This document shows, piece by piece, positions 1 through 64,000 of a stretch of DNA of 64,000 nucleotides; position 1 is the first letter of the stretch, and each line of letters starts with the position of its first letter. Made by a program: the position numbers and the translations under genes. The notes beneath the pieces were generated by a model that ran no database searches, had not been told where the DNA came from, and worked only from the letters and a program-made list of their open reading frames with translations. The stretch is from contig CALNAJ010000041.1 in NCBI GenBank assembly GCA_937874695.1, forward strand, positions 1,458-65,457. Direction: 5' to 3'. This DNA comes from an uncultured Lactobacillus sp. Its GTDB lineage: Bacteria; Bacillota; Bacilli; Lactobacillales; Lactobacillaceae.

Positions 1-2
1 GG

Positions 3-236
3 TTCAACCACGAGCCCGAGAAATTCCCAGAATTCAAAAAACGCTACGTCACTGAACTCGAAGCTAACGAAGCGTTACCCGCCTTCTTGGACCTAGTCGC
101 TGAACAACTCAACGACCAAGACGTCATTCTATTATACGGCGCCAAGGATGAAGAACACAACCAAGCCATTATTCTGAAGGATTTTCTACTCAAACGCTTA
201 GCTGACCGAGTGCCCGCTGAACGGCTGACAGACTAA
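3..236 (+). CDS. DUF488 (YeaO-like) family protein, C-terminal fragment; 5' end outside window
   Basis: Stop-free frame from window edge to TAA 234-236. Translation FNHEPEKFPEFKKRYVTELEANEALPAFLDLVAEQLNDQDVILLYGAKDEEHNQAIILKDFL resembles the conserved C-terminal half of DUF488 proteins. Absent from ORF track because there is no start codon in the window. Confidence 0.55.
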   Translation, partial: FNHEPEKFPEFKKRYVTELEANEALPAFLDLVAEQLNDQDVILLYGAKDEEHNQAIILKDFLLKRLADRVPAERLTD

Positions 237-867
237 GCTCCCGGGTACTGGCAAGCATGGCATCAGCCTGCGGGAGACTTTCACTGTTGATGCCCACCGT
301 GAAGCACCCCGCCGCCTTGGCCGACCGCACGCCGGTCACGGTATCCTCAAAGGCCACACAGTCTTCCGGGTTCTGGTGGATCAACGCAGCCGCTGCCAAA
401 TAGACATCTGGCGCTGGCTTGCTGGCCTTCAGACTCGCTGCCGGTACGATCTGTGGAAAGTACTTGGCTAGTCCCAAATGGGCAATCTCCGCCGGGGCAT
501 TGGCCGAAGCGGACGCCAAGGCCATGGGATACTCCGCCGCCACGAGTTCATCTAGGAACGCCGTGACACCGGAAAGACAGTTGGCCGGCGTCAGAGCCGC
601 CACATACTGGCGGTACAGGTCGTTTTCGTGATTTGTGAGCCGTAGTCGCTGTTCGGGTGTAAAATCGCTCTGACGGCCCACAGAGGCCAATATAGTCGTC
701 AGTGAATCCGCCCGGCTCATCCCGGGTAAGGTCGCCGCGAGCTGGTCGGTCCACGGAATGTGTAGTTCCTGCGCAATCGTTTGCCAAGAAGCCAAATGGT
801 ATTGCCAGGAATCGGCCAACACCCCGTGTAAATCAAACAGAAAGCCGCGTAATTGTCGTGTTTGCAT
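190..867 (-). CDS. HAD-superfamily hydrolase, beta-phosphoglucomutase-like (motif I is DxH, not DxD)
   Basis: 225-aa ORF. HAD motifs FDLHGVL, ASASAN, SKPAPD, EDTVTG are collinear with beta-PGM LFDLDGV/ASASKN/SKPAPD/EDSQAG. SD GAGGGGGAG upstream of ATG 867. Confidence 0.8.
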   Translation of the reverse strand: MQTRQLRGFLFDLHGVLADSWQYHLASWQTIAQELHIPWTDQLAATLPGMSRADSLTTILASVGRQSDFTPEQRLRLTNHENDLYRQYVAALTPANCLSGVTAFLDELVAAEYPMALASASANAPAEIAHLGLAKYFPQIVPAASLKASKPAPDVYLAAAALIHQNPEDCVAFEDTVTGVRSAKAAGCFTVGINSESLPQADAMLASTRELSLSAVQRALGQLSV

Positions 868-912
868 GAGAACTCCCCCTCGTGAAAGCGTTTCAATTTA
901 CGACTATTATAC

Positions 913-958
913 ACCAAAACAAAATGGTTCACCGCTTTAAACTATGCGGTGAACCATT
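913..958 (-). terminator. Rho-independent terminator downstream of usp gene
   Basis: 13-bp stem AATGGTTCACCGC / GCGGTGAACCATT (923-958), followed on the minus strand by TTTTGTTTTG. Confidence 0.8.
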
Positions 959-964
959 GTTAAT

Positions 965-1423
965 TTAACGAATTACGATAACTGAAACGTCCGACTTCTT
1001 AGCGAGCCGCAACCCAATGGCACCGGGATGCCCGTGACTAGCGAAGTCAACGTCGGCGCCACAAACAACCAAGTCCGGTTTGAATTCCGGAATAATTTTG
1101 TCGAGCACGACATCATCGACGTCGCCCCCTTCGGCCACAATGGACCGCACGTCATTCACGCCAAACGCCGTTGCTTTGTCGGCATACTCCTTGACGATGG
1201 CCTTCAGCTCATCGCGCTTTGCGTTAAGCTTGTCCGGCATCAGTGACTCATAGATACTGATGTCATTGCTTTCCAGCACAGAGGCAATGCCCAGGTGTGC
1301 TTGGTAATCACGCGCCATCGTCATCGCGAATCGGAATGCGCGGCTGGTCGAGGGCCGGTCGTCCTCGTCGATCGTGATTAAAATTCGCCGGAAAAATAGT
1401 GGATTATTACTTTCGTCTGCCAT
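965..1423 (-). CDS. universal stress protein (UspA family)
   Basis: 152-aa ORF with the Usp alpha/beta pattern (ILITIDEDD..., LVVCGADVDFASHGHPGAIG, SDVSVIVIR). SD AGGAGGG before ATG 1423. Confidence 0.85.
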   Translation of the reverse strand: MADESNNPLFFRRILITIDEDDRPSTSRAFRFAMTMARDYQAHLGIASVLESNDISIYESLMPDKLNAKRDELKAIVKEYADKATAFGVNDVRSIVAEGGDVDDVVLDKIIPEFKPDLVVCGADVDFASHGHPGAIGLRLAKKSDVSVIVIR

Positions 1424-1490
1424 AAAAACCCTCCTGCAATCAATGGTGACACGGCCCTATTGTATCATACCTGGCTGGAGCGGTACACGT

Positions 1491-1512
1491 TGCCTGCGGC
1501 TGTCAGAGTTCT
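1491..1512 (+). repeat. short fragment of the modular intergenic repeat (5' end of module 1)
   Basis: TGCCTGCGGCTGTCAGAGTTCT versus the family 5' end CGCCTGCGGCTGCCAGAGATTCT. 68 nt upstream of the usp start. Confidence 0.4.
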
Positions 1513-1593
1513 AAGTTAAAAGCCACTTTAGTCGCTAGTATGGATAACCTTGCCACATACAAATTTTCTAAAGACATTTAATACCTAATAGCC

Positions 1594-1628
1594 CACGAAA
1601 AAACGCCCTCTGAATTTTAGAAGGCGTT
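1594..1628 (-). terminator. Rho-independent terminator downstream of BCCT transporter gene
   Basis: Minus-strand AACGCCTTCT-AAAATTC-AGAGGGCGTT (10 bp including one G-U), followed by TTTTTTCG. Confidence 0.7.
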
Positions 1629-1817
1629 TCGTGTTTGATTTCGTAATTGTTTGGTGCCGCTGGTTTCGTTGATTTTTATCTAGTGAAACCAGCGGCCTCC
1701 GAAACGTGTTCCTTCGGGCAGGTCCCTGCGCTTAACCCCAATACGCACCGGCTTGGCTCCGCCAAGCGGGCACTTATTGACGTTAATGCTCAGGACCTAA
1801 CCGCCCTCAGTCACACT

Positions 1818-3362
1818 CTACCTTGCGTGGTCCGGCGACAAAATCATCGGGCCCCGTACCGCACGTGGTAATTCGACGGTAATCCGCCGTACAACAACTG
1901 GTTGTGGAACAACCACTGGTGCTGGTTTTGGCTTGGCTGCCAACATGTGCCAGATTGAATGCAACAACAAGATGCAGACAAACATCAATGGGAAGCCGGC
2001 AATCGTCGACACCGTTTGAACGGTCTTGAATCCACCGACCATCACGATCCCGAAAGAGAAGATGATGAAGACGATGACCCAGATCATTCGGTTCCACCGA
2101 CTTGGTTCTTCACCGTCATCCAAGTGAAGACTGGTGAAGGATGACACGATGAAGGCTGACGATGAGATCGTCGTGGCCAAGAAGATGAAACAAGAGATAC
2201 AGTACAGTGCCAAGATAATCATCTTAAATGGCAACGTCGCGATAACCGTGGCAACCACGGCAGCTTGACCCTGCGTATTTAAAATGTGAACCAAGTTAAC
2301 GGCACCAGTCTGTTGGAGCCACAGAGAGTAGCCCCCAAAGATGGCGTAGAAGCTCATGCACCCTAAGGCACCATAAGTTAACATCCCAACTAAGACCTGA
2401 CGAATCGTCCGACCCTTGGAGATCCGGGCAATGAACAGACCCATGACGGGCATGTAGGACAACCACCAGCCCCAGTAGAAGATGGTCTCTTGCTGAGCGG
2501 TACTATCCCCACCGTTAGGCATGGTGTTCGTTGACATCGAGATAAACTTTTGGGCCATTAACCCAATACTATTAGTTTCAGAATTTAAAATATAAACAGT
2601 GGGTCCAATGATTAAAATAATAGCTAACAGACCCAGCGCCGTCCAAATGTGGGCGGAACTCAAGCGGTTGATTCCCCCGTTTAACCCATGGAAAACGGTG
2701 ACCGCAAACAGAATAAACAAAATGATAAAGAGTTCAATTTTAAGCATGAGGTTATCTTGAACCCCAGTCAACCGGCTGAGAACTTTGGAAATAATCGGAA
2801 TTTCCATCCCGACGGACGAACCGATCCCGCCCATGATCCCAAAGACAACTAAGAAATCGACAACGTGCCGTGCAATGACTTTCCCCGTGCTGTCACCTTG
2901 AAGACTGGTGATAGCGGCACTGACCCGTTGAACCTTGGCGTGCTTCACATACAGGACGTAAGCAATCGCAATCGTTGCTGGTGCGAACATCATCCAAGCC
3001 ATTGGGCCCCAGTTGAACTGCCCCATCATGTGGGCAGCGCTGTAGGCGTTACTTGAGAATGGCTTAAACCCGAAGGCTGGGTGTTGCAGGTACCGCAGTG
3101 GATCAACGATAGACAGCATCAAAATGCTGGCATCGATCGCCGTGGCGAAGACCATTGACCCCCACTGAAAATTACTGTAGTGGGGCTTGTCATTGGCATC
3201 ACCCAACTTAATTTTACCAAACTTACCAAATGCTAAATACATAAAAAATAAGAAGTTGATCACGTACACCATCATATAGGCCCATGACATGCGAGTATCA
3301 ATCCAGTTCAATAGAGAACTCAGAGTGGTTTGTAATTGGTTACCACCTAAGATAAATAGCAA
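1818..3362 (-). CDS. BCCT-family (betaine/carnitine/choline) transporter; true start probably upstream at a non-canonical codon (about 3431)
   Basis: 514-aa polytopic ORF with BCCT hallmarks (FGKFGKIKLG, FQWGSMVFATAIDASIL, WGWWLSYMPVMGLFIARISKGRTIRQV). The track start is a TTG without SD. The frame stays open to TGA 3444-3446, with GGAGGA at 3438-3443. Confidence 0.9.
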   Translation of the reverse strand: MLFILGGNQLQTTLSSLLNWIDTRMSWAYMMVYVINFLFFMYLAFGKFGKIKLGDANDKPHYSNFQWGSMVFATAIDASILMLSIVDPLRYLQHPAFGFKPFSSNAYSAAHMMGQFNWGPMAWMMFAPATIAIAYVLYVKHAKVQRVSAAITSLQGDSTGKVIARHVVDFLVVFGIMGGIGSSVGMEIPIISKVLSRLTGVQDNLMLKIELFIILFILFAVTVFHGLNGGINRLSSAHIWTALGLLAIILIIGPTVYILNSETNSIGLMAQKFISMSTNTMPNGGDSTAQQETIFYWGWWLSYMPVMGLFIARISKGRTIRQVLVGMLTYGALGCMSFYAIFGGYSLWLQQTGAVNLVHILNTQGQAAVVATVIATLPFKMIILALYCISCFIFLATTISSSAFIVSSFTSLHLDDGEEPSRWNRMIWVIVFIIFSFGIVMVGGFKTVQTVSTIAGFPLMFVCILLLHSIWHMLAAKPKPAPVVVPQPVVVRRITVELPRAVRGPMILSPDHAR

Positions 3363-3741
3363 TGACGCGAGAATAAATAAAACGATGGTTGGTACGAATA
3401 CTAACTTATCAATATTTTTACGCGCTAAAATAAATAATCCTCCTCATTTGTTTCCTGGGAGCGAACTCCCAGCGGTCATGTTCAGAAGAGATTGTACGAA
3501 AAAAGCGCTAAACAGGGTCGTTACACGAGCCACCTGTACAGCGCCATTACGGTTGAATACAAATTGCCTACGCAAATCTCTTTGAATCAATATCCAAAGT
3601 CTATTATACGCGGTCGCTAGGATTAGTAAAATCTTGCTGATGGATAAGTTTTTTCTTTCGGAATTAAAGCGTTTACATAGCCAATGCCTATTGCATTCTA
3701 AGAATTTGATTAGATTTTAGGCAATAGCTTAACCCTTTGTC

Positions 3742-4347
3742 TTAGTCAAGCTTTTCTGGCCACTGTGCCTTGGCTGCGGCATTTCCAGTGGGACCGTTAT
3801 CAATTTCCTTGATAACATGCGCTGGATTCCCGACCAAAACCACGTCATCCCCAAAGGATTTCGTGACGACGGCACCGGCACCAACAACGACATTATTCCC
3901 CAGCGTGACGCCAGGTAAGATCGTGACGTTACCACCGAACCAGGCGTTATCGCCGATGGTGATGGGCGCACCCATTTCAACATCGTTGACCCGAGCCATC
4001 GCGTTCAGTGGGTGCACTGGCGTGTAAAGCCCAACGTTCGGACCGAAGTAACAGTGTTCACCAATGGTGATGGGACAGGTGTCCAGCAGGGTCATGTTGT
4101 AATTACCATAGAAGTGGTCGCCGATGTGGATGTTCCAGCCGTAATCGTATTCGAGGCCGGCTTCAACAAAGAAGTCATCCCCACTATCCGCGATTAGCTT
4201 GCGATAACCATCGTTTCGTTCAGCGTTGTCGTCCAATTGGTTAACGGCACGCAGTTGCTTTCGTGCGGCGACTCGCCGGTCGATCAGTTCTGGATCGAAC
4301 TGATTGTAGGGTTGCCCCGCCGTCATTTTTTCCCGTTCTGTTGCCAT
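3742..4347 (-). CDS. maa: maltose/galactoside O-acetyltransferase family (left-handed beta-helix)
   Basis: N-terminal Mac-type segment (MTAGQPYNQFDPELIDRRVAARKQL) plus hexapeptide repeats (IGDNAWFGGNVTILPGVTLGNNVVVGAGAVV). Start trimmed to ATG 4347, preceded by AGAGGAG. Confidence 0.85.
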   Translation of the reverse strand: MATEREKMTAGQPYNQFDPELIDRRVAARKQLRAVNQLDDNAERNDGYRKLIADSGDDFFVEAGLEYDYGWNIHIGDHFYGNYNMTLLDTCPITIGEHCYFGPNVGLYTPVHPLNAMARVNDVEMGAPITIGDNAWFGGNVTILPGVTLGNNVVVGAGAVVTKSFGDDVVLVGNPAHVIKEIDNGPTGNAAAKAQWPEKLD

Positions 4348-4423
4348 GACATAAATCACTCCTCTTGGCTCCCATGATACCACTTGCTAGGTGTTTTCTC
4401 TAAACGGGTAATGGTTTGATCTT

Positions 4424-4611
4424 CGCCTGCGGCTGCCAAGGATTCTGCCGCTGTGGGGACCGCCTGCAGCCAAAGAGCGGGCTTCCGGCTTGGTTTGAAA
4501 CCTCGCCAGGTTCGGGCGAGTTTCCAAACTCATCCCACGTTGTAAGGCCGGAAAGCCCACCGGTCTAACAACGTTGTCACGGATGGCGCCATCCTTGGCC
4601 TCCTCCGGCTA
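4424..4611 (+). repeat. modular intergenic repeat, copy A (full length, modules 1-2-3-4, 188 nt)
   Basis: Shares CGCCTGCGGCTGCCA.GGATTCTGC.GCTGTGGGGACCGCCT.CAGCC.AA.AGCGGGCTTCC with copies at 7476, 15357, 18954 and 25932. Shares the 3' end ATCC.TGGCCTCCTCCGGCTA with the copies at 18954 and 25932. Confidence 0.85.
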
Positions 4612-4689
4612 CGGCAACTATTCTCCTTGTCAAACACCAGCGACATCGTATCGTAGGGAGTAGCCATCACCAATATACCCCAACCTTCA

Positions 4690-4938
4690 CTAACGTTTAG
4701 CTTTAAGCAACGAGCCAATCCAAATCTTTAGGCTCTCAATAATTAATACAAGAATGAACAAGACCACATATACCGTACAGAAAACTTCAATCCAGAACGA
4801 CAACGACAGTGGCAACAAGAAACAAATGAGATCCAACGTGGCCACTGGTCCCGTGGCCCATGCCAAAACTTTGAACCATTTTGGAAACTTGGAAAATACG
4901 TTCACCCATGTGAATAGGCTTAGAAATATTTTCTTCAA
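4690..4938 (-). CDS. small membrane protein, unknown function
   Basis: 82-aa ORF with two predicted TM helices. TTG start preceded by GGGGAG. No family recognised. Confidence 0.45.
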   Translation of the reverse strand: MKKIFLSLFTWVNVFSKFPKWFKVLAWATGPVATLDLICFLLPLSLSFWIEVFCTVYVVLFILVLIIESLKIWIGSLLKAKR

Positions 4939-5147
4939 AATGCTCTCCCCTTTAGGCCTAAGTCTTCAGATGACTCTAAACCTAGACTCCCCTGAAACAT
5001 CTTAATTATAGGCCTATCTGGTATCGCCACAGTTCAGCGTTTGGAATCTTCAGTAAACCTTAACCGCTTCCGTTTGGCCGTAAAAAAAGAATGAGACACT
5101 AACGCTCATTCCCTCGAAATTACTTATTTCGTTGCACACCACGACGC

Positions 5148-5612
5148 CTAAACGTTGTCGTCCACAGTTTCTCCTGGCATGGTCTGTTCACGCAAGATCC
5201 ACGTGATGCCGTATGCATCGACGATCTGCCCCATCTTGCCTCCGGAGCTTTGTTCGCCGAAAGGACTGATGACCTTCACGTCGGATTTGAGCAGTCGTTG
5301 ATACAGGCCCGCCAATTCCTTCACGCTGGCAGAGTCGTCCGCATCAACGTCAATCATTAGCGAAATCAACGTGGAAGACGTCGGCTGGCCCATCAAGGCG
5401 TCGGCACACTGAATGTCCAAACCTAGAATCTTAAAACCGCCGCTCATGGTCATTTCGTCTAAGTTAACGGTAGGTGCTAACCCAAACTGTTCGACTTCCT
5501 CGGCCGTCGGGCTGACCCGGTAGGCGTTGGTTGCCCCAAAGACGCTCTGATAATACGCAATGGCTTCTTTGGCGTTTTCAAATTCCAAATATGGAATTAA
5601 CTTTGCTTGCAT
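5148..5612 (-). CDS. VOC/glyoxalase-fold protein (PhnB-like)
   Basis: MQAKLIPYLEFENAKEAIAYYQSVFGA... is typical of PhnB/3-demethylubiquinone methyltransferase-like VOC proteins. Start trimmed to ATG 5612. Confidence 0.7.
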   Translation of the reverse strand: MQAKLIPYLEFENAKEAIAYYQSVFGATNAYRVSPTAEEVEQFGLAPTVNLDEMTMSGGFKILGLDIQCADALMGQPTSSTLISLMIDVDADDSASVKELAGLYQRLLKSDVKVISPFGEQSSGGKMGQIVDAYGITWILREQTMPGETVDDNV

Positions 5613-5740
5613 CGTCGGTACCCCATTCATGACATAGTTTAGAAACAAATCGACAGCCTAGTCACCGCTAGTCCGGTGCTAGTCCCCTCGATTAGATGAA
5701 CCGCATTTTATCCCTAGCTGGTATTATACCCTTAATGACC

Positions 5741-6643
5741 TTAAAACGGTAGGTCACGCAAGCCTTTCGCAATGTCAGCGAGTGACTGTTCGGCTGTCGT
5801 ATGCTTTAACGGGGCCTGTGAGGCCGCCGCTTTCGGGTGTTCATCGGCCGTCGAGCTGACTGGCGTTACTGCGTGCGAAGGTGTCATCTTTGCCGGCTGT
5901 TTTACCGCTGCTTTAACGGCGGCGTGATGGCGTTCTTGTCCCATCCCATCCATCGTTTCGTTCAGCAAGTGATCCACGAACACGTTCCCCTGATTGGTGG
6001 CGTGTCCCTTGGTCCATTGATAACTCAGCTGCGTAAATTGCGGCAGTAAACGATCCACGTCTTGCCACAGCTCGGCGTTAGCCAAAGGTCCCGCACTGCG
6101 TTTCCAGCCGCGACGTTTCCAACCGGCTAGCCAGCCCTCGGTGACGGCGTTCAACACGTAACGCGAGTCTAGAATAAATACAATACTGTTCTGACTCTGA
6201 TTCAAGTCGACTAACTTCTGGAGCGCATTGCGAAAGGCCATGATCTCCATCCGATTATTGCTAGCCCCAAATTCACCATCGGAGCCAGTCACGACATCAT
6301 CCGGTAATTCGATGCGGTAGGCCCAAGCGGCCTTGTCGCCAGTTCTCACGTGCCCACCAGCGACGTTACCGGTATTTCGCGAGCCACCATCCGTATAGAC
6401 CGTGATCGCCGCAGAACCGCTCTGAGGGCTCGTAGCCGTCCGGGGTGAACTGTGGTGTGTCTTCTTGGGTACGCTCGACGTTGCCTGGCCCTGCATGAAG
6501 GCGTCTGCGGCACTTGCCGACGTGAAACTCTTATATTGGGCCCCGGAATAGCCGGTGACCTGCGCCTGTGTTTCCGCCCAGGTTCGGTAGACGCCGGGCT
6601 TACGACCGCGGCGAACTGCATAGTATTTCTGTGCCAAATTCAT
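5741..6643 (-). CDS. rnhA: ribonuclease HI with N-terminal hybrid-binding domain and a long low-complexity C-terminal tail
   Basis: N-terminus KYYAVRRGRKPGVYRTWAETQAQVTGYSGAQYKSFTS is the RNase H1 N-terminal duplex-binding domain. The RNase H core follows (VYTDGGS..., NNRMEIMA, DSRYV, WQWTKGHATNQGN..VD). Confidence 0.85.
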   Translation of the reverse strand: MNLAQKYYAVRRGRKPGVYRTWAETQAQVTGYSGAQYKSFTSASAADAFMQGQATSSVPKKTHHSSPRTATSPQSGSAAITVYTDGGSRNTGNVAGGHVRTGDKAAWAYRIELPDDVVTGSDGEFGASNNRMEIMAFRNALQKLVDLNQSQNSIVFILDSRYVLNAVTEGWLAGWKRRGWKRSAGPLANAELWQDVDRLLPQFTQLSYQWTKGHATNQGNVFVDHLLNETMDGMGQERHHAAVKAAVKQPAKMTPSHAVTPVSSTADEHPKAAASQAPLKHTTAEQSLADIAKGLRDLPF

Positions 6644-6914
6644 TCCTCACTTTCGACCTAATCTAAATTAGTTTACCATAGTTTTTCCAAGTGCGACCAA
6701 ATCCGTCATTACAGGACTTATGAAGCCGTTGCCAACATTATTAGGACCGGGAAAACTTTTCCTCAAATAAATTTGTCACAAACCTTAAAAATCAATAATT
6801 TCAAAGTGTAAATTGTTTCCATAACTTTTAGATTATGCTAACCTAGTAGGTGTGAGTATTGGTCGGAGACTGTCCTAATTTACTCATTTTTCAAAATTTT
6901 TAAGGGGGTTTTTG

Positions 6915-7394
6915 ATGAAGAATCCAATCCATGCGTCCATTATTACCGTCGACCAAGCCCGCGCGATGCTTAAGGACCAGCGAGAACAACGTGACGAACG
7001 TTTTCCACAGCTGGCCGCCTCCGGCCAATATATCTTACCAGACTATCGGTTAACCCGTAAGCGTGAGGCCTTTAAGATTCGTCGGCATACTTTTTTGAAG
7101 AAACATTTCCGTTCCTACGTGGCTTTTGATTCCGACAACGGTCAGACCTTGTGGATTCACAACTTCCCAAGCCTGTCCGAGGCCTGCTTCTGGTTAAACA
7201 CTGGATTGAAGCCCAACGACACGGACTCCGCCGGCACTTACCAGGGCTGGAAGGAAGAACACGTCGCTGAAATTGAAGTCCTGAAGGATCAACTCCGCGC
7301 GCAACACAAAGAAAAGAAAAAGCCCATTGCGGCACCGAAACCGGTAACCGTAACGACTGTAAAAAAAGTAAAGCGCGCTAAAGCTAAGAAATAG
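6915..7394 (+). CDS. hypothetical protein with Lys-rich C-terminal tail
   Basis: 159-aa ORF. ATG 6915 is 8 nt after AAGGGGG. Own terminator downstream. No family recognised. Confidence 0.6.
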   Translation: MKNPIHASIITVDQARAMLKDQREQRDERFPQLAASGQYILPDYRLTRKREAFKIRRHTFLKKHFRSYVAFDSDNGQTLWIHNFPSLSEACFWLNTGLKPNDTDSAGTYQGWKEEHVAEIEVLKDQLRAQHKEKKKPIAAPKPVTVTTVKKVKRAKAKK

Positions 7395-7405
7395 CGGCAT
7401 TACAT

Positions 7406-7453
7406 AAAGCGCCAACGATAGCCATCTTTGCGGTTATCGTTGGCGCTTTTTAT
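7406..7453 (+). terminator. Rho-independent terminator
   Basis: 15-bp stem AAAGCGCCAACGATA / TATCGTTGGCGCTTT, followed by TTTAT. Confidence 0.85.
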
Positions 7454-7475
7454 ATTGACTGTTATTTTTTTACAT

Positions 7476-7542
7476 CGCCTACGGCTGCCAGAAATTCTGC
7501 CGCTATGAGGACCGCCTACAGCCGAAGAGCGGGCTTCCGGCT
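7476..7542 (+). repeat. modular intergenic repeat, copy B (module 1 only, 67 nt)
   Basis: CGCCTACGGCTGCCAGAAATTCTGCCGCTATGAGGACCGCCTACAGCCGAAGAGCGGGCTTCCGGCT aligns along its whole length with module 1 of the other copies. Confidence 0.85.
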
Positions 7543-7702
7543 AAAAGAACTAGCAATCACAAACACAGCTAATCTAGTAAATCCTATCCGATGTCCTGAA
7601 AATGTAGTCAAAATTTCATTGCGCATTTCAAACACATCGTCTCCAACTACCAATAAAGCCGCTAAAAACCAACAGCTTCAGCAAGTCTCACTATTCAAGA
7701 TC

Positions 7703-8938
7703 CTAGAGATCTAAGTGAACCTGCTTGGGGTCCGTCTTCACAATGATCTTACCATGGTGAATCGAGTACAGCACTTCTGAACGCTTGTTCAATGCATTAT
7801 AGAAGTTATCGTTGTTCATGATGACCAAGTTGGCTGGTTTGCCCTCGGCGATACCGTAGTGGTCGCCGACATGCATCGCCTTGGCCCCGTTTGTCGTGAC
7901 AAACTTGTAGGACTCGTTGATGTCATCGTACCCCATCATCTGAGTAACGTGAATCCCCATATGAAGGGCATCGAGCATGTTGCCGTCACCCATGGGGTAC
8001 CAAGGATCCTTGATATCATCTTCACCAAAGGCCACGTTGACCCCGGCCGCGTTGAGTTCCTTGACCCGCGTCAAGCCCCGACGCTTAGGATAAGTGTCGA
8101 ATCGGCCACCCAAGTGGGTATTGATCAGGGGGTTAGAAATCATGTTGATGTGAGACATCTGCAATAGGCGCATCAGCTTGTAAGCGTAAGCGTTGTTGTA
8201 AGAGCCCATCGCCGTGGTGTGGCTGGCCGTGACTTGATCGCCCAAACCGGTTTCCAAAGCCAAGGTGGCTAACGTTTCCAATCCACGGGAAGCAGGGTCA
8301 TCGATCTCGTCACAGTGCGCGTCGACCAGCTTGCCATACTTTTGTGCCAGTTCAACGGCGAAGTGCAGGGACTCTACACTGTATTCACGCGTGAATTCAA
8401 AATGCGGAATGGCTCCGATAACGTCGACACCCAGCTTAGCAGCTTGTTCCATCAGTTCTTTACCGTGTGGGAATGACAGGATACCTTCTTGAGGGAAGGC
8501 CACCAGCTGCAATTCGATAAAGTCTTTCACTTCGTCACGCATCTCGATCAAGGCCTTCAGCGCCGTCAAATCCGGGTCGGTCACGTCCACGTGGGACCGA
8601 ACAAACTGAACCCCATGGCTCGCCTGCAATTCCAACGCCTGCCGAGAACGGGTTTTAACGTCTTCAATGCTCAGCGTCTTCTTCCGTTCGGACCAGATCC
8701 GAATACCATCAAATAACGTCCCGGACTGGTTCCATTCGGGATCTCCCGCCGTCATGGTACTGTCTAAATGGACGTGTGGATCAACAAATGGTGGCAAAAT
8801 CAATTTGCCGTGTGCATCGATCACCTGTTCATTATCCTTAGCCGTTAAATGATCGGCAATGGCGGTAAACTTACCCTCCTCGATGCGAATATCCTGTGGC
8901 TGCGTTGCGTTTTCGATGAGACCTTGTTGAATTAACAT
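7703..8938 (-). CDS. codA: cytosine deaminase-type amidohydrolase
   Basis: 411-aa ORF. Metal-binding PPFVDPHVHLD, and an overall CodA-like pattern (GTLFDGIRIW, VRSHVDV, HCDE.DD). Confidence 0.8.
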   Translation of the reverse strand: MLIQQGLIENATQPQDIRIEEGKFTAIADHLTAKDNEQVIDAHGKLILPPFVDPHVHLDSTMTAGDPEWNQSGTLFDGIRIWSERKKTLSIEDVKTRSRQALELQASHGVQFVRSHVDVTDPDLTALKALIEMRDEVKDFIELQLVAFPQEGILSFPHGKELMEQAAKLGVDVIGAIPHFEFTREYSVESLHFAVELAQKYGKLVDAHCDEIDDPASRGLETLATLALETGLGDQVTASHTTAMGSYNNAYAYKLMRLLQMSHINMISNPLINTHLGGRFDTYPKRRGLTRVKELNAAGVNVAFGEDDIKDPWYPMGDGNMLDALHMGIHVTQMMGYDDINESYKFVTTNGAKAMHVGDHYGIAEGKPANLVIMNNDNFYNALNKRSEVLYSIHHGKIIVKTDPKQVHLDL

Positions 8939-8976
8939 GCGCGTTAACCTACCTCCTACACTTTTTCATCTTAAAT

Positions 8977-9273
8977 TTAATAAAAGCCGGGAATAGTCAG
9001 TCCGAGTAAAAGAATCGTGCTGTCAGCAACCAACCCCAATACCACGGCAATGACACTCACCGTAGCGGGGACTAGGCACCACCAGGGACCCTTTTTTGCG
9101 GACCGAACTAACCTTACTAAGCTTATCACAGTTAGGACGAATCCGAACAATAAAGTCACGGGTTCATGGGGAAACCAGCGGTAAACCGTTTGAACAGCGC
9201 CGACCAGTGCGTACCAGCTCACGATAAATCCAATCAAACTCCACCCTAATACGGGCCATTGTTCACGTCTCAT
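8977..9273 (-). CDS. small membrane protein, unknown function
   Basis: Three predicted TM helices. Start trimmed to ATG 9273, preceded by GAGGGGA. Confidence 0.5.
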   Translation of the reverse strand: MRREQWPVLGWSLIGFIVSWYALVGAVQTVYRWFPHEPVTLLFGFVLTVISLVRLVRSAKKGPWWCLVPATVSVIAVVLGLVADSTILLLGLTIPGFY

Positions 9274-9522
9274 TGTTCCATCCCCTCGTCCCCATTTCCT
9301 GCCAATAAGCACCTAACTAGCCTCAATTTACGCCGTCATCCGCGAACTAGCGAGCAAACGACTCCTGATTGCGGGGTCACCGAACATTGCCACAGATGGC
9401 GTCTACCCGCCATAAGTCACCGTTGCGCTAACAAATATATTTATCAAACTTCCGGATCGTCTTTTCACCGTGGTCTGTGCTATGCTGGAAGCTATAATAC
9501 TGACAGCGGAGGTTACTTAATT

Positions 9523-10341
9523 ATGGTAAATTCATACCCACAAGCCCTCACCATCGCGGGTTCCGATAGCGATGGCAGCGCCGGCATGCAGGCTGATCTG
9601 CACACCTTCTTTGCTCGGCGCGTCTATGGTGCCTCGGTCATGACTGCCTGCGTGGCTGGGAATTCTTACGGCATTCACGCCAGCATCCCGATGCCAACCG
9701 ACTTTATCGATCAGGAATTCAAGGATCTAGCTGACGACTACCACATCCGGGCATCTAAGACCGGGATGCTGGCCGACTCAGAATTAATCAACGATGTCGT
9801 CAAGAACTACCAAGCCGCCGACTTCGGTCCCCTGGTAGTCGATCCGGTCATCATGACCAAGCACGGCAACCAGCTCCTGGAAGAGAGTGCCTTCAACACC
9901 CTACGCACAGCCCTCATTCCACTGGCAACGGTCCTGACGCCGAACTTCTTTGAGGTCGAAAAGCTGGCCGAGATGTCAATTTCATCCGATAGCGATATGG
10001 AAACGGCGGCCCACAAGCTTCAAAAGATGGGCGCCAAAAACGTGATTGCCAAAGGGAGTCACGCCGACCCCACCCAAAAGGTCGTGAAGGACTTTGTCTT
10101 GCTGGAATCCGGTGAGAGCTTCTGGTTAAGCGAACCCTACCACGAGACCGATCGGGTCAATGGCACCGGCGACTCCCTCTCCGCTTGCATCACGGCGGAA
10201 CTGGCCAAGGGCACACCAATGAAGCGCGCCATCGAAATCGCCAAACAATTCGTCAACGCCGCGATTGGCTCGCCAATTGAAGTCGGCCACAAATTTGGAC
10301 CGGTTAACCACTGGGCAGCAATGGATCGCGATTTTAAATAG
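9523..10341 (+). CDS. hydroxymethylpyrimidine/phosphomethylpyrimidine kinase family (ThiD/PdxK-type)
   Basis: ALTIAGSDSDGSAGMQADL, KTGML, VVDPVM, NGTGDSLSACITAELAKG match the ThiD/PdxK ribokinase-fold kinases. ATG 9523 is preceded by GGAGG; the 88-codon upstream extension in the track has no support. Confidence 0.85.
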   Translation: MVNSYPQALTIAGSDSDGSAGMQADLHTFFARRVYGASVMTACVAGNSYGIHASIPMPTDFIDQEFKDLADDYHIRASKTGMLADSELINDVVKNYQAADFGPLVVDPVIMTKHGNQLLEESAFNTLRTALIPLATVLTPNFFEVEKLAEMSISSDSDMETAAHKLQKMGAKNVIAKGSHADPTQKVVKDFVLLESGESFWLSEPYHETDRVNGTGDSLSACITAELAKGTPMKRAIEIAKQFVNAAIGSPIEVGHKFGPVNHWAAMDRDFK

Positions 10342-10348
10342 AAAAACC

Positions 10349-10397
10349 AAAGCAGCTAGATCATTCTCAAAACGAGAAGACCTAGCTGCTTTAGTTT
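10349..10397. terminator. bidirectional terminator hairpin between convergent genes
   Basis: 11-bp stem AAAGCAGCTAG / CTAGCTGCTTT, flanked by A-run and T-run. Confidence 0.75.
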
Positions 10398-10413
10398 AAA
10401 TTCGTTAAAAATC

Positions 10414-10593
10414 TTACCACCGATCCGGCCGCCACGTTCGGCCATCGACCTCACCGCCGAGTTGCTCGCTACGCCGGTCCTGTTCGGCAACGACCTGCTT
10501 CAACGCCAGCCAAAATGCCCGGTCGGTAAACTTAGATTGTTGGTTCGCCAATTGGTCGATCTGTTGGCGTAACCACGCTGATTGTTCAGTCAT
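10414..10593 (-). CDS. 59-aa hypothetical protein, translationally coupled to upstream oxidoreductase
   Basis: ATG 10593 overlaps the upstream stop (ATGACTGA, 8-nt overlap). Translation MTEQSAWLRQQIDQLANQQSKFTDRAFWLALKQVVAEQDRRSEQLGGEVDGRTWRPDRW. Below the ORF-track length cutoff. Confidence 0.5.
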   Translation of the reverse strand: MTEQSAWLRQQIDQLANQQSKFTDRAFWLALKQVVAEQDRRSEQLGGEVDGRTWRPDRW

Positions 10594-11278
10594 CTTCCTG
10601 CTCCTTAATCATGGCTAGAGTATCCGTCAACTGATCGAGATGCTCTCGATTCTGGTCGAAGACATTGGCAATTAATTTACCCGCCGTCTGTTGTTCTGCC
10701 GGCAACTGGTCGACCATAGCTGACAACCTGTGAGCGAACCAATCCTGCCGATTCGTCAGACTATCCGGTTGTTTCTGAGTCAGATACCGCTGGTAGTCGA
10801 TGACCAGCTGCAGTTTCTCCGGCTCTTCAAGGTAGCCAAATTGGTGGATGGGAAATATCGGCAGCCACGTCATCTTGGCACGATGAGCCAACGCTGCCAG
10901 TGGGGCCAACGCTGCGTCCAGCGTCATATTTTCGGCACCGCCCCGTTGGAAGGCCTGTTTGGGCATACCGGTGGTTACCACAATGCCCAGCTCCTTGCCG
11001 GCCAGGGGATAGCGATGATCACCGTAGACAAACGTCCGCGTCAGCACGGTGTCTTCCCACTGCTTCAATCCCGCCGGTGCCGCGTACCAGTACAACGGAA
11101 ACTGCAAGATAACCCGGTCGGCGTGGCGTAGCTGCTCCTGCTCCTTGGCAACATCTAAGGTCGATTGCCCCTCAATATGTTCCCAGATAATAGTCTCGTC
11201 GGGCAGACTTTCCTTCAAAAATTGTTGACTGGTCGAATCCGCCAGCTGGGGATGGGAGACCAGAACGAGCGTAGTCAT
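10586..11278 (-). CDS. flavodoxin-like fold NAD(P)H dehydrogenase (quinone) family protein with C-terminal helical extension
   Basis: LVLVSHPQLADSTSQQF, ADRVILQFPLYWYAAPAGLKQWED are typical of Flavodoxin_2 (YwrO/KefG-like) proteins. Confidence 0.75.
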   Translation of the reverse strand: MTTLVLVSHPQLADSTSQQFLKESLPDETIIWEHIEGQSTLDVAKEQEQLRHADRVILQFPLYWYAAPAGLKQWEDTVLTRTFVYGDHRYPLAGKELGIVVTTGMPKQAFQRGGAENMTLDAALAPLAALAHRAKMTWLPIFPIHQFGYLEEPEKLQLVIDYQRYLTQKQPDSLTNRQDWFAHRLSAMVDQLPAEQQTAGKLIANVFDQNREHLDQLTDTLAMIKEQEDD

Positions 11279-11418
11279 CGTACCATCAACTCCTTCACGT
11301 TTTTTTCACTAGAACTACTTTAGCACAGTTTCACGAAATCTTTATCTCTTGCGCTTTGCTAAAATTAGCGTAAAAGAAAAGGCCTTTAGCAGTAGCGCTA
11401 ACGACCAGTTGACTTGAA

Positions 11419-11571
11419 CTAACTTAAGCGGCGATCAGAATCATCGTGGAATTTATTTTCCCGGGTAGCCAGATGCTTGCTGTTCTTCCGGAAAGTTTCC
11501 CGGTTGTTCAGGTACAGCTGACCCACCGCGGCCAAAATGATAATGAATAAAATAATAACTAGTGCATACAT
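11419..11571 (-). CDS. 50-aa single-TM small protein
   Basis: GGGGGGAATTGCT-ATG. Translation MYALVIILFIIILAAVGQLYLNNRETFRKNSKHLATRENKFHDDSDRRLS. Below the ORF-track cutoff. Confidence 0.45.
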   Translation of the reverse strand: MYALVIILFIIILAAVGQLYLNNRETFRKNSKHLATRENKFHDDSDRRLS

Positions 11572-11691
11572 AGCAATTCCCCCCGTCAACTTTAGGTTAC
11601 AGTTATATTATCTAAATGTTACAGGAACATTGCAAGCATATTGTTATGAAAATAAGAAAATCTTGATATTTTTAATCAGTGTTTAGATTGT

Positions 11692-11997
11692 TCACTTATT
11701 AGTCGTACCGATTGACGATTGCCGCGAGGATTCTTTTTGCTGGGACTCACGCTGCGAATGGTGTTTCTTCTGAACCTTGCGAACCTGATTAGAGACCTGA
11801 TCGGTTGGACTGACGGTCTTTTGCCGTGATAGATTGGCCGCTGGACCCGCTAACAATAGCACAATGACAGCTGTTAGACAGTACACTAAATTTCGGTGCC
11901 TATCGCCCTGCCCCTGCGTAATTTGAAAGAAATAATAAATAATACAGATAGCGGAAAAGAATACCGCAATCTCAGCAATGACGTGAAGTACTTGCAT
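11692..11997 (-). CDS. membrane protein, unknown function
   Basis: 101-aa ORF. SD AAAGGAGG upstream of ATG 11997. Two TM helices plus a basic/Ser-Gln-rich tail. Confidence 0.55.
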   Translation of the reverse strand: MQVLHVIAEIAVFFSAICIIYYFFQITQGQGDRHRNLVYCLTAVIVLLLAGPAANLSRQKTVSPTDQVSNQVRKVQKKHHSQRESQQKESSRQSSIGTTNK

Positions 11998-12079
11998 GGT
12001 TTCCGCCTCCTTTGAATACCTTTCACTCTACTGGAGGCACAGGGTGACTGTCAACTGACGACTCCCGGTTAATCCACAA

Positions 12080-12108
12080 TTGACACGGCGCGACGGCTTC
12101 TCTATAAT
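12080..12108 (+). promoter_or_regulatory. consensus sigma-A promoter for tRNA-Arg
   Basis: TTGACA (12080-12085), 17-nt spacer, TATAAT (12103-12108), about 30 nt upstream of the tRNA. Confidence 0.75.
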
Positions 12109-12139
12109 TAAGAAGTTGTTGGTCGCCAGACCTTATTAG

Positions 12140-12213
12140 GTCGCAATAGCTCAGCTGGATAGAGCAACGGTCTTCTAAACCGTAGGTCGAGGGTTCGAAT
12201 CTCTCTTGCGACA
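12140..12213 (+). tRNA. tRNA-Arg (anticodon TCT); CCA not encoded
   Basis: Cloverleaf by hand: acceptor GTCGCAA/TTGCGAC, D arm GCTC-AGCTGGATA-GAGC, anticodon arm ACGGT-CTTCTAA-ACCGT, T arm GAGGG-TTCGAAT-CTCTC, discriminator A. Confidence 0.9.
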
Positions 12214-12227
12214 TCAAAACACAACGT

Positions 12228-12266
12228 AAAGAAGTTCTCACGTCATCGTGGGAACTTCTTTTTTAC
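12228..12266 (+). terminator. terminator after tRNA-Arg
   Basis: AAGAAGTTC ... GGAACTTCTT stem, followed by TTTTT. Confidence 0.7.
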
Positions 12267-12292
12267 ATTTTTAAACTTTTTTTGATATCCGG

Positions 12293-12532
12293 TTACTCTT
12301 GATATTGGCCCACAACGGGTAACTTCTTCAAAACCTTCCGACCGTGTGGTGACTGACCATCAATGACACTGGTCAATTCTTGGCCAGCCAGGTTGCCGTG
12401 ATGCTTGCCACCAGCCCAAGCCTCCACACCAGAAACGTCGTAAACAACGCCATCTACCGCTACGTAGGCCGGTTGCCCGTTTTGACCATCAAATTTGGCC
12501 AATTCCGTGCGATCAAATACTTTTTCACTCAC
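12293..12532 (-). CDS. cytochrome b5-like heme/steroid-binding domain protein
   Basis: 79-aa ORF. FDRTELAKFDGQNGQPAYVAVDGVVYDVS....GGKHHG fits the Cyt-b5 domain pattern. GTG start after AAGGTGGTGG. Confidence 0.7.
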   Translation of the reverse strand: MSEKVFDRTELAKFDGQNGQPAYVAVDGVVYDVSGVEAWAGGKHHGNLAGQELTSVIDGQSPHGRKVLKKLPVVGQYQE

Positions 12533-12624
12533 GTAAAACCACCACCTTAATTAGTTACTCCCATCATAAACTGCCCACCCCGACAACTCAAGTAATTCGC
12601 TTTTCGAGTGATAACTAGAGACAA

Positions 12625-12657
12625 TAAAAAAACACCAACCGAAGTTGGTGCTTTTTT
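12625..12657. terminator. bidirectional terminator hairpin downstream of csp
   Basis: AAAAAACACCAAC-CGAA-GTTGGTGCTTTTTT. Confidence 0.75.
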
Positions 12658-12680
12658 ACGACTCAGTTTAGGCTAATAAA

Positions 12681-12884
12681 TTAGTCGACAACTGATACGT
12701 TAGCAGCTTGTGGGCCACGGTCGCCTTGTTCTACATCAAGGGAAACGTGTTGGCCTTCTTCAAGCGTCTTGAAGCCTTCGCTGTTGATAGCGGAGAAGTG
12801 AACGAAAACGTCTGAGCCGTTTTCCAAAGTGATGAAGCCGTAACCTTTATCAGCGTTGAACCATTTAACAGTACCTTGTTCCAT
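12681..12884 (-). CDS. cold-shock protein (CspA family)
   Basis: [33 protein letters not shown] with RNP1/RNP2 motifs. Start trimmed to ATG 12884 after GGAGG (67 aa). Confidence 0.95.
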
Positions 12885-13077
12885 AAGAATGAAACCTCCA
12901 TGCGCATAGCGCAATAATATTTGCATTTGAAAGCTGGGGTAAAAAGGAGCCATTCTTATAAGAACGTCGAGCCTTTAAAACTTCCGAACCATAAATACAT
13001 TAACCATAGGATAACAGGTATTTCCCAGAATAGCAAATGCAAACTCCGATATTTTTAAAGTATTTTGCAATAAGTGC

Positions 13078-13686
13078 CTAATTATTCTCTGATAACCATT
13101 CTTTCGCGGCCAAAACTTCTTGGGGGGTCAGCATGTGACTGCCCCCTGTTTGATACACGGTCGTGGTCGCCCCACTTTTACGGCAATCCGCCGCAACTTG
13201 CTCAACGGTTGCAACTGACACCAATGGGTCACGCTGCCCGGCAGAGAGCCATACCTGGTAGTCTACTAGCTGTTTATTTTGCGGCACCGCCAGCCATAAG
13301 GGATGGAATAAAAGGGCCCGTTTCCCAGGTAAAATTCCAGTCCGAATCGCATAGGCAGCCATCGCTGCACCGTTAGAATACCCCACCGTGATAAGTTGAT
13401 TAACGTCCCAATGATATCGTGCACAAATTATTTTTATTTCTTCAGCTAGCCACAGCGATTCGGTCATAATTTGTTGTGGATCGACCGGACCCGCTGCCGT
13501 CTGTTGGAAATATTGGCGTTGCGCACCGACTCCACTACGACCAGCAATCGTGACCAACGGACTCTGTGGAGCTAGTCGGCGGCCAAAATTCAACATTTCT
13601 GTATTCGTCCCGCCAGTTCCCTGTAACAACAGCACCGGCGGTTCAGTATTGGCCCCCGGCGCTGTTTCTATTAGGTCTTCAGTCAA
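13078..13686 (-). CDS. alpha/beta hydrolase (phospholipase/carboxylesterase-type)
   Basis: Nucleophile elbow GYSNGA. TTG start after AGGAGG. The SD overlaps the stop of the upstream ORF. Confidence 0.7.
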   Translation of the reverse strand: MTEDLIETAPGANTEPPVLLLQGTGGTNTEMLNFGRRLAPQSPLVTIAGRSGVGAQRQYFQQTAAGPVDPQQIMTESLWLAEEIKIICARYHWDVNQLITVGYSNGAAMAAYAIRTGILPGKRALLFHPLWLAVPQNKQLVDYQVWLSAGQRDPLVSVATVEQVAADCRKSGATTTVYQTGGSHMLTPQEVLAAKEWLSENN

Positions 13687-13697
13687 GGCTCCACCTC

Positions 13698-14018
13698 CTA
13701 GCGTCGAACGATCAGCTCAATCTGACCCTTCTGCGGGGCGAAATTAAGCCCGTCACACGATTCACCTAGGATCTTACCGTATTCCGCTAAAACGTCGTCA
13801 GGCAATGGCGTGTGCGTCTTCAACTGGGCAATTAAATTTTCGGCTGATTTCACGTCCGTTAATGAAACAAACAATAAGGCGTTATCAATTAAGTCTCGCA
13901 ACAAATCTGTCAATAAGCTATTCGGCTTACCCTGAACGTTAGTCACCACGACCTGGTGACTTTCGACTTCCTGGTGATTTACTGAAACTGTTTTTAAGAC
14001 ATCAAAAATTGTTGACAC
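13698..14018 (-). CDS. hypothetical protein (106 aa)
   Basis: GTG start preceded by GAGGGAG. Co-oriented and tightly spaced with the hydrolase gene. No family recognised with confidence. Confidence 0.55.
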   Translation of the reverse strand: MSTIFDVLKTVSVNHQEVESHQVVVTNVQGKPNSLLTDLLRDLIDNALLFVSLTDVKSAENLIAQLKTHTPLPDDVLAEYGKILGESCDGLNFAPQKGQIELIVRR

Positions 14019-14095
14019 GACCAGTCACTCCCTCGCGAATCCGTTTTCAGTTTAACTAGATGATACAGCAAATTACGGCCAACGGAAACTAATTC

Positions 14096-15223
14096 TCATT
14101 CAAATAACGGTAAATCTTGCTGTTTGGCAAAGCGCGCCATCATTTTTTCCTGAACTTTGGGCAAGGGCAGCGCCGCAATTTCTGCCACTGGGACCCATTT
14201 CCCGGGAAGAAACTCAAGGGAGGGCACAGTTGGTAAGTCCGCCGTTAAAAGCTTCACGTGCCAACGTTGGTGCGTGTAGGTGTGACTGACCGGTTGACCG
14301 CCAACCACGGCCAGGTCTAGCGAAATCTGATAGTCGCTAGCCCAACGCCGGGTGATTTCTGCCACATCATCGGCAAGCGTCGCGTCCGGATTCTCCGTGT
14401 GCAGGTCCGCCTGCAAGACGAGTGGAAAGCTCCAATAGCCCGTCAACATTTCCTGAGCACCACGCTGAACCATCAGATAACCGGCTGGTGAATGAATCAC
14501 GAGGCCATAGTACGGCATTGATTTCGGTCGCGGCGCCTTGGTCTTTACTGGAAAGTCCAGCACCCGTCCTGCCCGGTAAGACGCGTCAAACGCCTTGACT
14601 GGCGAATGCTCCGGATCAGGATTTTTTGCCGTCATGTAGCTCGATCCCAAATCCATAATGGCTTGATTAAAGGCCCCGGGCCGTTGGGGGTCAACGATGG
14701 GCTGAATAATTTCTGTAAAGAGCTGGCGCGTCTTGGGCTTAGCGATATCATCATCGATCATGAGTAGTCGGGCAAACACGCGAAAGGCATTGCCATCCAC
14801 CGCCGGCACGACCTGATCAAAGGCAATGCTGGCAATTGCGCTGGCCGTGTAGGGGCCGATCCCCACAAGGTCTTCTAGCTCGGCGGCCGTCCGGGGCCAT
14901 TCCCCATGATAGTCGTCTACCAGTTGTCGGGCCGCACGCTGTAAGTTCCGGGCCCGCGAATAGTACCCTAGCCCCTGCCACGCCTTGAGCAGTGTTGCTT
15001 CTTCGGCATTCGCCAGGTCGGTAACCGTCGGAAAGGTGGCTAGAAAATTCTGATAATAGGGAATCACCGTATTGACCTGCGTCTGCTGCAGCATAACCTC
15101 GCTGATCCAGGTGTGGTATGGATTACGACCATGCCGCCAGGGTAAGTCCCGTCCCTCATCGTCATACCAGGCCAATAAAGTTTTCCGAAAGTCGCGGATC
15201 GTTGCCGCCGACCATTTTTCCAT
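14096..15223 (-). CDS. mutY: A/G-specific adenine DNA glycosylase
   Basis: LLAWYDDEGRDLPWR, EVMLQQTQV, HhH-GPD segment VGIGPYTASAIASIAF, C-terminal NUDIX-like domain. Start trimmed to ATG 15223 after GGAGGG. Confidence 0.9.
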   Translation of the reverse strand: MEKWSAATIRDFRKTLLAWYDDEGRDLPWRHGRNPYHTWISEVMLQQTQVNTVIPYYQNFLATFPTVTDLANAEEATLLKAWQGLGYYSRARNLQRAARQLVDDYHGEWPRTAAELEDLVGIGPYTASAIASIAFDQVVPAVDGNAFRVFARLLMIDDDIAKPKTRQLFTEIIQPIVDPQRPGAFNQAIMDLGSSYMTAKNPDPEHSPVKAFDASYRAGRVLDFPVKTKAPRPKSMPYYGLVIHSPAGYLMVQRGAQEMLTGYWSFPLVLQADLHTENPDATLADDVAEITRRWASDYQISLDLAVVGGQPVSHTYTHQRWHVKLLTADLPTVPSLEFLPGKWVPVAEIAALPLPKVQEKMMARFAKQQDLPLFE

Positions 15224-15356
15224 AGTGTCCCTCCGTCCTCGTTCTCCCCATTCTAGCGAATCCCCCACCTGTCGACAAGTATCTCGCACAACTAAACCTT
15301 GACGCGCCGCCGTTGCTCCCCTATCATCAGGGAAGAATATTGGTTAGGTGGTTTTT

Positions 15357-15460
15357 CGCCTGCGACGGTCAGAGATTCTGCTACTGTGGGGACCGCCTGT
15401 AGCCAAAAAGCGGGCTTCCGGCTCGGTTTAGAACCTCGCCAAGATTCAGACGAGTTTCTA
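15357..15460 (+). repeat. modular intergenic repeat, copy C (modules 1-2, about 104 nt)
   Basis: CGCCTGCGACGGTCAGAGATTCTGCTACTGTGGGGACCGCCTGTAGCCAAAAAGCGGGCTTCCGGCTCGGTTTAGAACCTCGCCAAGATTCAGACGAGTTTCTA aligns with copy A positions 4424-4527. Confidence 0.85.
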
Positions 15461-15590
15461 ATTAAAGGTCTCTGTGAACACTCACCTTCATCGTTCTTAG
15501 ACCATTAGCAGTTATGACATACAAGTCGCAGCTGGCAATAATAACTTACATATAAAGAAACTAAATAGGTTAACAATCGGAGGAAACATC

Positions 15591-17243
15591 GTGAAACATT
15601 GGGGAATACTTCTTATTATAGCGATCTGTGGCGCCCTGAGTGGCTGCACGATCAGTCACGAAACGGATACACCTAGTGATAGCAAAGGGGTCATGTCCCA
15701 GGATCAAGTCTTAAATTTGGCTTCCCACCATCCCCTAACCACGCTGGACACGGACAAGCTCACGCAATTTGGTCGGCTGAACAATACGATTGAAGGGCTC
15801 TACCAGGCCACTAGCAACAACGATACCGAACTGGCCCTGGCAAAAAAAGTTAAGATCAGTGCTGACAAGCAGACCTATACCTTTACCCTTTGGAAAGATT
15901 CACACTGGAGCAACGGCGATGTGATCACCGCCCCTGACTTCGTCTTCTCTTGGCGACGCGCCCTGATGCCTAAGACCAAGGCGCCCGAGGCCGACCTCTT
16001 TGACGGTATCAAGAACTCCCGGCAAATTCTGGACGGCGAATTACCGGCAAGTCAGCTAGGGGTCACGGCGCCCAGCAAGTTCAAATTGGTCGTGCACCTC
16101 GACCATCCTATGGCGGAGCTCCCACAGCGACTGGCTTATCCGCTCTTTGGCCCGCAGAATCGACGCATCGCCATCAAATATGGCAAGCTCTACGCCACGA
16201 AGCCGCGCTACCAAGTGTATGCTGGTCCCTTCATGGTCGCCAATCGTGGTAGTTCTAAATGGCGCTGGCATATGATTCCGAACCCTCACTACTGGGACCG
16301 TAAGCACGTCTACCTCAGCCGCATCAACGTGGTGACCTATAAGTCAGCGACAGCGGCTTGGGACGCCTACGACCACGGTCGCCTAGACGAGATGCGTATC
16401 ACTGGGAAATCCAACGTCAAATACTACGAAAAAAAGGCCGACTACACTGCCCGGCCTTACTCCAAAATGGTCCTGCTCAATTATCGCCAAACCGGGCAGA
16501 ATTCCAAGACAAACCGCCTGCTTCAACAAAAACTCGCCCGGTTAGCCATTTCCCACGCCATCAACCGTAAGTACCTGGTCAAAAAAGCCTATGGGAATAC
16601 CTCGCTGACCGCCCAGGGTGTCGTCCCAGCCGGCCTGAGTCGCGGACTCAAGGGTACCGCCGACTTTGCCGCCGCACAGCCCGAACAAGCCACTCTTGCC
16701 TACAGTCCCAAGACGGCCAAGGCAGAGTGGCAGACCGCAACCAAACGGGCTAGTGTGGCTCATATGAGCTTATCTCTCGGCTATCTGGGCGACACTAACA
16801 ACCCTGCCGTGGCCAAGACACTCAAGCACCAATTGGAAGCCAACCTCCCTGGCCTGACAATTACCCTTAAAAAACACGAACAAGCCCTCAATGCTCGGGC
16901 AGTTCCGGTTACGTCAGATATCACCTTAACGACGCAACGGGCCCAGTACGCCGACCCACTGGCGGTGCTATCCTTATTCACCAGTAATAACAGTGCCAAC
17001 GTTGGCCACTGGTCCAGCAAGACCTACGACCAGCTGATTGATCGGGCCAGCAATGCCCCTACCTTCAATTCTAAGCGGTGGCAGACACTGTTAAGTGCCG
17101 AGGGCTTACTGATGCGAGATCAGGGCGTCACGCCGCTCATACAGCCTGCCAGCACCTACCTGGTTGACCCCAAGCTCAATGGGGTGCTCTACAATACCAT
17201 CGGCACCCAGTCCAACTTCAAGAGTGCTTACTTTGTAAGATAA
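15591..17243 (+). CDS. peptide/nickel ABC-transporter substrate-binding lipoprotein (family 5, OppA-like), orphan
   Basis: Lipobox LSGC. SBP_bac_5-type sequence (WSNGDVITAPDFVFSWRR). GTG start after GGAGGAA. No permease or ATPase genes adjacent. Confidence 0.85.
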   Translation: MKHWGILLIIAICGALSGCTISHETDTPSDSKGVMSQDQVLNLASHHPLTTLDTDKLTQFGRLNNTIEGLYQATSNNDTELALAKKVKISADKQTYTFTLWKDSHWSNGDVITAPDFVFSWRRALMPKTKAPEADLFDGIKNSRQILDGELPASQLGVTAPSKFKLVVHLDHPMAELPQRLAYPLFGPQNRRIAIKYGKLYATKPRYQVYAGPFMVANRGSSKWRWHMIPNPHYWDRKHVYLSRINVVTYKSATAAWDAYDHGRLDEMRITGKSNVKYYEKKADYTARPYSKMVLLNYRQTGQNSKTNRLLQQKLARLAISHAINRKYLVKKAYGNTSLTAQGVVPAGLSRGLKGTADFAAAQPEQATLAYSPKTAKAEWQTATKRASVAHMSLSLGYLGDTNNPAVAKTLKHQLEANLPGLTITLKKHEQALNARAVPVTSDITLTTQRAQYADPLAVLSLFTSNNSANVGHWSSKTYDQLIDRASNAPTFNSKRWQTLLSAEGLLMRDQGVTPLIQPASTYLVDPKLNGVLYNTIGTQSNFKSAYFVR

Positions 17244-17250
17244 GCTAAGA

Positions 17251-17282
17251 AAAAATGCGACCACAGTGGCCGCATTTTTTTA
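17251..17282 (+). terminator. terminator after oppA-like gene
   Basis: AAAAAATGCGACCACAGTGGCCGCATTTTTTT. Confidence 0.7.
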
Positions 17283-17355
17283 CGCTTTCAGTTATTTTTA
17301 ACCCGTTAACAGGACGCCTTCTCTAATTACAAAGCTAATCTTAGCATGCTTTTAC

Positions 17356-17550
17356 TTAATTTTTACTTCTCAGTTTCTCAATCACCATAAGTGCGATAAT
17401 CCCAACTAGTGTACCACCTAAAATCCAAGCAATAGTCATTAAATCCCAACTAAATACTGTTGGCCACATAATTGGTAATAGGAAGAACCCGAGAAAGAAT
17501 GCCATGTAAAAAACAAAGTACCGTTTTAATTTGCTTTTTATTATTGTCAT
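17356..17550 (-). CDS. 64-aa two-TM small membrane protein
   Basis: ORF 6 nt downstream of the preceding stop. Hydrophobic, weak SD. Confidence 0.4.
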   Translation of the reverse strand: MTIIKSKLKRYFVFYMAFFLGFFLLPIMWPTVFSWDLMTIAWILGGTLVGIIALMVIEKLRSKN

Positions 17551-17556
17551 CCCCTC

Positions 17557-17871
17557 TCACGCTTTCAATTGTTCTTGAGCCGTTGCCAGCACGTCTTCGC
17601 CAACGAATTCACTGGTCAGTCGCGCCATTGGGGTGTAGCCATGCCGTTCCTTATAAGGAACCGGATAGGCTGCCACCACCGCAACCTTCAAGTTATTTTC
17701 GGTCAAGAAGATCTGGCCTACACCGCGATACTTGCCTTTGCTGTGACGACCCGTGCGCCACGAATGGAGTTTAAAATCACCGTCGGGTTCACGCTTGATT
17801 TCGTACTTGCCGGAGGCGTTGGCCGCCACCGGAACCCCGACGTATTGATTCACTTCGTACTTTGCCTTCAT
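17557..17871 (-). CDS. hypothetical protein (104 aa), distal gene of the lipoate-ligase operon
   Basis: ATG 17871 lies 1 nt after the lplA stop (TAG-C-ATG). No family recognised. Confidence 0.55.
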   Translation of the reverse strand: MKAKYEVNQYVGVPVAANASGKYEIKREPDGDFKLHSWRTGRHSKGKYRGVGQIFLTENNLKVAVVAAYPVPYKERHGYTPMARLTSEFVGEDVLATAQEQLKA

Positions 17872-17872
17872 G

Positions 17873-18907
17873 CTATGCCTCTTCTACTAAAATTTTGGTT
17901 AATGGGGCCACGGCATCCGCCCCTAATACGGCGATCACCGCTGGCTGCTGCAGAATCGCCTGAACGGTTTCGGTCGTCGCCTGCTGGCCCATCAATTGAT
18001 CCGTGATGGCTAACAGTTCCGCTGGCGTCCCGACCGTCCCAAACAACGCGACCGAGCGGAGTTCACCGGCATGCCGGGTGTAATTCACGTGTAGTTGGCC
18101 CGCAGCGAGTGTCAACCGGTGGTAGGCCCGTAAACCGGGGTTAGCCCCGTAATTCCAGGCATCCGTTTGATATTTCTCTGCCAGTCGTTGATCGATGATT
18201 TCCCAGTCGTGCGCGGATAAGTGATACGTTTCCACCTCATCCAATCGATCAACCTTAAAGATGTGCTGAAGCAATGCCGTCTTGAAATCCTGAATATCCA
18301 GGTTTTGATACTCCGGCGCGAGATATTGCCGGAGATTGGTAATTGGCACACGGTTGGAGGCCACGCCCCGATGCCGCCGCTCGCTGACTGGAATCAACGC
18401 TTGATGGGCGGCGTCCACATTCAAATCATACATGATTGTCCCGCCGGCCGCATAACCATCGCCATTTTTAAACATGGTCATGCCGGAAAATTTCTTGTCA
18501 CCGACAACCAGATTACTCTTCTGACTAATCGCCAAATCGGGCACGCCCATGGCCTTCAGCGCCTTTAAAATTGGCGCCGCAAACCCAGTATAGTCTCCAA
18601 ACTGTGAACCATCCTGGGGATCACCATTGACAATGTGCTCAAAGATTAGGTTCCGTTCATCGTGATAAACAGCGCCCCCACCGGAGGTCCGCCGCACCAA
18701 TTGCACGTCATGCTTGGCCAAGTAATGAAAGTCCACTTCAGCCGTGACGTTTTGGTTAATTCCAACGATGACGGCCGGCCGGTTGACGTACATCATCAGG
18801 CCATGCCCGGGGAGCTTGAGGTCGTTGACCAGGTAATTATCGATGGATTGATTGACCACGGCATCGGTCACCACTTGGCCCTGCCGGTTCGTATCAATTA
18901 GAAACAT
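17873..18907 (-). CDS. lplA: lipoate--protein ligase
   Basis: MMYVNRPAVIVGINQN, VRRTSGGGAVYHD, KFSGMT motifs of LplA/LplJ. SD AAGGAGGG. Confidence 0.9.
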   Translation of the reverse strand: MFLIDTNRQGQVVTDAVVNQSIDNYLVNDLKLPGHGLMMYVNRPAVIVGINQNVTAEVDFHYLAKHDVQLVRRTSGGGAVYHDERNLIFEHIVNGDPQDGSQFGDYTGFAAPILKALKAMGVPDLAISQKSNLVVGDKKFSGMTMFKNGDGYAAGGTIMYDLNVDAAHQALIPVSERRHRGVASNRVPITNLRQYLAPEYQNLDIQDFKTALLQHIFKVDRLDEVETYHLSAHDWEIIDQRLAEKYQTDAWNYGANPGLRAYHRLTLAAGQLHVNYTRHAGELRSVALFGTVGTPAELLAITDQLMGQQATTETVQAILQQPAVIAVLGADAVAPLTKILVEEA

Positions 18908-18953
18908 AGGTGAACCCTCCTTGGTTTAATTCTAAATGTTAGGCTGAAATTGT

Positions 18954-19058
18954 CGTCTACGGCTGCCAGGGATTCTGCTGCTGTGGGGACCGCCTACAGC
19001 CAAAAAACGGGCTTCCAGCGCCGTCACGGCTAGCGCCATCCCTGGTCTCCTCCGACTA
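18954..19058 (+). repeat. modular intergenic repeat, copy D (module 1 fused to module 4, 105 nt)
   Basis: CGTCTACGGCTGCCAGGGATTCTGCTGCTGTGGGGACCGCCTACAGCCAAAAAACGGGCTTCC followed directly by ...GTCACGGCTAGCGCCATCCCTGGTCTCCTCCGACTA. Confidence 0.85.
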
Positions 19059-19315
19059 ATCAAATTTCTAACCATAACCTTAGATAAGTCATCAGCGTAC
19101 ATACCAAGCTTCTATTTCACTTTTTGACTACGAATCAATCTTGTCCGTAATCGGTTGTCACATTAGGTAGGTGATTCAGCCACAATCCCAATACAATTTT
19201 GATTTCAGTTTAGCATATCCCCCTGCCGGCAACAACTTCGGTAAGAACATATTGTCAGCGGTTACAGCATAAGGGTATACTAAAGAACGTAATGAGATTA
19301 AGGGAGGAATTTACC

Positions 19316-19699
19316 ATGCCTGAACAACAAAGGCCATCAGTTTGGGAACTATTTAAGAGCTTCTTTCACCCTAAGAAGGCCGAACCAAAAGTCACCACGC
19401 TCAACGGGGTTTGGTGGGAGCAGCGCCACACCATCTATCGGCTAGGAATCACCAGCGATGCTATTCAACAACTCGGCGATATTAGCTTTGCCGACCTCCT
19501 TGTCGAACCCGATCAAGTTCTGGACCAGGATCAAGATATTCTGGAGGTCGAAAGTGACAAGACCGTACAGAATTTCAAGACGCCGTTTGCCGGAACCGTC
19601 GTGGACGTCAACCACTTTCTCACTGAAAAGCCTGATGACATCAATTCTAACCGGCAATTGGAAAACTGGGTCTTAGATATTCGCATCGACTTTGACTAA
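19316..19699 (+). CDS. gcvH: glycine-cleavage H-like lipoyl carrier protein (orphan)
   Basis: GcvH-type pattern (YRLGITSDAIQQLGDISFADL, lipoyl-lysine context LEVESDKTV). ATG 19316 after AGGGAGGAA. Confidence 0.75.
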   Translation: MPEQQRPSVWELFKSFFHPKKAEPKVTTLNGVWWEQRHTIYRLGITSDAIQQLGDISFADLLVEPDQVLDQDQDILEVESDKTVQNFKTPFAGTVVDVNHFLTEKPDDINSNRQLENWVLDIRIDFD

Positions 19700-19987
19700 T
19701 CTAAACGACTTCCAAAAGGAGTGTTGCTGTCAGAAATGATTTTGGCAGTTGCGCCCCTTTTCTAGTCGAACACTAAAAACCGCAGCGTCCCCTTCACAAA
19801 GCCTACTTGCTAACGGCCAGGACCGTTCATTAATGGATTTAAAAAAAGAAATCAACTGTGTTTGCAATTCATTTAGACAAAATATTTACCATTTTCGATT
19901 GAGAGGACTACCATGAGAATTGAAGCCGGTGGTACCCATGCCAATCACAGATCCGCTGACCCCAAAATTTTTTTGGAGGTAATGGTT

Positions 19988-20203
19988 ATGGCTGTTGTAG
20001 AAAAGACTGCTTTATTGGATGAACCGATGAATGATACGTTTGACTGGTCCGATCAAAAGCTTCCTGTACGGGATGCTCTGTGGGATCACTTCATGGAATC
20101 CAATGGTCACAACACCGATGAAAGTGAAGCTTCTATGAAGGAAATCGATGCGAAGTCCGACGCTGAAGTTCGGTCTTACGTTGAAGATAACCTCAAGAAG
20201 TAA
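19988..20203 (+). CDS. acidic hypothetical protein (71 aa; alternative start 19913)
   Basis: ATG 19988 is 8 nt after GGAGG. An upstream in-frame ATG 19913 also has GAGAGGA, so the start is ambiguous. Confidence 0.5.
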   Translation: MAVVEKTALLDEPMNDTFDWSDQKLPVRDALWDHFMESNGHNTDESEASMKEIDAKSDAEVRSYVEDNLKK

Positions 20204-20220
20204 CCGGCTGTTTCAACCTA

Positions 20221-20256
20221 AAAATAACCTCGCCAATTGGCGAGGTTATTTTTGTT
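20221..20256. terminator. bidirectional terminator hairpin
   Basis: Perfect 14-bp stem AAAATAACCTCGCC-AATT-GGCGAGGTTATTTT. Confidence 0.85.
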
Positions 20257-20264
20257 ATCTTATT

Positions 20265-20888
20265 TTAGTTTAATTGCGGACTCACGCTATAGAATTTTAA
20301 ATAACGGTGACCAGTTGCTGGATCAATCACCATGCGCGTTACGCTGGTGTTGGTCGGTTCCGGTAACGCAGTGGTCGCCGGTGCCGCCAACATCAACAGT
20401 GCCGTCGCCTTGATGGTCAGGCCATGGCTAACGACCAGAATGTGATCATCAGGATGATCCACGACTTGCTCAGCCAGCCATTGGCCGACCCGGTGTTGAA
20501 TCGCCAAGTAGGACTCACCGCCTACGGATGCCAAGACATCCGGCAGTGCTTCGCCAGTGACCGCATCGAAATCCTGCGGCCGTTGTTCGCTGACCGCTGG
20601 TAAACTTTTGCCGGTCCAGTCCCCATAATTTGCTTCCATCAATCGGTCGTCAAACGTTGGCGTCAAGGCCATCATCGTTGTCAGTGCCGCCGTAGTCTGT
20701 CGCGTCCGGTGTAACGGGCTACTGATCAATTGATTGTAGTGCTCGCCGTGCAACCACTGGGCGAGATGCTCAGCCTGTTGCAGACCGCGAACTGTCAGGT
20801 GGGTGGCCGTCGTATCCAATTGTCCTTGCATAATTTGATCCACGTTGGCCTGTGTTTGCCCGTGGCGTACCCAATCAAAAGTCGTCAT
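20265..20888 (-). CDS. histidine phosphatase family protein (phosphoglycerate mutase-like)
   Basis: N-terminal RHGQT catalytic motif (FDWVRHGQTQAN) and a downstream SHG motif (VVSHGLTI). Confidence 0.8.
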   Translation of the reverse strand: MTTFDWVRHGQTQANVDQIMQGQLDTTATHLTVRGLQQAEHLAQWLHGEHYNQLISSPLHRTRQTTAALTTMMALTPTFDDRLMEANYGDWTGKSLPAVSEQRPQDFDAVTGEALPDVLASVGGESYLAIQHRVGQWLAEQVVDHPDDHILVVSHGLTIKATALLMLAAPATTALPEPTNTSVTRMVIDPATGHRYLKFYSVSPQLN

Positions 20889-20912
20889 TTGTTAGTCACT
20901 TCCTACTCCCAA

Positions 20913-21884
20913 TTAAAGCTCTTTCGAGGTGTTTCGTCGACCCCGCTGGAGTAAATAAATTGCCACAATCACTAAAATTGACCCGATCACTTCGGCACCC
21001 GAGATGGCCAAGCCGAGGAAGACGATCGACAGAATGAAGGTCATCACCGGCTGAACGGCATCCACGATACTGATCACGTCAGATGGCGCGAAGTGGGTAC
21101 TGTAAAGAATCAGTGAGAAAGGCACAATGGTCCCAAACACGATAACCGTTGCCATCGAGGCAATCAACGTCCCGGTCAACGGTGGCGTGCTGACCCACAC
21201 TGGTTGATGCAGGTTAAAGATGATCCCGGCGATAAATGTTCCCCACCCGAGGACGGTAATTGGCGAATGACCGCCCCGGACCAACGGCCGTGGCAGAACC
21301 ACGTAGCAGGCAGCGGTGATTCCAGATCCAATCCCCCAAAGTAGCGAATCGAACGGAATTGCCAGCTGGGATAGGTTTCCTCGCGTAATGGCCAGGAAGA
21401 CCCCTACCATTGCAACGGCAAAGGCAATCAGGTCACTACGTAATGGCCGATTGTGCTTAAACAGCAAGCTTCCCAACACGATAAAGAGCGGACTCAAGTA
21501 TTGTAGAATTGTCGCCGCAGCGGCATTCCCCGTCTGAACCGCGATGTAGAAAGTCAGTAGGTTTGCACCCAGTCCAATGACCGCGTAGGCAACCAGCCAG
21601 CCGACCTCACGCCAGCTGCTGAAGACCGCAAAAGTTTTCTTCCAGCCATACAAGATAAAACTAATAATGAGCAGCACCACACCAGCGCCTAATGTCCGCG
21701 CTGACAAGAACCAATTGGTCGGAATGGATTGTCCCTGTGAAATAAACTGCAAAACTGTTCCGGACACCCCAAACATCGCTGAAGCAATGGTGGCCCAGAA
21801 AATACCCTTGATGACGTTCCCCGTCGATACCTCTGAATTTTTCAAACCTGTGAATCCTTTCTCTCTCACACTCACGGCGTGCAT
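20913..21884 (-). CDS. EamA/DMT-family transporter
   Basis: 323-aa ORF with 10 TM helices and two EamA-like halves. SD TGGAGAA. Confidence 0.75.
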   Translation of the reverse strand: MHAVSVREKGFTGLKNSEVSTGNVIKGIFWATIASAMFGVSGTVLQFISQGQSIPTNWFLSARTLGAGVVLLIISFILYGWKKTFAVFSSWREVGWLVAYAVIGLGANLLTFYIAVQTGNAAAATILQYLSPLFIVLGSLLFKHNRPLRSDLIAFAVAMVGVFLAITRGNLSQLAIPFDSLLWGIGSGITAACYVVLPRPLVRGGHSPITVLGWGTFIAGIIFNLHQPVWVSTPPLTGTLIASMATVIVFGTIVPFSLILYSTHFAPSDVISIVDAVQPVMTFILSIVFLGLAISGAEVIGSILVIVAIYLLQRGRRNTSKEL

Positions 21885-21982
21885 TATAATTCTCCAATTT
21901 TACCCGATGTTCATTAGAATTTGATGGTAAAACGGCGAAAAAGATCAGTTGTGGCCAACTTTTTTCAACTGCCTAACATCAT

Positions 21983-22019
21983 ACAAAAATGGACGTGACT
22001 TCACAACGCGTCACGTCCA
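21983..22019 (-). terminator. terminator of metQNI operon
   Basis: TGGACGTGAC / GTCACGTCCA stem, followed on the minus strand by TTTTTGT. Confidence 0.8.
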
Positions 22020-22028
22020 CAAGCCCAC

Positions 22029-22712
22029 CTAGGCTGTGTGGTCCACACGCCGGGCGAGTAAGTCTCCAATTAATTGAATAGCAAACACGATAACTAAGAT
22101 AATCAGCATAGCCATAACGGTCACGTCGGTTTCAAAACGACTGTAACCAACGTTGATGGCCAAGTTACCTAAGCCACCACCCCCGATGGCACCAGCCATC
22201 GCGGTCAGGTCGATCAGACTGATCAACGTTAGGACGGAGGAGCGGATAATATCCGGAAGTCCTTCCTTTAAATAAACGCGAAAGATAATGGCAATCGGAC
22301 CAGAACCAACGGACTCGGCAGCTTCAACCACCCCATGGTCAACTTCGGCCAGGGCATTTTGAATCTGACGGGCGTAGAACGGTGCGGAGCCAATGACCAA
22401 TGGCACGATGGCTGCGGTCGTCCCAATCGCCGTCCCCACAATGATCCGGGTCAGCGGTGCAATCACGGCCAGTAAAATAACGAATGGAATCGACCGACAC
22501 AGGTTAACCAGCTTATCCAAGATGTTATAAACGACGCGATTTTCCAAGATACCACCGGGTTGGGTGACAATCAAACCAATCCCAATAGCCATCCCAATAA
22601 TCCCCGCAACAATGGCCGTAATAGCCGTCATGTAGAGGGTCTCACCGGTTGCCTGCAGGAAGTCACCCTTCATCGTGACCGCGTTAGGAAAGTATTTTGC
22701 TAATAAATTCAC
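22029..22712 (-). CDS. metI: methionine ABC transporter permease
   Basis: MetI-type permease sequence. GTG start immediately after the metN stop. Confidence 0.9.
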   Translation of the reverse strand: MNLLAKYFPNAVTMKGDFLQATGETLYMTAITAIVAGIIGMAIGIGLIVTQPGGILENRVVYNILDKLVNLCRSIPFVILLAVIAPLTRIIVGTAIGTTAAIVPLVIGSAPFYARQIQNALAEVDHGVVEAAESVGSGPIAIIFRVYLKEGLPDIIRSSVLTLISLIDLTAMAGAIGGGGLGNLAINVGYSRFETDVTVMAMLIILVIVFAIQLIGDLLARRVDHTA

Positions 22713-23774
22713 TTAGGCCACCTCCGAATCGTTAGGGTTCAAATGGGTAATGTTGATGCCGGCATCCTGACAATATTGCCAAGCGGCAGCCAACTTATCC
22801 GGTTCACCAGACATCACCACAATCAGATTCCCCAGTGGCGTATCCTGCAAGATTTCAACGTTTCCATATAAGATGTTCGAAACCACACCATACCGCTTAT
22901 ATAACTCGGTAATCAGCGGTGCGTCGGTGCTAGCACCCACATACTGCAGCTGAACCAATTGCTGGCTCTCGCTGAGATTGAGGGTTGCCGCTTGCCGGAA
23001 AATCTTTTCCAGCGCCTGGTTGATCTGTGTCGCCGTATTGATAAAGTCCTGCGTCAATGGCTTCTCTGGTCGACTGAAAATCGTGACTAAATCGCCCCGT
23101 TCGATGATTTCCCCAGCTTCCATGACGGCAACCTTGTTACAGATTTCCTTAACAGCTTCCATTTCATGGGTAATCAACACAACCGTCAGGCCCAATTCCT
23201 TGTTCAACCGCTTCAGTAATTCCAAAATGGATGAGGTGGTCTTGGGGTCCAACGCGCTGGTTGCTTCATCACTGATCAAAATTTCTGGGTCATTCGCCAA
23301 AGCTCTGGCGATGGCGACCCGTTGCTTCTGCCCACCAGAAAGTTGGGCAGGATAATCCTCGGCCTTTTCACTCAGACCAACCAGGTCCAACAGGTGAGCA
23401 ACCTTCTTCTTCCGTTCATCGCGGGAAAGCCGCCCTTTTAAGGGGTAGCCAACGTTATCCGCAATCGTCCGGGAAGCCATCAGGTTAAAGTGTTGGAAGA
23501 TCATCCCAATTTTCGTCCGCGCAGTCCGTAGCTCGCGGGGATTCAAGGCCAGAATATCCTGACCACTGACCTCCACGGAACCGGCAGTGGGCCGTTGGAG
23601 CCGGTTGATGACCCGCACCAACGTACTCTTCCCGGCGCCGGAATACCCGACGACCCCGTAGATGTCGCCGCGTTCTACCGTCAGCGAAACCTTTTTAACG
23701 GCTTCAACGGTCTGTCCCTTATTATGGAAGGTGACGTCGATATCTTTTAACTGAATAATCGCTTCGTTAGTCAA
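22713..23774 (-). CDS. metN: methionine ABC transporter ATP-binding protein
   Basis: Walker [10 protein letters not shown], signature LSGGQKQR, Walker B ILISDE, C-terminal NIL domain. TTG start after AAGGAGAA. Confidence 0.9.
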
Positions 23775-23973
23775 ATCTTCGTTCTCCTTACTCGCCTATG
23801 CTGGCAATTTTCTCTCTACTTATGCGTTAACTCTCCAACTTCATCGTCGACAGCGCTCAGGCACCATTGCTGTGAGGATACCATCATCAGCACAGCACGG
23901 TGCCCGTCAGTCATCAACGCTGTTTAGTTGGTTAGCTTAAATTAACGTGATGCCTTTGACAATGCGCTTCTGT

Positions 23974-24789
23974 TTACCAAGCTGGAATGGTTAAGCCGTG
24001 GTAGTACTTCGTCAACAACTTCTTCGTGGCTTCAGTCTGGTAAGCCTTCACGATCTTCTTGTAGGTCTTGTTGTTCTTGTCAGACTTGTTGGTAGCGATG
24101 ATGTTGATGTAAGGGATGGAAGCCTTGTTGATCTTTTCCTTGAAGATGGTTTCGCTGTTTGGCAGCTTAGCTTCAGCAGCGAATTCGTTGTTGATAACGG
24201 CCCCGGCAGCATCGGTCAATGAACGTGGCGTTTGCGCAGCATCAACGGCCGTAATCTTCAAGTTCAACTTGTTTTGCGTGATGTTCTTTGGTGTTGGTAA
24301 TTCAACCTTGGAATCCACCTTGATCAAACCAGCGGATTGCAGTAAATGTAAGGCCCGGCCTTCGTTGGTTGAATCGTTAGGAATGGTGATTTGGTCACCC
24401 TTTTTGATGTCGGAAACATTCTTAACCTTCTTGGAGTATAACCGTAGTGGTGCGCGGACGGTCTTACCAATAGAAACGATGTTAGACTTGTGCGCCTTGT
24501 TCCATTGGTCCATGAAGTACGTGTGTTGGAAGGAGTTCAGGTCAATTTCGTGGTTCGTCAACGCAGCGTTAGGCTGGTTGTAGTCGGTGAAGGTCACCAG
24601 TTTGATGTTGATGCCTTGCTTCTTCAGCTTCGATTGGATAGGTTTCCAGATTTTTTCATCGGAACCCATGATCCCAATCTTAACGGTCTTGTTGCTGGAA
24701 CTACTGCTGGACTTACCACAACCAGCAACGATTAACAATGGAATCAATAATACCAAGAGCCAACTAAAATGTTTAAATGATTTCTTCAT
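23974..24789 (-). CDS. metQ: methionine-binding lipoprotein (NlpA/MetQ family)
   Basis: Lipobox VAGCG. MetQ-like sequence. ATG 24789 is 9 nt after GGGGA. Confidence 0.9.
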   Translation of the reverse strand: MKKSFKHFSWLLVLLIPLLIVAGCGKSSSSSSNKTVKIGIMGSDEKIWKPIQSKLKKQGINIKLVTFTDYNQPNAALTNHEIDLNSFQHTYFMDQWNKAHKSNIVSIGKTVRAPLRLYSKKVKNVSDIKKGDQITIPNDSTNEGRALHLLQSAGLIKVDSKVELPTPKNITQNKLNLKITAVDAAQTPRSLTDAAGAVINNEFAAEAKLPNSETIFKEKINKASIPYINIIATNKSDKNNKTYKKIVKAYQTEATKKLLTKYYHGLTIPAW

Positions 24790-24856
24790 ACTCAATATCC
24801 CCTTTATAATAAGTCATAATTAATTTGTTTAAATGTCGCGAGAGAAAACGGTGACC

Positions 24857-25135
24857 AAAAGAAAAGAGTCCGCTTCTAAATTAATAGAAACGAACTCTGT
24901 CGTGGTACCATTCTAATTCAAGTCAGACGTATGCCGACCCCTCATTAACACTCGCCAGCTTGCGCCTTAAAGTGCGTGCACGATAATGAGTGCCAAGCAT
25001 TACCACTTCATCACTAGGACTTAGCGGTACCAATTCATTTCAGGCCATCTTCACCCCGCCGTGGGTTACTCGCTTTCAGCAAAACGCGAGCTCTCTTGAA
25101 ACCATTGACGGTGGTTACTCTCCTGATCACATTGT
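24857..25135 (-). promoter_or_regulatory. T-box leader (Met specifier ATG) with terminator/antiterminator, controlling metQNI
   Basis: Minus strand: AGGAGAGTA and CAAGAGAG boxes in stem I; specifier-loop context GTGAAGATGGCC; T-box AATTAGAATGGTACCACG; terminator AGAGTTCGTTTCTA-TTAATT-TAGAAGCGGACTCT followed by TTTTCTTTT. Confidence 0.8.
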
Positions 25136-25159
25136 TTTCAATCGCTTAATTTAATAGCA

Positions 25160-25188
25160 AGTCTAATGCAACTTTAATCCGCTGTCAA
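25160..25188 (-). promoter_or_regulatory. promoter of T-box/metQNI transcript
   Basis: Minus strand TTGACA (25183-25188), 17 nt spacer, TAGACT (25160-25165). Confidence 0.65.
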
Positions 25189-25300
25189 GGAAAACCTTTA
25201 ATAAATTTATTTATAAGGAGCCCCGTCCCACCGGGCTTTCACCGTCACGTCTGCTTTTCAATCGGTTTCAAGCGTACAGAAATTCTCACGCAAATTTCAC

Positions 25301-25849
25301 TTAATCCCCGATAATCTGCTCACGCAAGATACCGGCTGCCAGTAAGAACATGTGCGTCACGACTGGACCAACGAAGCTGAACCCCCGCCGCTTTAAATCC
25401 TTGGCTACGGCACTGCCAATGGCCGACTGATTGGTCAGCTCATCACGCGTCACTGCCGGCAAGAGATACGGTGTCCCGTCAACGAAAGCCCACAGGTAGG
25501 CACTGAAGCTACCAAACTCCGCCTGCACTGTGAGGATGGCCCGCGCGTTCAGCAAAACGGCGCGAATCTTACGCTGATTACCGATCATCTCGGTATCGGC
25601 AGCAATCTCTGGAATCGCCAATTCATCGATCATTGCGGCCACTTTGGGAATCGCCATGCCGGCAAATACTCGCCGGTAGACTGGCAGCTTGCTGGCCGCC
25701 GCCTGCCAACTCAAACCAACCTGAAACACTCCAACTGTGAGGAGTTCGAACAGGACGTGGTCATCGTGAGTGGGTGTTCCAAAATAAGTATGGTACTCCT
25801 GCACGCCGTCCGTGTGCCAGTCCTGGCCGTCATTTGGACTGATAGTCAT
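25301..25849 (-). CDS. DNA-3-methyladenine glycosylase I family paralog lacking the zinc-snap residues
   Basis: Tag-like core (FELLTVGVFQVGLSWQ, IGNQRKIRAVLLNA, GFSFVGPVVTHMFLLAAG). Start set to ATG 25849 after AAGGGAG. The 105-codon upstream extension in the track runs through a repeat element. Confidence 0.8.
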   Translation of the reverse strand: MTISPNDGQDWHTDGVQEYHTYFGTPTHDDHVLFELLTVGVFQVGLSWQAAASKLPVYRRVFAGMAIPKVAAMIDELAIPEIAADTEMIGNQRKIRAVLLNARAILTVQAEFGSFSAYLWAFVDGTPYLLPAVTRDELTNQSAIGSAVAKDLKRRGFSFVGPVVTHMFLLAAGILREQIIGD

Positions 25850-25931
25850 GTTCAACCGCTCCCTTTCATTGCTAAATCCATTGTACACGAAGACTAGTTG
25901 GGAGGCGATTAGCTTTGAAATTACGAGTCCG

Positions 25932-26113
25932 TCGCCTGCGGCTGCCAGAGATTCCGCCTGTTGTGGGGACGCTTCAGCCTGAGAAGCGGGCTTCCCGCTC
26001 GCTTTGAAGCCACGAAGAACACGTGTCTCCAAAGTCGCCCGTGGTGTAAACCGGCCTAAAACGCCAGTTAACACCACCTCCACGGCTGGCTGCATCCCTG
26101 GCCTCCTCCGGCT
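25932..26113 (+). repeat. modular intergenic repeat, copy E (full-length variant, 182 nt)
   Basis: CGCCTGCGGCTGCCAGAGATTCCGCCTGTTGTGGGGACGCTTCAGCCTGAGAAGCGGGCTTCC ... GCATCCCTGGCCTCCTCCGGCTA. The central part differs in sequence but still forms a hairpin. Confidence 0.85.
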
Positions 26114-26476
26114 AAGATAACTTACAACCTCATAACAAAGTTTTCCCCAAATTATATCCATCATGAATTTGCCTAACGTGATCTATCATCTTTCTTTCGC
26201 GAACATTTGCGTATAAAGAAGGCCATTAATCCTGGCGTTTGGTCCAGAATTAATGGCCTTCACGGGAGATAACTGTACAACGACACTACTCTCTAACTGG
26301 GAAAGCTACCCCAAAATCATTCCGTGCCCACCACTGATGATTTTCTAGAGAACCATGAGCCGACAGACTTTCAGTTGCCTGAAATTTTCCCGTTATATCT
26401 ACAGTATGAATAACGACAAGTGCCCACGATTAATCAATAATTGGTGGTAAATCCAGCCGCAGGCGAGCTCCATCAG

Positions 26477-28126
26477 CTATTTAATATAAGCATACTTGTA
26501 ACTCCACTGCGTACCGGCGGTGTTGTGAATAACACCCTTAATCGATGGACGCTGCAAGTAGGCATAGTTCGCCTGGTAGAGTGGCGTAAAGCTCTGCTCC
26601 TTGTTGATCAGCTTAGATGCCTGAACCATGTCTTGCCACCGCGCTTCATCGTTTCCGGCATCGGCCCCCTGCGCCTTGTCGATCAAGGCATCGTACTGCT
26701 TGTTGGACCACTTACCATAGTTCAACGCATTCGAACTGACTGGAATCTGTAAGAAGGAAATTGGGTCGTTGAAGTCGGCACCCCAGTGAGACAAGTAGAG
26801 ATCAAAATCCCCACTGGTCGAGCGGGACTGTGCAACGGAAGCCGGAACATTTTCAATTTTCAAGTTGAAGCCACTCAGGTTCTTTTCCAACGTGCTCTTC
26901 AAATACTGAGTCACAGTGCTGGCCGCAACATCATCGTTTCCGGCTAGAATGTTCAGATTAACCTTCTTGATGCCCAATTGTTTCAGACCCGCTGCCCACT
27001 TCTGCTTGGCCAGTTTTGGATTGTAGGTCGTGGCGTTCTTGACCGTTTGCTGCTTAGCGAAGTCTTCACCCGTCTTGGGATCACTTGCTAAGCCACTGGC
27101 AACGAATCCAGTTGGCGTCACTGATCCATCCCCCAACACCTTCTTGGTCAGCTGACTGCGGTTGATGGAGAGTGCAATGGCCTGCCGGATGTTGCGGTTA
27201 TTCATGATCCGTCGCTTTTCCTGATTGGCATCCTTGAAGTTGTATTTCAGATGAATCACGATGGAATACGGATATTCCTTGAAGGCACTGTTGTTCTTGT
27301 AATTCTTAACCTGTTCCGTCGAAAGCTGCGCGAAATCAAGCTTCTTGTTCTGGTACAGGCTCAACCCAGTCTGAGGATTGGTGACCACTTGGTAATTGAT
27401 TTTCTGGAGCTTAACCACCTTCTTGTCCCAGTAGTGGTTGTTCTTGACGAAGGACCAGGTGTTCCCCGTCCCACTCCAGTTGGTAATCTTAAAGGGACCG
27501 CTGTAGACCATGTACTGTGACTTCGCGGCATACTTCTTGCCATACTTGTTGACGACCTTTTCATTTTGGGGCGCAAATAATGGGTATGCCATCAAAATCT
27601 TGAAGTACGCAATTGGCTTGTCCAACTGAATCACGACGGTCTGCTGGTTCTTAGCGTGAATCCCGATGGACGCTGGACTAGCCTTACCTGCAATGATTTT
27701 ATCGCCGTTCTTGATACCAGAGAACATGGTCGTGTAAGACGCCTTAGTTGACGGCGTTAAGGTGCGGCGCCAGGAATAAACGAAGTCTTGGGCGGTGATC
27801 TTATCGCCGTTACTCCACTTGGCGTTGTCACGAATGTGGAAAGTCCACGTCTTCTTGTCCTTGGAAACCTTGGCGGAATCCGCTAGGCCTGGCGCAACCT
27901 TCCCGTTCTTACCGAGACGGTAGAAACTTTCAAAGACGTTCCCTGTCTGACCGTACCCGGTCGCTTTGGCCAGGTCGATGGTGTCGAGCTGTGCCGTCGC
28001 GGGGAGTTTTAACTCTTGTGATGGCTTAGTCGTTGATGCCGTTTGACCACAAGCAGCTAATCCCAATCCCATTGCAATAACTGCGGCGACTAAGCCGATA
28101 CTGGTCCATTTTTTCATAAAATTCAT
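26477..28126 (-). CDS. peptide ABC-transporter substrate-binding lipoprotein (family 5, OppA-like), orphan
   Basis: Lipobox LAACG. WSNGDKITAQDFVYSWRR. Start trimmed to ATG 28126 (MNFMKKW...). No cognate permease or ATPase nearby. Confidence 0.85.
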   Translation of the reverse strand: MNFMKKWTSIGLVAAVIAMGLGLAACGQTASTTKPSQELKLPATAQLDTIDLAKATGYGQTGNVFESFYRLGKNGKVAPGLADSAKVSKDKKTWTFHIRDNAKWSNGDKITAQDFVYSWRRTLTPSTKASYTTMFSGIKNGDKIIAGKASPASIGIHAKNQQTVVIQLDKPIAYFKILMAYPLFAPQNEKVVNKYGKKYAAKSQYMVYSGPFKITNWSGTGNTWSFVKNNHYWDKKVVKLQKINYQVVTNPQTGLSLYQNKKLDFAQLSTEQVKNYKNNSAFKEYPYSIVIHLKYNFKDANQEKRRIMNNRNIRQAIALSINRSQLTKKVLGDGSVTPTGFVASGLASDPKTGEDFAKQQTVKNATTYNPKLAKQKWAAGLKQLGIKKVNLNILAGNDDVAASTVTQYLKSTLEKNLSGFNLKIENVPASVAQSRSTSGDFDLYLSHWGADFNDPISFLQIPVSSNALNYGKWSNKQYDALIDKAQGADAGNDEARWQDMVQASKLINKEQSFTPLYQANYAYLQRPSIKGVIHNTAGTQWSYKYAYIK

Positions 28127-28180
28127 AGCTCCCTTTTCCTCAAATTTAGTGGTGTGCAATCCCCAAATTCGTGTTTAAGT

Positions 28181-28230
28181 ACAGAAAAAGGCGGGTCTCC
28201 CTTCACATAATCGTGATGGGAAACCCGCCT
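28181..28230 (-). terminator. intrinsic terminator inside the 5' leader of the oppA-like gene (attenuator candidate)
   Basis: Minus strand AGGCGGGTTTCCC-(16-nt loop)-GGGAGACCCGCCT (13 bp, one G-U), followed by TTTTTCTGT. Lies 55 nt upstream of the CDS start. Confidence 0.8.
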
Positions 28231-28268
28231 ACAGTGACAACAATCGCTGTTGTCGTCGTTATGTAGGT

Positions 28269-28373
28269 CTACTGGCTAGCCGGAAAATCACGATTAAACG
28301 CAACACAAACAAGCACGTTACATTGGCAACATGCGGCTAACATCATTTGTTGTTGGTTGGCGTTTACGAGCAT
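28269..28373 (-). CDS. candidate 34-codon Cys-rich leader mini-ORF
   Basis: AGGAGGG, 9 nt, then ATG 28373. Translation MLVNANQQQMMLAACCQCNVLVCVAFNRDFPASQ, TAG at 28269-28271. The start and the last codons are paired in a 13-bp stem (28282-28294 / 28372-28384). Confidence 0.4.
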   Translation of the reverse strand: MLVNANQQQMMLAACCQCNVLVCVAFNRDFPASQ

Positions 28374-28424
28374 CGTGATTTTCCCTCCTAACTTTTTGTA
28401 ATCGAATTGGATTGCACAAGATTA

Positions 28425-28453
28425 AAGATAGCCTTCTTCTTTCGATTTGTCAA
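28425..28453 (-). promoter_or_regulatory. candidate promoter of the leader/oppA-like transcript
   Basis: Minus strand TTGACA (28448-28453), 17 nt spacer, TATCTT (28425-28430). Confidence 0.4.
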
Positions 28454-28534
28454 AAGAAAAAACTCGTCACTAACATCTCCCCCTGGAAAACTGTATACTG
28501 GTGATAGTTGAACTAGTAGAAAGGATTTGAACGT

Positions 28535-30784
28535 ATGGACATCGAACGAACGCTTGCTGCACTGACGTTACCGGAGAAGGCCGCACTGGTCTCCGGCAAG
28601 AATTTTTGGTATACCGCTGCCGTGGAACGCTTAGGCATCCCGGCACTAATGATGACGGACGGACCTTCTGGGCTACGGAAACAGAAGCCCACGGCCTCGG
28701 CCGGCGACATTACGGATTCGGTTCAAGCTATAACCTATCCTGCTGCGGCTTTGAGTGCCAGCTCCTGGAACACTACCCTGATGCGTCAATTAGGGGAACA
28801 TCTTGGTGAGGAGGCTCGTGCAGAACAAGTGAGTCTGTTGCTCGGACCCGGCGTTAACTTGAAGCGGTCGCCATTGGGTGGTCGGAACTTCGAGTATTTA
28901 TCCGAAGATCCCCTGGTTGCTGGGAAATTAGCAAGCGCCTACGTCGATGGTGTTCAATCCAAGCACGTTGGGGTTTCGGTCAAACACTTCGTTGCCAACA
29001 ACCGAGAAAACCAACGGTTCACGGCCTCCAGTGACATGTCGGCCCGGACCCTTCGTGAACTTTATTTACGGACTTTTGAAATTATTACCAAGGCCGCTTA
29101 TCCGGCAACCATTATGACCTCGTATAACCGGACCAACGGTGTCTTGAACTCGCAGAACCGCCATTTATTGCGCGATATTTTACGGGACGAATGGGGCTTC
29201 CATGGGGCCATCATGTCTGACTGGGGCGCTGTGGCCGACCATGCGGAAGCATTGAAAGCCAGCCTCGATTTGGAAATGCCTGGGAAGGGCCAGGCTTCAG
29301 TCGATGAGATTATCCGCGCTATTCAAACAGGCGAGTTGGACGTTGGCACTCTGAATAAAGCTGTCCGGCACCTGCTGCACGTGGTCGACAAGTGGCAACC
29401 GGCGGATAAAGCTGGCACTTACGATCACCAAGCCCATCATGACTTTGCTCGTAAATTAGCCGATGATAGTATCATTCTACTGAAGAATCATGAGAATGAA
29501 TTGCCACTGAAACCGGCCACGGCTGGTAAGGTCGTAGTGATTGGCGAACTAGCTGAACACCCACGCTACCAAGGTTCCGGGAGTTCTCACGTCAACCCAA
29601 CGAAACTGGTAACCCCACTGGAAGCCTTGCAAAATACTGGCCTACAGGCTGATTACTACCCTGGCTATCAACTGGACGAGAGCGAAACAAATGACCAACT
29701 GGCCCAAGACGCACTCGATGCCGCCAAGGACGCCGATCACGTCATCGTCTTTGCTGGTTACCCAGCTGCCGCGGAATCGGAAGGCTTCGACAAGAACTCA
29801 ATCTTGTTGCCCGAAAATCAAACGGATCTAATTGGCTCACTGGCTAAGCTAAATGAACACACGACAGTCGTCTTACAAAATGGTTCCGCGGTTGAAATGC
29901 CTTGGATTCACACCGTTGCGGCGGTGGTTGAAACCTATCTGGCAGGCGAAGCCGTGGGTGAAGCTACTTGGGATATCCTAACCGGAGCGGTCAATCCTTC
30001 CGGTCACTTGACCGAAACGTTCCCAGTCCGGTTGACGGATACGCCAATGGCCCCAACGTTTGCGCAAGATCCTCGCCACGAACTTTATTCAGAAGGGATC
30101 TTTATGGGCTACCGGTATTACGATACCCATGAAATGCACGTTCTCTACGCCTTTGGTCATGGCCTGAGTTACACTGAATTTGAATTTACTAACCTAAAGA
30201 TTAAACAAAGCGAACACGGTGCGACCGTGACCTTCGACGTCACCAACACTGGTGACTGTGCCGGGCAAGCGGTACCACAACTTTACGTGGCTAACCATAC
30301 TTCTCACGCACCGATGCCCACGAAGGAACTCCGTGGATTTACTAAAATTGCAGTTGACCCTGGTGAGACCAAGCCGGTAACTTTGAAACTAACCCGCCAA
30401 GACTTCAGCTGGTGGCGTGAAGGCAAGCATCGTTGGCAAGCGGACTCCGGTGACTACGAGGTCATGATTGGCCAGTCGTCTCGTGACATTCGCTTACAGA
30501 CGAAGCTGACCATGGACTTCAAGAATTCACCAGCACCAATTACGGATGAGACCTACCTCACCAATGTTGCGTGGAATCCACGCTTGTTGGATCTCTTTAA
30601 GCAAAAAGTAATCGCACCAGCAAGCCAAGATAATACTAGCCTGTTGGGGGCAACGGATGCAGATGGTAACCCAACTATTTTGCAAGATCGCATGTTCCTG
30701 AATATGCCGCTACGTGCCCTGACTGCTCAAGGCGTTCCTGCTGATTTAATTGAAGACTTTATCCGTGCCGCTAACGCACGTTAA
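28535..30784 (+). CDS. glycoside hydrolase family 3 beta-glucosidase
   Basis: 749-aa ORF. GH3 motifs (GLRKQ, KHFVANN.E..R, MSDWGA) and a C-terminal Fn3-like domain. Confidence 0.9.
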   Translation: MDIERTLAALTLPEKAALVSGKNFWYTAAVERLGIPALMMTDGPSGLRKQKPTASAGDITDSVQAITYPAAALSASSWNTTLMRQLGEHLGEEARAEQVSLLLGPGVNLKRSPLGGRNFEYLSEDPLVAGKLASAYVDGVQSKHVGVSVKHFVANNRENQRFTASSDMSARTLRELYLRTFEIITKAAYPATIMTSYNRTNGVLNSQNRHLLRDILRDEWGFHGAIMSDWGAVADHAEALKASLDLEMPGKGQASVDEIIRAIQTGELDVGTLNKAVRHLLHVVDKWQPADKAGTYDHQAHHDFARKLADDSIILLKNHENELPLKPATAGKVVVIGELAEHPRYQGSGSSHVNPTKLVTPLEALQNTGLQADYYPGYQLDESETNDQLAQDALDAAKDADHVIVFAGYPAAAESEGFDKNSILLPENQTDLIGSLAKLNEHTTVVLQNGSAVEMPWIHTVAAVVETYLAGEAVGEATWDILTGAVNPSGHLTETFPVRLTDTPMAPTFAQDPRHELYSEGIFMGYRYYDTHEMHVLYAFGHGLSYTEFEFTNLKIKQSEHGATVTFDVTNTGDCAGQAVPQLYVANHTSHAPMPTKELRGFTKIAVDPGETKPVTLKLTRQDFSWWREGKHRWQADSGDYEVMIGQSSRDIRLQTKLTMDFKNSPAPITDETYLTNVAWNPRLLDLFKQKVIAPASQDNTSLLGATDADGNPTILQDRMFLNMPLRALTAQGVPADLIEDFIRAANAR

Positions 30785-30792
30785 CTATACGA

Positions 30793-30836
30793 AAATGACC
30801 GTCACCCCAATTGTTGGGATGACGGTCATTTTGGGT
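30793..30836. terminator. bidirectional terminator hairpin
   Basis: AAAATGACCGTCACCCCAA-TTG-TTGGGATGACGGTCATTTT. Confidence 0.85.
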
Positions 30837-30841
30837 TTCAA

Positions 30842-31288
30842 TTAAGTTAATGGCAACACCATATCAATGTGCGGAATACCGGTATCTAAGTAAACGGCAC
30901 TCGTAGGCTGGAATCCAAATGAAGCATAGAATTTCTGCAAGTAAGCCTGCGCCTGAATCACAATAGCTTGGGCTGCCGGATAGGTCTGGTGGGCTGCAGT
31001 AATGGCCGTGCTGACCAGCCGGCGCCCTGCACCATTTCCCCGATTAGTAGGTGCCACCAGTACGCGTCCAATTCGGACTTGTGGCCCCTCATCTATCAAT
31101 CGGGCATAGGCCGTAATCGCACCGGCTGAATCCTGTGTGAACAGGTGCTGTGCCTGGACATCGAGGTCATCGACTTCCTGGTAGGCACAAGTTTGTTCCA
31201 CAACAAAAACAGCCACCCGCACACGGTAAATTTCAAATAACTCTATTGTTGTCAGTTGCTCAAACGACTTTTGTTGAAAAGCTGGCAT
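30842..31288 (-). CDS. GNAT-family N-acetyltransferase (ElaA-like)
   Basis: 148-aa ORF. Acetyl-CoA site RIGRVLVAPTNRGNGAGRRL. Confidence 0.8.
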   Translation of the reverse strand: MPAFQQKSFEQLTTIELFEIYRVRVAVFVVEQTCAYQEVDDLDVQAQHLFTQDSAGAITAYARLIDEGPQVRIGRVLVAPTNRGNGAGRRLVSTAITAAHQTYPAAQAIVIQAQAYLQKFYASFGFQPTSAVYLDTGIPHIDMVLPLT

Positions 31289-31300
31289 TCGCTCACCCGC

Positions 31301-32284
31301 CTAATTTAATTGCTTGATGTGATTCTTGTGTTCCAAGGGATATTCAACTGGTGTGTCCCAATCAGTCAACATCTTATCCGTGATTTCTACACGTTGCAAT
31401 TCCAAGTTGTCGTAAGGTTCCATGTAGTAGGCCCGTTCGTCGAGCGCCATGTAGCCACGGTATTGCGTATAGTCACTGCTACCATCCGGCTTGAGCTTAA
31501 CGCCCTTAGGAATCGTCACGCCATCCAGTAAATGTTGTAGCAAGTTCATCGTCGATGGGGTATCCGCCGTTGGCTTACTGTAATGCTTGTTAAAAACGGT
31601 CCGAACGAAGCGAGATGGTGAGGTGTAGTCCCCAGGCATCCCAAATGCCCCGGTTCCTGGTCCAACCGTCTTTAAATCAAAGCCCTGGTAATCATGCAAT
31701 GGCCGCGTATCAGCAACTAAAGTGCCGTACGTACTCAGGTTTTGCAAATGCCAGCTTAATTGTGGTGAGTTGGCCATTACCCCAACAGGATCATCGATCA
31801 AGTGGAGGTCATGGTCAGTCGCTTCTAAGACGGCCGTATCTCCAGTGGGATCACTGAAAATGAAGTGTAGTGGCGCCGTGATGCCTAACAGGGCAACCGG
31901 CTTATCCACGATTTGAACAGTCGTAATCAACTCACGTAAATCAGCCACGCTCTTCGCATTTCCCAATACCCAAGCTGGTAAGTCATGCGGTGCAATGGCC
32001 AACTTATCAGCTGGCGCTTCCTTGGCATACTTGGCGTAGTCAGAAAAGTACAGTGCAGCGGCACCTAACCCGTATTCGTTAACACCATCCACAAAGATAT
32101 AATGACTCAGATTTCGACCGGCACCTACGAAGCCGTATTTCGTGGCGAATTCACCTGCGTCCCCTTGAATCTTTTGTTGCCGTGGCATAAAGATTGGCTG
32201 ACCACCCAACTCGAAGCCAAAATCCATGGTCCGCGCTAAGAAGTGATCACCTTGGCTATTTTCATAGGTCAAACTAGTACACAT
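31301..32284 (-). CDS. choloylglycine hydrolase family (bile-salt hydrolase / penicillin V acylase, Ntn hydrolase)
   Basis: Start trimmed so the mature N-terminus is MCTSLTY (Cys2 nucleophile). FLARTMDF motif. Confidence 0.85.
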   Translation of the reverse strand: MCTSLTYENSQGDHFLARTMDFGFELGGQPIFMPRQQKIQGDAGEFATKYGFVGAGRNLSHYIFVDGVNEYGLGAAALYFSDYAKYAKEAPADKLAIAPHDLPAWVLGNAKSVADLRELITTVQIVDKPVALLGITAPLHFIFSDPTGDTAVLEATDHDLHLIDDPVGVMANSPQLSWHLQNLSTYGTLVADTRPLHDYQGFDLKTVGPGTGAFGMPGDYTSPSRFVRTVFNKHYSKPTADTPSTMNLLQHLLDGVTIPKGVKLKPDGSSDYTQYRGYMALDERAYYMEPYDNLELQRVEITDKMLTDWDTPVEYPLEHKNHIKQLN

Positions 32285-32814
32285 CAAAATCATCCCGTTT
32301 CTAATTTAGTTATTCATTATTCTAAACCTAAATTAGACGTTGTGCACGGATAATCGTTGATTATATAACTGATTTTTTAAAAACCGGCTAAATCGCATGA
32401 TACCGCCATTTGAAGGTTCAAGGCTATAACCGTATCCCACTGAAATGATTATCTACCAAAATTAGCTTATCGTCAGAAGTTCACTAGAAAAACTGGACAT
32501 TTCTAGTCCATCTCGTGGTTCTCCGGTATCTATTTCAGAAAGTCTCAGGTATCCTTGGCGTGAAAAGTATGGTTGTTAGAAGCTTAAGCCCCCAGAGAAA
32601 CTAGTTGACTGGTTCGATGACCTAATCATCCTTGATTATTCCCACAAAACGAGTTCGTATAGCCTACCAAAACGGCTAGCTAACCATTTTTTATACAGCA
32701 TTACCTGTTTACGAGTCACCCAAATTATCCCTTATTTTCCCGAAACGGACCAGTCAATAACGCCATACTTTTTCGCTAAGAGCCGCCGACCTATTCGCCT
32801 GACGACTCTTTTTT

Positions 32815-35800
32815 CTAACTCTCGTCAATTTGATAAGTAATCTTACTTTCACCATTACCGTTGCTGACGACCTGCAACTGATTGGGAACTTGCGCACGTA
32901 GCTCGCTAACGTGACTAATGATTCCAATCATGCGATGCTTGCCTTCAACCGTTTCAAGTGATTCCAGTGCAGTCATTAAGGCATCCTCATCGAGAGAGCC
33001 AAATCCTTCATCGATAAATAAGGCATCAACATCTACACTGCCCGTGGTTTGCTGAATAACTTCACCCAAAGCCAGTGCCAACGCTAAGGCCGCAATAAAG
33101 CTTTCCCCGCCAGACAACGTATGCACGCTACGTTGCTCACCGACGTGATCGTCATAAACATTGATTTCCAACCCAGAATTTTTCTTGTACGTTGCTGGTT
33201 GATTGTCCACCAAAAATTGATATCGACCATTAGTCAGTTGCTGCAAGCGCTGGTTACCCACCGTTAAAATTTGTCGTAAGTAAGTCTGCAAGACGTAACG
33301 TTCCAATCCCAATTTACTATTTGGGCCATCCCCATTGACAACCCCTACCAGTTCAGTAAGTTCCTGCGTCTTTTGAACGGCAGCCGCCTGCTGGTCAATC
33401 TGCGTTTGCAACCGCGTGGTCACCTGTTGGTTGTGTTGATACTGATCCTGTTGGCCATGTCGTTGGTCCTGCAAAATAACAACTTTTTCCGTCGCTGCTT
33501 TCAATGCAACTTGCGTTTGATTGCGGTCTGGTTCTGGCTGATCTAGCACCCGCTTCTTCAGTTCGGCAATCGTCGTTGCAACCTGTTCCTGTTGGGTGCG
33601 AAACTCTTGTAACGCTTGCCGTTTGGCAGCCAATTCGTCGAGTTGCGCTAGTTGCGTTGTCACGATAGTTTCTGTTTCTTCAGTAACTGTCTCGAAATGC
33701 TTAGCCAGTAACGTTTGTACCACGCTAACGGCTTGTTCCAGACGCTGTTCACTCTGTGTCAGTTCTTGGGTAGCCGTCTTTTCCTCAGTCGTGGCAACTG
33801 TCAGTCGCTCATTGGCCTGCGTCACTTGCTTAGCTGCCGCCTCCCAGGTCTGTTGGTCCGACTGCAATTGCTGTTGCAAGTTCTTTTCTTGTTGCTGGAA
33901 CTCGGCCAACGTTGGGGCCGTATCTGGCAGTTGTTGTTTCTGAGTCGCCAGTTGGGCCGTCAACCGATCCACATGACTGGTCTCGGTCTGTTGGGCACTC
34001 TGGTCAGCCGTTAGTTGTTGAGTCAGCTTGAACGCTATTTCAGTCAGCTGTTCAAGCTCATGTTGGGCGGCCGTTACTGCCGCCAATTGGCGGTCATTCT
34101 GCTTTTGATTAGCCTGTTGTGTGGTCGCCAACTGATTCAAGTGCTGACTAAGCTGGGCAAACTGAGTAGTATCCCCGCTAATCTCAGGCAGACCGACTTT
34201 TTCTAGAAGTGCAGTCATTCCTTGTTGCTGCGGTTCCTTTAATTCGGTTAATGTGGCTTGTAGGTTCTGAAGTTGCGTCGTCAGCTTCGTTAATTGCCCC
34301 TGTTCCTTCTGAGCTTGCGCCTGTGCGCCCTGCACTTCCGTCTCCGTAACCGTCGTATCAGCGATAGCAGTGGGGGCAGGATGATCAGTCGATCCACAAA
34401 CTGGACATGGACTGCCTGGCTTTAATTGGCCAACTAATCGGACGATTTCATGGGCCAAGAGTTCTTGATTCAACTCTTCAGCGTGTTGCTGTGCGACCTG
34501 TGTTGCTCGAGCTTGCGTGGTCACCTGTGACGCCAAAACGGCCACCTGCTGAGTTAGCTCCCGTTGTCGTTGGTCTCCCGCCTGCAAATCCGCTAATTGT
34601 CGACGCCATTCTTTTAGCTGTCCTGCCTGCTGGGTCAATGTTTGTTGCGTCTGATAGAGTTGACTCTGGGTTGCAATCACCGCTTGTTGGGCCTGCTGAT
34701 CTTGTTGATTCTGCTGCTGTTGTTTCTGCACTTTTATCACGCGCCGTTGAACGGTGTCCAAGGTTGCTTGTGCTGAGACCACCTGTTGGCTGAGCTCCGC
34801 AATTTGCTGATAGATTGGTTTGATTTTAGCTTGTTGGGCAAGTTGGTCTTTGGTGGTGTTAACGCGCGCTTCCACTGGTGCTAGCTGTTGTTGCGCCGTC
34901 GATGCCTTCTCTTGGGCTGTCTGGGCCATCTTCAGCACCGTCTGTTTCTGTTCAACCGCTAATTGCCGGCGCTGATGATTTGCCTGAGCCGATGTACGTT
35001 CCTGCCACTGTGGTCGAATCTGTTGGGTCCACTCCAGCTCCGTTATTAATTGATGCAGCGCGGCCATAGCCGGCTGTTGCGTCAACAATACTTGCTGTCG
35101 CGCCTGCTGTTGTGCGAGCTGTTGTTGGTCCCGAATAAGCTGCTCTTCACGCGTATCCTGCTGTGTCAGCTGCGTAACCCGTTGTTGCGCCGTCATTGTC
35201 TGGGACGTAAACTCTTGAATCGCCGTTTGCGTTGCGGTCTGTTGTGCTGCCATTAGGGCTAGGACTTCTGTAGTCTGATTGGCCTGCAAGAAAGAGGTTG
35301 CACGATCTTGATTAGCCGTCGTCCATGTCAGACTCGTCTCCAATCGCTGTAATTCTTTAGCAGCTTCCGCATTCTGGGTCCGATCTTGGCGTAATTTATC
35401 ACGTAGTTTATCCGTCCACTGGGCAAAGATTTCCGTATTGAATAACTGCTCCAATACTGCAGCCTTGTCTTCACTCGGAGCCACTAGAAAACGACGAAAT
35501 TCCCCCTGTGGTAACAAGACAATCTGGGCAAACTGCTTGCCGTCCATCTGTAAGAGGTCTTGCAAATAGTCGTTGACCTGCCGGGTTTTCGTTAACTGAT
35601 CTATTTCAGATTCGTTCTCAAACACTGTGAGTTCAACACTGGCAGCAGCTCTGGTCACACCAGCCCCCCGCTTTTTCTGCAAGGTTTGGGCGGGTTCTCG
35701 AATAATACGATAGCGGCGATTGCGATGGTTAAATTCAAAGGTCACGCGCGTATGATCCGCGGTCGTCGCAAAGTCTGAACGCATCTCTTGGGGTTCCCGA

Positions 35801-35976
35801 TCTACGCCAGATGACTGATCAAATAAGGCATAGCACATCCCATCAAAGATGGTGGTCTTGCCACTCCCAGTCTTACCACTAATCAGAAATAACGGTGTCG
35901 CGTCAAACTTTTGAAAATCAATTTTTTCATCACGGTACGGACCGAAATATTGAAGGCGTAAAGTTAGTGGTCGCAT
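32815..35976 (-). CDS. sbcC: SbcC exonuclease subunit (SMC/Rad50-like ATPase)
   Basis: Walker A GKTGSGKTT, zinc hook CPVCG, signature LSGGESF, Walker B LFIDEGFGSLD, Gln-rich coiled coil. ATG 35976 overlaps the sbcD stop (TAATG). Confidence 0.95.
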   Translation of the reverse strand: MRPLTLRLQYFGPYRDEKIDFQKFDATPLFLISGKTGSGKTTIFDGMCYALFDQSSGVDREPQEMRSDFATTADHTRVTFEFNHRNRRYRIIREPAQTLQKKRGAGVTRAAASVELTVFENESEIDQLTKTRQVNDYLQDLLQMDGKQFAQIVLLPQGEFRRFLVAPSEDKAAVLEQLFNTEIFAQWTDKLRDKLRQDRTQNAEAAKELQRLETSLTWTTANQDRATSFLQANQTTEVLALMAAQQTATQTAIQEFTSQTMTAQQRVTQLTQQDTREEQLIRDQQQLAQQQARQQVLLTQQPAMAALHQLITELEWTQQIRPQWQERTSAQANHQRRQLAVEQKQTVLKMAQTAQEKASTAQQQLAPVEARVNTTKDQLAQQAKIKPIYQQIAELSQQVVSAQATLDTVQRRVIKVQKQQQQNQQDQQAQQAVIATQSQLYQTQQTLTQQAGQLKEWRRQLADLQAGDQRQRELTQQVAVLASQVTTQARATQVAQQHAEELNQELLAHEIVRLVGQLKPGSPCPVCGSTDHPAPTAIADTTVTETEVQGAQAQAQKEQGQLTKLTTQLQNLQATLTELKEPQQQGMTALLEKVGLPEISGDTTQFAQLSQHLNQLATTQQANQKQNDRQLAAVTAAQHELEQLTEIAFKLTQQLTADQSAQQTETSHVDRLTAQLATQKQQLPDTAPTLAEFQQQEKNLQQQLQSDQQTWEAAAKQVTQANERLTVATTEEKTATQELTQSEQRLEQAVSVVQTLLAKHFETVTEETETIVTTQLAQLDELAAKRQALQEFRTQQEQVATTIAELKKRVLDQPEPDRNQTQVALKAATEKVVILQDQRHGQQDQYQHNQQVTTRLQTQIDQQAAAVQKTQELTELVGVVNGDGPNSKLGLERYVLQTYLRQILTVGNQRLQQLTNGRYQFLVDNQPATYKKNSGLEINVYDDHVGEQRSVHTLSGGESFIAALALALALGEVIQQTTGSVDVDALFIDEGFGSLDEDALMTALESLETVEGKHRMIGIISHVSELRAQVPNQLQVVSNGNGESKITYQIDES

Positions 35977-37106
35977 TAGTCTTCCTCCTTCATGGCTTGC
36001 TGTAACGTTTGCTTTGCCCAATCCTCTTGTTGTGCACTCAAAGGATGTTCCGTCACCGTCTTAAAAAAGTCGTCTAGCAAGGTTAGAGGATCTCGTTGAA
36101 CTTCTTCAATGTTAAGCGTCTCAGGAGTTACATCTAACTGGTTGACCCGCTGCAATTCAATAATTCTTGGAAAACGCGTCTTCAGCCGCTGCATCACATT
36201 CGCAATTGGCGTGGTGTCAGTTAACTCTATGGCAATAAAATCATCTGTCTTCACGGGATAACTGACCTCAGGGTCCATCAAGTGATCAAAAGAATCAGTC
36301 AATACAATTAGGTCATTTAAGGGCTTTAAGGGCTTAAACGTCACGGACACCGGCGTCTGATCCGTATCAACGATCCAGACGCCCTTGGTATCCTCAGCTT
36401 CACTGGTTGAAAACTTCAACGGCGATCCACTATATTTGATAACCGGTTCGTTTTGCAAAGCTTCCTTGCGATGCAAATGTCCTAGTGCCACATAGTCAAA
36501 TGGTGCCAGTAAGTCAACAGGAACCGCGTTCAAGCCTCCCACTTGAACCAGTGTTTCGGAATCACTGTGTTGGCTACCCGCCGCAAAAAAGTGAGCAATC
36601 AGTACATGTTTCTTATCTGGTGCAAACTGTTCCTGCATAGCGGTGACCAGACGTTCCATCCCCGCAGCTACGGTTTTAATGCTGTCATCTTCAAAATATT
36701 GTCGAACAGCGAACGGCTCAAAATAGGGCAGTAGAAAGAACTGCGTATCCCCAAGAATAACTGGTTTTATACTATCGGCAATCCGTGTGTTTAGGTAAAA
36801 GTCGGTACTACTAAACCACTCGCTCCCCCGGCTCAGACGAACTGCAGAATCATGATTACCGCTAATCGCCAACAGCGGTAAATGTTGTTTTCGATTCAGA
36901 TCAACCAGCATGGCGTCCAGCGTACTCACCGCATCTTCACTCGGGAGCGCACGATCATAGAGGTCCCCGGCAATCACCACAGCATCCACTTTTTCATCAA
37001 TTGCAATGGCTTTGATCTGCTCGTAAGCGTCTCGTTGCTCCGTTAGTAAGTCATATCCGTGAAGTTTCTTACCGATATGCCAATCGGCGGTATGTAAAAA
37101 TCGCAT
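35976..37106 (-). CDS. sbcD: SbcD nuclease subunit (Mre11-like phosphoesterase)
   Basis: MRFLHTADWHIGK, AGDLYD, GNHDS, GHLH motifs. ATG 37106 after AAAGGAGAT. Confidence 0.95.
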   Translation of the reverse strand: MRFLHTADWHIGKKLHGYDLLTEQRDAYEQIKAIAIDEKVDAVVIAGDLYDRALPSEDAVSTLDAMLVDLNRKQHLPLLAISGNHDSAVRLSRGSEWFSSTDFYLNTRIADSIKPVILGDTQFFLLPYFEPFAVRQYFEDDSIKTVAAGMERLVTAMQEQFAPDKKHVLIAHFFAAGSQHSDSETLVQVGGLNAVPVDLLAPFDYVALGHLHRKEALQNEPVIKYSGSPLKFSTSEAEDTKGVWIVDTDQTPVSVTFKPLKPLNDLIVLTDSFDHLMDPEVSYPVKTDDFIAIELTDTTPIANVMQRLKTRFPRIIELQRVNQLDVTPETLNIEEVQRDPLTLLDDFFKTVTEHPLSAQQEDWAKQTLQQAMKEED

Positions 37107-37111
37107 ACATT

Positions 37112-37687
37112 TTATCTCCTTTCCCGTTGATTCTCTGGTGCCCAATCACAAGACAAGAGGTGGTCATTGACCAATCCTGCAGCTTGCAGAAATGAGTAGA
37201 CCGTTTTAGGCCCAACAAATTTGAATCCGTGCTTCTTCATTTCTCGGGAAATATGCTGTGCAAGATCATTTGTCCCAGGAATCTGGTCCGCACTTGTCAA
37301 CTGATGACGAATCGGCTGATTACCCACAAACGCCCACAGCCAAGTCGAAAAATCCGTAGCCTCTGACCAGTTGACCAAAACTTGCGCGTTATTGACCGTT
37401 GCCTCTAACTTGCGGCGATTACGAATGATCGCCGCATTAGTCATTAACTGATCAACTTCCTCTGGCTTCATGACGGCGACGGTCGCCACATCAAAGTTAT
37501 GAAAAGCCGTTTCAAAGGCTACCTGCTTATTTAACACGGTCTGCCAGCTCAGCCCGGCTTGGTACGTTTCCAAACACAGTAACTCAAATAGCTTTTGTTC
37601 ACTATGCTCTGGCCGCCCCCATACTTCATCGTGATACCGTTGCATTTCGGGTGAAGACGTCGCCCACTCGCATCGTTTGACCATCAT
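37112..37687 (-). CDS. tag: DNA-3-methyladenine glycosylase I (canonical, zinc-snap residues present)
   Basis: RCEW...YHDEVWG...GLSWQTVL...NDHLLSC matches E. coli Tag, including Cys/His/His/Cys. Stop 5 nt before the sbcD start. Confidence 0.9.
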   Translation of the reverse strand: MMVKRCEWATSSPEMQRYHDEVWGRPEHSEQKLFELLCLETYQAGLSWQTVLNKQVAFETAFHNFDVATVAVMKPEEVDQLMTNAAIIRNRRKLEATVNNAQVLVNWSEATDFSTWLWAFVGNQPIRHQLTSADQIPGTNDLAQHISREMKKHGFKFVGPKTVYSFLQAAGLVNDHLLSCDWAPENQRERR

Positions 37688-37800
37688 GAAACCTCCTTTT
37701 TTCTACTGACTTCACTATACCAGATTACCATCCGAAACACCCGAACAAATGTTCACTTTTATATTTTTGAAATCGGTATCATTGCCGTCATTACTGATAA

Positions 37801-37830
37801 ATCCACAAAATTATTTGTGGATCTTTTTTA
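37801..37830 (+). terminator. orphan terminator-like hairpin in divergent intergenic region
   Basis: ATCCACAAA-ATTAT-TTTGTGGAT followed by CTTTTTT. No plus-strand gene upstream for about 7 kb. Confidence 0.45.
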
Positions 37831-37902
37831 CTTGACCCCCTCCGTAGAAAAGTCTATGCTATTGTAAATGTTACGTTTTGGGGAATTGAGGAGGTTAGCA
37901 TC

Positions 37903-38829
37903 ATGCACAGATCACACCATTTAAAAGTTCGGTCCTTACTGATTGCGGCAGCATCGGCCCTATTATTTGCACCAGCCATTGCCACCAGCTCCGTTACCGC
38001 TCAAGCGGCCAGCGTGAACCCGTCATCGGCGACTCTAAAGAAGTCGGCAAGCTATTATCGAAAGCATGCCAAGACCTTAGGGAAAAAGTACAAACTAGCT
38101 TTTGACGCCCAAACTGGACTCAAAAAGAATGGTAAAGCGACCGTCTATATCAACACCAAGGATTCCAAGCTCAAGAGTAGTGTCAAGATTGCCATGAATT
38201 ACTGGAATAAAAAGCTGGGCAAGAAAGAATTCGTTCAGGGTTCCAAGAAAAATCATACTTTGACGTTCTCCGTTTCCAAAGCACAGGCCACGAAAAATGA
38301 TCAGAGTGACGCGTGGTGGACACCTGGCAAGAAGAGTTTGCAGGTACGTTGGTCATACTACCAAGGCGAAACTAAGAACATCGGTATTGCCATGACGAAC
38401 CAACTGAATGACGCCTTTTATAAGAAATACGCCAAGACTATCGAGGCTAAGGCCAAAGCAAATCTGGCTGCCAGGGGCATCACATCCGCTGATAGTAACT
38501 ATCAAACTGAGTTCAACACTGAAGCCGAGTCAGTCGAGAAATCTCTGCCAGCCTATTCAACACTGAAAAATGAAGTTAAGGGTGTCAACACTGTCGCCAA
38601 GAATGGCCGAATGTATGAATACGCTAGCACGATTGCCCACGAGTTAGGGCACGTAATGGGCCTGAACCATTCCCCTAACAAATCTGACCTCATGTACTTT
38701 GAGAGCGGCAGCAACAACGTTTACAGCTATAAGAAGGTCAACCAGGGCTTGTCCAAGTACAATCCGATCACTAAGACCGATAAGAATCGGGCCAAGCTTG
38801 CCTTGAAAATCTACACAGCTACCCACTAA
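37903..38829 (+). CDS. secreted metzincin-type zinc metalloprotease (matrixin-like)
   Basis: Signal peptide. HELGHVMGLNH (HExxHxxGxxH) and downstream Met-turn SDLMY. Confidence 0.8.
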   Translation: MHRSHHLKVRSLLIAAASALLFAPAIATSSVTAQAASVNPSSATLKKSASYYRKHAKTLGKKYKLAFDAQTGLKKNGKATVYINTKDSKLKSSVKIAMNYWNKKLGKKEFVQGSKKNHTLTFSVSKAQATKNDQSDAWWTPGKKSLQVRWSYYQGETKNIGIAMTNQLNDAFYKKYAKTIEAKAKANLAARGITSADSNYQTEFNTEAESVEKSLPAYSTLKNEVKGVNTVAKNGRMYEYASTIAHELGHVMGLNHSPNKSDLMYFESGSNNVYSYKKVNQGLSKYNPITKTDKNRAKLALKIYTATH

Positions 38830-39006
38830 ATTTTCACGAACCTAGCCACTCGGGTCTCTCGAATGGCTTTTTTGCTGTCAAATTCTTTCTAGCCAGACGA
38901 TTGCTTTACCCTTGCAATCTAACTGTAATCAATTGTAAATCTGTAGTAACCTGTTAGCCGGTCACACCGTGTACAATGAGAATCAAAGACTGAGGAGGAT
39001 GTATTC

Positions 39007-39951
39007 ATGCAAATTAAGTTACATAATTTAGTTGCAGGTGTTGCGGCTTTTGCCGCCGTATTAGCCGTCGGGGTTGGGTTAAACACGACTACTGCTAACG
39101 CCGCTGGTAAGAAAGTTGCCGATATTTCGCAATATCAAGGAAACGTTAACTGGAAGAAAGCATCTAAGGACTTAAAATACGCGATTATTCGTGTACAACA
39201 CGGGAGCAAGGGCGACGCTGGTTACATGATTGACAGCAAGCGGAACGTCAACGCTAACGGGGCTTACAAGTACGGTGTGCCATTCGGCCAATACATGTTT
39301 GCTGAATTCACGAGTGTTAAAGATGCGCAACAAGAAGCCAAAGACTTCTACAAGCGCAGTAACAAGCACACCAAATTCTTTGTCCTTGACGAAGAAAAGC
39401 GGATGCCTTCTGCATCTAGCAGTGAACAAACTTACGTTAACGCCTGGTTGAAGACGATGCGTGGCTTGACTGACAAGCCTCTGATTATGTACGCCGGTGA
39501 ATACTACGCCAACTCTCATAAGCTGAACTTCGACAAATTCGATGGAACTTGGATTGCCAAATACAGTACCGCTAAGCCTAAGGTTTCCGGTACTTCTGTC
39601 GATCTGTGGCAATACACCAGTACAGGCCGGGTTTCCGGAATCAGTGGCAACGTTGACTTGAACAAGGTCTTAAACAGCTCTGCCGTCAACAAGTGGTTCT
39701 CTGGTAGCGATAATAAAGCCACTGCTAGTTACTACAAGAGCGTCGACGATGTTACCGGTATTAAGACGAAGAAGACTGTTTACGAATACAAGTCTACGTC
39801 ATTTACCAGCAACAAGCGGAGCACCAAGGTCAAAGCTGGCACTAAGTTAGCCGTTAAGGCCATTACCAAGAACAGTAAAAACGCCTACCGTTTCCAATTA
39901 ACGAACGGTAATTACGTCACGGCCAACAAGGCGTACGTTGCAACTTACTAA
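39007..39951 (+). CDS. secreted GH25 muramidase (lysozyme) with C-terminal wall-binding-type domain
   Basis: Signal peptide. GH25 N-terminal pattern VADISQYQGNVNWKKASKDLKYAIIRVQHG, and DLWQYTSTGRVSGISGNVDLN. Confidence 0.85.
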   Translation: MQIKLHNLVAGVAAFAAVLAVGVGLNTTTANAAGKKVADISQYQGNVNWKKASKDLKYAIIRVQHGSKGDAGYMIDSKRNVNANGAYKYGVPFGQYMFAEFTSVKDAQQEAKDFYKRSNKHTKFFVLDEEKRMPSASSSEQTYVNAWLKTMRGLTDKPLIMYAGEYYANSHKLNFDKFDGTWIAKYSTAKPKVSGTSVDLWQYTSTGRVSGISGNVDLNKVLNSSAVNKWFSGSDNKATASYYKSVDDVTGIKTKKTVYEYKSTSFTSNKRSTKVKAGTKLAVKAITKNSKNAYRFQLTNGNYVTANKAYVATY

Positions 39952-39963
39952 AATAAAGAGTTA

Positions 39964-39992
39964 AAAAGACATCCCGCGGGATGTCTTTTTTC
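39964..39992 (+). terminator. terminator after GH25 gene
   Basis: AAAAGACATCCC-GC-GGGATGTCTTTTTT. Confidence 0.85.
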
Positions 39993-40071
39993 ATCTACAA
40001 TTCCTGTTGGCCTACAACCATCAAGGCTCTTCACCAAAGAAAAGCTCCCAGCAATACTGAGAGCTTTTTCT

Positions 40072-41202
40072 TTACGACAACCCGGTAACCACCTGTAACG
40101 TGGCGGAGTAATAGTTGTGTTTTTCAATTGATTTCGGCATCTGTTTAGCCGTCTTATTCTTTAGCGACGACTTTTTCATGGTCTTGGCTGCAAAGTAGAC
40201 CGGCGCCGTGAAGGCCGTGTTCACGTAACTATTGACGGCTTTGCCGCCCAACGTGTAAACGGCAGTGATCTTCTTTTTCCTATTGAAGAAGGTCAGTTGC
40301 TTCGTCAAAGCCTTTTTAGTCACACTATCCTTGCTGATCTTATACGTCTGTGCTAACCGCCAAGGCACCCGGTTGGCATTGTAACCGACTTGATTATCGG
40401 TCCCAGACTCGATGCTGTATGGCTTAACGGCCTTGAGTTTGATACTCTTGCCAGTTGCTAAGATGAAGTCCGGGAACAGTCCCGTCTTCTGCCGTGCACT
40501 AAGTTTCTTAACGGCAATTTGACTGCGCTTAGCGACGGTCGTCCAGGTACTATCCTTGGTATATTTAGCAAACGTCTTGAAGTAGCCAGTTATCAGGTCT
40601 GAGGGCCGCAGCTTGCTGACATCGTAACTATTCGTGGCCCAATTTCCCATCGTTGGCAAATAGGTCGTCTTGTTGATTTCCTTTTGCTTAATGGCCTTGA
40701 TGAGTTTCTTAGCCGCAGCTCGGTAATTGGTTTGCTTACTGCCCCACTTCTTATCCGCCAAAATTAATGCGTAAGCAATATCTAAATCACCGTCAGTCGC
40801 AGAGTTCTTCTGTGACCCGATACTCGTCATCTTGCCGGAACGCTTGGTTTGTTGCCACTGCATCAGCGGCACCTTACTGGAGACCCGGTGAGCCCGGTAA
40901 TACTTGTACATCTGATTGAAGGTTGCGTGAGTATTGGCTCCCTTCTTGGCCGCCAATACAGCTGCCAACATCCCGTAACCCTGTCCCTCAGACAGCGCCG
41001 TCGTGGTCCCCTGACCATTGTTGGATTTCACATATTTCTGAGTCTTACCACCCACATAGATCTTTTGCCACTGTTTGTACTGGGTAACTGCTTGGCTAGT
41101 CTTGGCCTGGGCTGGCGTTGGTTGCACGCTGGTTAATCCCCAGACGAGGCCACCGACAAACACGATACCCAATAAATTAGCTAAAATTTTCCGTTTTCGC
41201 AT
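40072..41202 (-). CDS. secreted glycoside hydrolase family 8 (endo-beta-1,4-glucanase/chitosanase type)
   Basis: Signal peptide. GH8 signature region ALSEGQGYGMLAAV and ATDGDLDIAYALILADKKW. Confidence 0.8.
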   Translation of the reverse strand: MRKRKILANLLGIVFVGGLVWGLTSVQPTPAQAKTSQAVTQYKQWQKIYVGGKTQKYVKSNNGQGTTTALSEGQGYGMLAAVLAAKKGANTHATFNQMYKYYRAHRVSSKVPLMQWQQTKRSGKMTSIGSQKNSATDGDLDIAYALILADKKWGSKQTNYRAAAKKLIKAIKQKEINKTTYLPTMGNWATNSYDVSKLRPSDLITGYFKTFAKYTKDSTWTTVAKRSQIAVKKLSARQKTGLFPDFILATGKSIKLKAVKPYSIESGTDNQVGYNANRVPWRLAQTYKISKDSVTKKALTKQLTFFNRKKKITAVYTLGGKAVNSYVNTAFTAPVYFAAKTMKKSSLKNKTAKQMPKSIEKHNYYSATLQVVTGLS

Positions 41203-41350
41203 ATTGTCTGACTCCTCAATTTCAGAATAGGTTGCTAATTTTAATTATGCAATATTTACCCGGAATTGTCGCTGGAAATGGCCCATCCCCACACTTTTGA
41301 CCCGAAAAAAAAAGCCCCACGATCATCGCTGGTCGTAAGACTCATCTTGA

Positions 41351-41671
41351 CTAGTCTTTAAAAATTTCCTTGGCAATGCCAAATGCAGACCATGCCTTAG
41401 GCCAGCCAACATAGAAAGCCAAGTGGGTAATCACTTCGGAGATTTCATCCTTAGTAATACCGTTGCCCTTACCGATCTTCATGTGGGCAGGCAACTGTTC
41501 AAAGTTACCCCCAGAGATCAATGCGGAAATCGTGATCAAGCTCCGTTGGTGCGCGGACAATTGTTCTTCGCGCGACCAAACTTGTCCAAATAAAACATCA
41601 TCATTCAGTTCGGCAAACTTAGGGGCAAATTCACCCAAGTTATCCCGACCAGCAGTCTGTTTCTTTGCCAT
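41351..41671 (-). CDS. carboxymuconolactone decarboxylase (AhpD-like) family protein
   Basis: 106-aa ORF. CMD-domain pattern EVITHLAFYVGWPKAWSAF. Confidence 0.75.
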   Translation of the reverse strand: MAKKQTAGRDNLGEFAPKFAELNDDVLFGQVWSREEQLSAHQRSLITISALISGGNFEQLPAHMKIGKGNGITKDEISEVITHLAFYVGWPKAWSAFGIAKEIFKD

Positions 41672-41685
41672 AATTTATTAGCCTC

Positions 41686-42096
41686 CTAGTCTAAAGCATC
41701 GTAATGGGCATCATCGACGGGTTCCAACCATTCTGGTGTCCCAGCCGTAATGGCGATGTGACTGAACCAGCTGTCCTTGGTTGCGCCGTGCCAGTGCTTG
41801 ACACCGTCTTTCGTCACAACTACGTCACCGGCATGTAACCGCCGAGCGGGTTGACCATCTTCTTGATACCAGCCTTCTCCACCGGTAACCAACAATATCT
41901 GGAACCCATTGTGATGAATGTGCCAGTTGTTCCGGCAGCCAGGTTCAAAGGTCACGTTACCGACACCGACATTAACATCCGGATCACTCACTAAGCCTTG
42001 TAAGTAGCTTTGACCAGTGAAAACGTCTTGGTACGCCACATTCTTATCGCCGGCGGGAAAAATAACCCCGTTCTTAATATCTTCGTTCTTTGCCAT
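41686..42096 (-). CDS. cupin domain protein
   Basis: 136-aa ORF. Cupin motifs NNWHIHHNGFQILLVTGGEG and GDVVVTKDGVKHWHG. Confidence 0.75.
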   Translation of the reverse strand: MAKNEDIKNGVIFPAGDKNVAYQDVFTGQSYLQGLVSDPDVNVGVGNVTFEPGCRNNWHIHHNGFQILLVTGGEGWYQEDGQPARRLHAGDVVVTKDGVKHWHGATKDSWFSHIAITAGTPEWLEPVDDAHYDALD

Positions 42097-42110
42097 CTTA
42101 AAGCGCTCCT

Positions 42111-42539
42111 TTACTTGTCATTAAATCGTTGTAAATAATCATGGAAACTCTCGGAATCGGCGATGGTGTGCTCGACTTTGCCGTCATACCAATCGATTTT
42201 TCGGCCCAACACCTGCAGATGCATCTGTAGCTCTGCAATATCCGCCTCGGCATCGTCCTTGGTCTTCTGCAGCATCGCTCGCCGTTCCGGGATGGTTGCG
42301 TCTCCTTCGGCTCGAAGCCTAACGTAGCGTTTCAAATCGTTGAGTCGCATCCCAGTTCCCTTCAGGTGAAGAATGAAACCAACCCACCGAATATCTTCAT
42401 CGGTGTAAAATCGTACGCCATTCTCATCGCGTTGGGACTTCACCAGCCCTTGATCTTCGTAATATCGTAATGTATACGTGGACAAACCAACTAGCTTGGC
42501 AAATTCACCAATCCGGTAATGTCGCTGTTCTTCAGCCAT
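42111..42539 (-). CDS. MerR-family transcriptional regulator
   Basis: HTH YRIGEFAKLVGLSTYTLRYYEDQGL. ATG 42539 after AAGGAGG. Confidence 0.9.
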   Translation of the reverse strand: MAEEQRHYRIGEFAKLVGLSTYTLRYYEDQGLVKSQRDENGVRFYTDEDIRWVGFILHLKGTGMRLNDLKRYVRLRAEGDATIPERRAMLQKTKDDAEADIAELQMHLQVLGRKIDWYDGKVEHTIADSESFHDYLQRFNDK

Positions 42540-42571
42540 CAAACCGCCTCCTTGATTTCCTTACAAGATCT

Positions 42572-42602
42572 AGTAAACACCTTTGAGTACACTTTAAGTC
42601 AA
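42572..42602 (-). promoter_or_regulatory. MerR-type promoter with 19-nt spacer and internal dyad
   Basis: Minus strand TTGACT (42597-42602), 19 nt spacer, TTTACT (42572-42577). The spacer carries the dyad CTTnnAGTnnACTnnAAG (42581-42598). Confidence 0.55.
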
Positions 42603-42673
42603 CCCTTGTTCTGAAAAAAATCATCTGGATATGAGAAGAGAGCCTGAGACCCCGTCCCAAACTCTCCTCGTTA

Positions 42674-43243
42674 TTATTCTACTGCGATTTGGTCGATTGC
42701 TAACTGCATCATCTTTTGAAAGCGTTCGTCGATTTTACGCTGAGGCAACGATAAATAGCCACCTAATTCTTGCATGATAAAACCAAATAGAGCTGACCGA
42801 TAGAGCGTCGATTCTACTAAGCTGTGATTATCCGCCCCATCCAAGACGTGAAGACTCCGAAACATTTGATTGTACAGGTCACTCAATGCTTGGTGCGTGC
42901 GCTTCAATTGTTTTAAGTTATTGGGATTAATTAGAATAGGTGCCAAATGTTTTTCATGGCGGCAGCCTTTACGGAATTCTTGGGCGAAGACCATTAAGGC
43001 CTCCTTCCCCCCTACGCCAAATAAACGTCGCATAAGTCGTTCGCTAAGCTGATTGACAAACCGTAATCCCACCTGATCTATCAGATCCGTCAAACTATCT
43101 GCATAGTTATAAACAGACTGGGGGCGAATTTCTAACGCATCTGCCAATGCCCGAATCGTCAGATTATCCAATCCGCGCTCTGCAATCAGCTGATCTGCGC
43201 GGTCCAATACAATCTCCCTAGTCAACGTTCGCCGTTTCACCAT
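42674..43243 (-). CDS. TetR/AcrR-family transcriptional regulator
   Basis: N-terminal HTH ERGLDNLTIRALADALEIRPQSVYNY. Confidence 0.85.
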   Translation of the reverse strand: MVKRRTLTREIVLDRADQLIAERGLDNLTIRALADALEIRPQSVYNYADSLTDLIDQVGLRFVNQLSERLMRRLFGVGGKEALMVFAQEFRKGCRHEKHLAPILINPNNLKQLKRTHQALSDLYNQMFRSLHVLDGADNHSLVESTLYRSALFGFIMQELGGYLSLPQRKIDERFQKMMQLAIDQIAVE

Positions 43244-43335
43244 GTTCTCGCCTCTTTCTGAATTTCTTCTCCATCATTATACATTGAAAGGGCTTTAACT
43301 TAAACTACATAACCTGTTTATCACCTAAAATATTA

Positions 43336-43470
43336 TTATCTTAATATGCTGTTTTCGTGTCGAAATAGCTCGATCATAGGTACCCATGCCTGTCCATAAC
43401 CGCCACCAATTAACGCGCTCCCCAGCATCGCTAACAGCCAACTGCGTTTTAAAGTCTCCGATTGCTTCAT
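43336..43470 (-). CDS. 44-aa hydrophobic small ORF
   Basis: AGGAGG, 6 nt, then ATG 43470. Translation MKQSETLKRSWLLAMLGSALIGGGYGQAWVPMIELFRHENSILR. Below the ORF-track cutoff. Confidence 0.4.
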   Translation of the reverse strand: MKQSETLKRSWLLAMLGSALIGGGYGQAWVPMIELFRHENSILR

Positions 43471-43682
43471 GTCGTCCTCCTATTTAACTATCCGCCAAAC
43501 AAACTGCTCGATGACAAATATACTAACTCCCCGAAGAATGATTCATAAGCTGAACTTGAATTTCACTCAGTATAGCATATAGTTGTCAGCTAAGATAGTT
43601 AATTCTGTTATAAATATTTCGATAAAACGGCAGCCTGCGTGCTCCACAGTCTGCCGCCAAGTGATGACCTATTTAAATAAAA

Positions 43683-45428
43683 TTAGTTCTTGCGTTTCAA
43701 AGCAACGATTCCAAATCCACTAGCCACTAATAGGACTAAGCCGGCCCACACAGTCGGCTGTGCTGACCGTTCACTGGTCTGTGGTAACGTCTGGCCCACG
43801 TATTGACCCGTGCCAGAACCAGCACCACTCCCGTTACCGGCCTGTTGACCACTCATCGCTGAGCCTTGGCCACCGTTGCCACCAGTCGTGTAGGCACCAG
43901 CACCGCCATTAACGGGTTGTTGGCTACTGCTCCCTGGCTGATAAGTCGATGAACTACCTGGCTTCTGCGTTGTTGGCTTCACCGGCTTGATTGGCTTCAC
44001 TGGTTTGCTTGGCTTTTGTGGTTTCGTTGGCTTAACTGGTTTCGTCGGTTTAACTGGCTTTGTTGGTTTCTGAGGATTCTCAGGGTTGGTTGGCGTTTCC
44101 GTCCCGGGATTTTCTGGATTCTCAGGATTTACTGGCGTCTCGGTTCCGGGGTTCTCAGGATTCGTCGTTCCCGGATTGGTTGGTGGCGTAACACCGCCAG
44201 GATTCTCGGGGTTGCCACCACCCTCAGCGCCTGAGTTCTCGCGGACATCTTCTGCAGAGACCACCACTGCGGCCGTTTGACCGTCCTTAATGGTAAATGA
44301 AATCGGCGTCTTGTCCAATTCAAAGCCCGCTGGTGGCGTTGTTTCAACGAATTGGTAATCGCCAGCGGCTAAGCCATCGAGCTTGATAATGCCTTCAGTA
44401 TCGGTCACCAGGTCAGACTTTATGACTTCACCCTTGGCATCTTGCAATTCGTAGACGGCACCAGCCAAGACTTCACCGTTCGTCTTCGCCGTCTTCTTCA
44501 AGATGACTTCACCGAATTGCTGATCAGAACCGCCGTTACCGGTACCACTACCACCCCAAACGATCCGTGACCCAACACTCTGGCCGTTCAGTGAGGCATT
44601 GTTTTTCCAAGTCCCACCGGTTCCAGAAACCTCTGGCGTCGTTTGATACGTCATGTTAACTGCTGTCGTCACGTTACTAAAGGTAAAGGTCAGCGTGCTT
44701 CCCATGACATTGATTTCAGGGGTAATGGACCCGCCATCGCTGGTAAAGAAGCCGTTTGAATCATAACTCCCAGTCTGTACGTGAACACTTCCGGGGACGT
44801 AAGTTTGGCCGGGTCCTAAACTGTCAGTAACGACGGCCTTATCCATCTTAGAACTAGTCGGATTGAAGGCAATATTCCAGGTTAACTTTGCGGGCGAACC
44901 ATCCGGATTCCGTTCAGCAACCCAACCGACCTTATTGATTCCCCAATCTAAGTCAACATTGTTATTCACAGCGCTTCCCTTAACGTAAAATTGTAGGTTC
45001 CCCTTACGATCTTTCGTAGTGTTTGCAAGAGCCCCGTTAAACGTAATCGTCCCGGTACTCTCGCCTTCCTTAATGCTAAACGTCCCAATCTTCTGACCGT
45101 TATCATCGTACAGTGGGAACGTCACATCTCGCCGGCCAACCGCAGTCGGTGGAAACGTGACGGTGACGGTATCGCCGTCCTTGATGACTTCCCCATCTGG
45201 AATACTCCAATTGTAGTCCACCGTATAGTTATCCCACTTACTCAAGTCGGTTCCATTCGAAACGACTTGACCGTTGGAATCCGTAATAATTGCATCCCCC
45301 CCGCCTAATCCGGAGACAGCAACGTTGCCAGCATGAGCAGTAATCCCACCGGTAGCGAAACCACCAACTAGACAGACAGCGATAACTATTAGAATGCCAA
45401 TCACGACGGTAGTTATCTTCCTTCGCAT
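43683..45428 (-). CDS. LPXTG-anchored surface protein with collagen-binding-like and SpaA/Cna-B-type domains and Pro-rich repeats
   Basis: Signal peptide. Prealbumin-like domain (AVYELQDAKGEVI...GDYQFVETTPPAGFEL). Sorting signal LPQTSE plus TM plus KRKN. Start trimmed to ATG 45428 after GGAGGGGG. Confidence 0.9.
   Translation of the reverse strand: MRRKITTVVIGILIVIAVCLVGGFATGGITAHAGNVAVSGLGGGDAIITDSNGQVVSNGTDLSKWDNYTVDYNWSIPDGEVIKDGDTVTVTFPPTAVGRRDVTFPLYDDNGQKIGTFSIKEGESTGTITFNGALANTTKDRKGNLQFYVKGSAVNNNVDLDWGINKVGWVAERNPDGSPAKLTWNIAFNPTSSKMDKAVVTDSLGPGQTYVPGSVHVQTGSYDSNGFFTSDGGSITPEINVMGSTLTFTFSNVTTAVNMTYQTTPEVSGTGGTWKNNASLNGQSVGSRIVWGGSGTGNGGSDQQFGEVILKKTAKTNGEVLAGAVYELQDAKGEVIKSDLVTDTEGIIKLDGLAAGDYQFVETTPPAGFELDKTPISFTIKDGQTAAVVVSAEDVRENSGAEGGGNPENPGGVTPPTNPGTTNPENPGTETPVNPENPENPGTETPTNPENPQKPTKPVKPTKPVKPTKPQKPSKPVKPIKPVKPTTQKPGSSSTYQPGSSSQQPVNGGAGAYTTGGNGGQGSAMSGQQAGNGSGAGSGTGQYVGQTLPQTSERSAQPTVWAGLVLLVASGFGIVALKRKN
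43960..44235 (-). repeat. in-frame tandem short repeats (9-nt periodic xKP units and NPENPGTETP units) inside the adhesin gene
   Basis: Protein PTKPVKPTKPVKPTKPQKPSKPVKPIKPVKP and NPENPGTETPVNPENPENPGTETPTNPENP. The DNA shows GGCTT/GGTTT 9-nt periodicity. Confidence 0.85.
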
Positions 45429-45792
45429 CGTAATCCCCCTCCAATCACCTTTCACTAACAGTTAGCCTCGTTAAAGAAATAACAATTACAGCAACTGCTC
45501 GCGTCACAAACGCATTCACTTTGACAATACTTCTACCGCTCTGTATTTACTATAACTGCTCTCAAAAAAAGCAGTATCTCAGCGAGAAACTTTTCGTGCA
45601 GTTATCATCTCTGGAAATGGTAACGGTCCATTTTAAGTGTATTTAGGTTGACTCACAACAAAATCCATAACCACTAACGTTGGCCTACCGCGGTTTGATG
45701 GTTAATTTACTCTGCTGGTAAACGGCTAAATGGTTCATGGAAACCACACCAAAAGCGGCTGATCCCATTAAGGACCAGCCGCAGCAAGTTGC

Positions 45793-46671
45793 CTATTCTT
45801 CTAACGCCCCACCCTGTTGGCCAACAACCAGCGCTGCTAATGTATTCGCCCGTTGGACAGCCTGTGCAACATCGTGACCGACAGCCAACTCGGCTAATAA
45901 ACCACCACAGTGGGTATCACCGGCACCAATCGTATTGACTACTTGTGTGGCCGTCCCAGGAACCATGTGACCCTGACCGTGCTCGACGTAGTAACTACCC
46001 TGGGCATCGAGCGTCACCACAACCAGTTCTCCAGTAATGGCATTTAATCGTAAAGCAACCTCCTGATAGGTCTCAGTCGGGGTTCCCAGGTGTTGAATTT
46101 CCACGACGTTTCCATGAATCAACATTCCCGGACGAATCACCCGTTGAAGCACTGCTGGTGTGAGACTGCCGATGCGTGGCGACGTATCAAATAAGACACA
46201 TAGACTCGGCTGCCGATCCAAGGCCGTTAAAATCACATCCGCGGCGCGAGCATCCTCTAATTCATATCCAGAGAGGTAGACGTAGTCGTAGTCAGCCAGC
46301 GAGATACGCTCGAACCACTCAGCTTGCCAACGCCGCTCAACCCCCGTAATCGACAGAAAAGCGCGCTCACCATTGGCCTCGACGAAGGAGACATCCCAAC
46401 CATTATCGGCACTTTCATCCCGCACCAGTACCGGAATACCCAGTCGCTGAAAGGTGTCTTGCACGATGGTTGCGTGCTCACCTTGGCCGACTGGCGCAAA
46501 TAAATCTGCAGTAGTCCCAGCATAGGTCAGCGCCCGCTGCACATTGAAGGCCGAGCCGCCCACCTGTGTACTGCGCCAATCTCCAGCAACGTCTTCGCCA
46601 CTCTGTGGGAGGTGCTGGACGTTGACGACGACGTCCACGTAAGCTGCCCCAATCACGAGTACCCGTGCCAT
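45793..46671 (-). CDS. PfkB-family carbohydrate/nucleoside kinase
   Basis: VLVIGAAYVDV, NTIGAGDTHCGG (PfkB signature 2). Start 1 nt after the permease stop. Confidence 0.85.
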   Translation of the reverse strand: MARVLVIGAAYVDVVVNVQHLPQSGEDVAGDWRSTQVGGSAFNVQRALTYAGTTADLFAPVGQGEHATIVQDTFQRLGIPVLVRDESADNGWDVSFVEANGERAFLSITGVERRWQAEWFERISLADYDYVYLSGYELEDARAADVILTALDRQPSLCVLFDTSPRIGSLTPAVLQRVIRPGMLIHGNVVEIQHLGTPTETYQEVALRLNAITGELVVVTLDAQGSYYVEHGQGHMVPGTATQVVNTIGAGDTHCGGLLAELAVGHDVAQAVQRANTLAALVVGQQGGALEE

Positions 46672-46672
46672 T

Positions 46673-48037
46673 CTAGTCGACCTCCTCAGTCAAGCGTTTG
46701 CCTACTGGTTTCAGCGCAACCATACAAATCACCGCTACAATTCCTGCGATAAAAACGCCCAGACTATTATCACGGAAGATGCCATGAGCAAACGGCCCCG
46801 TCCAAACGGCATTGTTGGTGAACAAGAAACCAGTAATCACGGCGACGATCCACGAGCTAATCCCCTTCCAATTGTAACGGTTGGCTGAAGCAGCCATCAT
46901 TTCACTGATGGCGTACCCCTCACGTCGATAGAGCACACTATCACACAGGAAGACGGCGACCCAGGCGGCCAGACACGTTCCCAAGAATCCCAGGAAGAGT
47001 TCGAAGTTCCCCATGAAATTTTCCGAAATGAATAGTACATATACCGGAACCACAATCACAATCACACCATGTAGAATCAGAGAGTTCCGTTGGGAAATTC
47101 GAATACCCACGGTCTCCAGATTAATCCGCGCTGAGCGCAGGCTAATCATACATTGTGGAATCAGGCCACCTGCCGCCACCAGAAAGTAAATAACCGTCAT
47201 CCACGATGGCAAGGCGTGGCTCATCACTTCGATGGGATTGGCAGCACTAGCCAGTCCCGGTTCTACGGTACTCAGCAACACGCCACCCCACATCAGGACA
47301 AACAGGGGCACAGCACCACCTAACAACGTATGCCAGAATGTAGCACTCTGACTGGCCTGAGGTTTTACGTAAGCGCCCCAGTCGGCTGCAGCCATCGACC
47401 AACTGATCCCGGAACCTGCGGCAACAATCGATACGGCGGGCCAGAAACCACCTAACCATTTCCCGCTGGGCTGGGCTAGTGCTTGCTGCCAGTTAGCCTT
47501 CATCAAGAACAGCACTAAAATCACGACTGTTAAGATCCCAAATAGCCAAGACAGCCAGGTCTGAATCTTTGCCAAAACGGCTTCATTCACCAGTCCCGAG
47601 AGAATCACGATGCCGGCAAAAATGGCCAGTGCCACGGCGACCGTCCAGCCTGACTTGGCGATATGCATCACCTGGAGGAGCGCTACCAGTAAGAGTGTCC
47701 CGGTAATCACGTTCACGGCAAGCCAGCCAACCATGTTGATCCACGCAATCCCATTTGGAAGCTTGTTACCTTGCGTGCCGTATGCCGCCCGCGACAGTTT
47801 AAATGTTGTCACACCTTCACGTTTTCCAATCATCGCAACCCAGCCAGGGAAGGCAAATGAAAGTGCCCCCACTAGAGACGCTAAAGTGGCTTGCACGAAG
47901 GATAAATGATAGCTGACGATGATTGCCCCAAAGACAATCCCCATAATGCCAACGTTTGCCGCAAACCAGTTATAGAATAACTTCCCTGGCGTCAGCGTCT
48001 TGTCCTTCTGTGGTACCTTAATTATTTCCCCATTCAT
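46673..48037 (-). CDS. NCS1-family (purine-cytosine/nucleobase-type) permease
   Basis: 12-TM ORF with an NCS1-like N-terminus (LTPGKLFYNWFAANVGIMGIVFGA). ATG 48037 follows GAGGAG. The TTG 48055 in the track has no SD. Confidence 0.75.
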   Translation of the reverse strand: MNGEIIKVPQKDKTLTPGKLFYNWFAANVGIMGIVFGAIIVSYHLSFVQATLASLVGALSFAFPGWVAMIGKREGVTTFKLSRAAYGTQGNKLPNGIAWINMVGWLAVNVITGTLLLVALLQVMHIAKSGWTVAVALAIFAGIVILSGLVNEAVLAKIQTWLSWLFGILTVVILVLFLMKANWQQALAQPSGKWLGGFWPAVSIVAAGSGISWSMAAADWGAYVKPQASQSATFWHTLLGGAVPLFVLMWGGVLLSTVEPGLASAANPIEVMSHALPSWMTVIYFLVAAGGLIPQCMISLRSARINLETVGIRISQRNSLILHGVIVIVVPVYVLFISENFMGNFELFLGFLGTCLAAWVAVFLCDSVLYRREGYAISEMMAASANRYNWKGISSWIVAVITGFLFTNNAVWTGPFAHGIFRDNSLGVFIAGIVAVICMVALKPVGKRLTEEVD

Positions 48038-48058
48038 AAAGTCCTTACTCCTCAATTG

Positions 48059-49087
48059 TTATGTATTTGATTGTTGCCGAAAATCTAGAATAGCCGTCAC
48101 GTAGTCGGCCAAATGATGCTGTGGATTCTGTCGATCGATTAGTGCACCCCACCCCATGGGGAGCTGCTGATAACCCTGTTTAGCCCCACAAATTGCAACC
48201 GCCATGGCCCCAATCGTGTCGGTATCCCCACCCAGATTAGCCGCTAGTAGTGCACAGCGCCGCATGTCTCGACCATAATAGGCTATTACCAACGCCGCTG
48301 GGACGGACTCACTGACAGCCGTACCCGTTCCAACTAACGCCGCCAGTTGACGCGTAAACTCAGCCGAATCATGCCGCGTATCCCTGGCAATCTCTAAGCC
48401 TAACCGTAACCGCGCTTGCGGACTAGCCTCCCAAGTGGGCGCACCCCGTTTCCCGGCTGTATCGCCGGCTAGTAATGCCCAATCCAGCAAGGTTGGCCAG
48501 TCATAATCGGCAAGCGCGGCCGTCACCGCTCCCGCCACCATGGCGGCTCCACTAAAGGCCACGTCCGTCGCATGGGTCACACGGGTTACGCCTACGACCA
48601 TGGCAACCAGCTCGGACAACTGTTGCGGTCTGAACAAGGCGCCAACTGGCGCAATTCGCATGGCACAGCCGTTTGTCACCGCCTTTTGCGTAATCGTCCG
48701 CGGGTCCTGCCCGGCTTGGATTGCCAGCAAGGCTGCCTTCGAACTGGGGCCCAAAATATTTCGTTCAAACGCATGAATCGATTGGGCCCAAGCCAGCAAC
48801 CGCTGTGCCAAGTCCTGCGACTGAACCTCCCAGTGATTGGCTCGCAAGCTATCCAGGATTAACAACGCCTGACTGGTATCGTCCGTATACTGTCCCTGCA
48901 AATAGTTCACGGCAATGTCGTTTTCCTGTGAACCATCCATGAAATCCGTCACACCCCCGGGGTACCGCCGATGAATCTGGGCCACCGACCAGAGCTCGGT
49001 CGGCATTCCCATGGCATCGCCCACGGCCTGACCGTATAGCACACCACGAACGCGATCGGCCACGTGCGCTTGACTTCTATCGTCCAT
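48059..49087 (-). CDS. ADP-ribosylglycohydrolase (ARH/DraG) family protein
   Basis: GVLYGQAVGDAMGMPTE and C-terminal GGDTDTIGAMA metal-site motifs. ATG 49087 after AAGGAGG. Confidence 0.85.
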   Translation of the reverse strand: MDDRSQAHVADRVRGVLYGQAVGDAMGMPTELWSVAQIHRRYPGGVTDFMDGSQENDIAVNYLQGQYTDDTSQALLILDSLRANHWEVQSQDLAQRLLAWAQSIHAFERNILGPSSKAALLAIQAGQDPRTITQKAVTNGCAMRIAPVGALFRPQQLSELVAMVVGVTRVTHATDVAFSGAAMVAGAVTAALADYDWPTLLDWALLAGDTAGKRGAPTWEASPQARLRLGLEIARDTRHDSAEFTRQLAALVGTGTAVSESVPAALVIAYYGRDMRRCALLAANLGGDTDTIGAMAVAICGAKQGYQQLPMGWGALIDRQNPQHHLADYVTAILDFRQQSNT

Positions 49088-49205
49088 CTGCCACCTCCTT
49101 AAAAAAATCAATGTCCCCACTATACCGGAATTATAATCGCTTGTCAGAACTGAACACTTACAAATTCATTTATATCATTGTTCGCATATCATAGTTATTA
49201 AGCGT

Positions 49206-49238
49206 TAAAAAAAGCGTGCGACCAATTAGTCACACGCC
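49206..49238 (-). terminator. terminator after aldo/keto reductase gene
   Basis: Minus strand GCGTGTGAC-TAATTG-GTCGCACGC followed by TTTTTTT. Confidence 0.8.
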
Positions 49239-49249
49239 AAAACAATTAT

Positions 49250-50092
49250 TTAGTCAAATTCTTCATACTCATTAGGGTCTTGGCCGTCGATCCGGCCGTC
49301 AGCCCGACTCAACGCGTCGATTGCCGTCATTTCTTCCGGCGTCAGGTTAAAGTCGAACACGTCCAGATTGGACCGCTGATGCAAGAGGTTGCTAGCCTTT
49401 GGAATGGGCACGATGCCGCGTTGGAAGTGCCAACGCAGGATGATTTGCCCCACGTTCTTCTCGTACTTCTTTGCTAACTTCTGAATCAGGGGTTCCTTCA
49501 GCGCTGCACTCCCACGACCCAGCGGACTCCAAGCCTCGGTGACAATGCCCCGTTCCCGGTCCGCCGCCAACATCCGTTGATTGTTCCAATACGGGTGGGC
49601 TTCAATCTGGTTAACCGCCGGCATTACACCGGTTTCCTTAACCAACCGATCCAGATGTTCCGGTTCGAAGTTTGAGACCCCAATCGAGCGAATCAAGCCG
49701 CGTGCGCGGGCATCAATCATGGCCTGCCAAGCTTCCACGTAATGGTCGCGCTTAGGCAGTGGCCAGTGAATCAAGAACAAGTCAAAATAGTCCAATCCCA
49801 TGCGGTACAGGGATTCCTGAATCGCGGTCGTGGCATCCGCATAGCGGTGATACTTACCCGGCAACTTCGACGTCACGAAGAATGCCGACCGTGGCAATCC
49901 AGACTGCCGAATGGCTTCCCCGACGGCCCCCTCATTGTCATAATTGGTCGCCGTATCAAGGCTCCGATAGCCATCGCGAATCGCAGCTAGAATCTGGTTG
50001 ACCCCTTGACCACCCCGAACTTGGAACGTTCCCAAGCCCACAGCTGGCATCTGGTAACCATCATTAAACGTGACTACAGGTACTTTTGTCAT
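49250..50092 (-). CDS. aldo/keto reductase (2,5-diketo-D-gluconate reductase-like)
   Basis: GLGTFQV, LDTATNYDNE, DLFLIHWP, IGVSNF motifs. ATG 50092 after AGGAGG. Confidence 0.9.
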   Translation of the reverse strand: MTKVPVVTFNDGYQMPAVGLGTFQVRGGQGVNQILAAIRDGYRSLDTATNYDNEGAVGEAIRQSGLPRSAFFVTSKLPGKYHRYADATTAIQESLYRMGLDYFDLFLIHWPLPKRDHYVEAWQAMIDARARGLIRSIGVSNFEPEHLDRLVKETGVMPAVNQIEAHPYWNNQRMLAADRERGIVTEAWSPLGRGSAALKEPLIQKLAKKYEKNVGQIILRWHFQRGIVPIPKASNLLHQRSNLDVFDFNLTPEEMTAIDALSRADGRIDGQDPNEYEEFD

Positions 50093-50146
50093 CAAATAAC
50101 CTCCTGTTTAATTGGTCTTTCAGGTCAACTCTAACGCGAATTTTGT

Positions 50147-51328
50147 TTAATTGAAACTATTTTGCCGGTGTTGCTTGATCACCCGGTTCAGAACCAGCGC
50201 GAGAATCAGCGAAATTCCAGCATAGCCGGCGGCACCCAAACTAATGTGATTCAAGCCGACCGTGCCTAACAGGCCAGACGCCGTGGCCGACCCCAGGGAA
50301 ATACCAAAGTTAAAGAAGATAGAATTCAATGAAGAAGCCAGCACCGTTGACTGTGGGTACTCCTCTTCAGCAATATTTAAGAAGTGAATCTGAATGGGTG
50401 AATTGATAATCGTCACGATCAAACTCATGGCTAACAGGATCGCCAGGCCACCAAACTTAAAGTTCAGGCCAATTGGCAACAGCGCCAGCAAAATCACATC
50501 GACCACATAGAATCGGGGCATGATACGCAGTCCGTTTCGTTCCGCCAACATCCCCGACAACCGGTTACTGATGATACTCATGATTCCAATCAAGAAGAGT
50601 AACCAGTTCAGGCTCTGCGTGCTGAAACCCAGTGCCGTCGTCAACAGTGGCCGAATGTACGTGTAATAGGCGTACATCGTGGCTGCCGTAAACAGGACTA
50701 AGGCAATTCCCACGTAGATTCGGGGGTCCTTCAACAGGACCAATTGATTCTTCACACTACTCTGCACCTGTTCGACTTCGCGGGGCAACAACCACCCCAA
50801 CAGAACACAGGTCACAGCACTAATAATTGAAATTAGATAGAAGGCGTCGTGCCAGCTATAGCTCGTACTGATGGCCGTCCCAATCGGCACCCCAAAGACA
50901 GAGGCAATACTGAAACCGGCAAAGATCCACGACACCAGACTCGCCCGCTTTTCCCGCGGTGCAATCGAACTGGCAAAGGTCATAATCAATGAAATAATCG
51001 CTCCGGCCACAATCGCCGTAATGATTCGAGAGAGCAACAACACGGGATAGTTCATCGCAAAACCACTCAGTGTGTTCCCAATTAAGAAGATGCCCATCAG
51101 GGTCATTAACGTCTTGTAGCGGCTGAACCGACTCGTCAAGACGGTGATAAATGGCGTGCTGACTGCGTAGACCGTGGCAAAAATCGTCACCAAATAACCC
51201 ACGGTCGCCACCGGAATGCGATATTCCTTGGCAATGTCGGAGAGGACCCCGACCACGATAAATTCATTACACCCCAACATAAATGCCACCAGGACAAAGA
51301 CGATGGCTTGCCAACGATACTTGTTCAC
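50147..51328 (-). CDS. MFS transporter (paralog 1 of tandem pair)
   Basis: 12-TM ORF. GTG 51328 after AGAGGAGAA. Roughly 60% identical by eye to the next gene. Confidence 0.8.
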   Translation of the reverse strand: MNKYRWQAIVFVLVAFMLGCNEFIVVGVLSDIAKEYRIPVATVGYLVTIFATVYAVSTPFITVLTSRFSRYKTLMTLMGIFLIGNTLSGFAMNYPVLLLSRIITAIVAGAIISLIMTFASSIAPREKRASLVSWIFAGFSIASVFGVPIGTAISTSYSWHDAFYLISIISAVTCVLLGWLLPREVEQVQSSVKNQLVLLKDPRIYVGIALVLFTAATMYAYYTYIRPLLTTALGFSTQSLNWLLFLIGIMSIISNRLSGMLAERNGLRIMPRFYVVDVILLALLPIGLNFKFGGLAILLAMSLIVTIINSPIQIHFLNIAEEEYPQSTVLASSLNSIFFNFGISLGSATASGLLGTVGLNHISLGAAGYAGISLILALVLNRVIKQHRQNSFN

Positions 51329-51437
51329 GATATTTTCTCCTCTGAATCTTAAAATTTTCACTCGTTACCTACCAGAATACACTATCTTTCAGAAAATAAG
51401 CAGGGGGACGTCTCATGAAAACGTCCCCAATTGAAAA

Positions 51438-64000: not shown

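What the first reader, a model, noticed from the sequence alone, without database searches (positions are those of the whole stretch)
4424..4611. BOX-like modular intergenic repeat family: five clear copies plus fragments in 26 kb
One non-coding element recurs at 4424-4611 (188 nt), 7476-7542 (67 nt), 15357-15460 (104 nt), 18954-19058 (105 nt) and 25932-26113 (182 nt), all in the same orientation. Short fragments occur at 1491-1512 and, inverted, at about 26451-26467 (CGCCTGCGGCTG). A possible degenerate inverted copy lies at about 1690-1815. The copies are mosaics of modules. Module 1 (about 67 nt, CGCCT[GA]CGGCTGCCA..GATTC.GC.GCTGTGGGGACCGCCT.CAGCC.AA.AGCGGGCTTCC) is present in all five. A central hairpin module is in three copies, and a 3' module ending ATCC.TGG.CTCCTCCG.CTA is in three. 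Copy D joins module 1 directly to the 3' module. This presence/absence architecture resembles the boxA-boxB-boxC organisation of pneumococcal BOX elements. No transposase or RAYT-like gene lies in the window. Every copy is strictly intergenic. Most have module 1 lying 47-134 nt upstream of a minus-strand start codon (usp, maa, mutY, lplA, tag paralog). I am not aware of a described repeat family with this sequence.
Basis: seen in the sequence. Interest (0 to 1): 0.7.

Follow-up and report, generated by a model that had tools for sequence, protein, structure and literature searches.

The report
Decayed MITE copies carrying folded domain
The five intergenic repeats are old, partly eroded copies of a small non-autonomous transposon found across Levilactobacillus. 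Its ~190-nt core folds on one strand into a five-helix structure kept intact by compensatory mutations, which makes it a candidate new structured RNA spread by a mobile element.

Summary
Five same-strand copies lie at 4422-4615, 7474-7545, 15355-15465, 18952-19062 and 25931-26116, and all are intergenic.

The BOX-like "mosaic of modules" reading is not supported. Across 22 Lactobacillaceae species the normal unit is one fixed ~190-nt element (117 of 167 copies are full length). Window copies B, C and D are truncated or internally deleted forms.

In Lactiplantibacillus mudanjiangensis and several Levilactobacillus species this 190-nt domain sits inside a 260-636-bp unit. That unit has terminal inverted repeats (CTAAAGGTTGAAAG) and 7-9-bp target-site duplications, so it is a MITE. 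It also carries a second, diverged copy of the domain in inverted orientation. The window copies have lost these ends.

The domain folds into five helices. 49 of 52 base pairs show compensatory changes. 96.5% of cells are paired, against 31-40% when partners are slid. Two identical GGA/GNA internal loops are conserved.

I found no match in Rfam, plasmid, phage or viral collections, and no description in the literature I could search. The closest analogue is the bcr1 repeat of Bacillus cereus. The function of the fold is inferred to be RNA-level and is untested.

The parts
4422..4615 (-). Copy A, a full-length folded domain whose sense strand is the window minus strand. P1 pairs 4591-4609 with 4425-4443. 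P2 pairs 4578-4587 with 4447-4455. The hairpins are P3 at 4537-4574, P4 at 4491-4532 and P5 at 4462-4489. It lies 75 nt upstream of the acetyltransferase (Mac/Hexapep) start at 4347.
   Evidence: The covariance model scores it 181.7 bits on the minus strand and 30.9 on the plus strand. Helix coordinates come and the single-sequence folds.
7474..7545 (-). Copy B, truncated. It lies between convergent genes, just after the terminator hairpin at 7398-7457.
   Evidence: Full-length copies occupy the orthologous position at L064:2870-3060 and L101:4724-4913.
15355..15465 (-). Copy C, truncated. It keeps the 3' strands of P1 and P2, P5 and P4. It lies between the divergent MutY-like gene (start 15223) and the SBP_bac_5 gene (start 15591).
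18952..19062 (-). Copy D, internally deleted. P3 and P4 are lost, and P1, P2 and P5 are kept. It lies 45 nt upstream of the LplA start at 18907.
   Evidence: The covariance model scores it 83.5 bits. The same kind of deletion is seen in L001 at the copy A site.
25931..26116 (-). Copy E, a full-length folded domain of a different subfamily from A. P1 pairs 26094-26112 with 25934-25952. The hairpins are P3 at 26041-26078, P4 at 26000-26037 and P5 at 25971-25998. It lies about 82 nt upstream of the Tag (Adenine_glyco) start near 25849.
   Evidence: The covariance model scores it 183.5 bits.
1489..1512 (-). Terminal fragment (the 3' strand of P1) of a lost copy, 66 nt upstream of the Usp start at 1423.
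   Evidence: nhmmer E 6e-4, sequence. The orthologous spacer in L. koreensis (L001) carries two intact inverted copies at 2319-2507 and 2778-2969.
26453..26465 (+). 13-nt exact match to the element's P1 3' strand in inverted orientation. It is probably the last remnant of the inverted partner domain of copy E.
   Evidence: About 0.002 matches are expected by chance in the window (my arithmetic). Inverted partners are the rule in intact elements.

Best explanation
[quoted passage not shown] The family is shared by Levilactobacillus, Lactiplantibacillus mudanjiangensis and Companilactobacillus mishanensis.

Shown: an intact element is 260-636 bp long. It ends in inverted repeats (CTAAAGGTTGAAAG ... 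CTTTCAACCTTTAG), is flanked by a 7-9-bp duplication of an AT-rich target, and encodes no transposase. It contains one ~190-nt domain and, about 40-100 nt away, a diverged paralogue of that domain in inverted orientation. The window copies are the first domain only; their ends and partner have decayed.

Also shown: the domain is under selection to fold as a single strand. The folding strand is the one that reads from the element's centre towards its end, which in the window is the minus strand. The fold has a long closing helix P1, a helix P2 and three hairpins P3-P5. Identical 5'-GGA/5'-GNA internal loops sit in P1 and P5.

Inferred: mobilisation is in trans by an unidentified DDE transposase that makes 8-bp staggered cuts. 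The folded species is RNA, produced mainly by read-through from neighbouring genes. With two oppositely oriented domains, a full element puts one correctly folding domain into transcripts that enter from either side. The RNA probably acts in cis on those transcripts, for example by protecting ends, directing processing or insulating, and perhaps through a protein that reads the twin loops. What the fold actually does is untested.
For: Family size and range: more than 112 matching stretches were found, all real copies are in 22 Lactobacillaceae species, and the 12 matches outside the family carry no element.

Transposon features: 15 units have both inverted repeats, and 11 of them have direct repeats of at least 7 nt directly abutting the ends. 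Examples are TCAAAAAG, CCCTATAA, TTACCTAA and ATGATTTA.

Fixed architecture: the partner domain is always on the same side and inverted, 57 of 57.

Descent of the window copies from full elements: a type II relic lies at the copy A site in L064, and a type II domain lies next to the copy B orthologue in L101.

Fold: 52 pairs, 49 with compensatory changes. 96.5% of cells are paired, against 80.7% in shuffles and 31-40% when partners are slid, and the covariation score is 0.481 against 0.188, reached by 0 of 500 shuffles. The highest mutual-information column pairs are all Watson-Crick pairs of this structure.

Strand: G-U 287 against A-C 76; 36 pairs against 8, p = 2.5e-5; rare states 97 against 48. 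Type II shows the same bias, 101 against 34. On the favoured strand the conserved loops are purine-rich, with G10 in 116 of 116 sequences, A12 in 114 and A219 in 115.

Conservation: orthologous cores are more conserved than their 120-nt flanks.

Location: copies are intergenic and enriched between convergent genes, as is usual for MITEs.
Against: None of the window copies has the inverted-repeat motif or a target-site duplication. Their MITE origin therefore rests on homology and synteny. No autonomous element or transposase was found in 112 loci of 8 kb.

There are no expression data. No consensus promoter or terminator lies inside the unit. Solo copies are no more often sense than antisense to their neighbours, 12 against 18, which is awkward for a purely read-through RNA.

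A G-T wobble is also tolerated in single-stranded DNA, so the strand bias does not by itself prove RNA.

Copy A and its positional orthologue in L101 belong to different subfamilies. Gene conversion or re-insertion could therefore explain the apparent conservation, instead of selection at that locus. Frequent truncation, with 3 of the 5 window copies affected, argues against a strong host-level requirement at every locus.
Confidence: 0.72

Rival explanations
1. The domain is a host-retained (exapted) structured non-coding RNA: either an independently transcribed small RNA gene family or a cis-regulatory leader for the genes downstream. On this view the transposon was only its vehicle.
For: Covariation is at the level normally used to nominate new RNA classes. 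There is a strand-specific G-U excess and two conserved purine-rich internal loops. Orthologous cores are more conserved than their flanks. Intact domains persist in the window after all transposon ends have gone. In the window four copies lie in sense orientation 45-134 nt upstream of start codons.
Against: No conserved promoter or terminator flanks the domain. The neighbouring genes are unrelated in function. Orientation relative to neighbours is random across loci. Copies at the same site are intact in one species and deleted in the next. Positional orthologues belong to different subfamilies.
Confidence: 0.2
2. The fold is a single-stranded DNA structure needed for transposition or replication of the element. 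Precedents are the end hairpins of IS200/IS605 elements, integron attC sites and plasmid single-strand origins.
For: The selection is strand-specific. By symmetry the favoured strand runs 5' to 3' towards each terminus, which is the polarity of the transferred strand. Selection on master copies during proliferation would explain covariation without any host function.
Against: Terminal inverted repeats with 7-9-bp target duplications point to a double-strand DDE mechanism that needs no internal fold. Copies show no orientation bias relative to gene direction, used here as a proxy for replication direction: 25 against 28. The conserved G-A-type loops are typical of RNA. Conservation of immobile orthologous copies is not explained.
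Confidence: 0.12
3. A BOX-like modular repeat: separate modules are assembled in different combinations.
For: The five window copies differ in which parts they contain.
Against: 70% of copies elsewhere are the same full-length unit. The short copies have full-length positional orthologues. No module is ever present in a variable number of tandem copies. The 'modules' are strands and hairpins of one interlocked fold.
Confidence: 0.04
4. The element is a giant bidirectional intrinsic terminator or a 3'-end stabiliser, so it is simply terminator DNA.
For: Copies are enriched between convergent genes, about 41%. In one subfamily P1 is flanked by an A-run and a T-run. A T-run of at least 4 follows P1 in 21-24% of solo copies against 5.5% in background sequence.
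Against: Three quarters of copies, including all those in the window, lack the T-run. The scan found no terminator inside the units. A five-helix fold with conserved internal loops is far more than termination needs.
Confidence: 0.08

Closest known systems
bcr1 repeat of the Bacillus cereus group (Okstad 2004; Klevan 2007; reviewed in PMC3184786)
   Same: It is a chromosomal, intergenic, non-coding repeat of Firmicutes with mobile-element character and flanking direct repeats. According to the review it is transcribed, compensatory changes maintain a multi-stem RNA structure, and copies lose structural stability over time.
   Different: bcr1 is about 155 bp with 5-bp direct repeats and two independent stem-loops. 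Here the unit is 260-636 bp with 7-9-bp duplications and 14-20-bp inverted repeats. It holds two paralogous ~190-nt five-helix domains with twin conserved internal loops. There is no sequence similarity, and the host family is different.
Pneumococcal BOX elements (boxA-boxB-boxC)
   Same: Both are intergenic, foldable, multi-copy repeats of a Gram-positive coccus or rod, and no transposase lies inside.
   Different: BOX is built from modules with a variable number of boxB units. Here there is one fixed unit, and the short copies are deletions. BOX lacks the inverted repeats and 8-bp duplications seen here. The description of BOX is from my own knowledge.
Classical bacterial MITEs such as Correia/NEMIS, RUP and ERIC (PMC3184786)
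   Same: They share terminal inverted repeats, target-site duplication, absence of a transposase, intergenic location and the ability to fold at the RNA level.
   Different: Those elements fold mostly as one long hairpin made by their inverted ends. Here the conserved fold is an internal branched domain with covariation in every helix, it is duplicated in inverted orientation, and it outlives the ends.
REP/RAYT elements and non-autonomous IS200/IS605 derivatives
   Same: They are strand-specific folded repeats spread in intergenic DNA.
   Different: Those lack inverted terminal repeats and target duplications and are short palindromes or subterminal hairpins. Both inverted repeats and duplications were found here, and no tnpA or RAYT gene was seen in the loci.

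Membership tests
MITE (non-autonomous DNA transposon) | Terminal inverted repeats | tested here: met
   CTAAAGGTTGAAAG / CTTTCAACCTTTAG, with at most 2 mismatches, is present at both ends of 15 units (alignments). It is not met by the window copies themselves.
MITE (non-autonomous DNA transposon) | Target-site duplication flanking the inverted repeats | tested here: met
   11 of 15 units have direct repeats of 7-9 nt abutting both ends, four of them perfect 8-mers. None is detectable around the solo or short copies: 13 against 9.6 in the control.
MITE (non-autonomous DNA transposon) | Small size and no transposase gene inside | tested here: met
   Units are 260-636 bp and contain only short, non-conserved mechanical ORFs.
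MITE (non-autonomous DNA transposon) | Multi-copy, with presence/absence differences between related genomes | tested here: inconclusive
   Many copies per genome are shown. Differences between species at the same site are deletions or decay, not clean empty sites. The only same-species contigs found are 100% identical to the window.
MITE (non-autonomous DNA transposon) | A related autonomous insertion sequence with the same ends | tested here: not met
   None was found in 112 loci or in the plasmid and phage collections. Whole genomes could not be searched.
BOX element | Modular A-B-C build with a variable number of internal modules | tested here: not met
   There is one fixed unit in 117 of 167 copies. 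The short forms are deletions of it.
Any curated RNA family (Rfam 15) | Covariance-model match at or near the gathering score | tested here: not met
   There is no hit on the copies at gathering score. At E up to 10 there is no credible hit on copy A or on whole elements from two species.
Structured non-coding RNA (generic criteria) | Conserved secondary structure supported by compensatory changes | tested here: met
   49 of 52 pairs show compensatory changes, and the controls are clearly exceeded.
Structured non-coding RNA (generic criteria) | Evidence that the strand is transcribed | not testable with these tools
   No transcriptome data are available. The only indirect evidence is the G-U excess over A-C.
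REP/RAYT or IS200/IS605-derived repeat | No inverted terminal repeats, no target duplication, and an associated Y1 transposase | tested here: not met
   Inverted repeats and duplications are present. No repeated transposase-like gene is found in the loci.
Intrinsic terminator | A G+C-rich stem directly followed by a U-run | tested here: not met
   A T-run follows P1 in only 21-24% of solo copies and in none of the window copies. The scans are negative.

The most novel reading that the evidence does not exclude
The ~190-nt five-helix domain with its twin GGA/GNA internal loops is a new class of functional structured RNA, either protein-binding or catalytic. A transposon has copied it to dozens of intergenic sites per genome. 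Selection keeps it at many of those sites after the transposon ends decay, so the element would rewire the RNA processing or stability of unrelated genes across a whole bacterial genus.
Probability: 0.25. Interest if true: 0.75.

Novelty: new member of a known kind. Interest (0 to 1): 0.5.

Why it matters
Mobile-element repeats in lactic acid bacteria are poorly catalogued. I found no description of this family in Rfam or in the searchable literature.

It gives Levilactobacillus genomes an annotation for dozens of otherwise unexplained G+C-rich intergenic blocks. It also provides markers for strain typing and for dating insertions.

More broadly, it is an unusually clean case of a transposon whose internal sequence, not its ends, carries the strongest evolutionary signal. 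Every helix covaries, the selection is strand-specific, and the domain persists after the ends are lost. If the fold proves to be a working RNA, it would show how a mobile element can distribute a ready-made RNA module next to unrelated genes. In this window those genes encode an acetyltransferase, MutY, LplA and Tag.

Tried and rejected
- **Rfam.** I searched at gathering score on the whole window, and at E up to 10 on copy A and on whole elements from two species. Nothing credible was found.
- **Plasmid, phage and viral collections.** BLAST of a full element against plasmids and of copy A against phages gave no match. The pattern scan of viral contigs gave no match.
- **Promoters and terminators.** Consensus scans inside the units found nothing above shuffles. 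A candidate TTGTCG-17-TGATAA promoter seen by eye in L074 is too weak and is not conserved.
- **Target-site duplications around solo or short copies.** The count was not above the permuted control, 13 against 9.6.
- **Autonomous parent.** No pair of ends 1-3 kb apart was found, and no repeated segment of 700 bp or more other than orthologues.
- **Sister-strain polymorphism.** The only contigs encoding the identical neighbouring protein are 100% identical to the window.
- **Clean empty site.** L019 against L111 turned out to be another internal deletion.
- **Degenerate copy at 1690-1815.** It is not supported by the covariance model or by nhmmer.
- **Terminator role.** A T-run is present in only a minority subfamily.
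- **Bias of the sense strand towards neighbouring genes or replication direction.** None was found.
- **Literature.** Eight searches, including the inverted-repeat sequence itself, found no description of this family.

Full report
**1. The observation**

The repeat is real. The repeat finder returned a five-member direct family at 4422, 7474, 15355, 18952 and 25931, and a three-member family for the 3' part at 4578, 19025 and 26081. nhmmer with copy A or E finds the same five, all on the + strand, with E-values from 1e-11 to 1e-57, and nothing in the remaining 38 kb. A covariance model run without filters gives the same five and no other significant hit.

All copies lie between genes with Pfam support: Usp, a Mac/Hexapep acetyltransferase, a MutY-like glycosylase, an SBP_bac_5 protein, LplA, GcvH and Tag. 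The mechanical ORF that overlaps copy E matches Adenine_glyco only from residue 121, so copy E is intergenic as well.

The fragment at 1489-1512 is a genuine terminal piece. The 13-nt inverted match at 26453-26465 is a plausible relic. The proposed degenerate copy at 1690-1815 is not supported.

**2. The family outside the window**

I scanned one genome per species with a degenerate pattern from the most conserved stretch. One hundred of these come from 20 Levilactobacillus species, Lactiplantibacillus mudanjiangensis and Companilactobacillus mishanensis. The other 12, from unrelated phyla, contain no element and fit the roughly 26 matches I estimated by chance.

nhmmer found 167 non-overlapping copies in these loci plus the window, and 117 of them are full length at 185-195 nt. 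The normal state is therefore one fixed unit, not a mosaic.

Several loci are orthologous to the window at 67-87% nucleotide identity:
- The copy B position holds full-length copies in L064 and L101.
- The copy A position holds a full copy in L101, an internally deleted one in L001 (the same kind of deletion as window copy D), and only a relic in L064.
- The spacer with the 1489 fragment holds two intact inverted copies in L. koreensis.

Another internal deletion separates L019 from L111.

**3. A larger transposon**

The flanks of many copies are themselves repeated between unrelated loci. Alignment of these units shows the following:
- The length is 260-636 bp.
- The ends carry the inverted repeats CTAAAGGTTGAAAG ... 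CTTTCAACCTTTAG.
- Direct repeats of the target, 7-9 bp long, abut the ends. Examples are TCAAAAAG in L072, CCCTATAA in L105, TTACCTAA in L059 and ATGATTTA in L053.

Eleven of the 15 units with both ends show such a duplication. A 7-nt match at fixed positions has a chance probability of about 6e-5.

These are the defining marks of a MITE as summarised in the Delihas review (PMC3184786).

Each long unit also contains a second, diverged paralogue of the 190-nt domain, which I call type II. There are 82 copies in the loci and none in the window. It always lies on the same side and always inverted, 57 of 57.

A type II relic at the copy A site in L064, and a type II domain beside the copy B orthologue in L101, show that the window copies descend from full two-domain elements. 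The window has no copy of the inverted-repeat motif. No autonomous partner was found. Plasmid, phage and viral collections have no match.

**4. The fold**

Full copies fold into a closed, branched structure with z-scores near -4.

On an alignment of 116 full copies, RNAalifold predicts 52 pairs in a long closing helix P1, a helix P2 and three hairpins. Forty-nine of the pairs show changes on both sides that keep the pair.

Counting on that structure gives the following:
- 96.5% of cells are paired, against 80.7% after shuffling and 31-40% when partners are slid by 1-3 columns.
- 907 cells have compensatory changes, against 231 expected.
- The covariation score is 0.481 against 0.188, reached by 0 of 500 shuffles.

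The column pairs with the highest mutual information are all Watson-Crick pairs of this structure. One pair has CG 56, UA 20, GC 19 and AU 19. The shuffle control does not remove relatedness between copies, so a tree-aware test is still needed. The slid-partner control and the number of pair types make a chance result very unlikely.

**5. Which strand folds**

In the paired columns G-U outnumbers A-C by 287 to 76. G-U exceeds A-C in 36 pairs and the reverse holds in 8 (p = 2.5e-5). For rare states only, the counts are 97 against 48.

Neutral decay of a duplex would give equal numbers. One particular strand is therefore selected to fold, and in the window it is the minus strand. Type II shows the same bias, 101 against 34. 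In a full element both folding strands therefore read from the centre towards the ends.

On this strand two identical 3x3 internal loops, 5'-GGA opposite 5'-GNA, are almost invariant. One lies in P1 and one in P5, with G10 in 116 of 116 sequences, A12 in 114 and A219 in 115. On the other strand these would be pyrimidine-pyrimidine mismatches. Purine-rich loops of this kind are typical of RNA; that is my own knowledge, not something tested here.

**6. Context**

With crude ORF calls, copies lie most often between convergent genes (about 41%) and least often between divergent ones (about 10%). This is usual for MITEs.

Solo copies are sense to both neighbours 12 times and antisense 18 times, so there is no bias towards the neighbours' strand or, by proxy, towards replication direction.

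There is no consensus promoter or terminator inside the unit. A T-run follows P1 in only 21-24% of solo copies, against 5.5% in background sequence, and in none of the window copies.

In seven positional orthologue pairs the core is more conserved than the 120-nt flanks, for example 190/195 against 73/120 and 102/120. However, copy A and its positional orthologue in L101 belong to different subfamilies. Gene conversion or repeated insertion cannot be excluded as the cause of this conservation.

**7. Interpretation**

The identity of the repeats as decayed copies of a two-domain MITE is well supported. Strand-specific selection on a five-helix fold is shown.

That the folded molecule is RNA, and that it acts in cis on transcripts that run through it, is inference. 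It rests on the G-U excess, the purine-rich conserved loops, and the symmetry that puts one correctly oriented domain in the path of transcripts from either side. I give it roughly even odds.

The main rivals are:
- a host-retained small RNA or leader;
- a single-stranded DNA structure used in transposition;
- a terminator or stabiliser role, which fits only one subfamily.

The BOX-like modular reading is contradicted.

**8. Comparison and novelty**

The nearest described analogue is bcr1 of the Bacillus cereus group. According to the review it is a MITE-like repeat that is transcribed, keeps a multi-stem RNA structure through compensatory changes, and loses stability in some copies. The present family differs in size, ends, duplication length, host and the complexity of its fold, and it has no sequence similarity to bcr1.

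It matches nothing in Rfam 15. Eight full-text searches, including one for the inverted-repeat sequence, found no description. That library omits most subscription journals and ISfinder, so an earlier description cannot be ruled out.

I rate it a new member of a known kind, with moderate interest. The interest would rise sharply if the domain proves to be a working RNA.

**9. Origin of the window**

Window 3394-18938 is 100% identical to a contig of ENA metagenome assembly ERZ1760274. The closest species representatives are 82-87% identical over genes: L. sp. HBUAS70063, L. yiduensis and L. koreensis. The source is therefore a Levilactobacillus species that was not among the loci returned.

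Noticed in passing
L072:2216-2400, L074:1415-1610 and 80 other places in the loci; none in the window: There is a second, diverged paralogue of the 190-nt domain ('type II') with its own closing helix. It is always inverted and lies 40-100 nt from the first domain inside intact elements. It shows the same G-U over A-C strand bias.
   Followed up: yes
Alignment A3 columns 10-12 with 217-219 and 150-152 with 174-176; in the window about 4603-4605 with 4429-4431 in copy A: Two nearly invariant, identical 3x3 internal loops (5'-GGA opposite 5'-GNA) lie in two different helices of the fold. They could be a twin binding site or docking surfaces. No known motif was assigned.
   Followed up: partly
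window 12625-12985 (-) and 12140-12213 (+): Rfam reports a cspA thermoregulator match over a cold-shock protein gene (89.6 bits, above the gathering score of 78) and a tRNA gene (70.9 bits).
   Followed up: no
window 50849-51330 and 52146-52627: Two direct repeats 1297 bp apart, of 300 nt and 97 nt at 70-72% identity. They look like tandem paralogous genes.
   Followed up: no
window 44065-44148: Two tandem 42-nt units at 74% identity, probably a repeat inside a coding sequence.
   Followed up: no
window 7398-7457: A 26-nt inverted repeat at 85% complementarity followed by a T-run. It is a likely intrinsic terminator of the + strand gene 6912-7394, and copy B lies immediately after it. In L111 and L019 a copy also sits directly after a terminator hairpin.
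   Followed up: partly
window 3394-18938 (and 1-12933): These stretches are 100% identical to two ENA metagenome-assembly contigs (ERZ1760274 NODE_44 and ERZ27268599 k141_10687). The window organism is therefore represented in public metagenome assemblies. No named species representative among the fetched loci exceeds 87% identity.
   Followed up: partly
L001:2319-2969, L097:5442-5928, L111:4782-5382, L091:5641-6303, L049:42-619, L039:5453-6023: In species without type II domains, pairs of full type I domains face each other with 100-300 nt between them. This suggests a second composite form built from two type I domains.
   Followed up: partly
Loci of Lactiplantibacillus mudanjiangensis (18 loci) and Companilactobacillus mishanensis (3 loci): The family occurs in single species of two other genera. 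In L. mudanjiangensis the copies look young, with perfect 8-bp duplications and 90-100% identical units. This suggests recent horizontal transfer and a burst of transposition.
   Followed up: no

Follow-up and report, generated by a model that had tools for sequence, protein, structure and literature searches.

Leader peptides that sense amino acids are rare among Firmicutes, in which T-boxes and riboswitches serve instead and the coupling of transcription and translation is thought to be weak – it has been reported to be poor in Bacillus subtilis, and trp-type attenuation is less obvious in this group. A His leader peptide has been reported in bacilli (PMC2965389). For cysteine, the candidate leader-peptide attenuator uORFC-8-2 precedes cysS in Rhodobacterales and has its tandem Cys codons around positions 14–15 (Brewer et al. 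2021, PMC8632094), and the polycysteine uORFs of mycobacteria and actinobacteria are Cys-responsive attenuators that act by ribosome stalling (bioRxiv 10.1101/834739; Seliverstov et al. 2005, PMC1262725).

The DNA analysed here, a stretch of 64,000 nt referred to below as the window, is from a Levilactobacillus genome and carries, upstream of an oppA gene, a structured leader that bears comparison with these systems. We put at roughly 60% the probability that this leader is a ribosome-mediated transcription attenuator, which would read cysteine supply at a cluster of Cys-Cys-x-Cys codons and thereby control an OppA-family peptide-binding lipoprotein; oppA would then most likely be switched on when cysteine is scarce. 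The parts of the locus, in the order of transcription, are as follows.

28425..28453, minus strand: sigma-70-type promoter, with −35 TTGACA at 28453-48, a 17-nt spacer and −10 TATCTT at 28430-25 (10/12 consensus matches)
28409..28418, minus strand: 5′ strand of helix P0, UGUGCAAUCC, right at the 5′ terminus of the transcript
28383..28389, minus strand: Shine-Dalgarno (SD) sequence of the mini-ORF, AGGAGGG, 9 nt ahead of ATG 28373
28372..28384, minus strand: arm A, the 5′ strand of helix P1a, GGAAAAUCACGAU, spanning part of the SD, the spacer and the AU of the AUG
28269..28373, minus strand: leader mini-ORF, from ATG 28373 to TAG 28271-69, 34 codons plus TAG, MLVNANQQQMMLAACCQCNVLVCVAFNRDFPASQ
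28331-29, 28328-26, 28322-20 and 28307-05, minus strand: Cys codons of the mini-ORF
28313..28334, minus strand: apical hairpin P1c, GCAUGUUGC-CAAU-GUAACGUGC, 9 bp, carrying the Cys-Cys-x-Cys codons, then a U-rich tract at 28312-28303
28282..28296, minus strand: arm A′, the 3′ strand of P1a, UAAUCGUGAUUUUCC, at the end of the mini-ORF, with the terminator top as alternative partner
28236..28254, minus strand: small hairpin P2, GACAACA-GCGA-UUGUUGUC
28185..28229, minus strand: intrinsic terminator, with its stem at 28229-28190 and the U-tract UUUUU at 28189-85 (−34.9 kcal/mol)
28217-08, minus strand: T5 top and loop of the terminator, AUCACGAUUA, the alternative partner of A′
28153..28162, minus strand: 3′ strand of P0, GGAUUGCACA, 22 nt past the U-tract and ending 12 nt before the oppA SD region
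26477..28140, minus strand: the regulated oppA gene, with its SD region GAGGAAAAGGGAG at 28141-28129, probable start ATG 28117 and end at 26477

All the elements that the initial annotation of this region had listed were located where it had placed them: the promoter (recovered by a promoter scan), the SD with a 34-codon mini-ORF containing four Cys codons, the long hairpin that joins the start region to the last codons, the small hairpin at 28254-36, the terminator with its U-tract, and the octamer ATCACGAT or its complement, for which a repeat search agrees on three copies in the leader. The 13-nt arms at the base of the long hairpin (28384-72 / 28294-82) are 100% complementary, and the TAAACGC/GCGTTTA stem lies at 28366-60 and 28301-295. 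Transcription would start at about 28418, leaving the mini-ORF a 5′ UTR of ~45 nt; its Cys-Cys-x-Cys motif occupies codons 15–18 and the extra Cys codon 23, and the final two G of the SD lie inside P1a. P1c is itself listed as a terminator-like hairpin in the window scan. Folding of the leader (311 nt) yields −110 kcal/mol, compared with −73.6 ± 4.3 kcal/mol for shuffled sequences (z = −8.6; 0/100 shuffles as stable). In agreement with the initial annotation, the interval from the terminator to the oppA CDS contains no promoter-like site according to a simple consensus scan; the scan lists none on the plus strand within 28127-28420 either, the nearest plus-strand promoter-like sites (28447-28499) facing a divergent glycosidase gene. 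No further copies of the leader were found in the window. Three features expected of an attenuator were found here: a short ORF led by an SD, a codon cluster for a single amino acid and a terminator without an intervening promoter.

The product of the downstream gene is an OppA-family lipoprotein with the lipobox LAAC. Its closest solved relative is 5kzt (E = 1e-113), and it resembles the oligopeptide binders 5kzt, 6npo and PrgZ, the family assignment being generic OppA only; of these, PrgZ is a pheromone receptor. It does not resemble the glutathione binders of the GsiB type, to which the annotation had hinted: with the GsiB model it reaches 53 bits, where the cut-off is 594. The annotated start at 28126 should probably be moved as well: most other species have no ATG at that position, so the conserved start is most likely ATG 28117 (MKKWT...).

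Across Levilactobacillus, the leader precedes the orthologous OppA-family gene in all species retrieved except one, L. cerevisiae (L012), whose leader is without the terminator through a natural deletion. The layout in this genus comprises promoter, SD, a mini-ORF of 28–37 codons, long hairpin, small hairpin and terminator, and all leaders aligned over the promoter region have a TTGACA −35 element with a −10-like hexamer 17 nt on. The motif AACC[EQVK]CN[VM], with 4–5 Cys codons in an SD-preceded ORF of 28–37 codons, is present in 31 of the 33 leaders of the genus that were examined (the other two were incomplete in the first extraction and were recovered afterwards), and a GGAGG-type SD stands ~8–13 nt before the aligned ATG in every fully extracted leader. 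As to the frame of the mini-ORF, the alignment gives a divided answer. Up to the Cys core it is conserved, with all indels ahead of the core being multiples of three and the Cys-Cys pair invariant. Past the core, 1–2-nt indels shift it, so that the C-terminus of the peptide is frame-shifted between clades, with the stop codon still falling inside or just after A′ in every case. The initial annotation had suggested a sensor of Cys or Met; the invariant Cys-Cys pair upholds the first part of this proposal, and Met sensing was rejected, as the Met pair (codons 10–11) is not conserved.

Leaders of like architecture, with nearly no nucleotide similarity, occur in Lentilactobacillus, Pediococcus, Lactiplantibacillus nangangensis, ‘Lactobacillus’ corticis and Liquorilactobacillus ghanensis, where they stand ahead of an OppA orthologue or paralogue – in ‘L.’ corticis, two tandem OppA paralogues have one leader each. 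Shared by all these leaders are an adjacent Cys-Cys pair with 1–3 more Cys codons, the A:A′ pairing and a terminator after the mini-ORF. A search of the other genera with the Levilactobacillus alignment (nhmmer) was marginal, with E = 2e-4 and 0.9; as it barely detects these leaders, it is the architecture that has been kept, not the sequence, and their homology is suggested by synteny, architecture and peptide motifs (e.g. ...FPAKP vs ...LPAKP). The Cys-Cys pair and 3–5 Cys codons are found in each of the other genera, the peptides across genera being 25–37 aa long with 3–5 Cys each, and the chance of the observed Cys content is 0.004–0.1 per lineage. The residues flanking the Cys differ, the cores by genus reading AACCECNV, MCCSMCQ, CACCLKDHM and MCCPCCESDNM; an equivalent of the hairpin, CAUGUUGU...ACAACAUG, contains the Cys-Cys codons in Pediococcus, L038 and L039. 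The combination of SD-led mini-ORF, Cys-Cys cluster, SD-sequestering hairpin and terminator thus recurs at 44 loci in about six Lactobacillaceae lineages; with the compensatory changes in the helices described below, this supports the translation-coupled attenuator before the OppA gene that had been proposed.

A metagenome scan with the Levilactobacillus core GCATGTTGYNNATGTAACRTG returned 15 matches, of which two are real and L. brevis-like, one of them preceding oppA and the second (L076) located where a contig ends; the remaining 13, showing no wider similarity to the leader or to OppA, were taken as chance. In the window, the related loci and the metagenome scan, the leader was found before no gene outside the OppA family, and the Cys signal therefore finds no corroboration in a ‘Cys regulon’.

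In the terminator state, 97.3% of cells in the structural alignment of 30 species are paired and 19 pairs have changed on both sides (RNAalifold with pair counts); 0/500 shuffles match this, and slid controls are 31–48% paired. Such two-sided changes affect 7 of the 11 pairs of P1a (helix 2) and seven pairs of the terminator (helices 6-7). P2 (helix 5) is 98.7% paired with two compensatory pairs, and P1c (helix 4) is 98.5% paired and nearly invariant. The A:A′ pairing that sequesters the SD and AUG is present in 18/18 representatives from five genera (−11 to −24 kcal/mol), as is a terminator after the mini-ORF (18/18, −15 to −35 kcal/mol).

The candidate antiterminator is formed by A′ and the T5 top, the core of which is 89.5% paired over the 30 Levilactobacillus species, mostly invariant and with little covariation. 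It spans only the upper part of the terminator and its loop and is thermodynamically weaker than the terminator; to obtain it as the consensus fold, the RNA has to be cut at the terminator loop, with both the SD/AUG and the Cys region masked. In constrained folds, A:A′ persists unless the start region is masked as well. Lentilactobacillus has an analogous alternative pairing with A-to-G and U-to-C changes in the helix, and in Pediococcus the alternative pairing of A′ is weak. An extended antiterminator, made of CCGGCUAAACCGU and the terminator base, was discarded on inspection of the alignment, its pairing not being conserved in the window’s own clade.

One helix is absent from the initial annotation, namely P0, a long-range pairing of 10 bp between 28418-09 and 28162-53. 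In 99.3% of cells its 10 pairs are kept, with a GC-to-AU replacement in one pair, four different pair types in a second, and G-U wobbles; on account of the wobbles and compensatory changes, a reading of the two repeats as DNA operator sites was discarded. Its 3′ strand still adjoins the terminator in L026, despite ~130 nt inserted before oppA. Because this strand lies past the terminator and the helix covaries, the read-through RNA appears to be under selection, which indicates that read-through of the terminator is functional. No convincing equivalent of P0 was found in the other genera, and the helix appears to be specific to Levilactobacillus.

From these features, we infer the signal at which the ribosome stalls and the following order of events. 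After initiation at ~28418, the strong SD would load a ribosome on the 34-codon mini-ORF before A′ is transcribed; if there were no translation, A′ would pair with the SD/AUG arm A and the terminator would form. With Cys-tRNA plentiful, the ribosome would get as far as the stop codon, which lies at A′ or just beyond it, leaving A′ either covered or paired with A, and with A′ engaged in this way the 18-bp terminator would fold and transcription would end at 28185-89. With Cys-tRNA scarce, the lead ribosome would stall at codons 15–18 in the apical hairpin and hold the long hairpin open over its upper two thirds. These codons lie 26–29 nt downstream of arm A, which means that a single stalled ribosome leaves A unmasked; A might be held by a following ribosome or be sterically disfavoured. 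The free A′ (UAAUCGUGAU) could then pair with the emerging top and loop of the terminator 5′ strand, block nucleation of the terminator and allow RNA polymerase to read through. The first 10 nt of the read-through RNA would pair with the P0 3′ strand, probably protecting the 5′ end of the full-length mRNA, and the induced binding protein would presumably scavenge Cys-containing peptides or glutathione.

A uORF that has an SD and lies in a hairpin, followed by a terminator, is also the architecture of attenuators that sense ribosome stalling in general (through antibiotics, amino-acid or translation stress), such as the bmrCD, vmlR and erm-type leaders; on this reading, the Cys codons would be a by-product of the hairpin sequence. 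Several antibiotic sensors are among the ribosome-mediated attenuators reported in Firmicutes (PMC9226507, PMC6851288), and the palindromic sequence of the hairpin partly dictates the Cys codons. We nonetheless regard such a general sensor as unlikely here, since extra Cys codons lie outside the hairpin at positions that differ by genus, the weak hairpin of Lentilactobacillus still keeps UGC UGU ... UGU, and the target gene codes for a protein that binds nutrients and not for a resistance factor.

Not even synonymous sites vary in the core GCAUGUUGCGAAUGUAACGUG, and RNA-level constraint alone could be the cause. Together with the recurrence of UCACGA in arm A and the terminator and the fold z-score of −8.6, this invariance would also suit a trans-acting factor or ligand that binds the apical hairpin or the repeated AUCACGAU, with the mini-ORF accessory or untranslated. 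What speaks for translation, however, is that 44 loci keep a properly spaced SD and start codon, that indels in the variable N-terminal part are in frame and that the stop codon stays at or after A′ despite frame shifts; and what the other genera share are the Cys codons, not the invariant nucleotides. No Rfam family matches: Rfam 15, searched over the window and, at E ≤ 10, over a 9-kb neighbourhood, has no match in the leader at gathering thresholds or at E ≤ 10, and it has none in the leaders of 17 related loci. All this makes a dedicated factor or ligand decidedly unlikely.

A more elaborate scheme, which we consider improbable, would have the Cys-rich core act as a nascent-chain thiol, redox or metal sensor and P0 as a second layer that stabilises only the read-through mRNA, the resulting two-layer switch dedicating an OppA paralogue to cysteine/glutathione scavenging across Lactobacillaceae. 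Cys-rich motifs can bind metals, and an amino-acid core conserved in Levilactobacillus, with CC-containing cores in all genera, might by itself be an arrest peptide (A-A-C-C-x-C-N) whose stalling is set off in the exit tunnel by thiols, redox state or metal, whatever the charging of tRNA-Cys; this is very improbable, as the non-Cys flanking residues vary between genera, the overlapping hairpin explains the conservation within Levilactobacillus, and we know of no precedent for a Cys-rich sensor of this type. Least probable of all is a stand-alone small gene (type I toxin-like, as the initial annotation had offered as its other option, or a signalling peptide or micro-protein) whose mRNA ends at the terminator and leaves oppA to be expressed separately: the window’s peptide does have a moderately hydrophobic stretch (LAACCQCNVLVCVAF; Kyte-Doolittle 15-residue mean 2.1), many type I toxin mRNAs likewise have their SD sequestered by a 5′–3′ hairpin and OppA is related to the PrgZ receptor, but closely related clades read the C-terminal half in different frames, the homologues in other genera are hydrophilic (maximum 15-residue mean 0.7–1.5), the promoter scan shows neither an antisense promoter within the leader nor any promoter from the terminator to oppA, the covarying P0 ties the 5′ end to sequence past the terminator, and the element occurs only directly upstream of an OppA-family gene or at a contig end (L076).

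If the leader does read cysteine supply, its conservation in several Lactobacillaceae genera would make this Cys-codon leader a clear exception to the Firmicutes pattern; we found no description of this element, or of a Cys-specific attenuator in Lactobacillaceae, in the literature searched or in Rfam 15. Lactic acid bacteria have many unexplained OppA paralogues, and one of these would gain a physiological role, namely to take up cysteine in the form of peptides or glutathione. Strains from sourdough, beer and dairy are often cysteine-limited, and such a role would be relevant to them.

Amino-acid-specific control of OppA paralogues does occur in Lactobacillaceae, as a Met-specifier T-box precedes an OppA paralogue in Liquorilactobacillus vini (L050); another, at 24883-25139 in the window (80 bits), is the neighbouring metQ leader. 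Like these T-boxes before OppA and MetQ, a Cys-reading leader would couple attenuation to the charging of a specific tRNA and serve a binding protein for the acquisition of sulfur amino acids. T-boxes, however, bind uncharged tRNA directly and without translation, whereas this leader would use a translated mini-ORF and has neither a T-box sequence nor a Stem I – in line with the annotation, RF00230 has no match in 28127-28453 even at E ≤ 10. With the trp, his and leu attenuators of Proteobacteria and the His leader of bacilli, it shares putative regulatory codons inside a hairpin, an intrinsic terminator and the position of the stop codon, at which a ribosome that terminates would cover the strand of the candidate antiterminator. 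It differs from them in that the strand competing for the antiterminator is the SD/AUG arm, which has no regulatory codons, that the candidate antiterminator reaches only the top and loop of the terminator, and that the amino acid is Cys and the gene one of uptake, not biosynthesis.

The likeness to the polycysteine uORFs lies in a short upstream ORF with a run of Cys codons; those, however, are leaderless, have no recognisable intrinsic terminator and target cysteine biosynthesis operons, whereas the lactobacillar leader combines a strong SD with a hairpin that sequesters it and a canonical terminator, and its target is a component of a transporter. In uORFC-8-2, as here, tandem Cys codons (15–16 in this leader) lie in the first stem, a later stem with a U-run acts as terminator, and stalling at the Cys codons is proposed to lead to read-through. 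This likeness is architectural, and it spans Lactobacillaceae with an OppA target on one side and Alphaproteobacteria with cysS on the other. Unlike uORFC-8-2, the lactobacillar leader sequesters its own SD and AUG, adds 1–3 further Cys codons and has P0, which, in bridging the 5′ end and the region past the terminator, is an unusual addition to an attenuator.

On the minus strand, the promoter, Shine–Dalgarno (SD) sequence, mini-ORF, hairpins, terminator and oppA all lie where the initial annotation placed them, and the octamer ATCACGAT or its complement does occur three times. The listed elements stand; what was overlooked is a 10-bp helix, here called P0, which joins the 5′ end to the region past the terminator.

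Elements of the leader (all on the minus strand)
28453-48 and 28430-25: promoter, TTGACA and TATCTT with a 17-nt spacer; the 5′ UTR follows
28418-09 with 28162-53: helix P0, 10 bp, its 3′ segment 22 nt past the terminator U-tract
28389-83: SD of the mini-ORF, AGGAGGG
28373 (ATG) to 28271-69 (TAG): mini-ORF, 34 codons
28384-72 with 28294-82: helix P1a, the SD/AUG arm (A) with the mini-ORF-end arm (A′)
28366-60 with 28301-295: helix P1b
28334-13: apical hairpin P1c, bearing the Cys codons
28254-36: small hairpin P2
28229-28190: terminator stem, then UUUUU at 28189-85, followed by the oppA SD and start

The arms A and A′, of 13 nt each, are perfectly complementary, and a fold of -110.2 kcal/mol is predicted for the 311-nt leader, where dinucleotide shuffles give -73.6 ± 4.3 (z = -8.6). 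This Cys-rich unit is present once in the 64-kb window and matches no family in Rfam 15, either at the gathering threshold or at E ≤ 10, in line with the earlier remark that the leader lacks a T-box. The oppA start had been set at 28126; since most other species have no ATG there, the CDS probably begins at the conserved ATG 28117 (minus; MKKWTSIGL..., lipobox LAAC), TTG 28159 being the mechanical ORF start.

Seventy-five related loci were taken for comparison. The OppA-family protein shares 98% identity with its Levilactobacillus fuyuanensis counterpart and 97% with that of L. parabrevis, and the leader can be aligned by blastn in ~35 Levilactobacillus species (identity 99% to ~65%). A GGAGG-type SD followed by ATG and a 28–35-codon ORF, with the core AACC[EQVK]CN[VM] and 4–5 Cys codons, is found in 31 of 33 leaders; fuller extraction gave ORFs of 30 and 35 codons in the other two. 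Between ATG and core, nucleotides are free to vary and all indels are multiples of three. Past the core, 1–2-nt indels alter the frame, so that the C-termini fall into unrelated classes (...NRDFPANQ, ...CSLRCSNS, ...IRDFPAKP, ...ALRSSVISQPS); despite these changes, the stop always lies within A′ (UGA) or directly past it (UAG). The adjacent Met pair once singled out is not among the conserved features. The mini-ORF is conserved as a coding unit, yet one whose protein is not itself conserved.

The RNAalifold consensus of 30 Levilactobacillus leaders (alignment A1) has six main helices – P0, P1a, P1b, P1c, P2 and the terminator – with 97.3% of cells paired and both-side changes at 19 pairs (75 cells); none of 500 shuffles matched these values, and slid controls were 31–48% paired. 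Covariation is seen at 7 of 11 P1a pairs and at seven pairs of the terminator; P1c, nearly invariant in these leaders, is uninformative either way because Cys codons and pairing both constrain it. In P0, one pair changes from GC to AU and another takes four pair types, alongside G-U wobbles; these changes favour RNA pairing over a reading of the two repeats as DNA operators. At locus L026 (Ca. L. faecigallinarum), the 3′ strand of P0 still adjoins the terminator despite ~130 nt inserted ahead of oppA, which assigns P0 to the attenuator domain and not to the oppA ribosome-binding site. A search of other genera gave no clear P0 equivalent.

Two natural variations were also seen. In Levilactobacillus cerevisiae DSM 100836 (L012:2690-3010), promoter, P0, SD, mini-ORF and P2 are intact and the terminator hairpin is almost wholly deleted (junction ...AAACGG/TTAATTTTGCGGATTGCACA), a variant predicted to express oppA constitutively. 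L. namurensis (L022), L026 and L. spicheri (L041) carry a GC-rich insertion of ~100–150 nt between terminator and oppA SD – in L. spicheri with a long palindrome, GGCCCTGCCGTCCCCCGTTGG...CCAACGGGGCACGGCAGGGGC – resembling a small mobile or REP-like element.

Distant OppA orthologues and paralogues are likewise preceded by an SD-led Cys-rich mini-ORF with a terminator after it.

Leaders outside Levilactobacillus (OppA identity; leader peptide)
Lentilactobacillus: 65-67%; MQ.S....MCCSMCQ.QVS.DRGFFG...
Pediococcus: 56-59%; MLFTN.KS...C.CC..D.M.FGRRK, GTG start in two
Lactiplantibacillus nangangensis: 54%; MKKNATQMMMCCPCCESDNMAICVELQASLVQQN
'Lactobacillus' corticis: 59% (matched paralogue); MINWLAQNQACCACCQLCNMLFELPAKPSLGRY and MAEVQVKTQCCQCNILFELPASLIF
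Liquorilactobacillus ghanensis: 37%; MCGKLQLIMCQTYSCCEKHSMLFEVPIVEQQNSSY

A profile HMM built from the Levilactobacillus set barely picked these up: L039 at E = 2e-4, L038 at E = 0.9 and none of the others. What persists is a pair of neighbouring Cys codons (codons 10–16), 1–3 further Cys codons at variable positions, an SD/AUG region paired with the ORF end (-11 to -24 kcal/mol, 18 of 18 representatives) and a strong terminator; against a random-codon expectation of 2/61, the chance of the Cys content is 0.004–0.1 per lineage. The design outlasts the sequence, its architecture being kept where nucleotide similarity is almost gone. All 44 loci bearing the unit have it directly upstream of an OppA-family gene, except L076, at a contig end; the three examples from metagenomes and MAGs (L035, L076, L078) bring no further genomic context. 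In 'L.' corticis, tandem OppA paralogues each have a Cys-rich leader ORF and terminator (L038:911-1012 and 2812-2889), so the leader was duplicated along with the gene.

Arm A and the upper part of the terminator 5′ strand (T5-top) share UCACGA, and A′ can therefore pair with either. In the window, A′ and T5-top form 10 bp (UAAUCGUGAU, 28296-87, with AUCACGAUUA, 28217-08), and the extended duplex reaches -20 kcal/mol (z = -3.1); the 8-pair helix holding its core is 89.5% paired across the genus, with a few compensatory cells. When consensus folding of the RNA up to the terminator loop was constrained by masking the start and Cys regions – a model of a stalled ribosome plus the following one – A′:T5-top became the consensus helix; with the Cys region alone masked, A:A′ persisted, and with the ribosome on the stop codon or absent, the terminator formed. 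In Lentilactobacillus, the segment directly 5′ of A′ pairs with the terminator top and loop (UUAGCACUGA with UCAGUGUUAA; -18 to -20 kcal/mol, z ~-3), one pair reading, by inspection, A-U, G-U and G-C in L030, L031 and L032, respectively; in Pediococcus the alternative pairing is weak.

We propose a three-state model patterned on the trp paradigm. Without translation, A:A′ and then the terminator would form, and the gene would be off. With plentiful Cys-tRNA, the ribosome would run on as far as the stop, which lies at A′ or past it, and mask A′ while the terminator 5′ strand emerges; the terminator would form and the gene again be off. With scarce Cys-tRNA, a ribosome stalled at codons 15–18 would open P1b and P1c, and A would be occupied by a trailing ribosome or sterically unable to close round the stalled one; A′ could then capture T5-top and the loop before the 3′ strand is made, so that terminator nucleation would fail and the gene be on. 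P1c and the conserved U-rich tract after it (UUGUUUG), together scored as terminator-like, may serve as a pause hairpin, giving the ribosome time to catch up. P0, which starts at the inferred +1, can form in read-through RNA only and, by analogy with established Bacillus subtilis work on 5′-terminal stems and RNase J, would stabilise the full-length mRNA.

We consider it highly probable that the element is genuine, is conserved and regulates in cis. For cysteine being the signal, read out by decoding of the Cys codons, and for the three-state model holding in essence, the probability is roughly 0.6; the particular antiterminator and the function given to P0 are tentative. A general ribosome-stall sensor, indifferent to cysteine, is unlikely, given the extra Cys codons conserved outside the hairpin and a target that is a nutrient uptake gene. 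Slightly less likely is an RNA bound by a factor or ligand, with the ORF incidental: SD, start, frame and stop are all conserved, whereas 'invariant' nucleotides are lost in other genera. Arrest by the nascent chain is improbable, as Cys residues alone are common to the genera. The stand-alone toxin-like mRNA or micro-protein, the second hypothesis of the initial annotation, is rejected on its frame-shifted C-termini, hydrophilic homologues, strict synteny, P0 and the lack of an antisense or internal promoter.

The product of the downstream gene is an OppA-family lipoprotein, with 5kzt (E = 1e-113), 6npo and PrgZ as its best solved relatives. Only generic OppA models match in NCBIfam, and the model for GsiB falls far short of its cut-off. 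No permease or ATPase genes flank oppA, which is therefore locally orphan. Scavenging of Cys-containing peptides or glutathione, suggested by the leader alone, is plausible because E. coli Opp systems are reported as glutathione importers, Listeria is reported to draw cysteine from glutathione, and an OppA paralogue (40% identity) in Liquorilactobacillus vini is preceded by a T-box (L050:2652-2888, 93.9 bits). The specifier region of the latter, GAA-U-AUG-G, indicates Met; here too, an OppA paralogue is preceded by a leader specific for one amino acid.

The Met T-box noted earlier was recovered at 24883-25139 (minus; 80.1 bits, E = 1.4e-16, under the Rfam gathering score of 93), 1.3 kb beyond the oppA end and upstream of metQNI (23974-24795, 22713-23774, 22029-22712); its specifier region GAA-G-AUG-G indicates Met. 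Downstream of oppA, the ORF 25301-26164 (minus) matches DNA-3-methyladenine glycosylase I over residues 123-286 only; the 120 extra residues at its N-terminus probably reflect a start called too far upstream, in which case ~0.6 kb after oppA is left unassigned. Elsewhere in the window, 12625-12985 (minus) matches the cspA thermoregulator in Rfam (RF01766; 89.6 bits, gathering score 78); as the family is known from enterobacteria, such a match was not expected in Lactobacillaceae.

We found no description of the element in Lactobacillaceae in the literature searched or in Rfam 15. Leader-peptide attenuators are considered rare in Firmicutes (PMC2965389), and the Cys leader peptides known from Actinobacteria are leaderless, with no terminator (PMC1262725; bioRxiv 10.1101/834739). 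The architecturally closest analogue is the candidate uORFC-8-2 upstream of cysS in Rhodobacterales, with tandem Cys codons 14–15 in a first stem and then a terminator (PMC8632094). We place the leader in the known class of ribosome-mediated amino-acid attenuators; noteworthy in it are a self-sequestered uORF start, a putative antiterminator directed at the upper part and loop of the terminator, a target gene for a transporter component, and P0 as a putative clamp.
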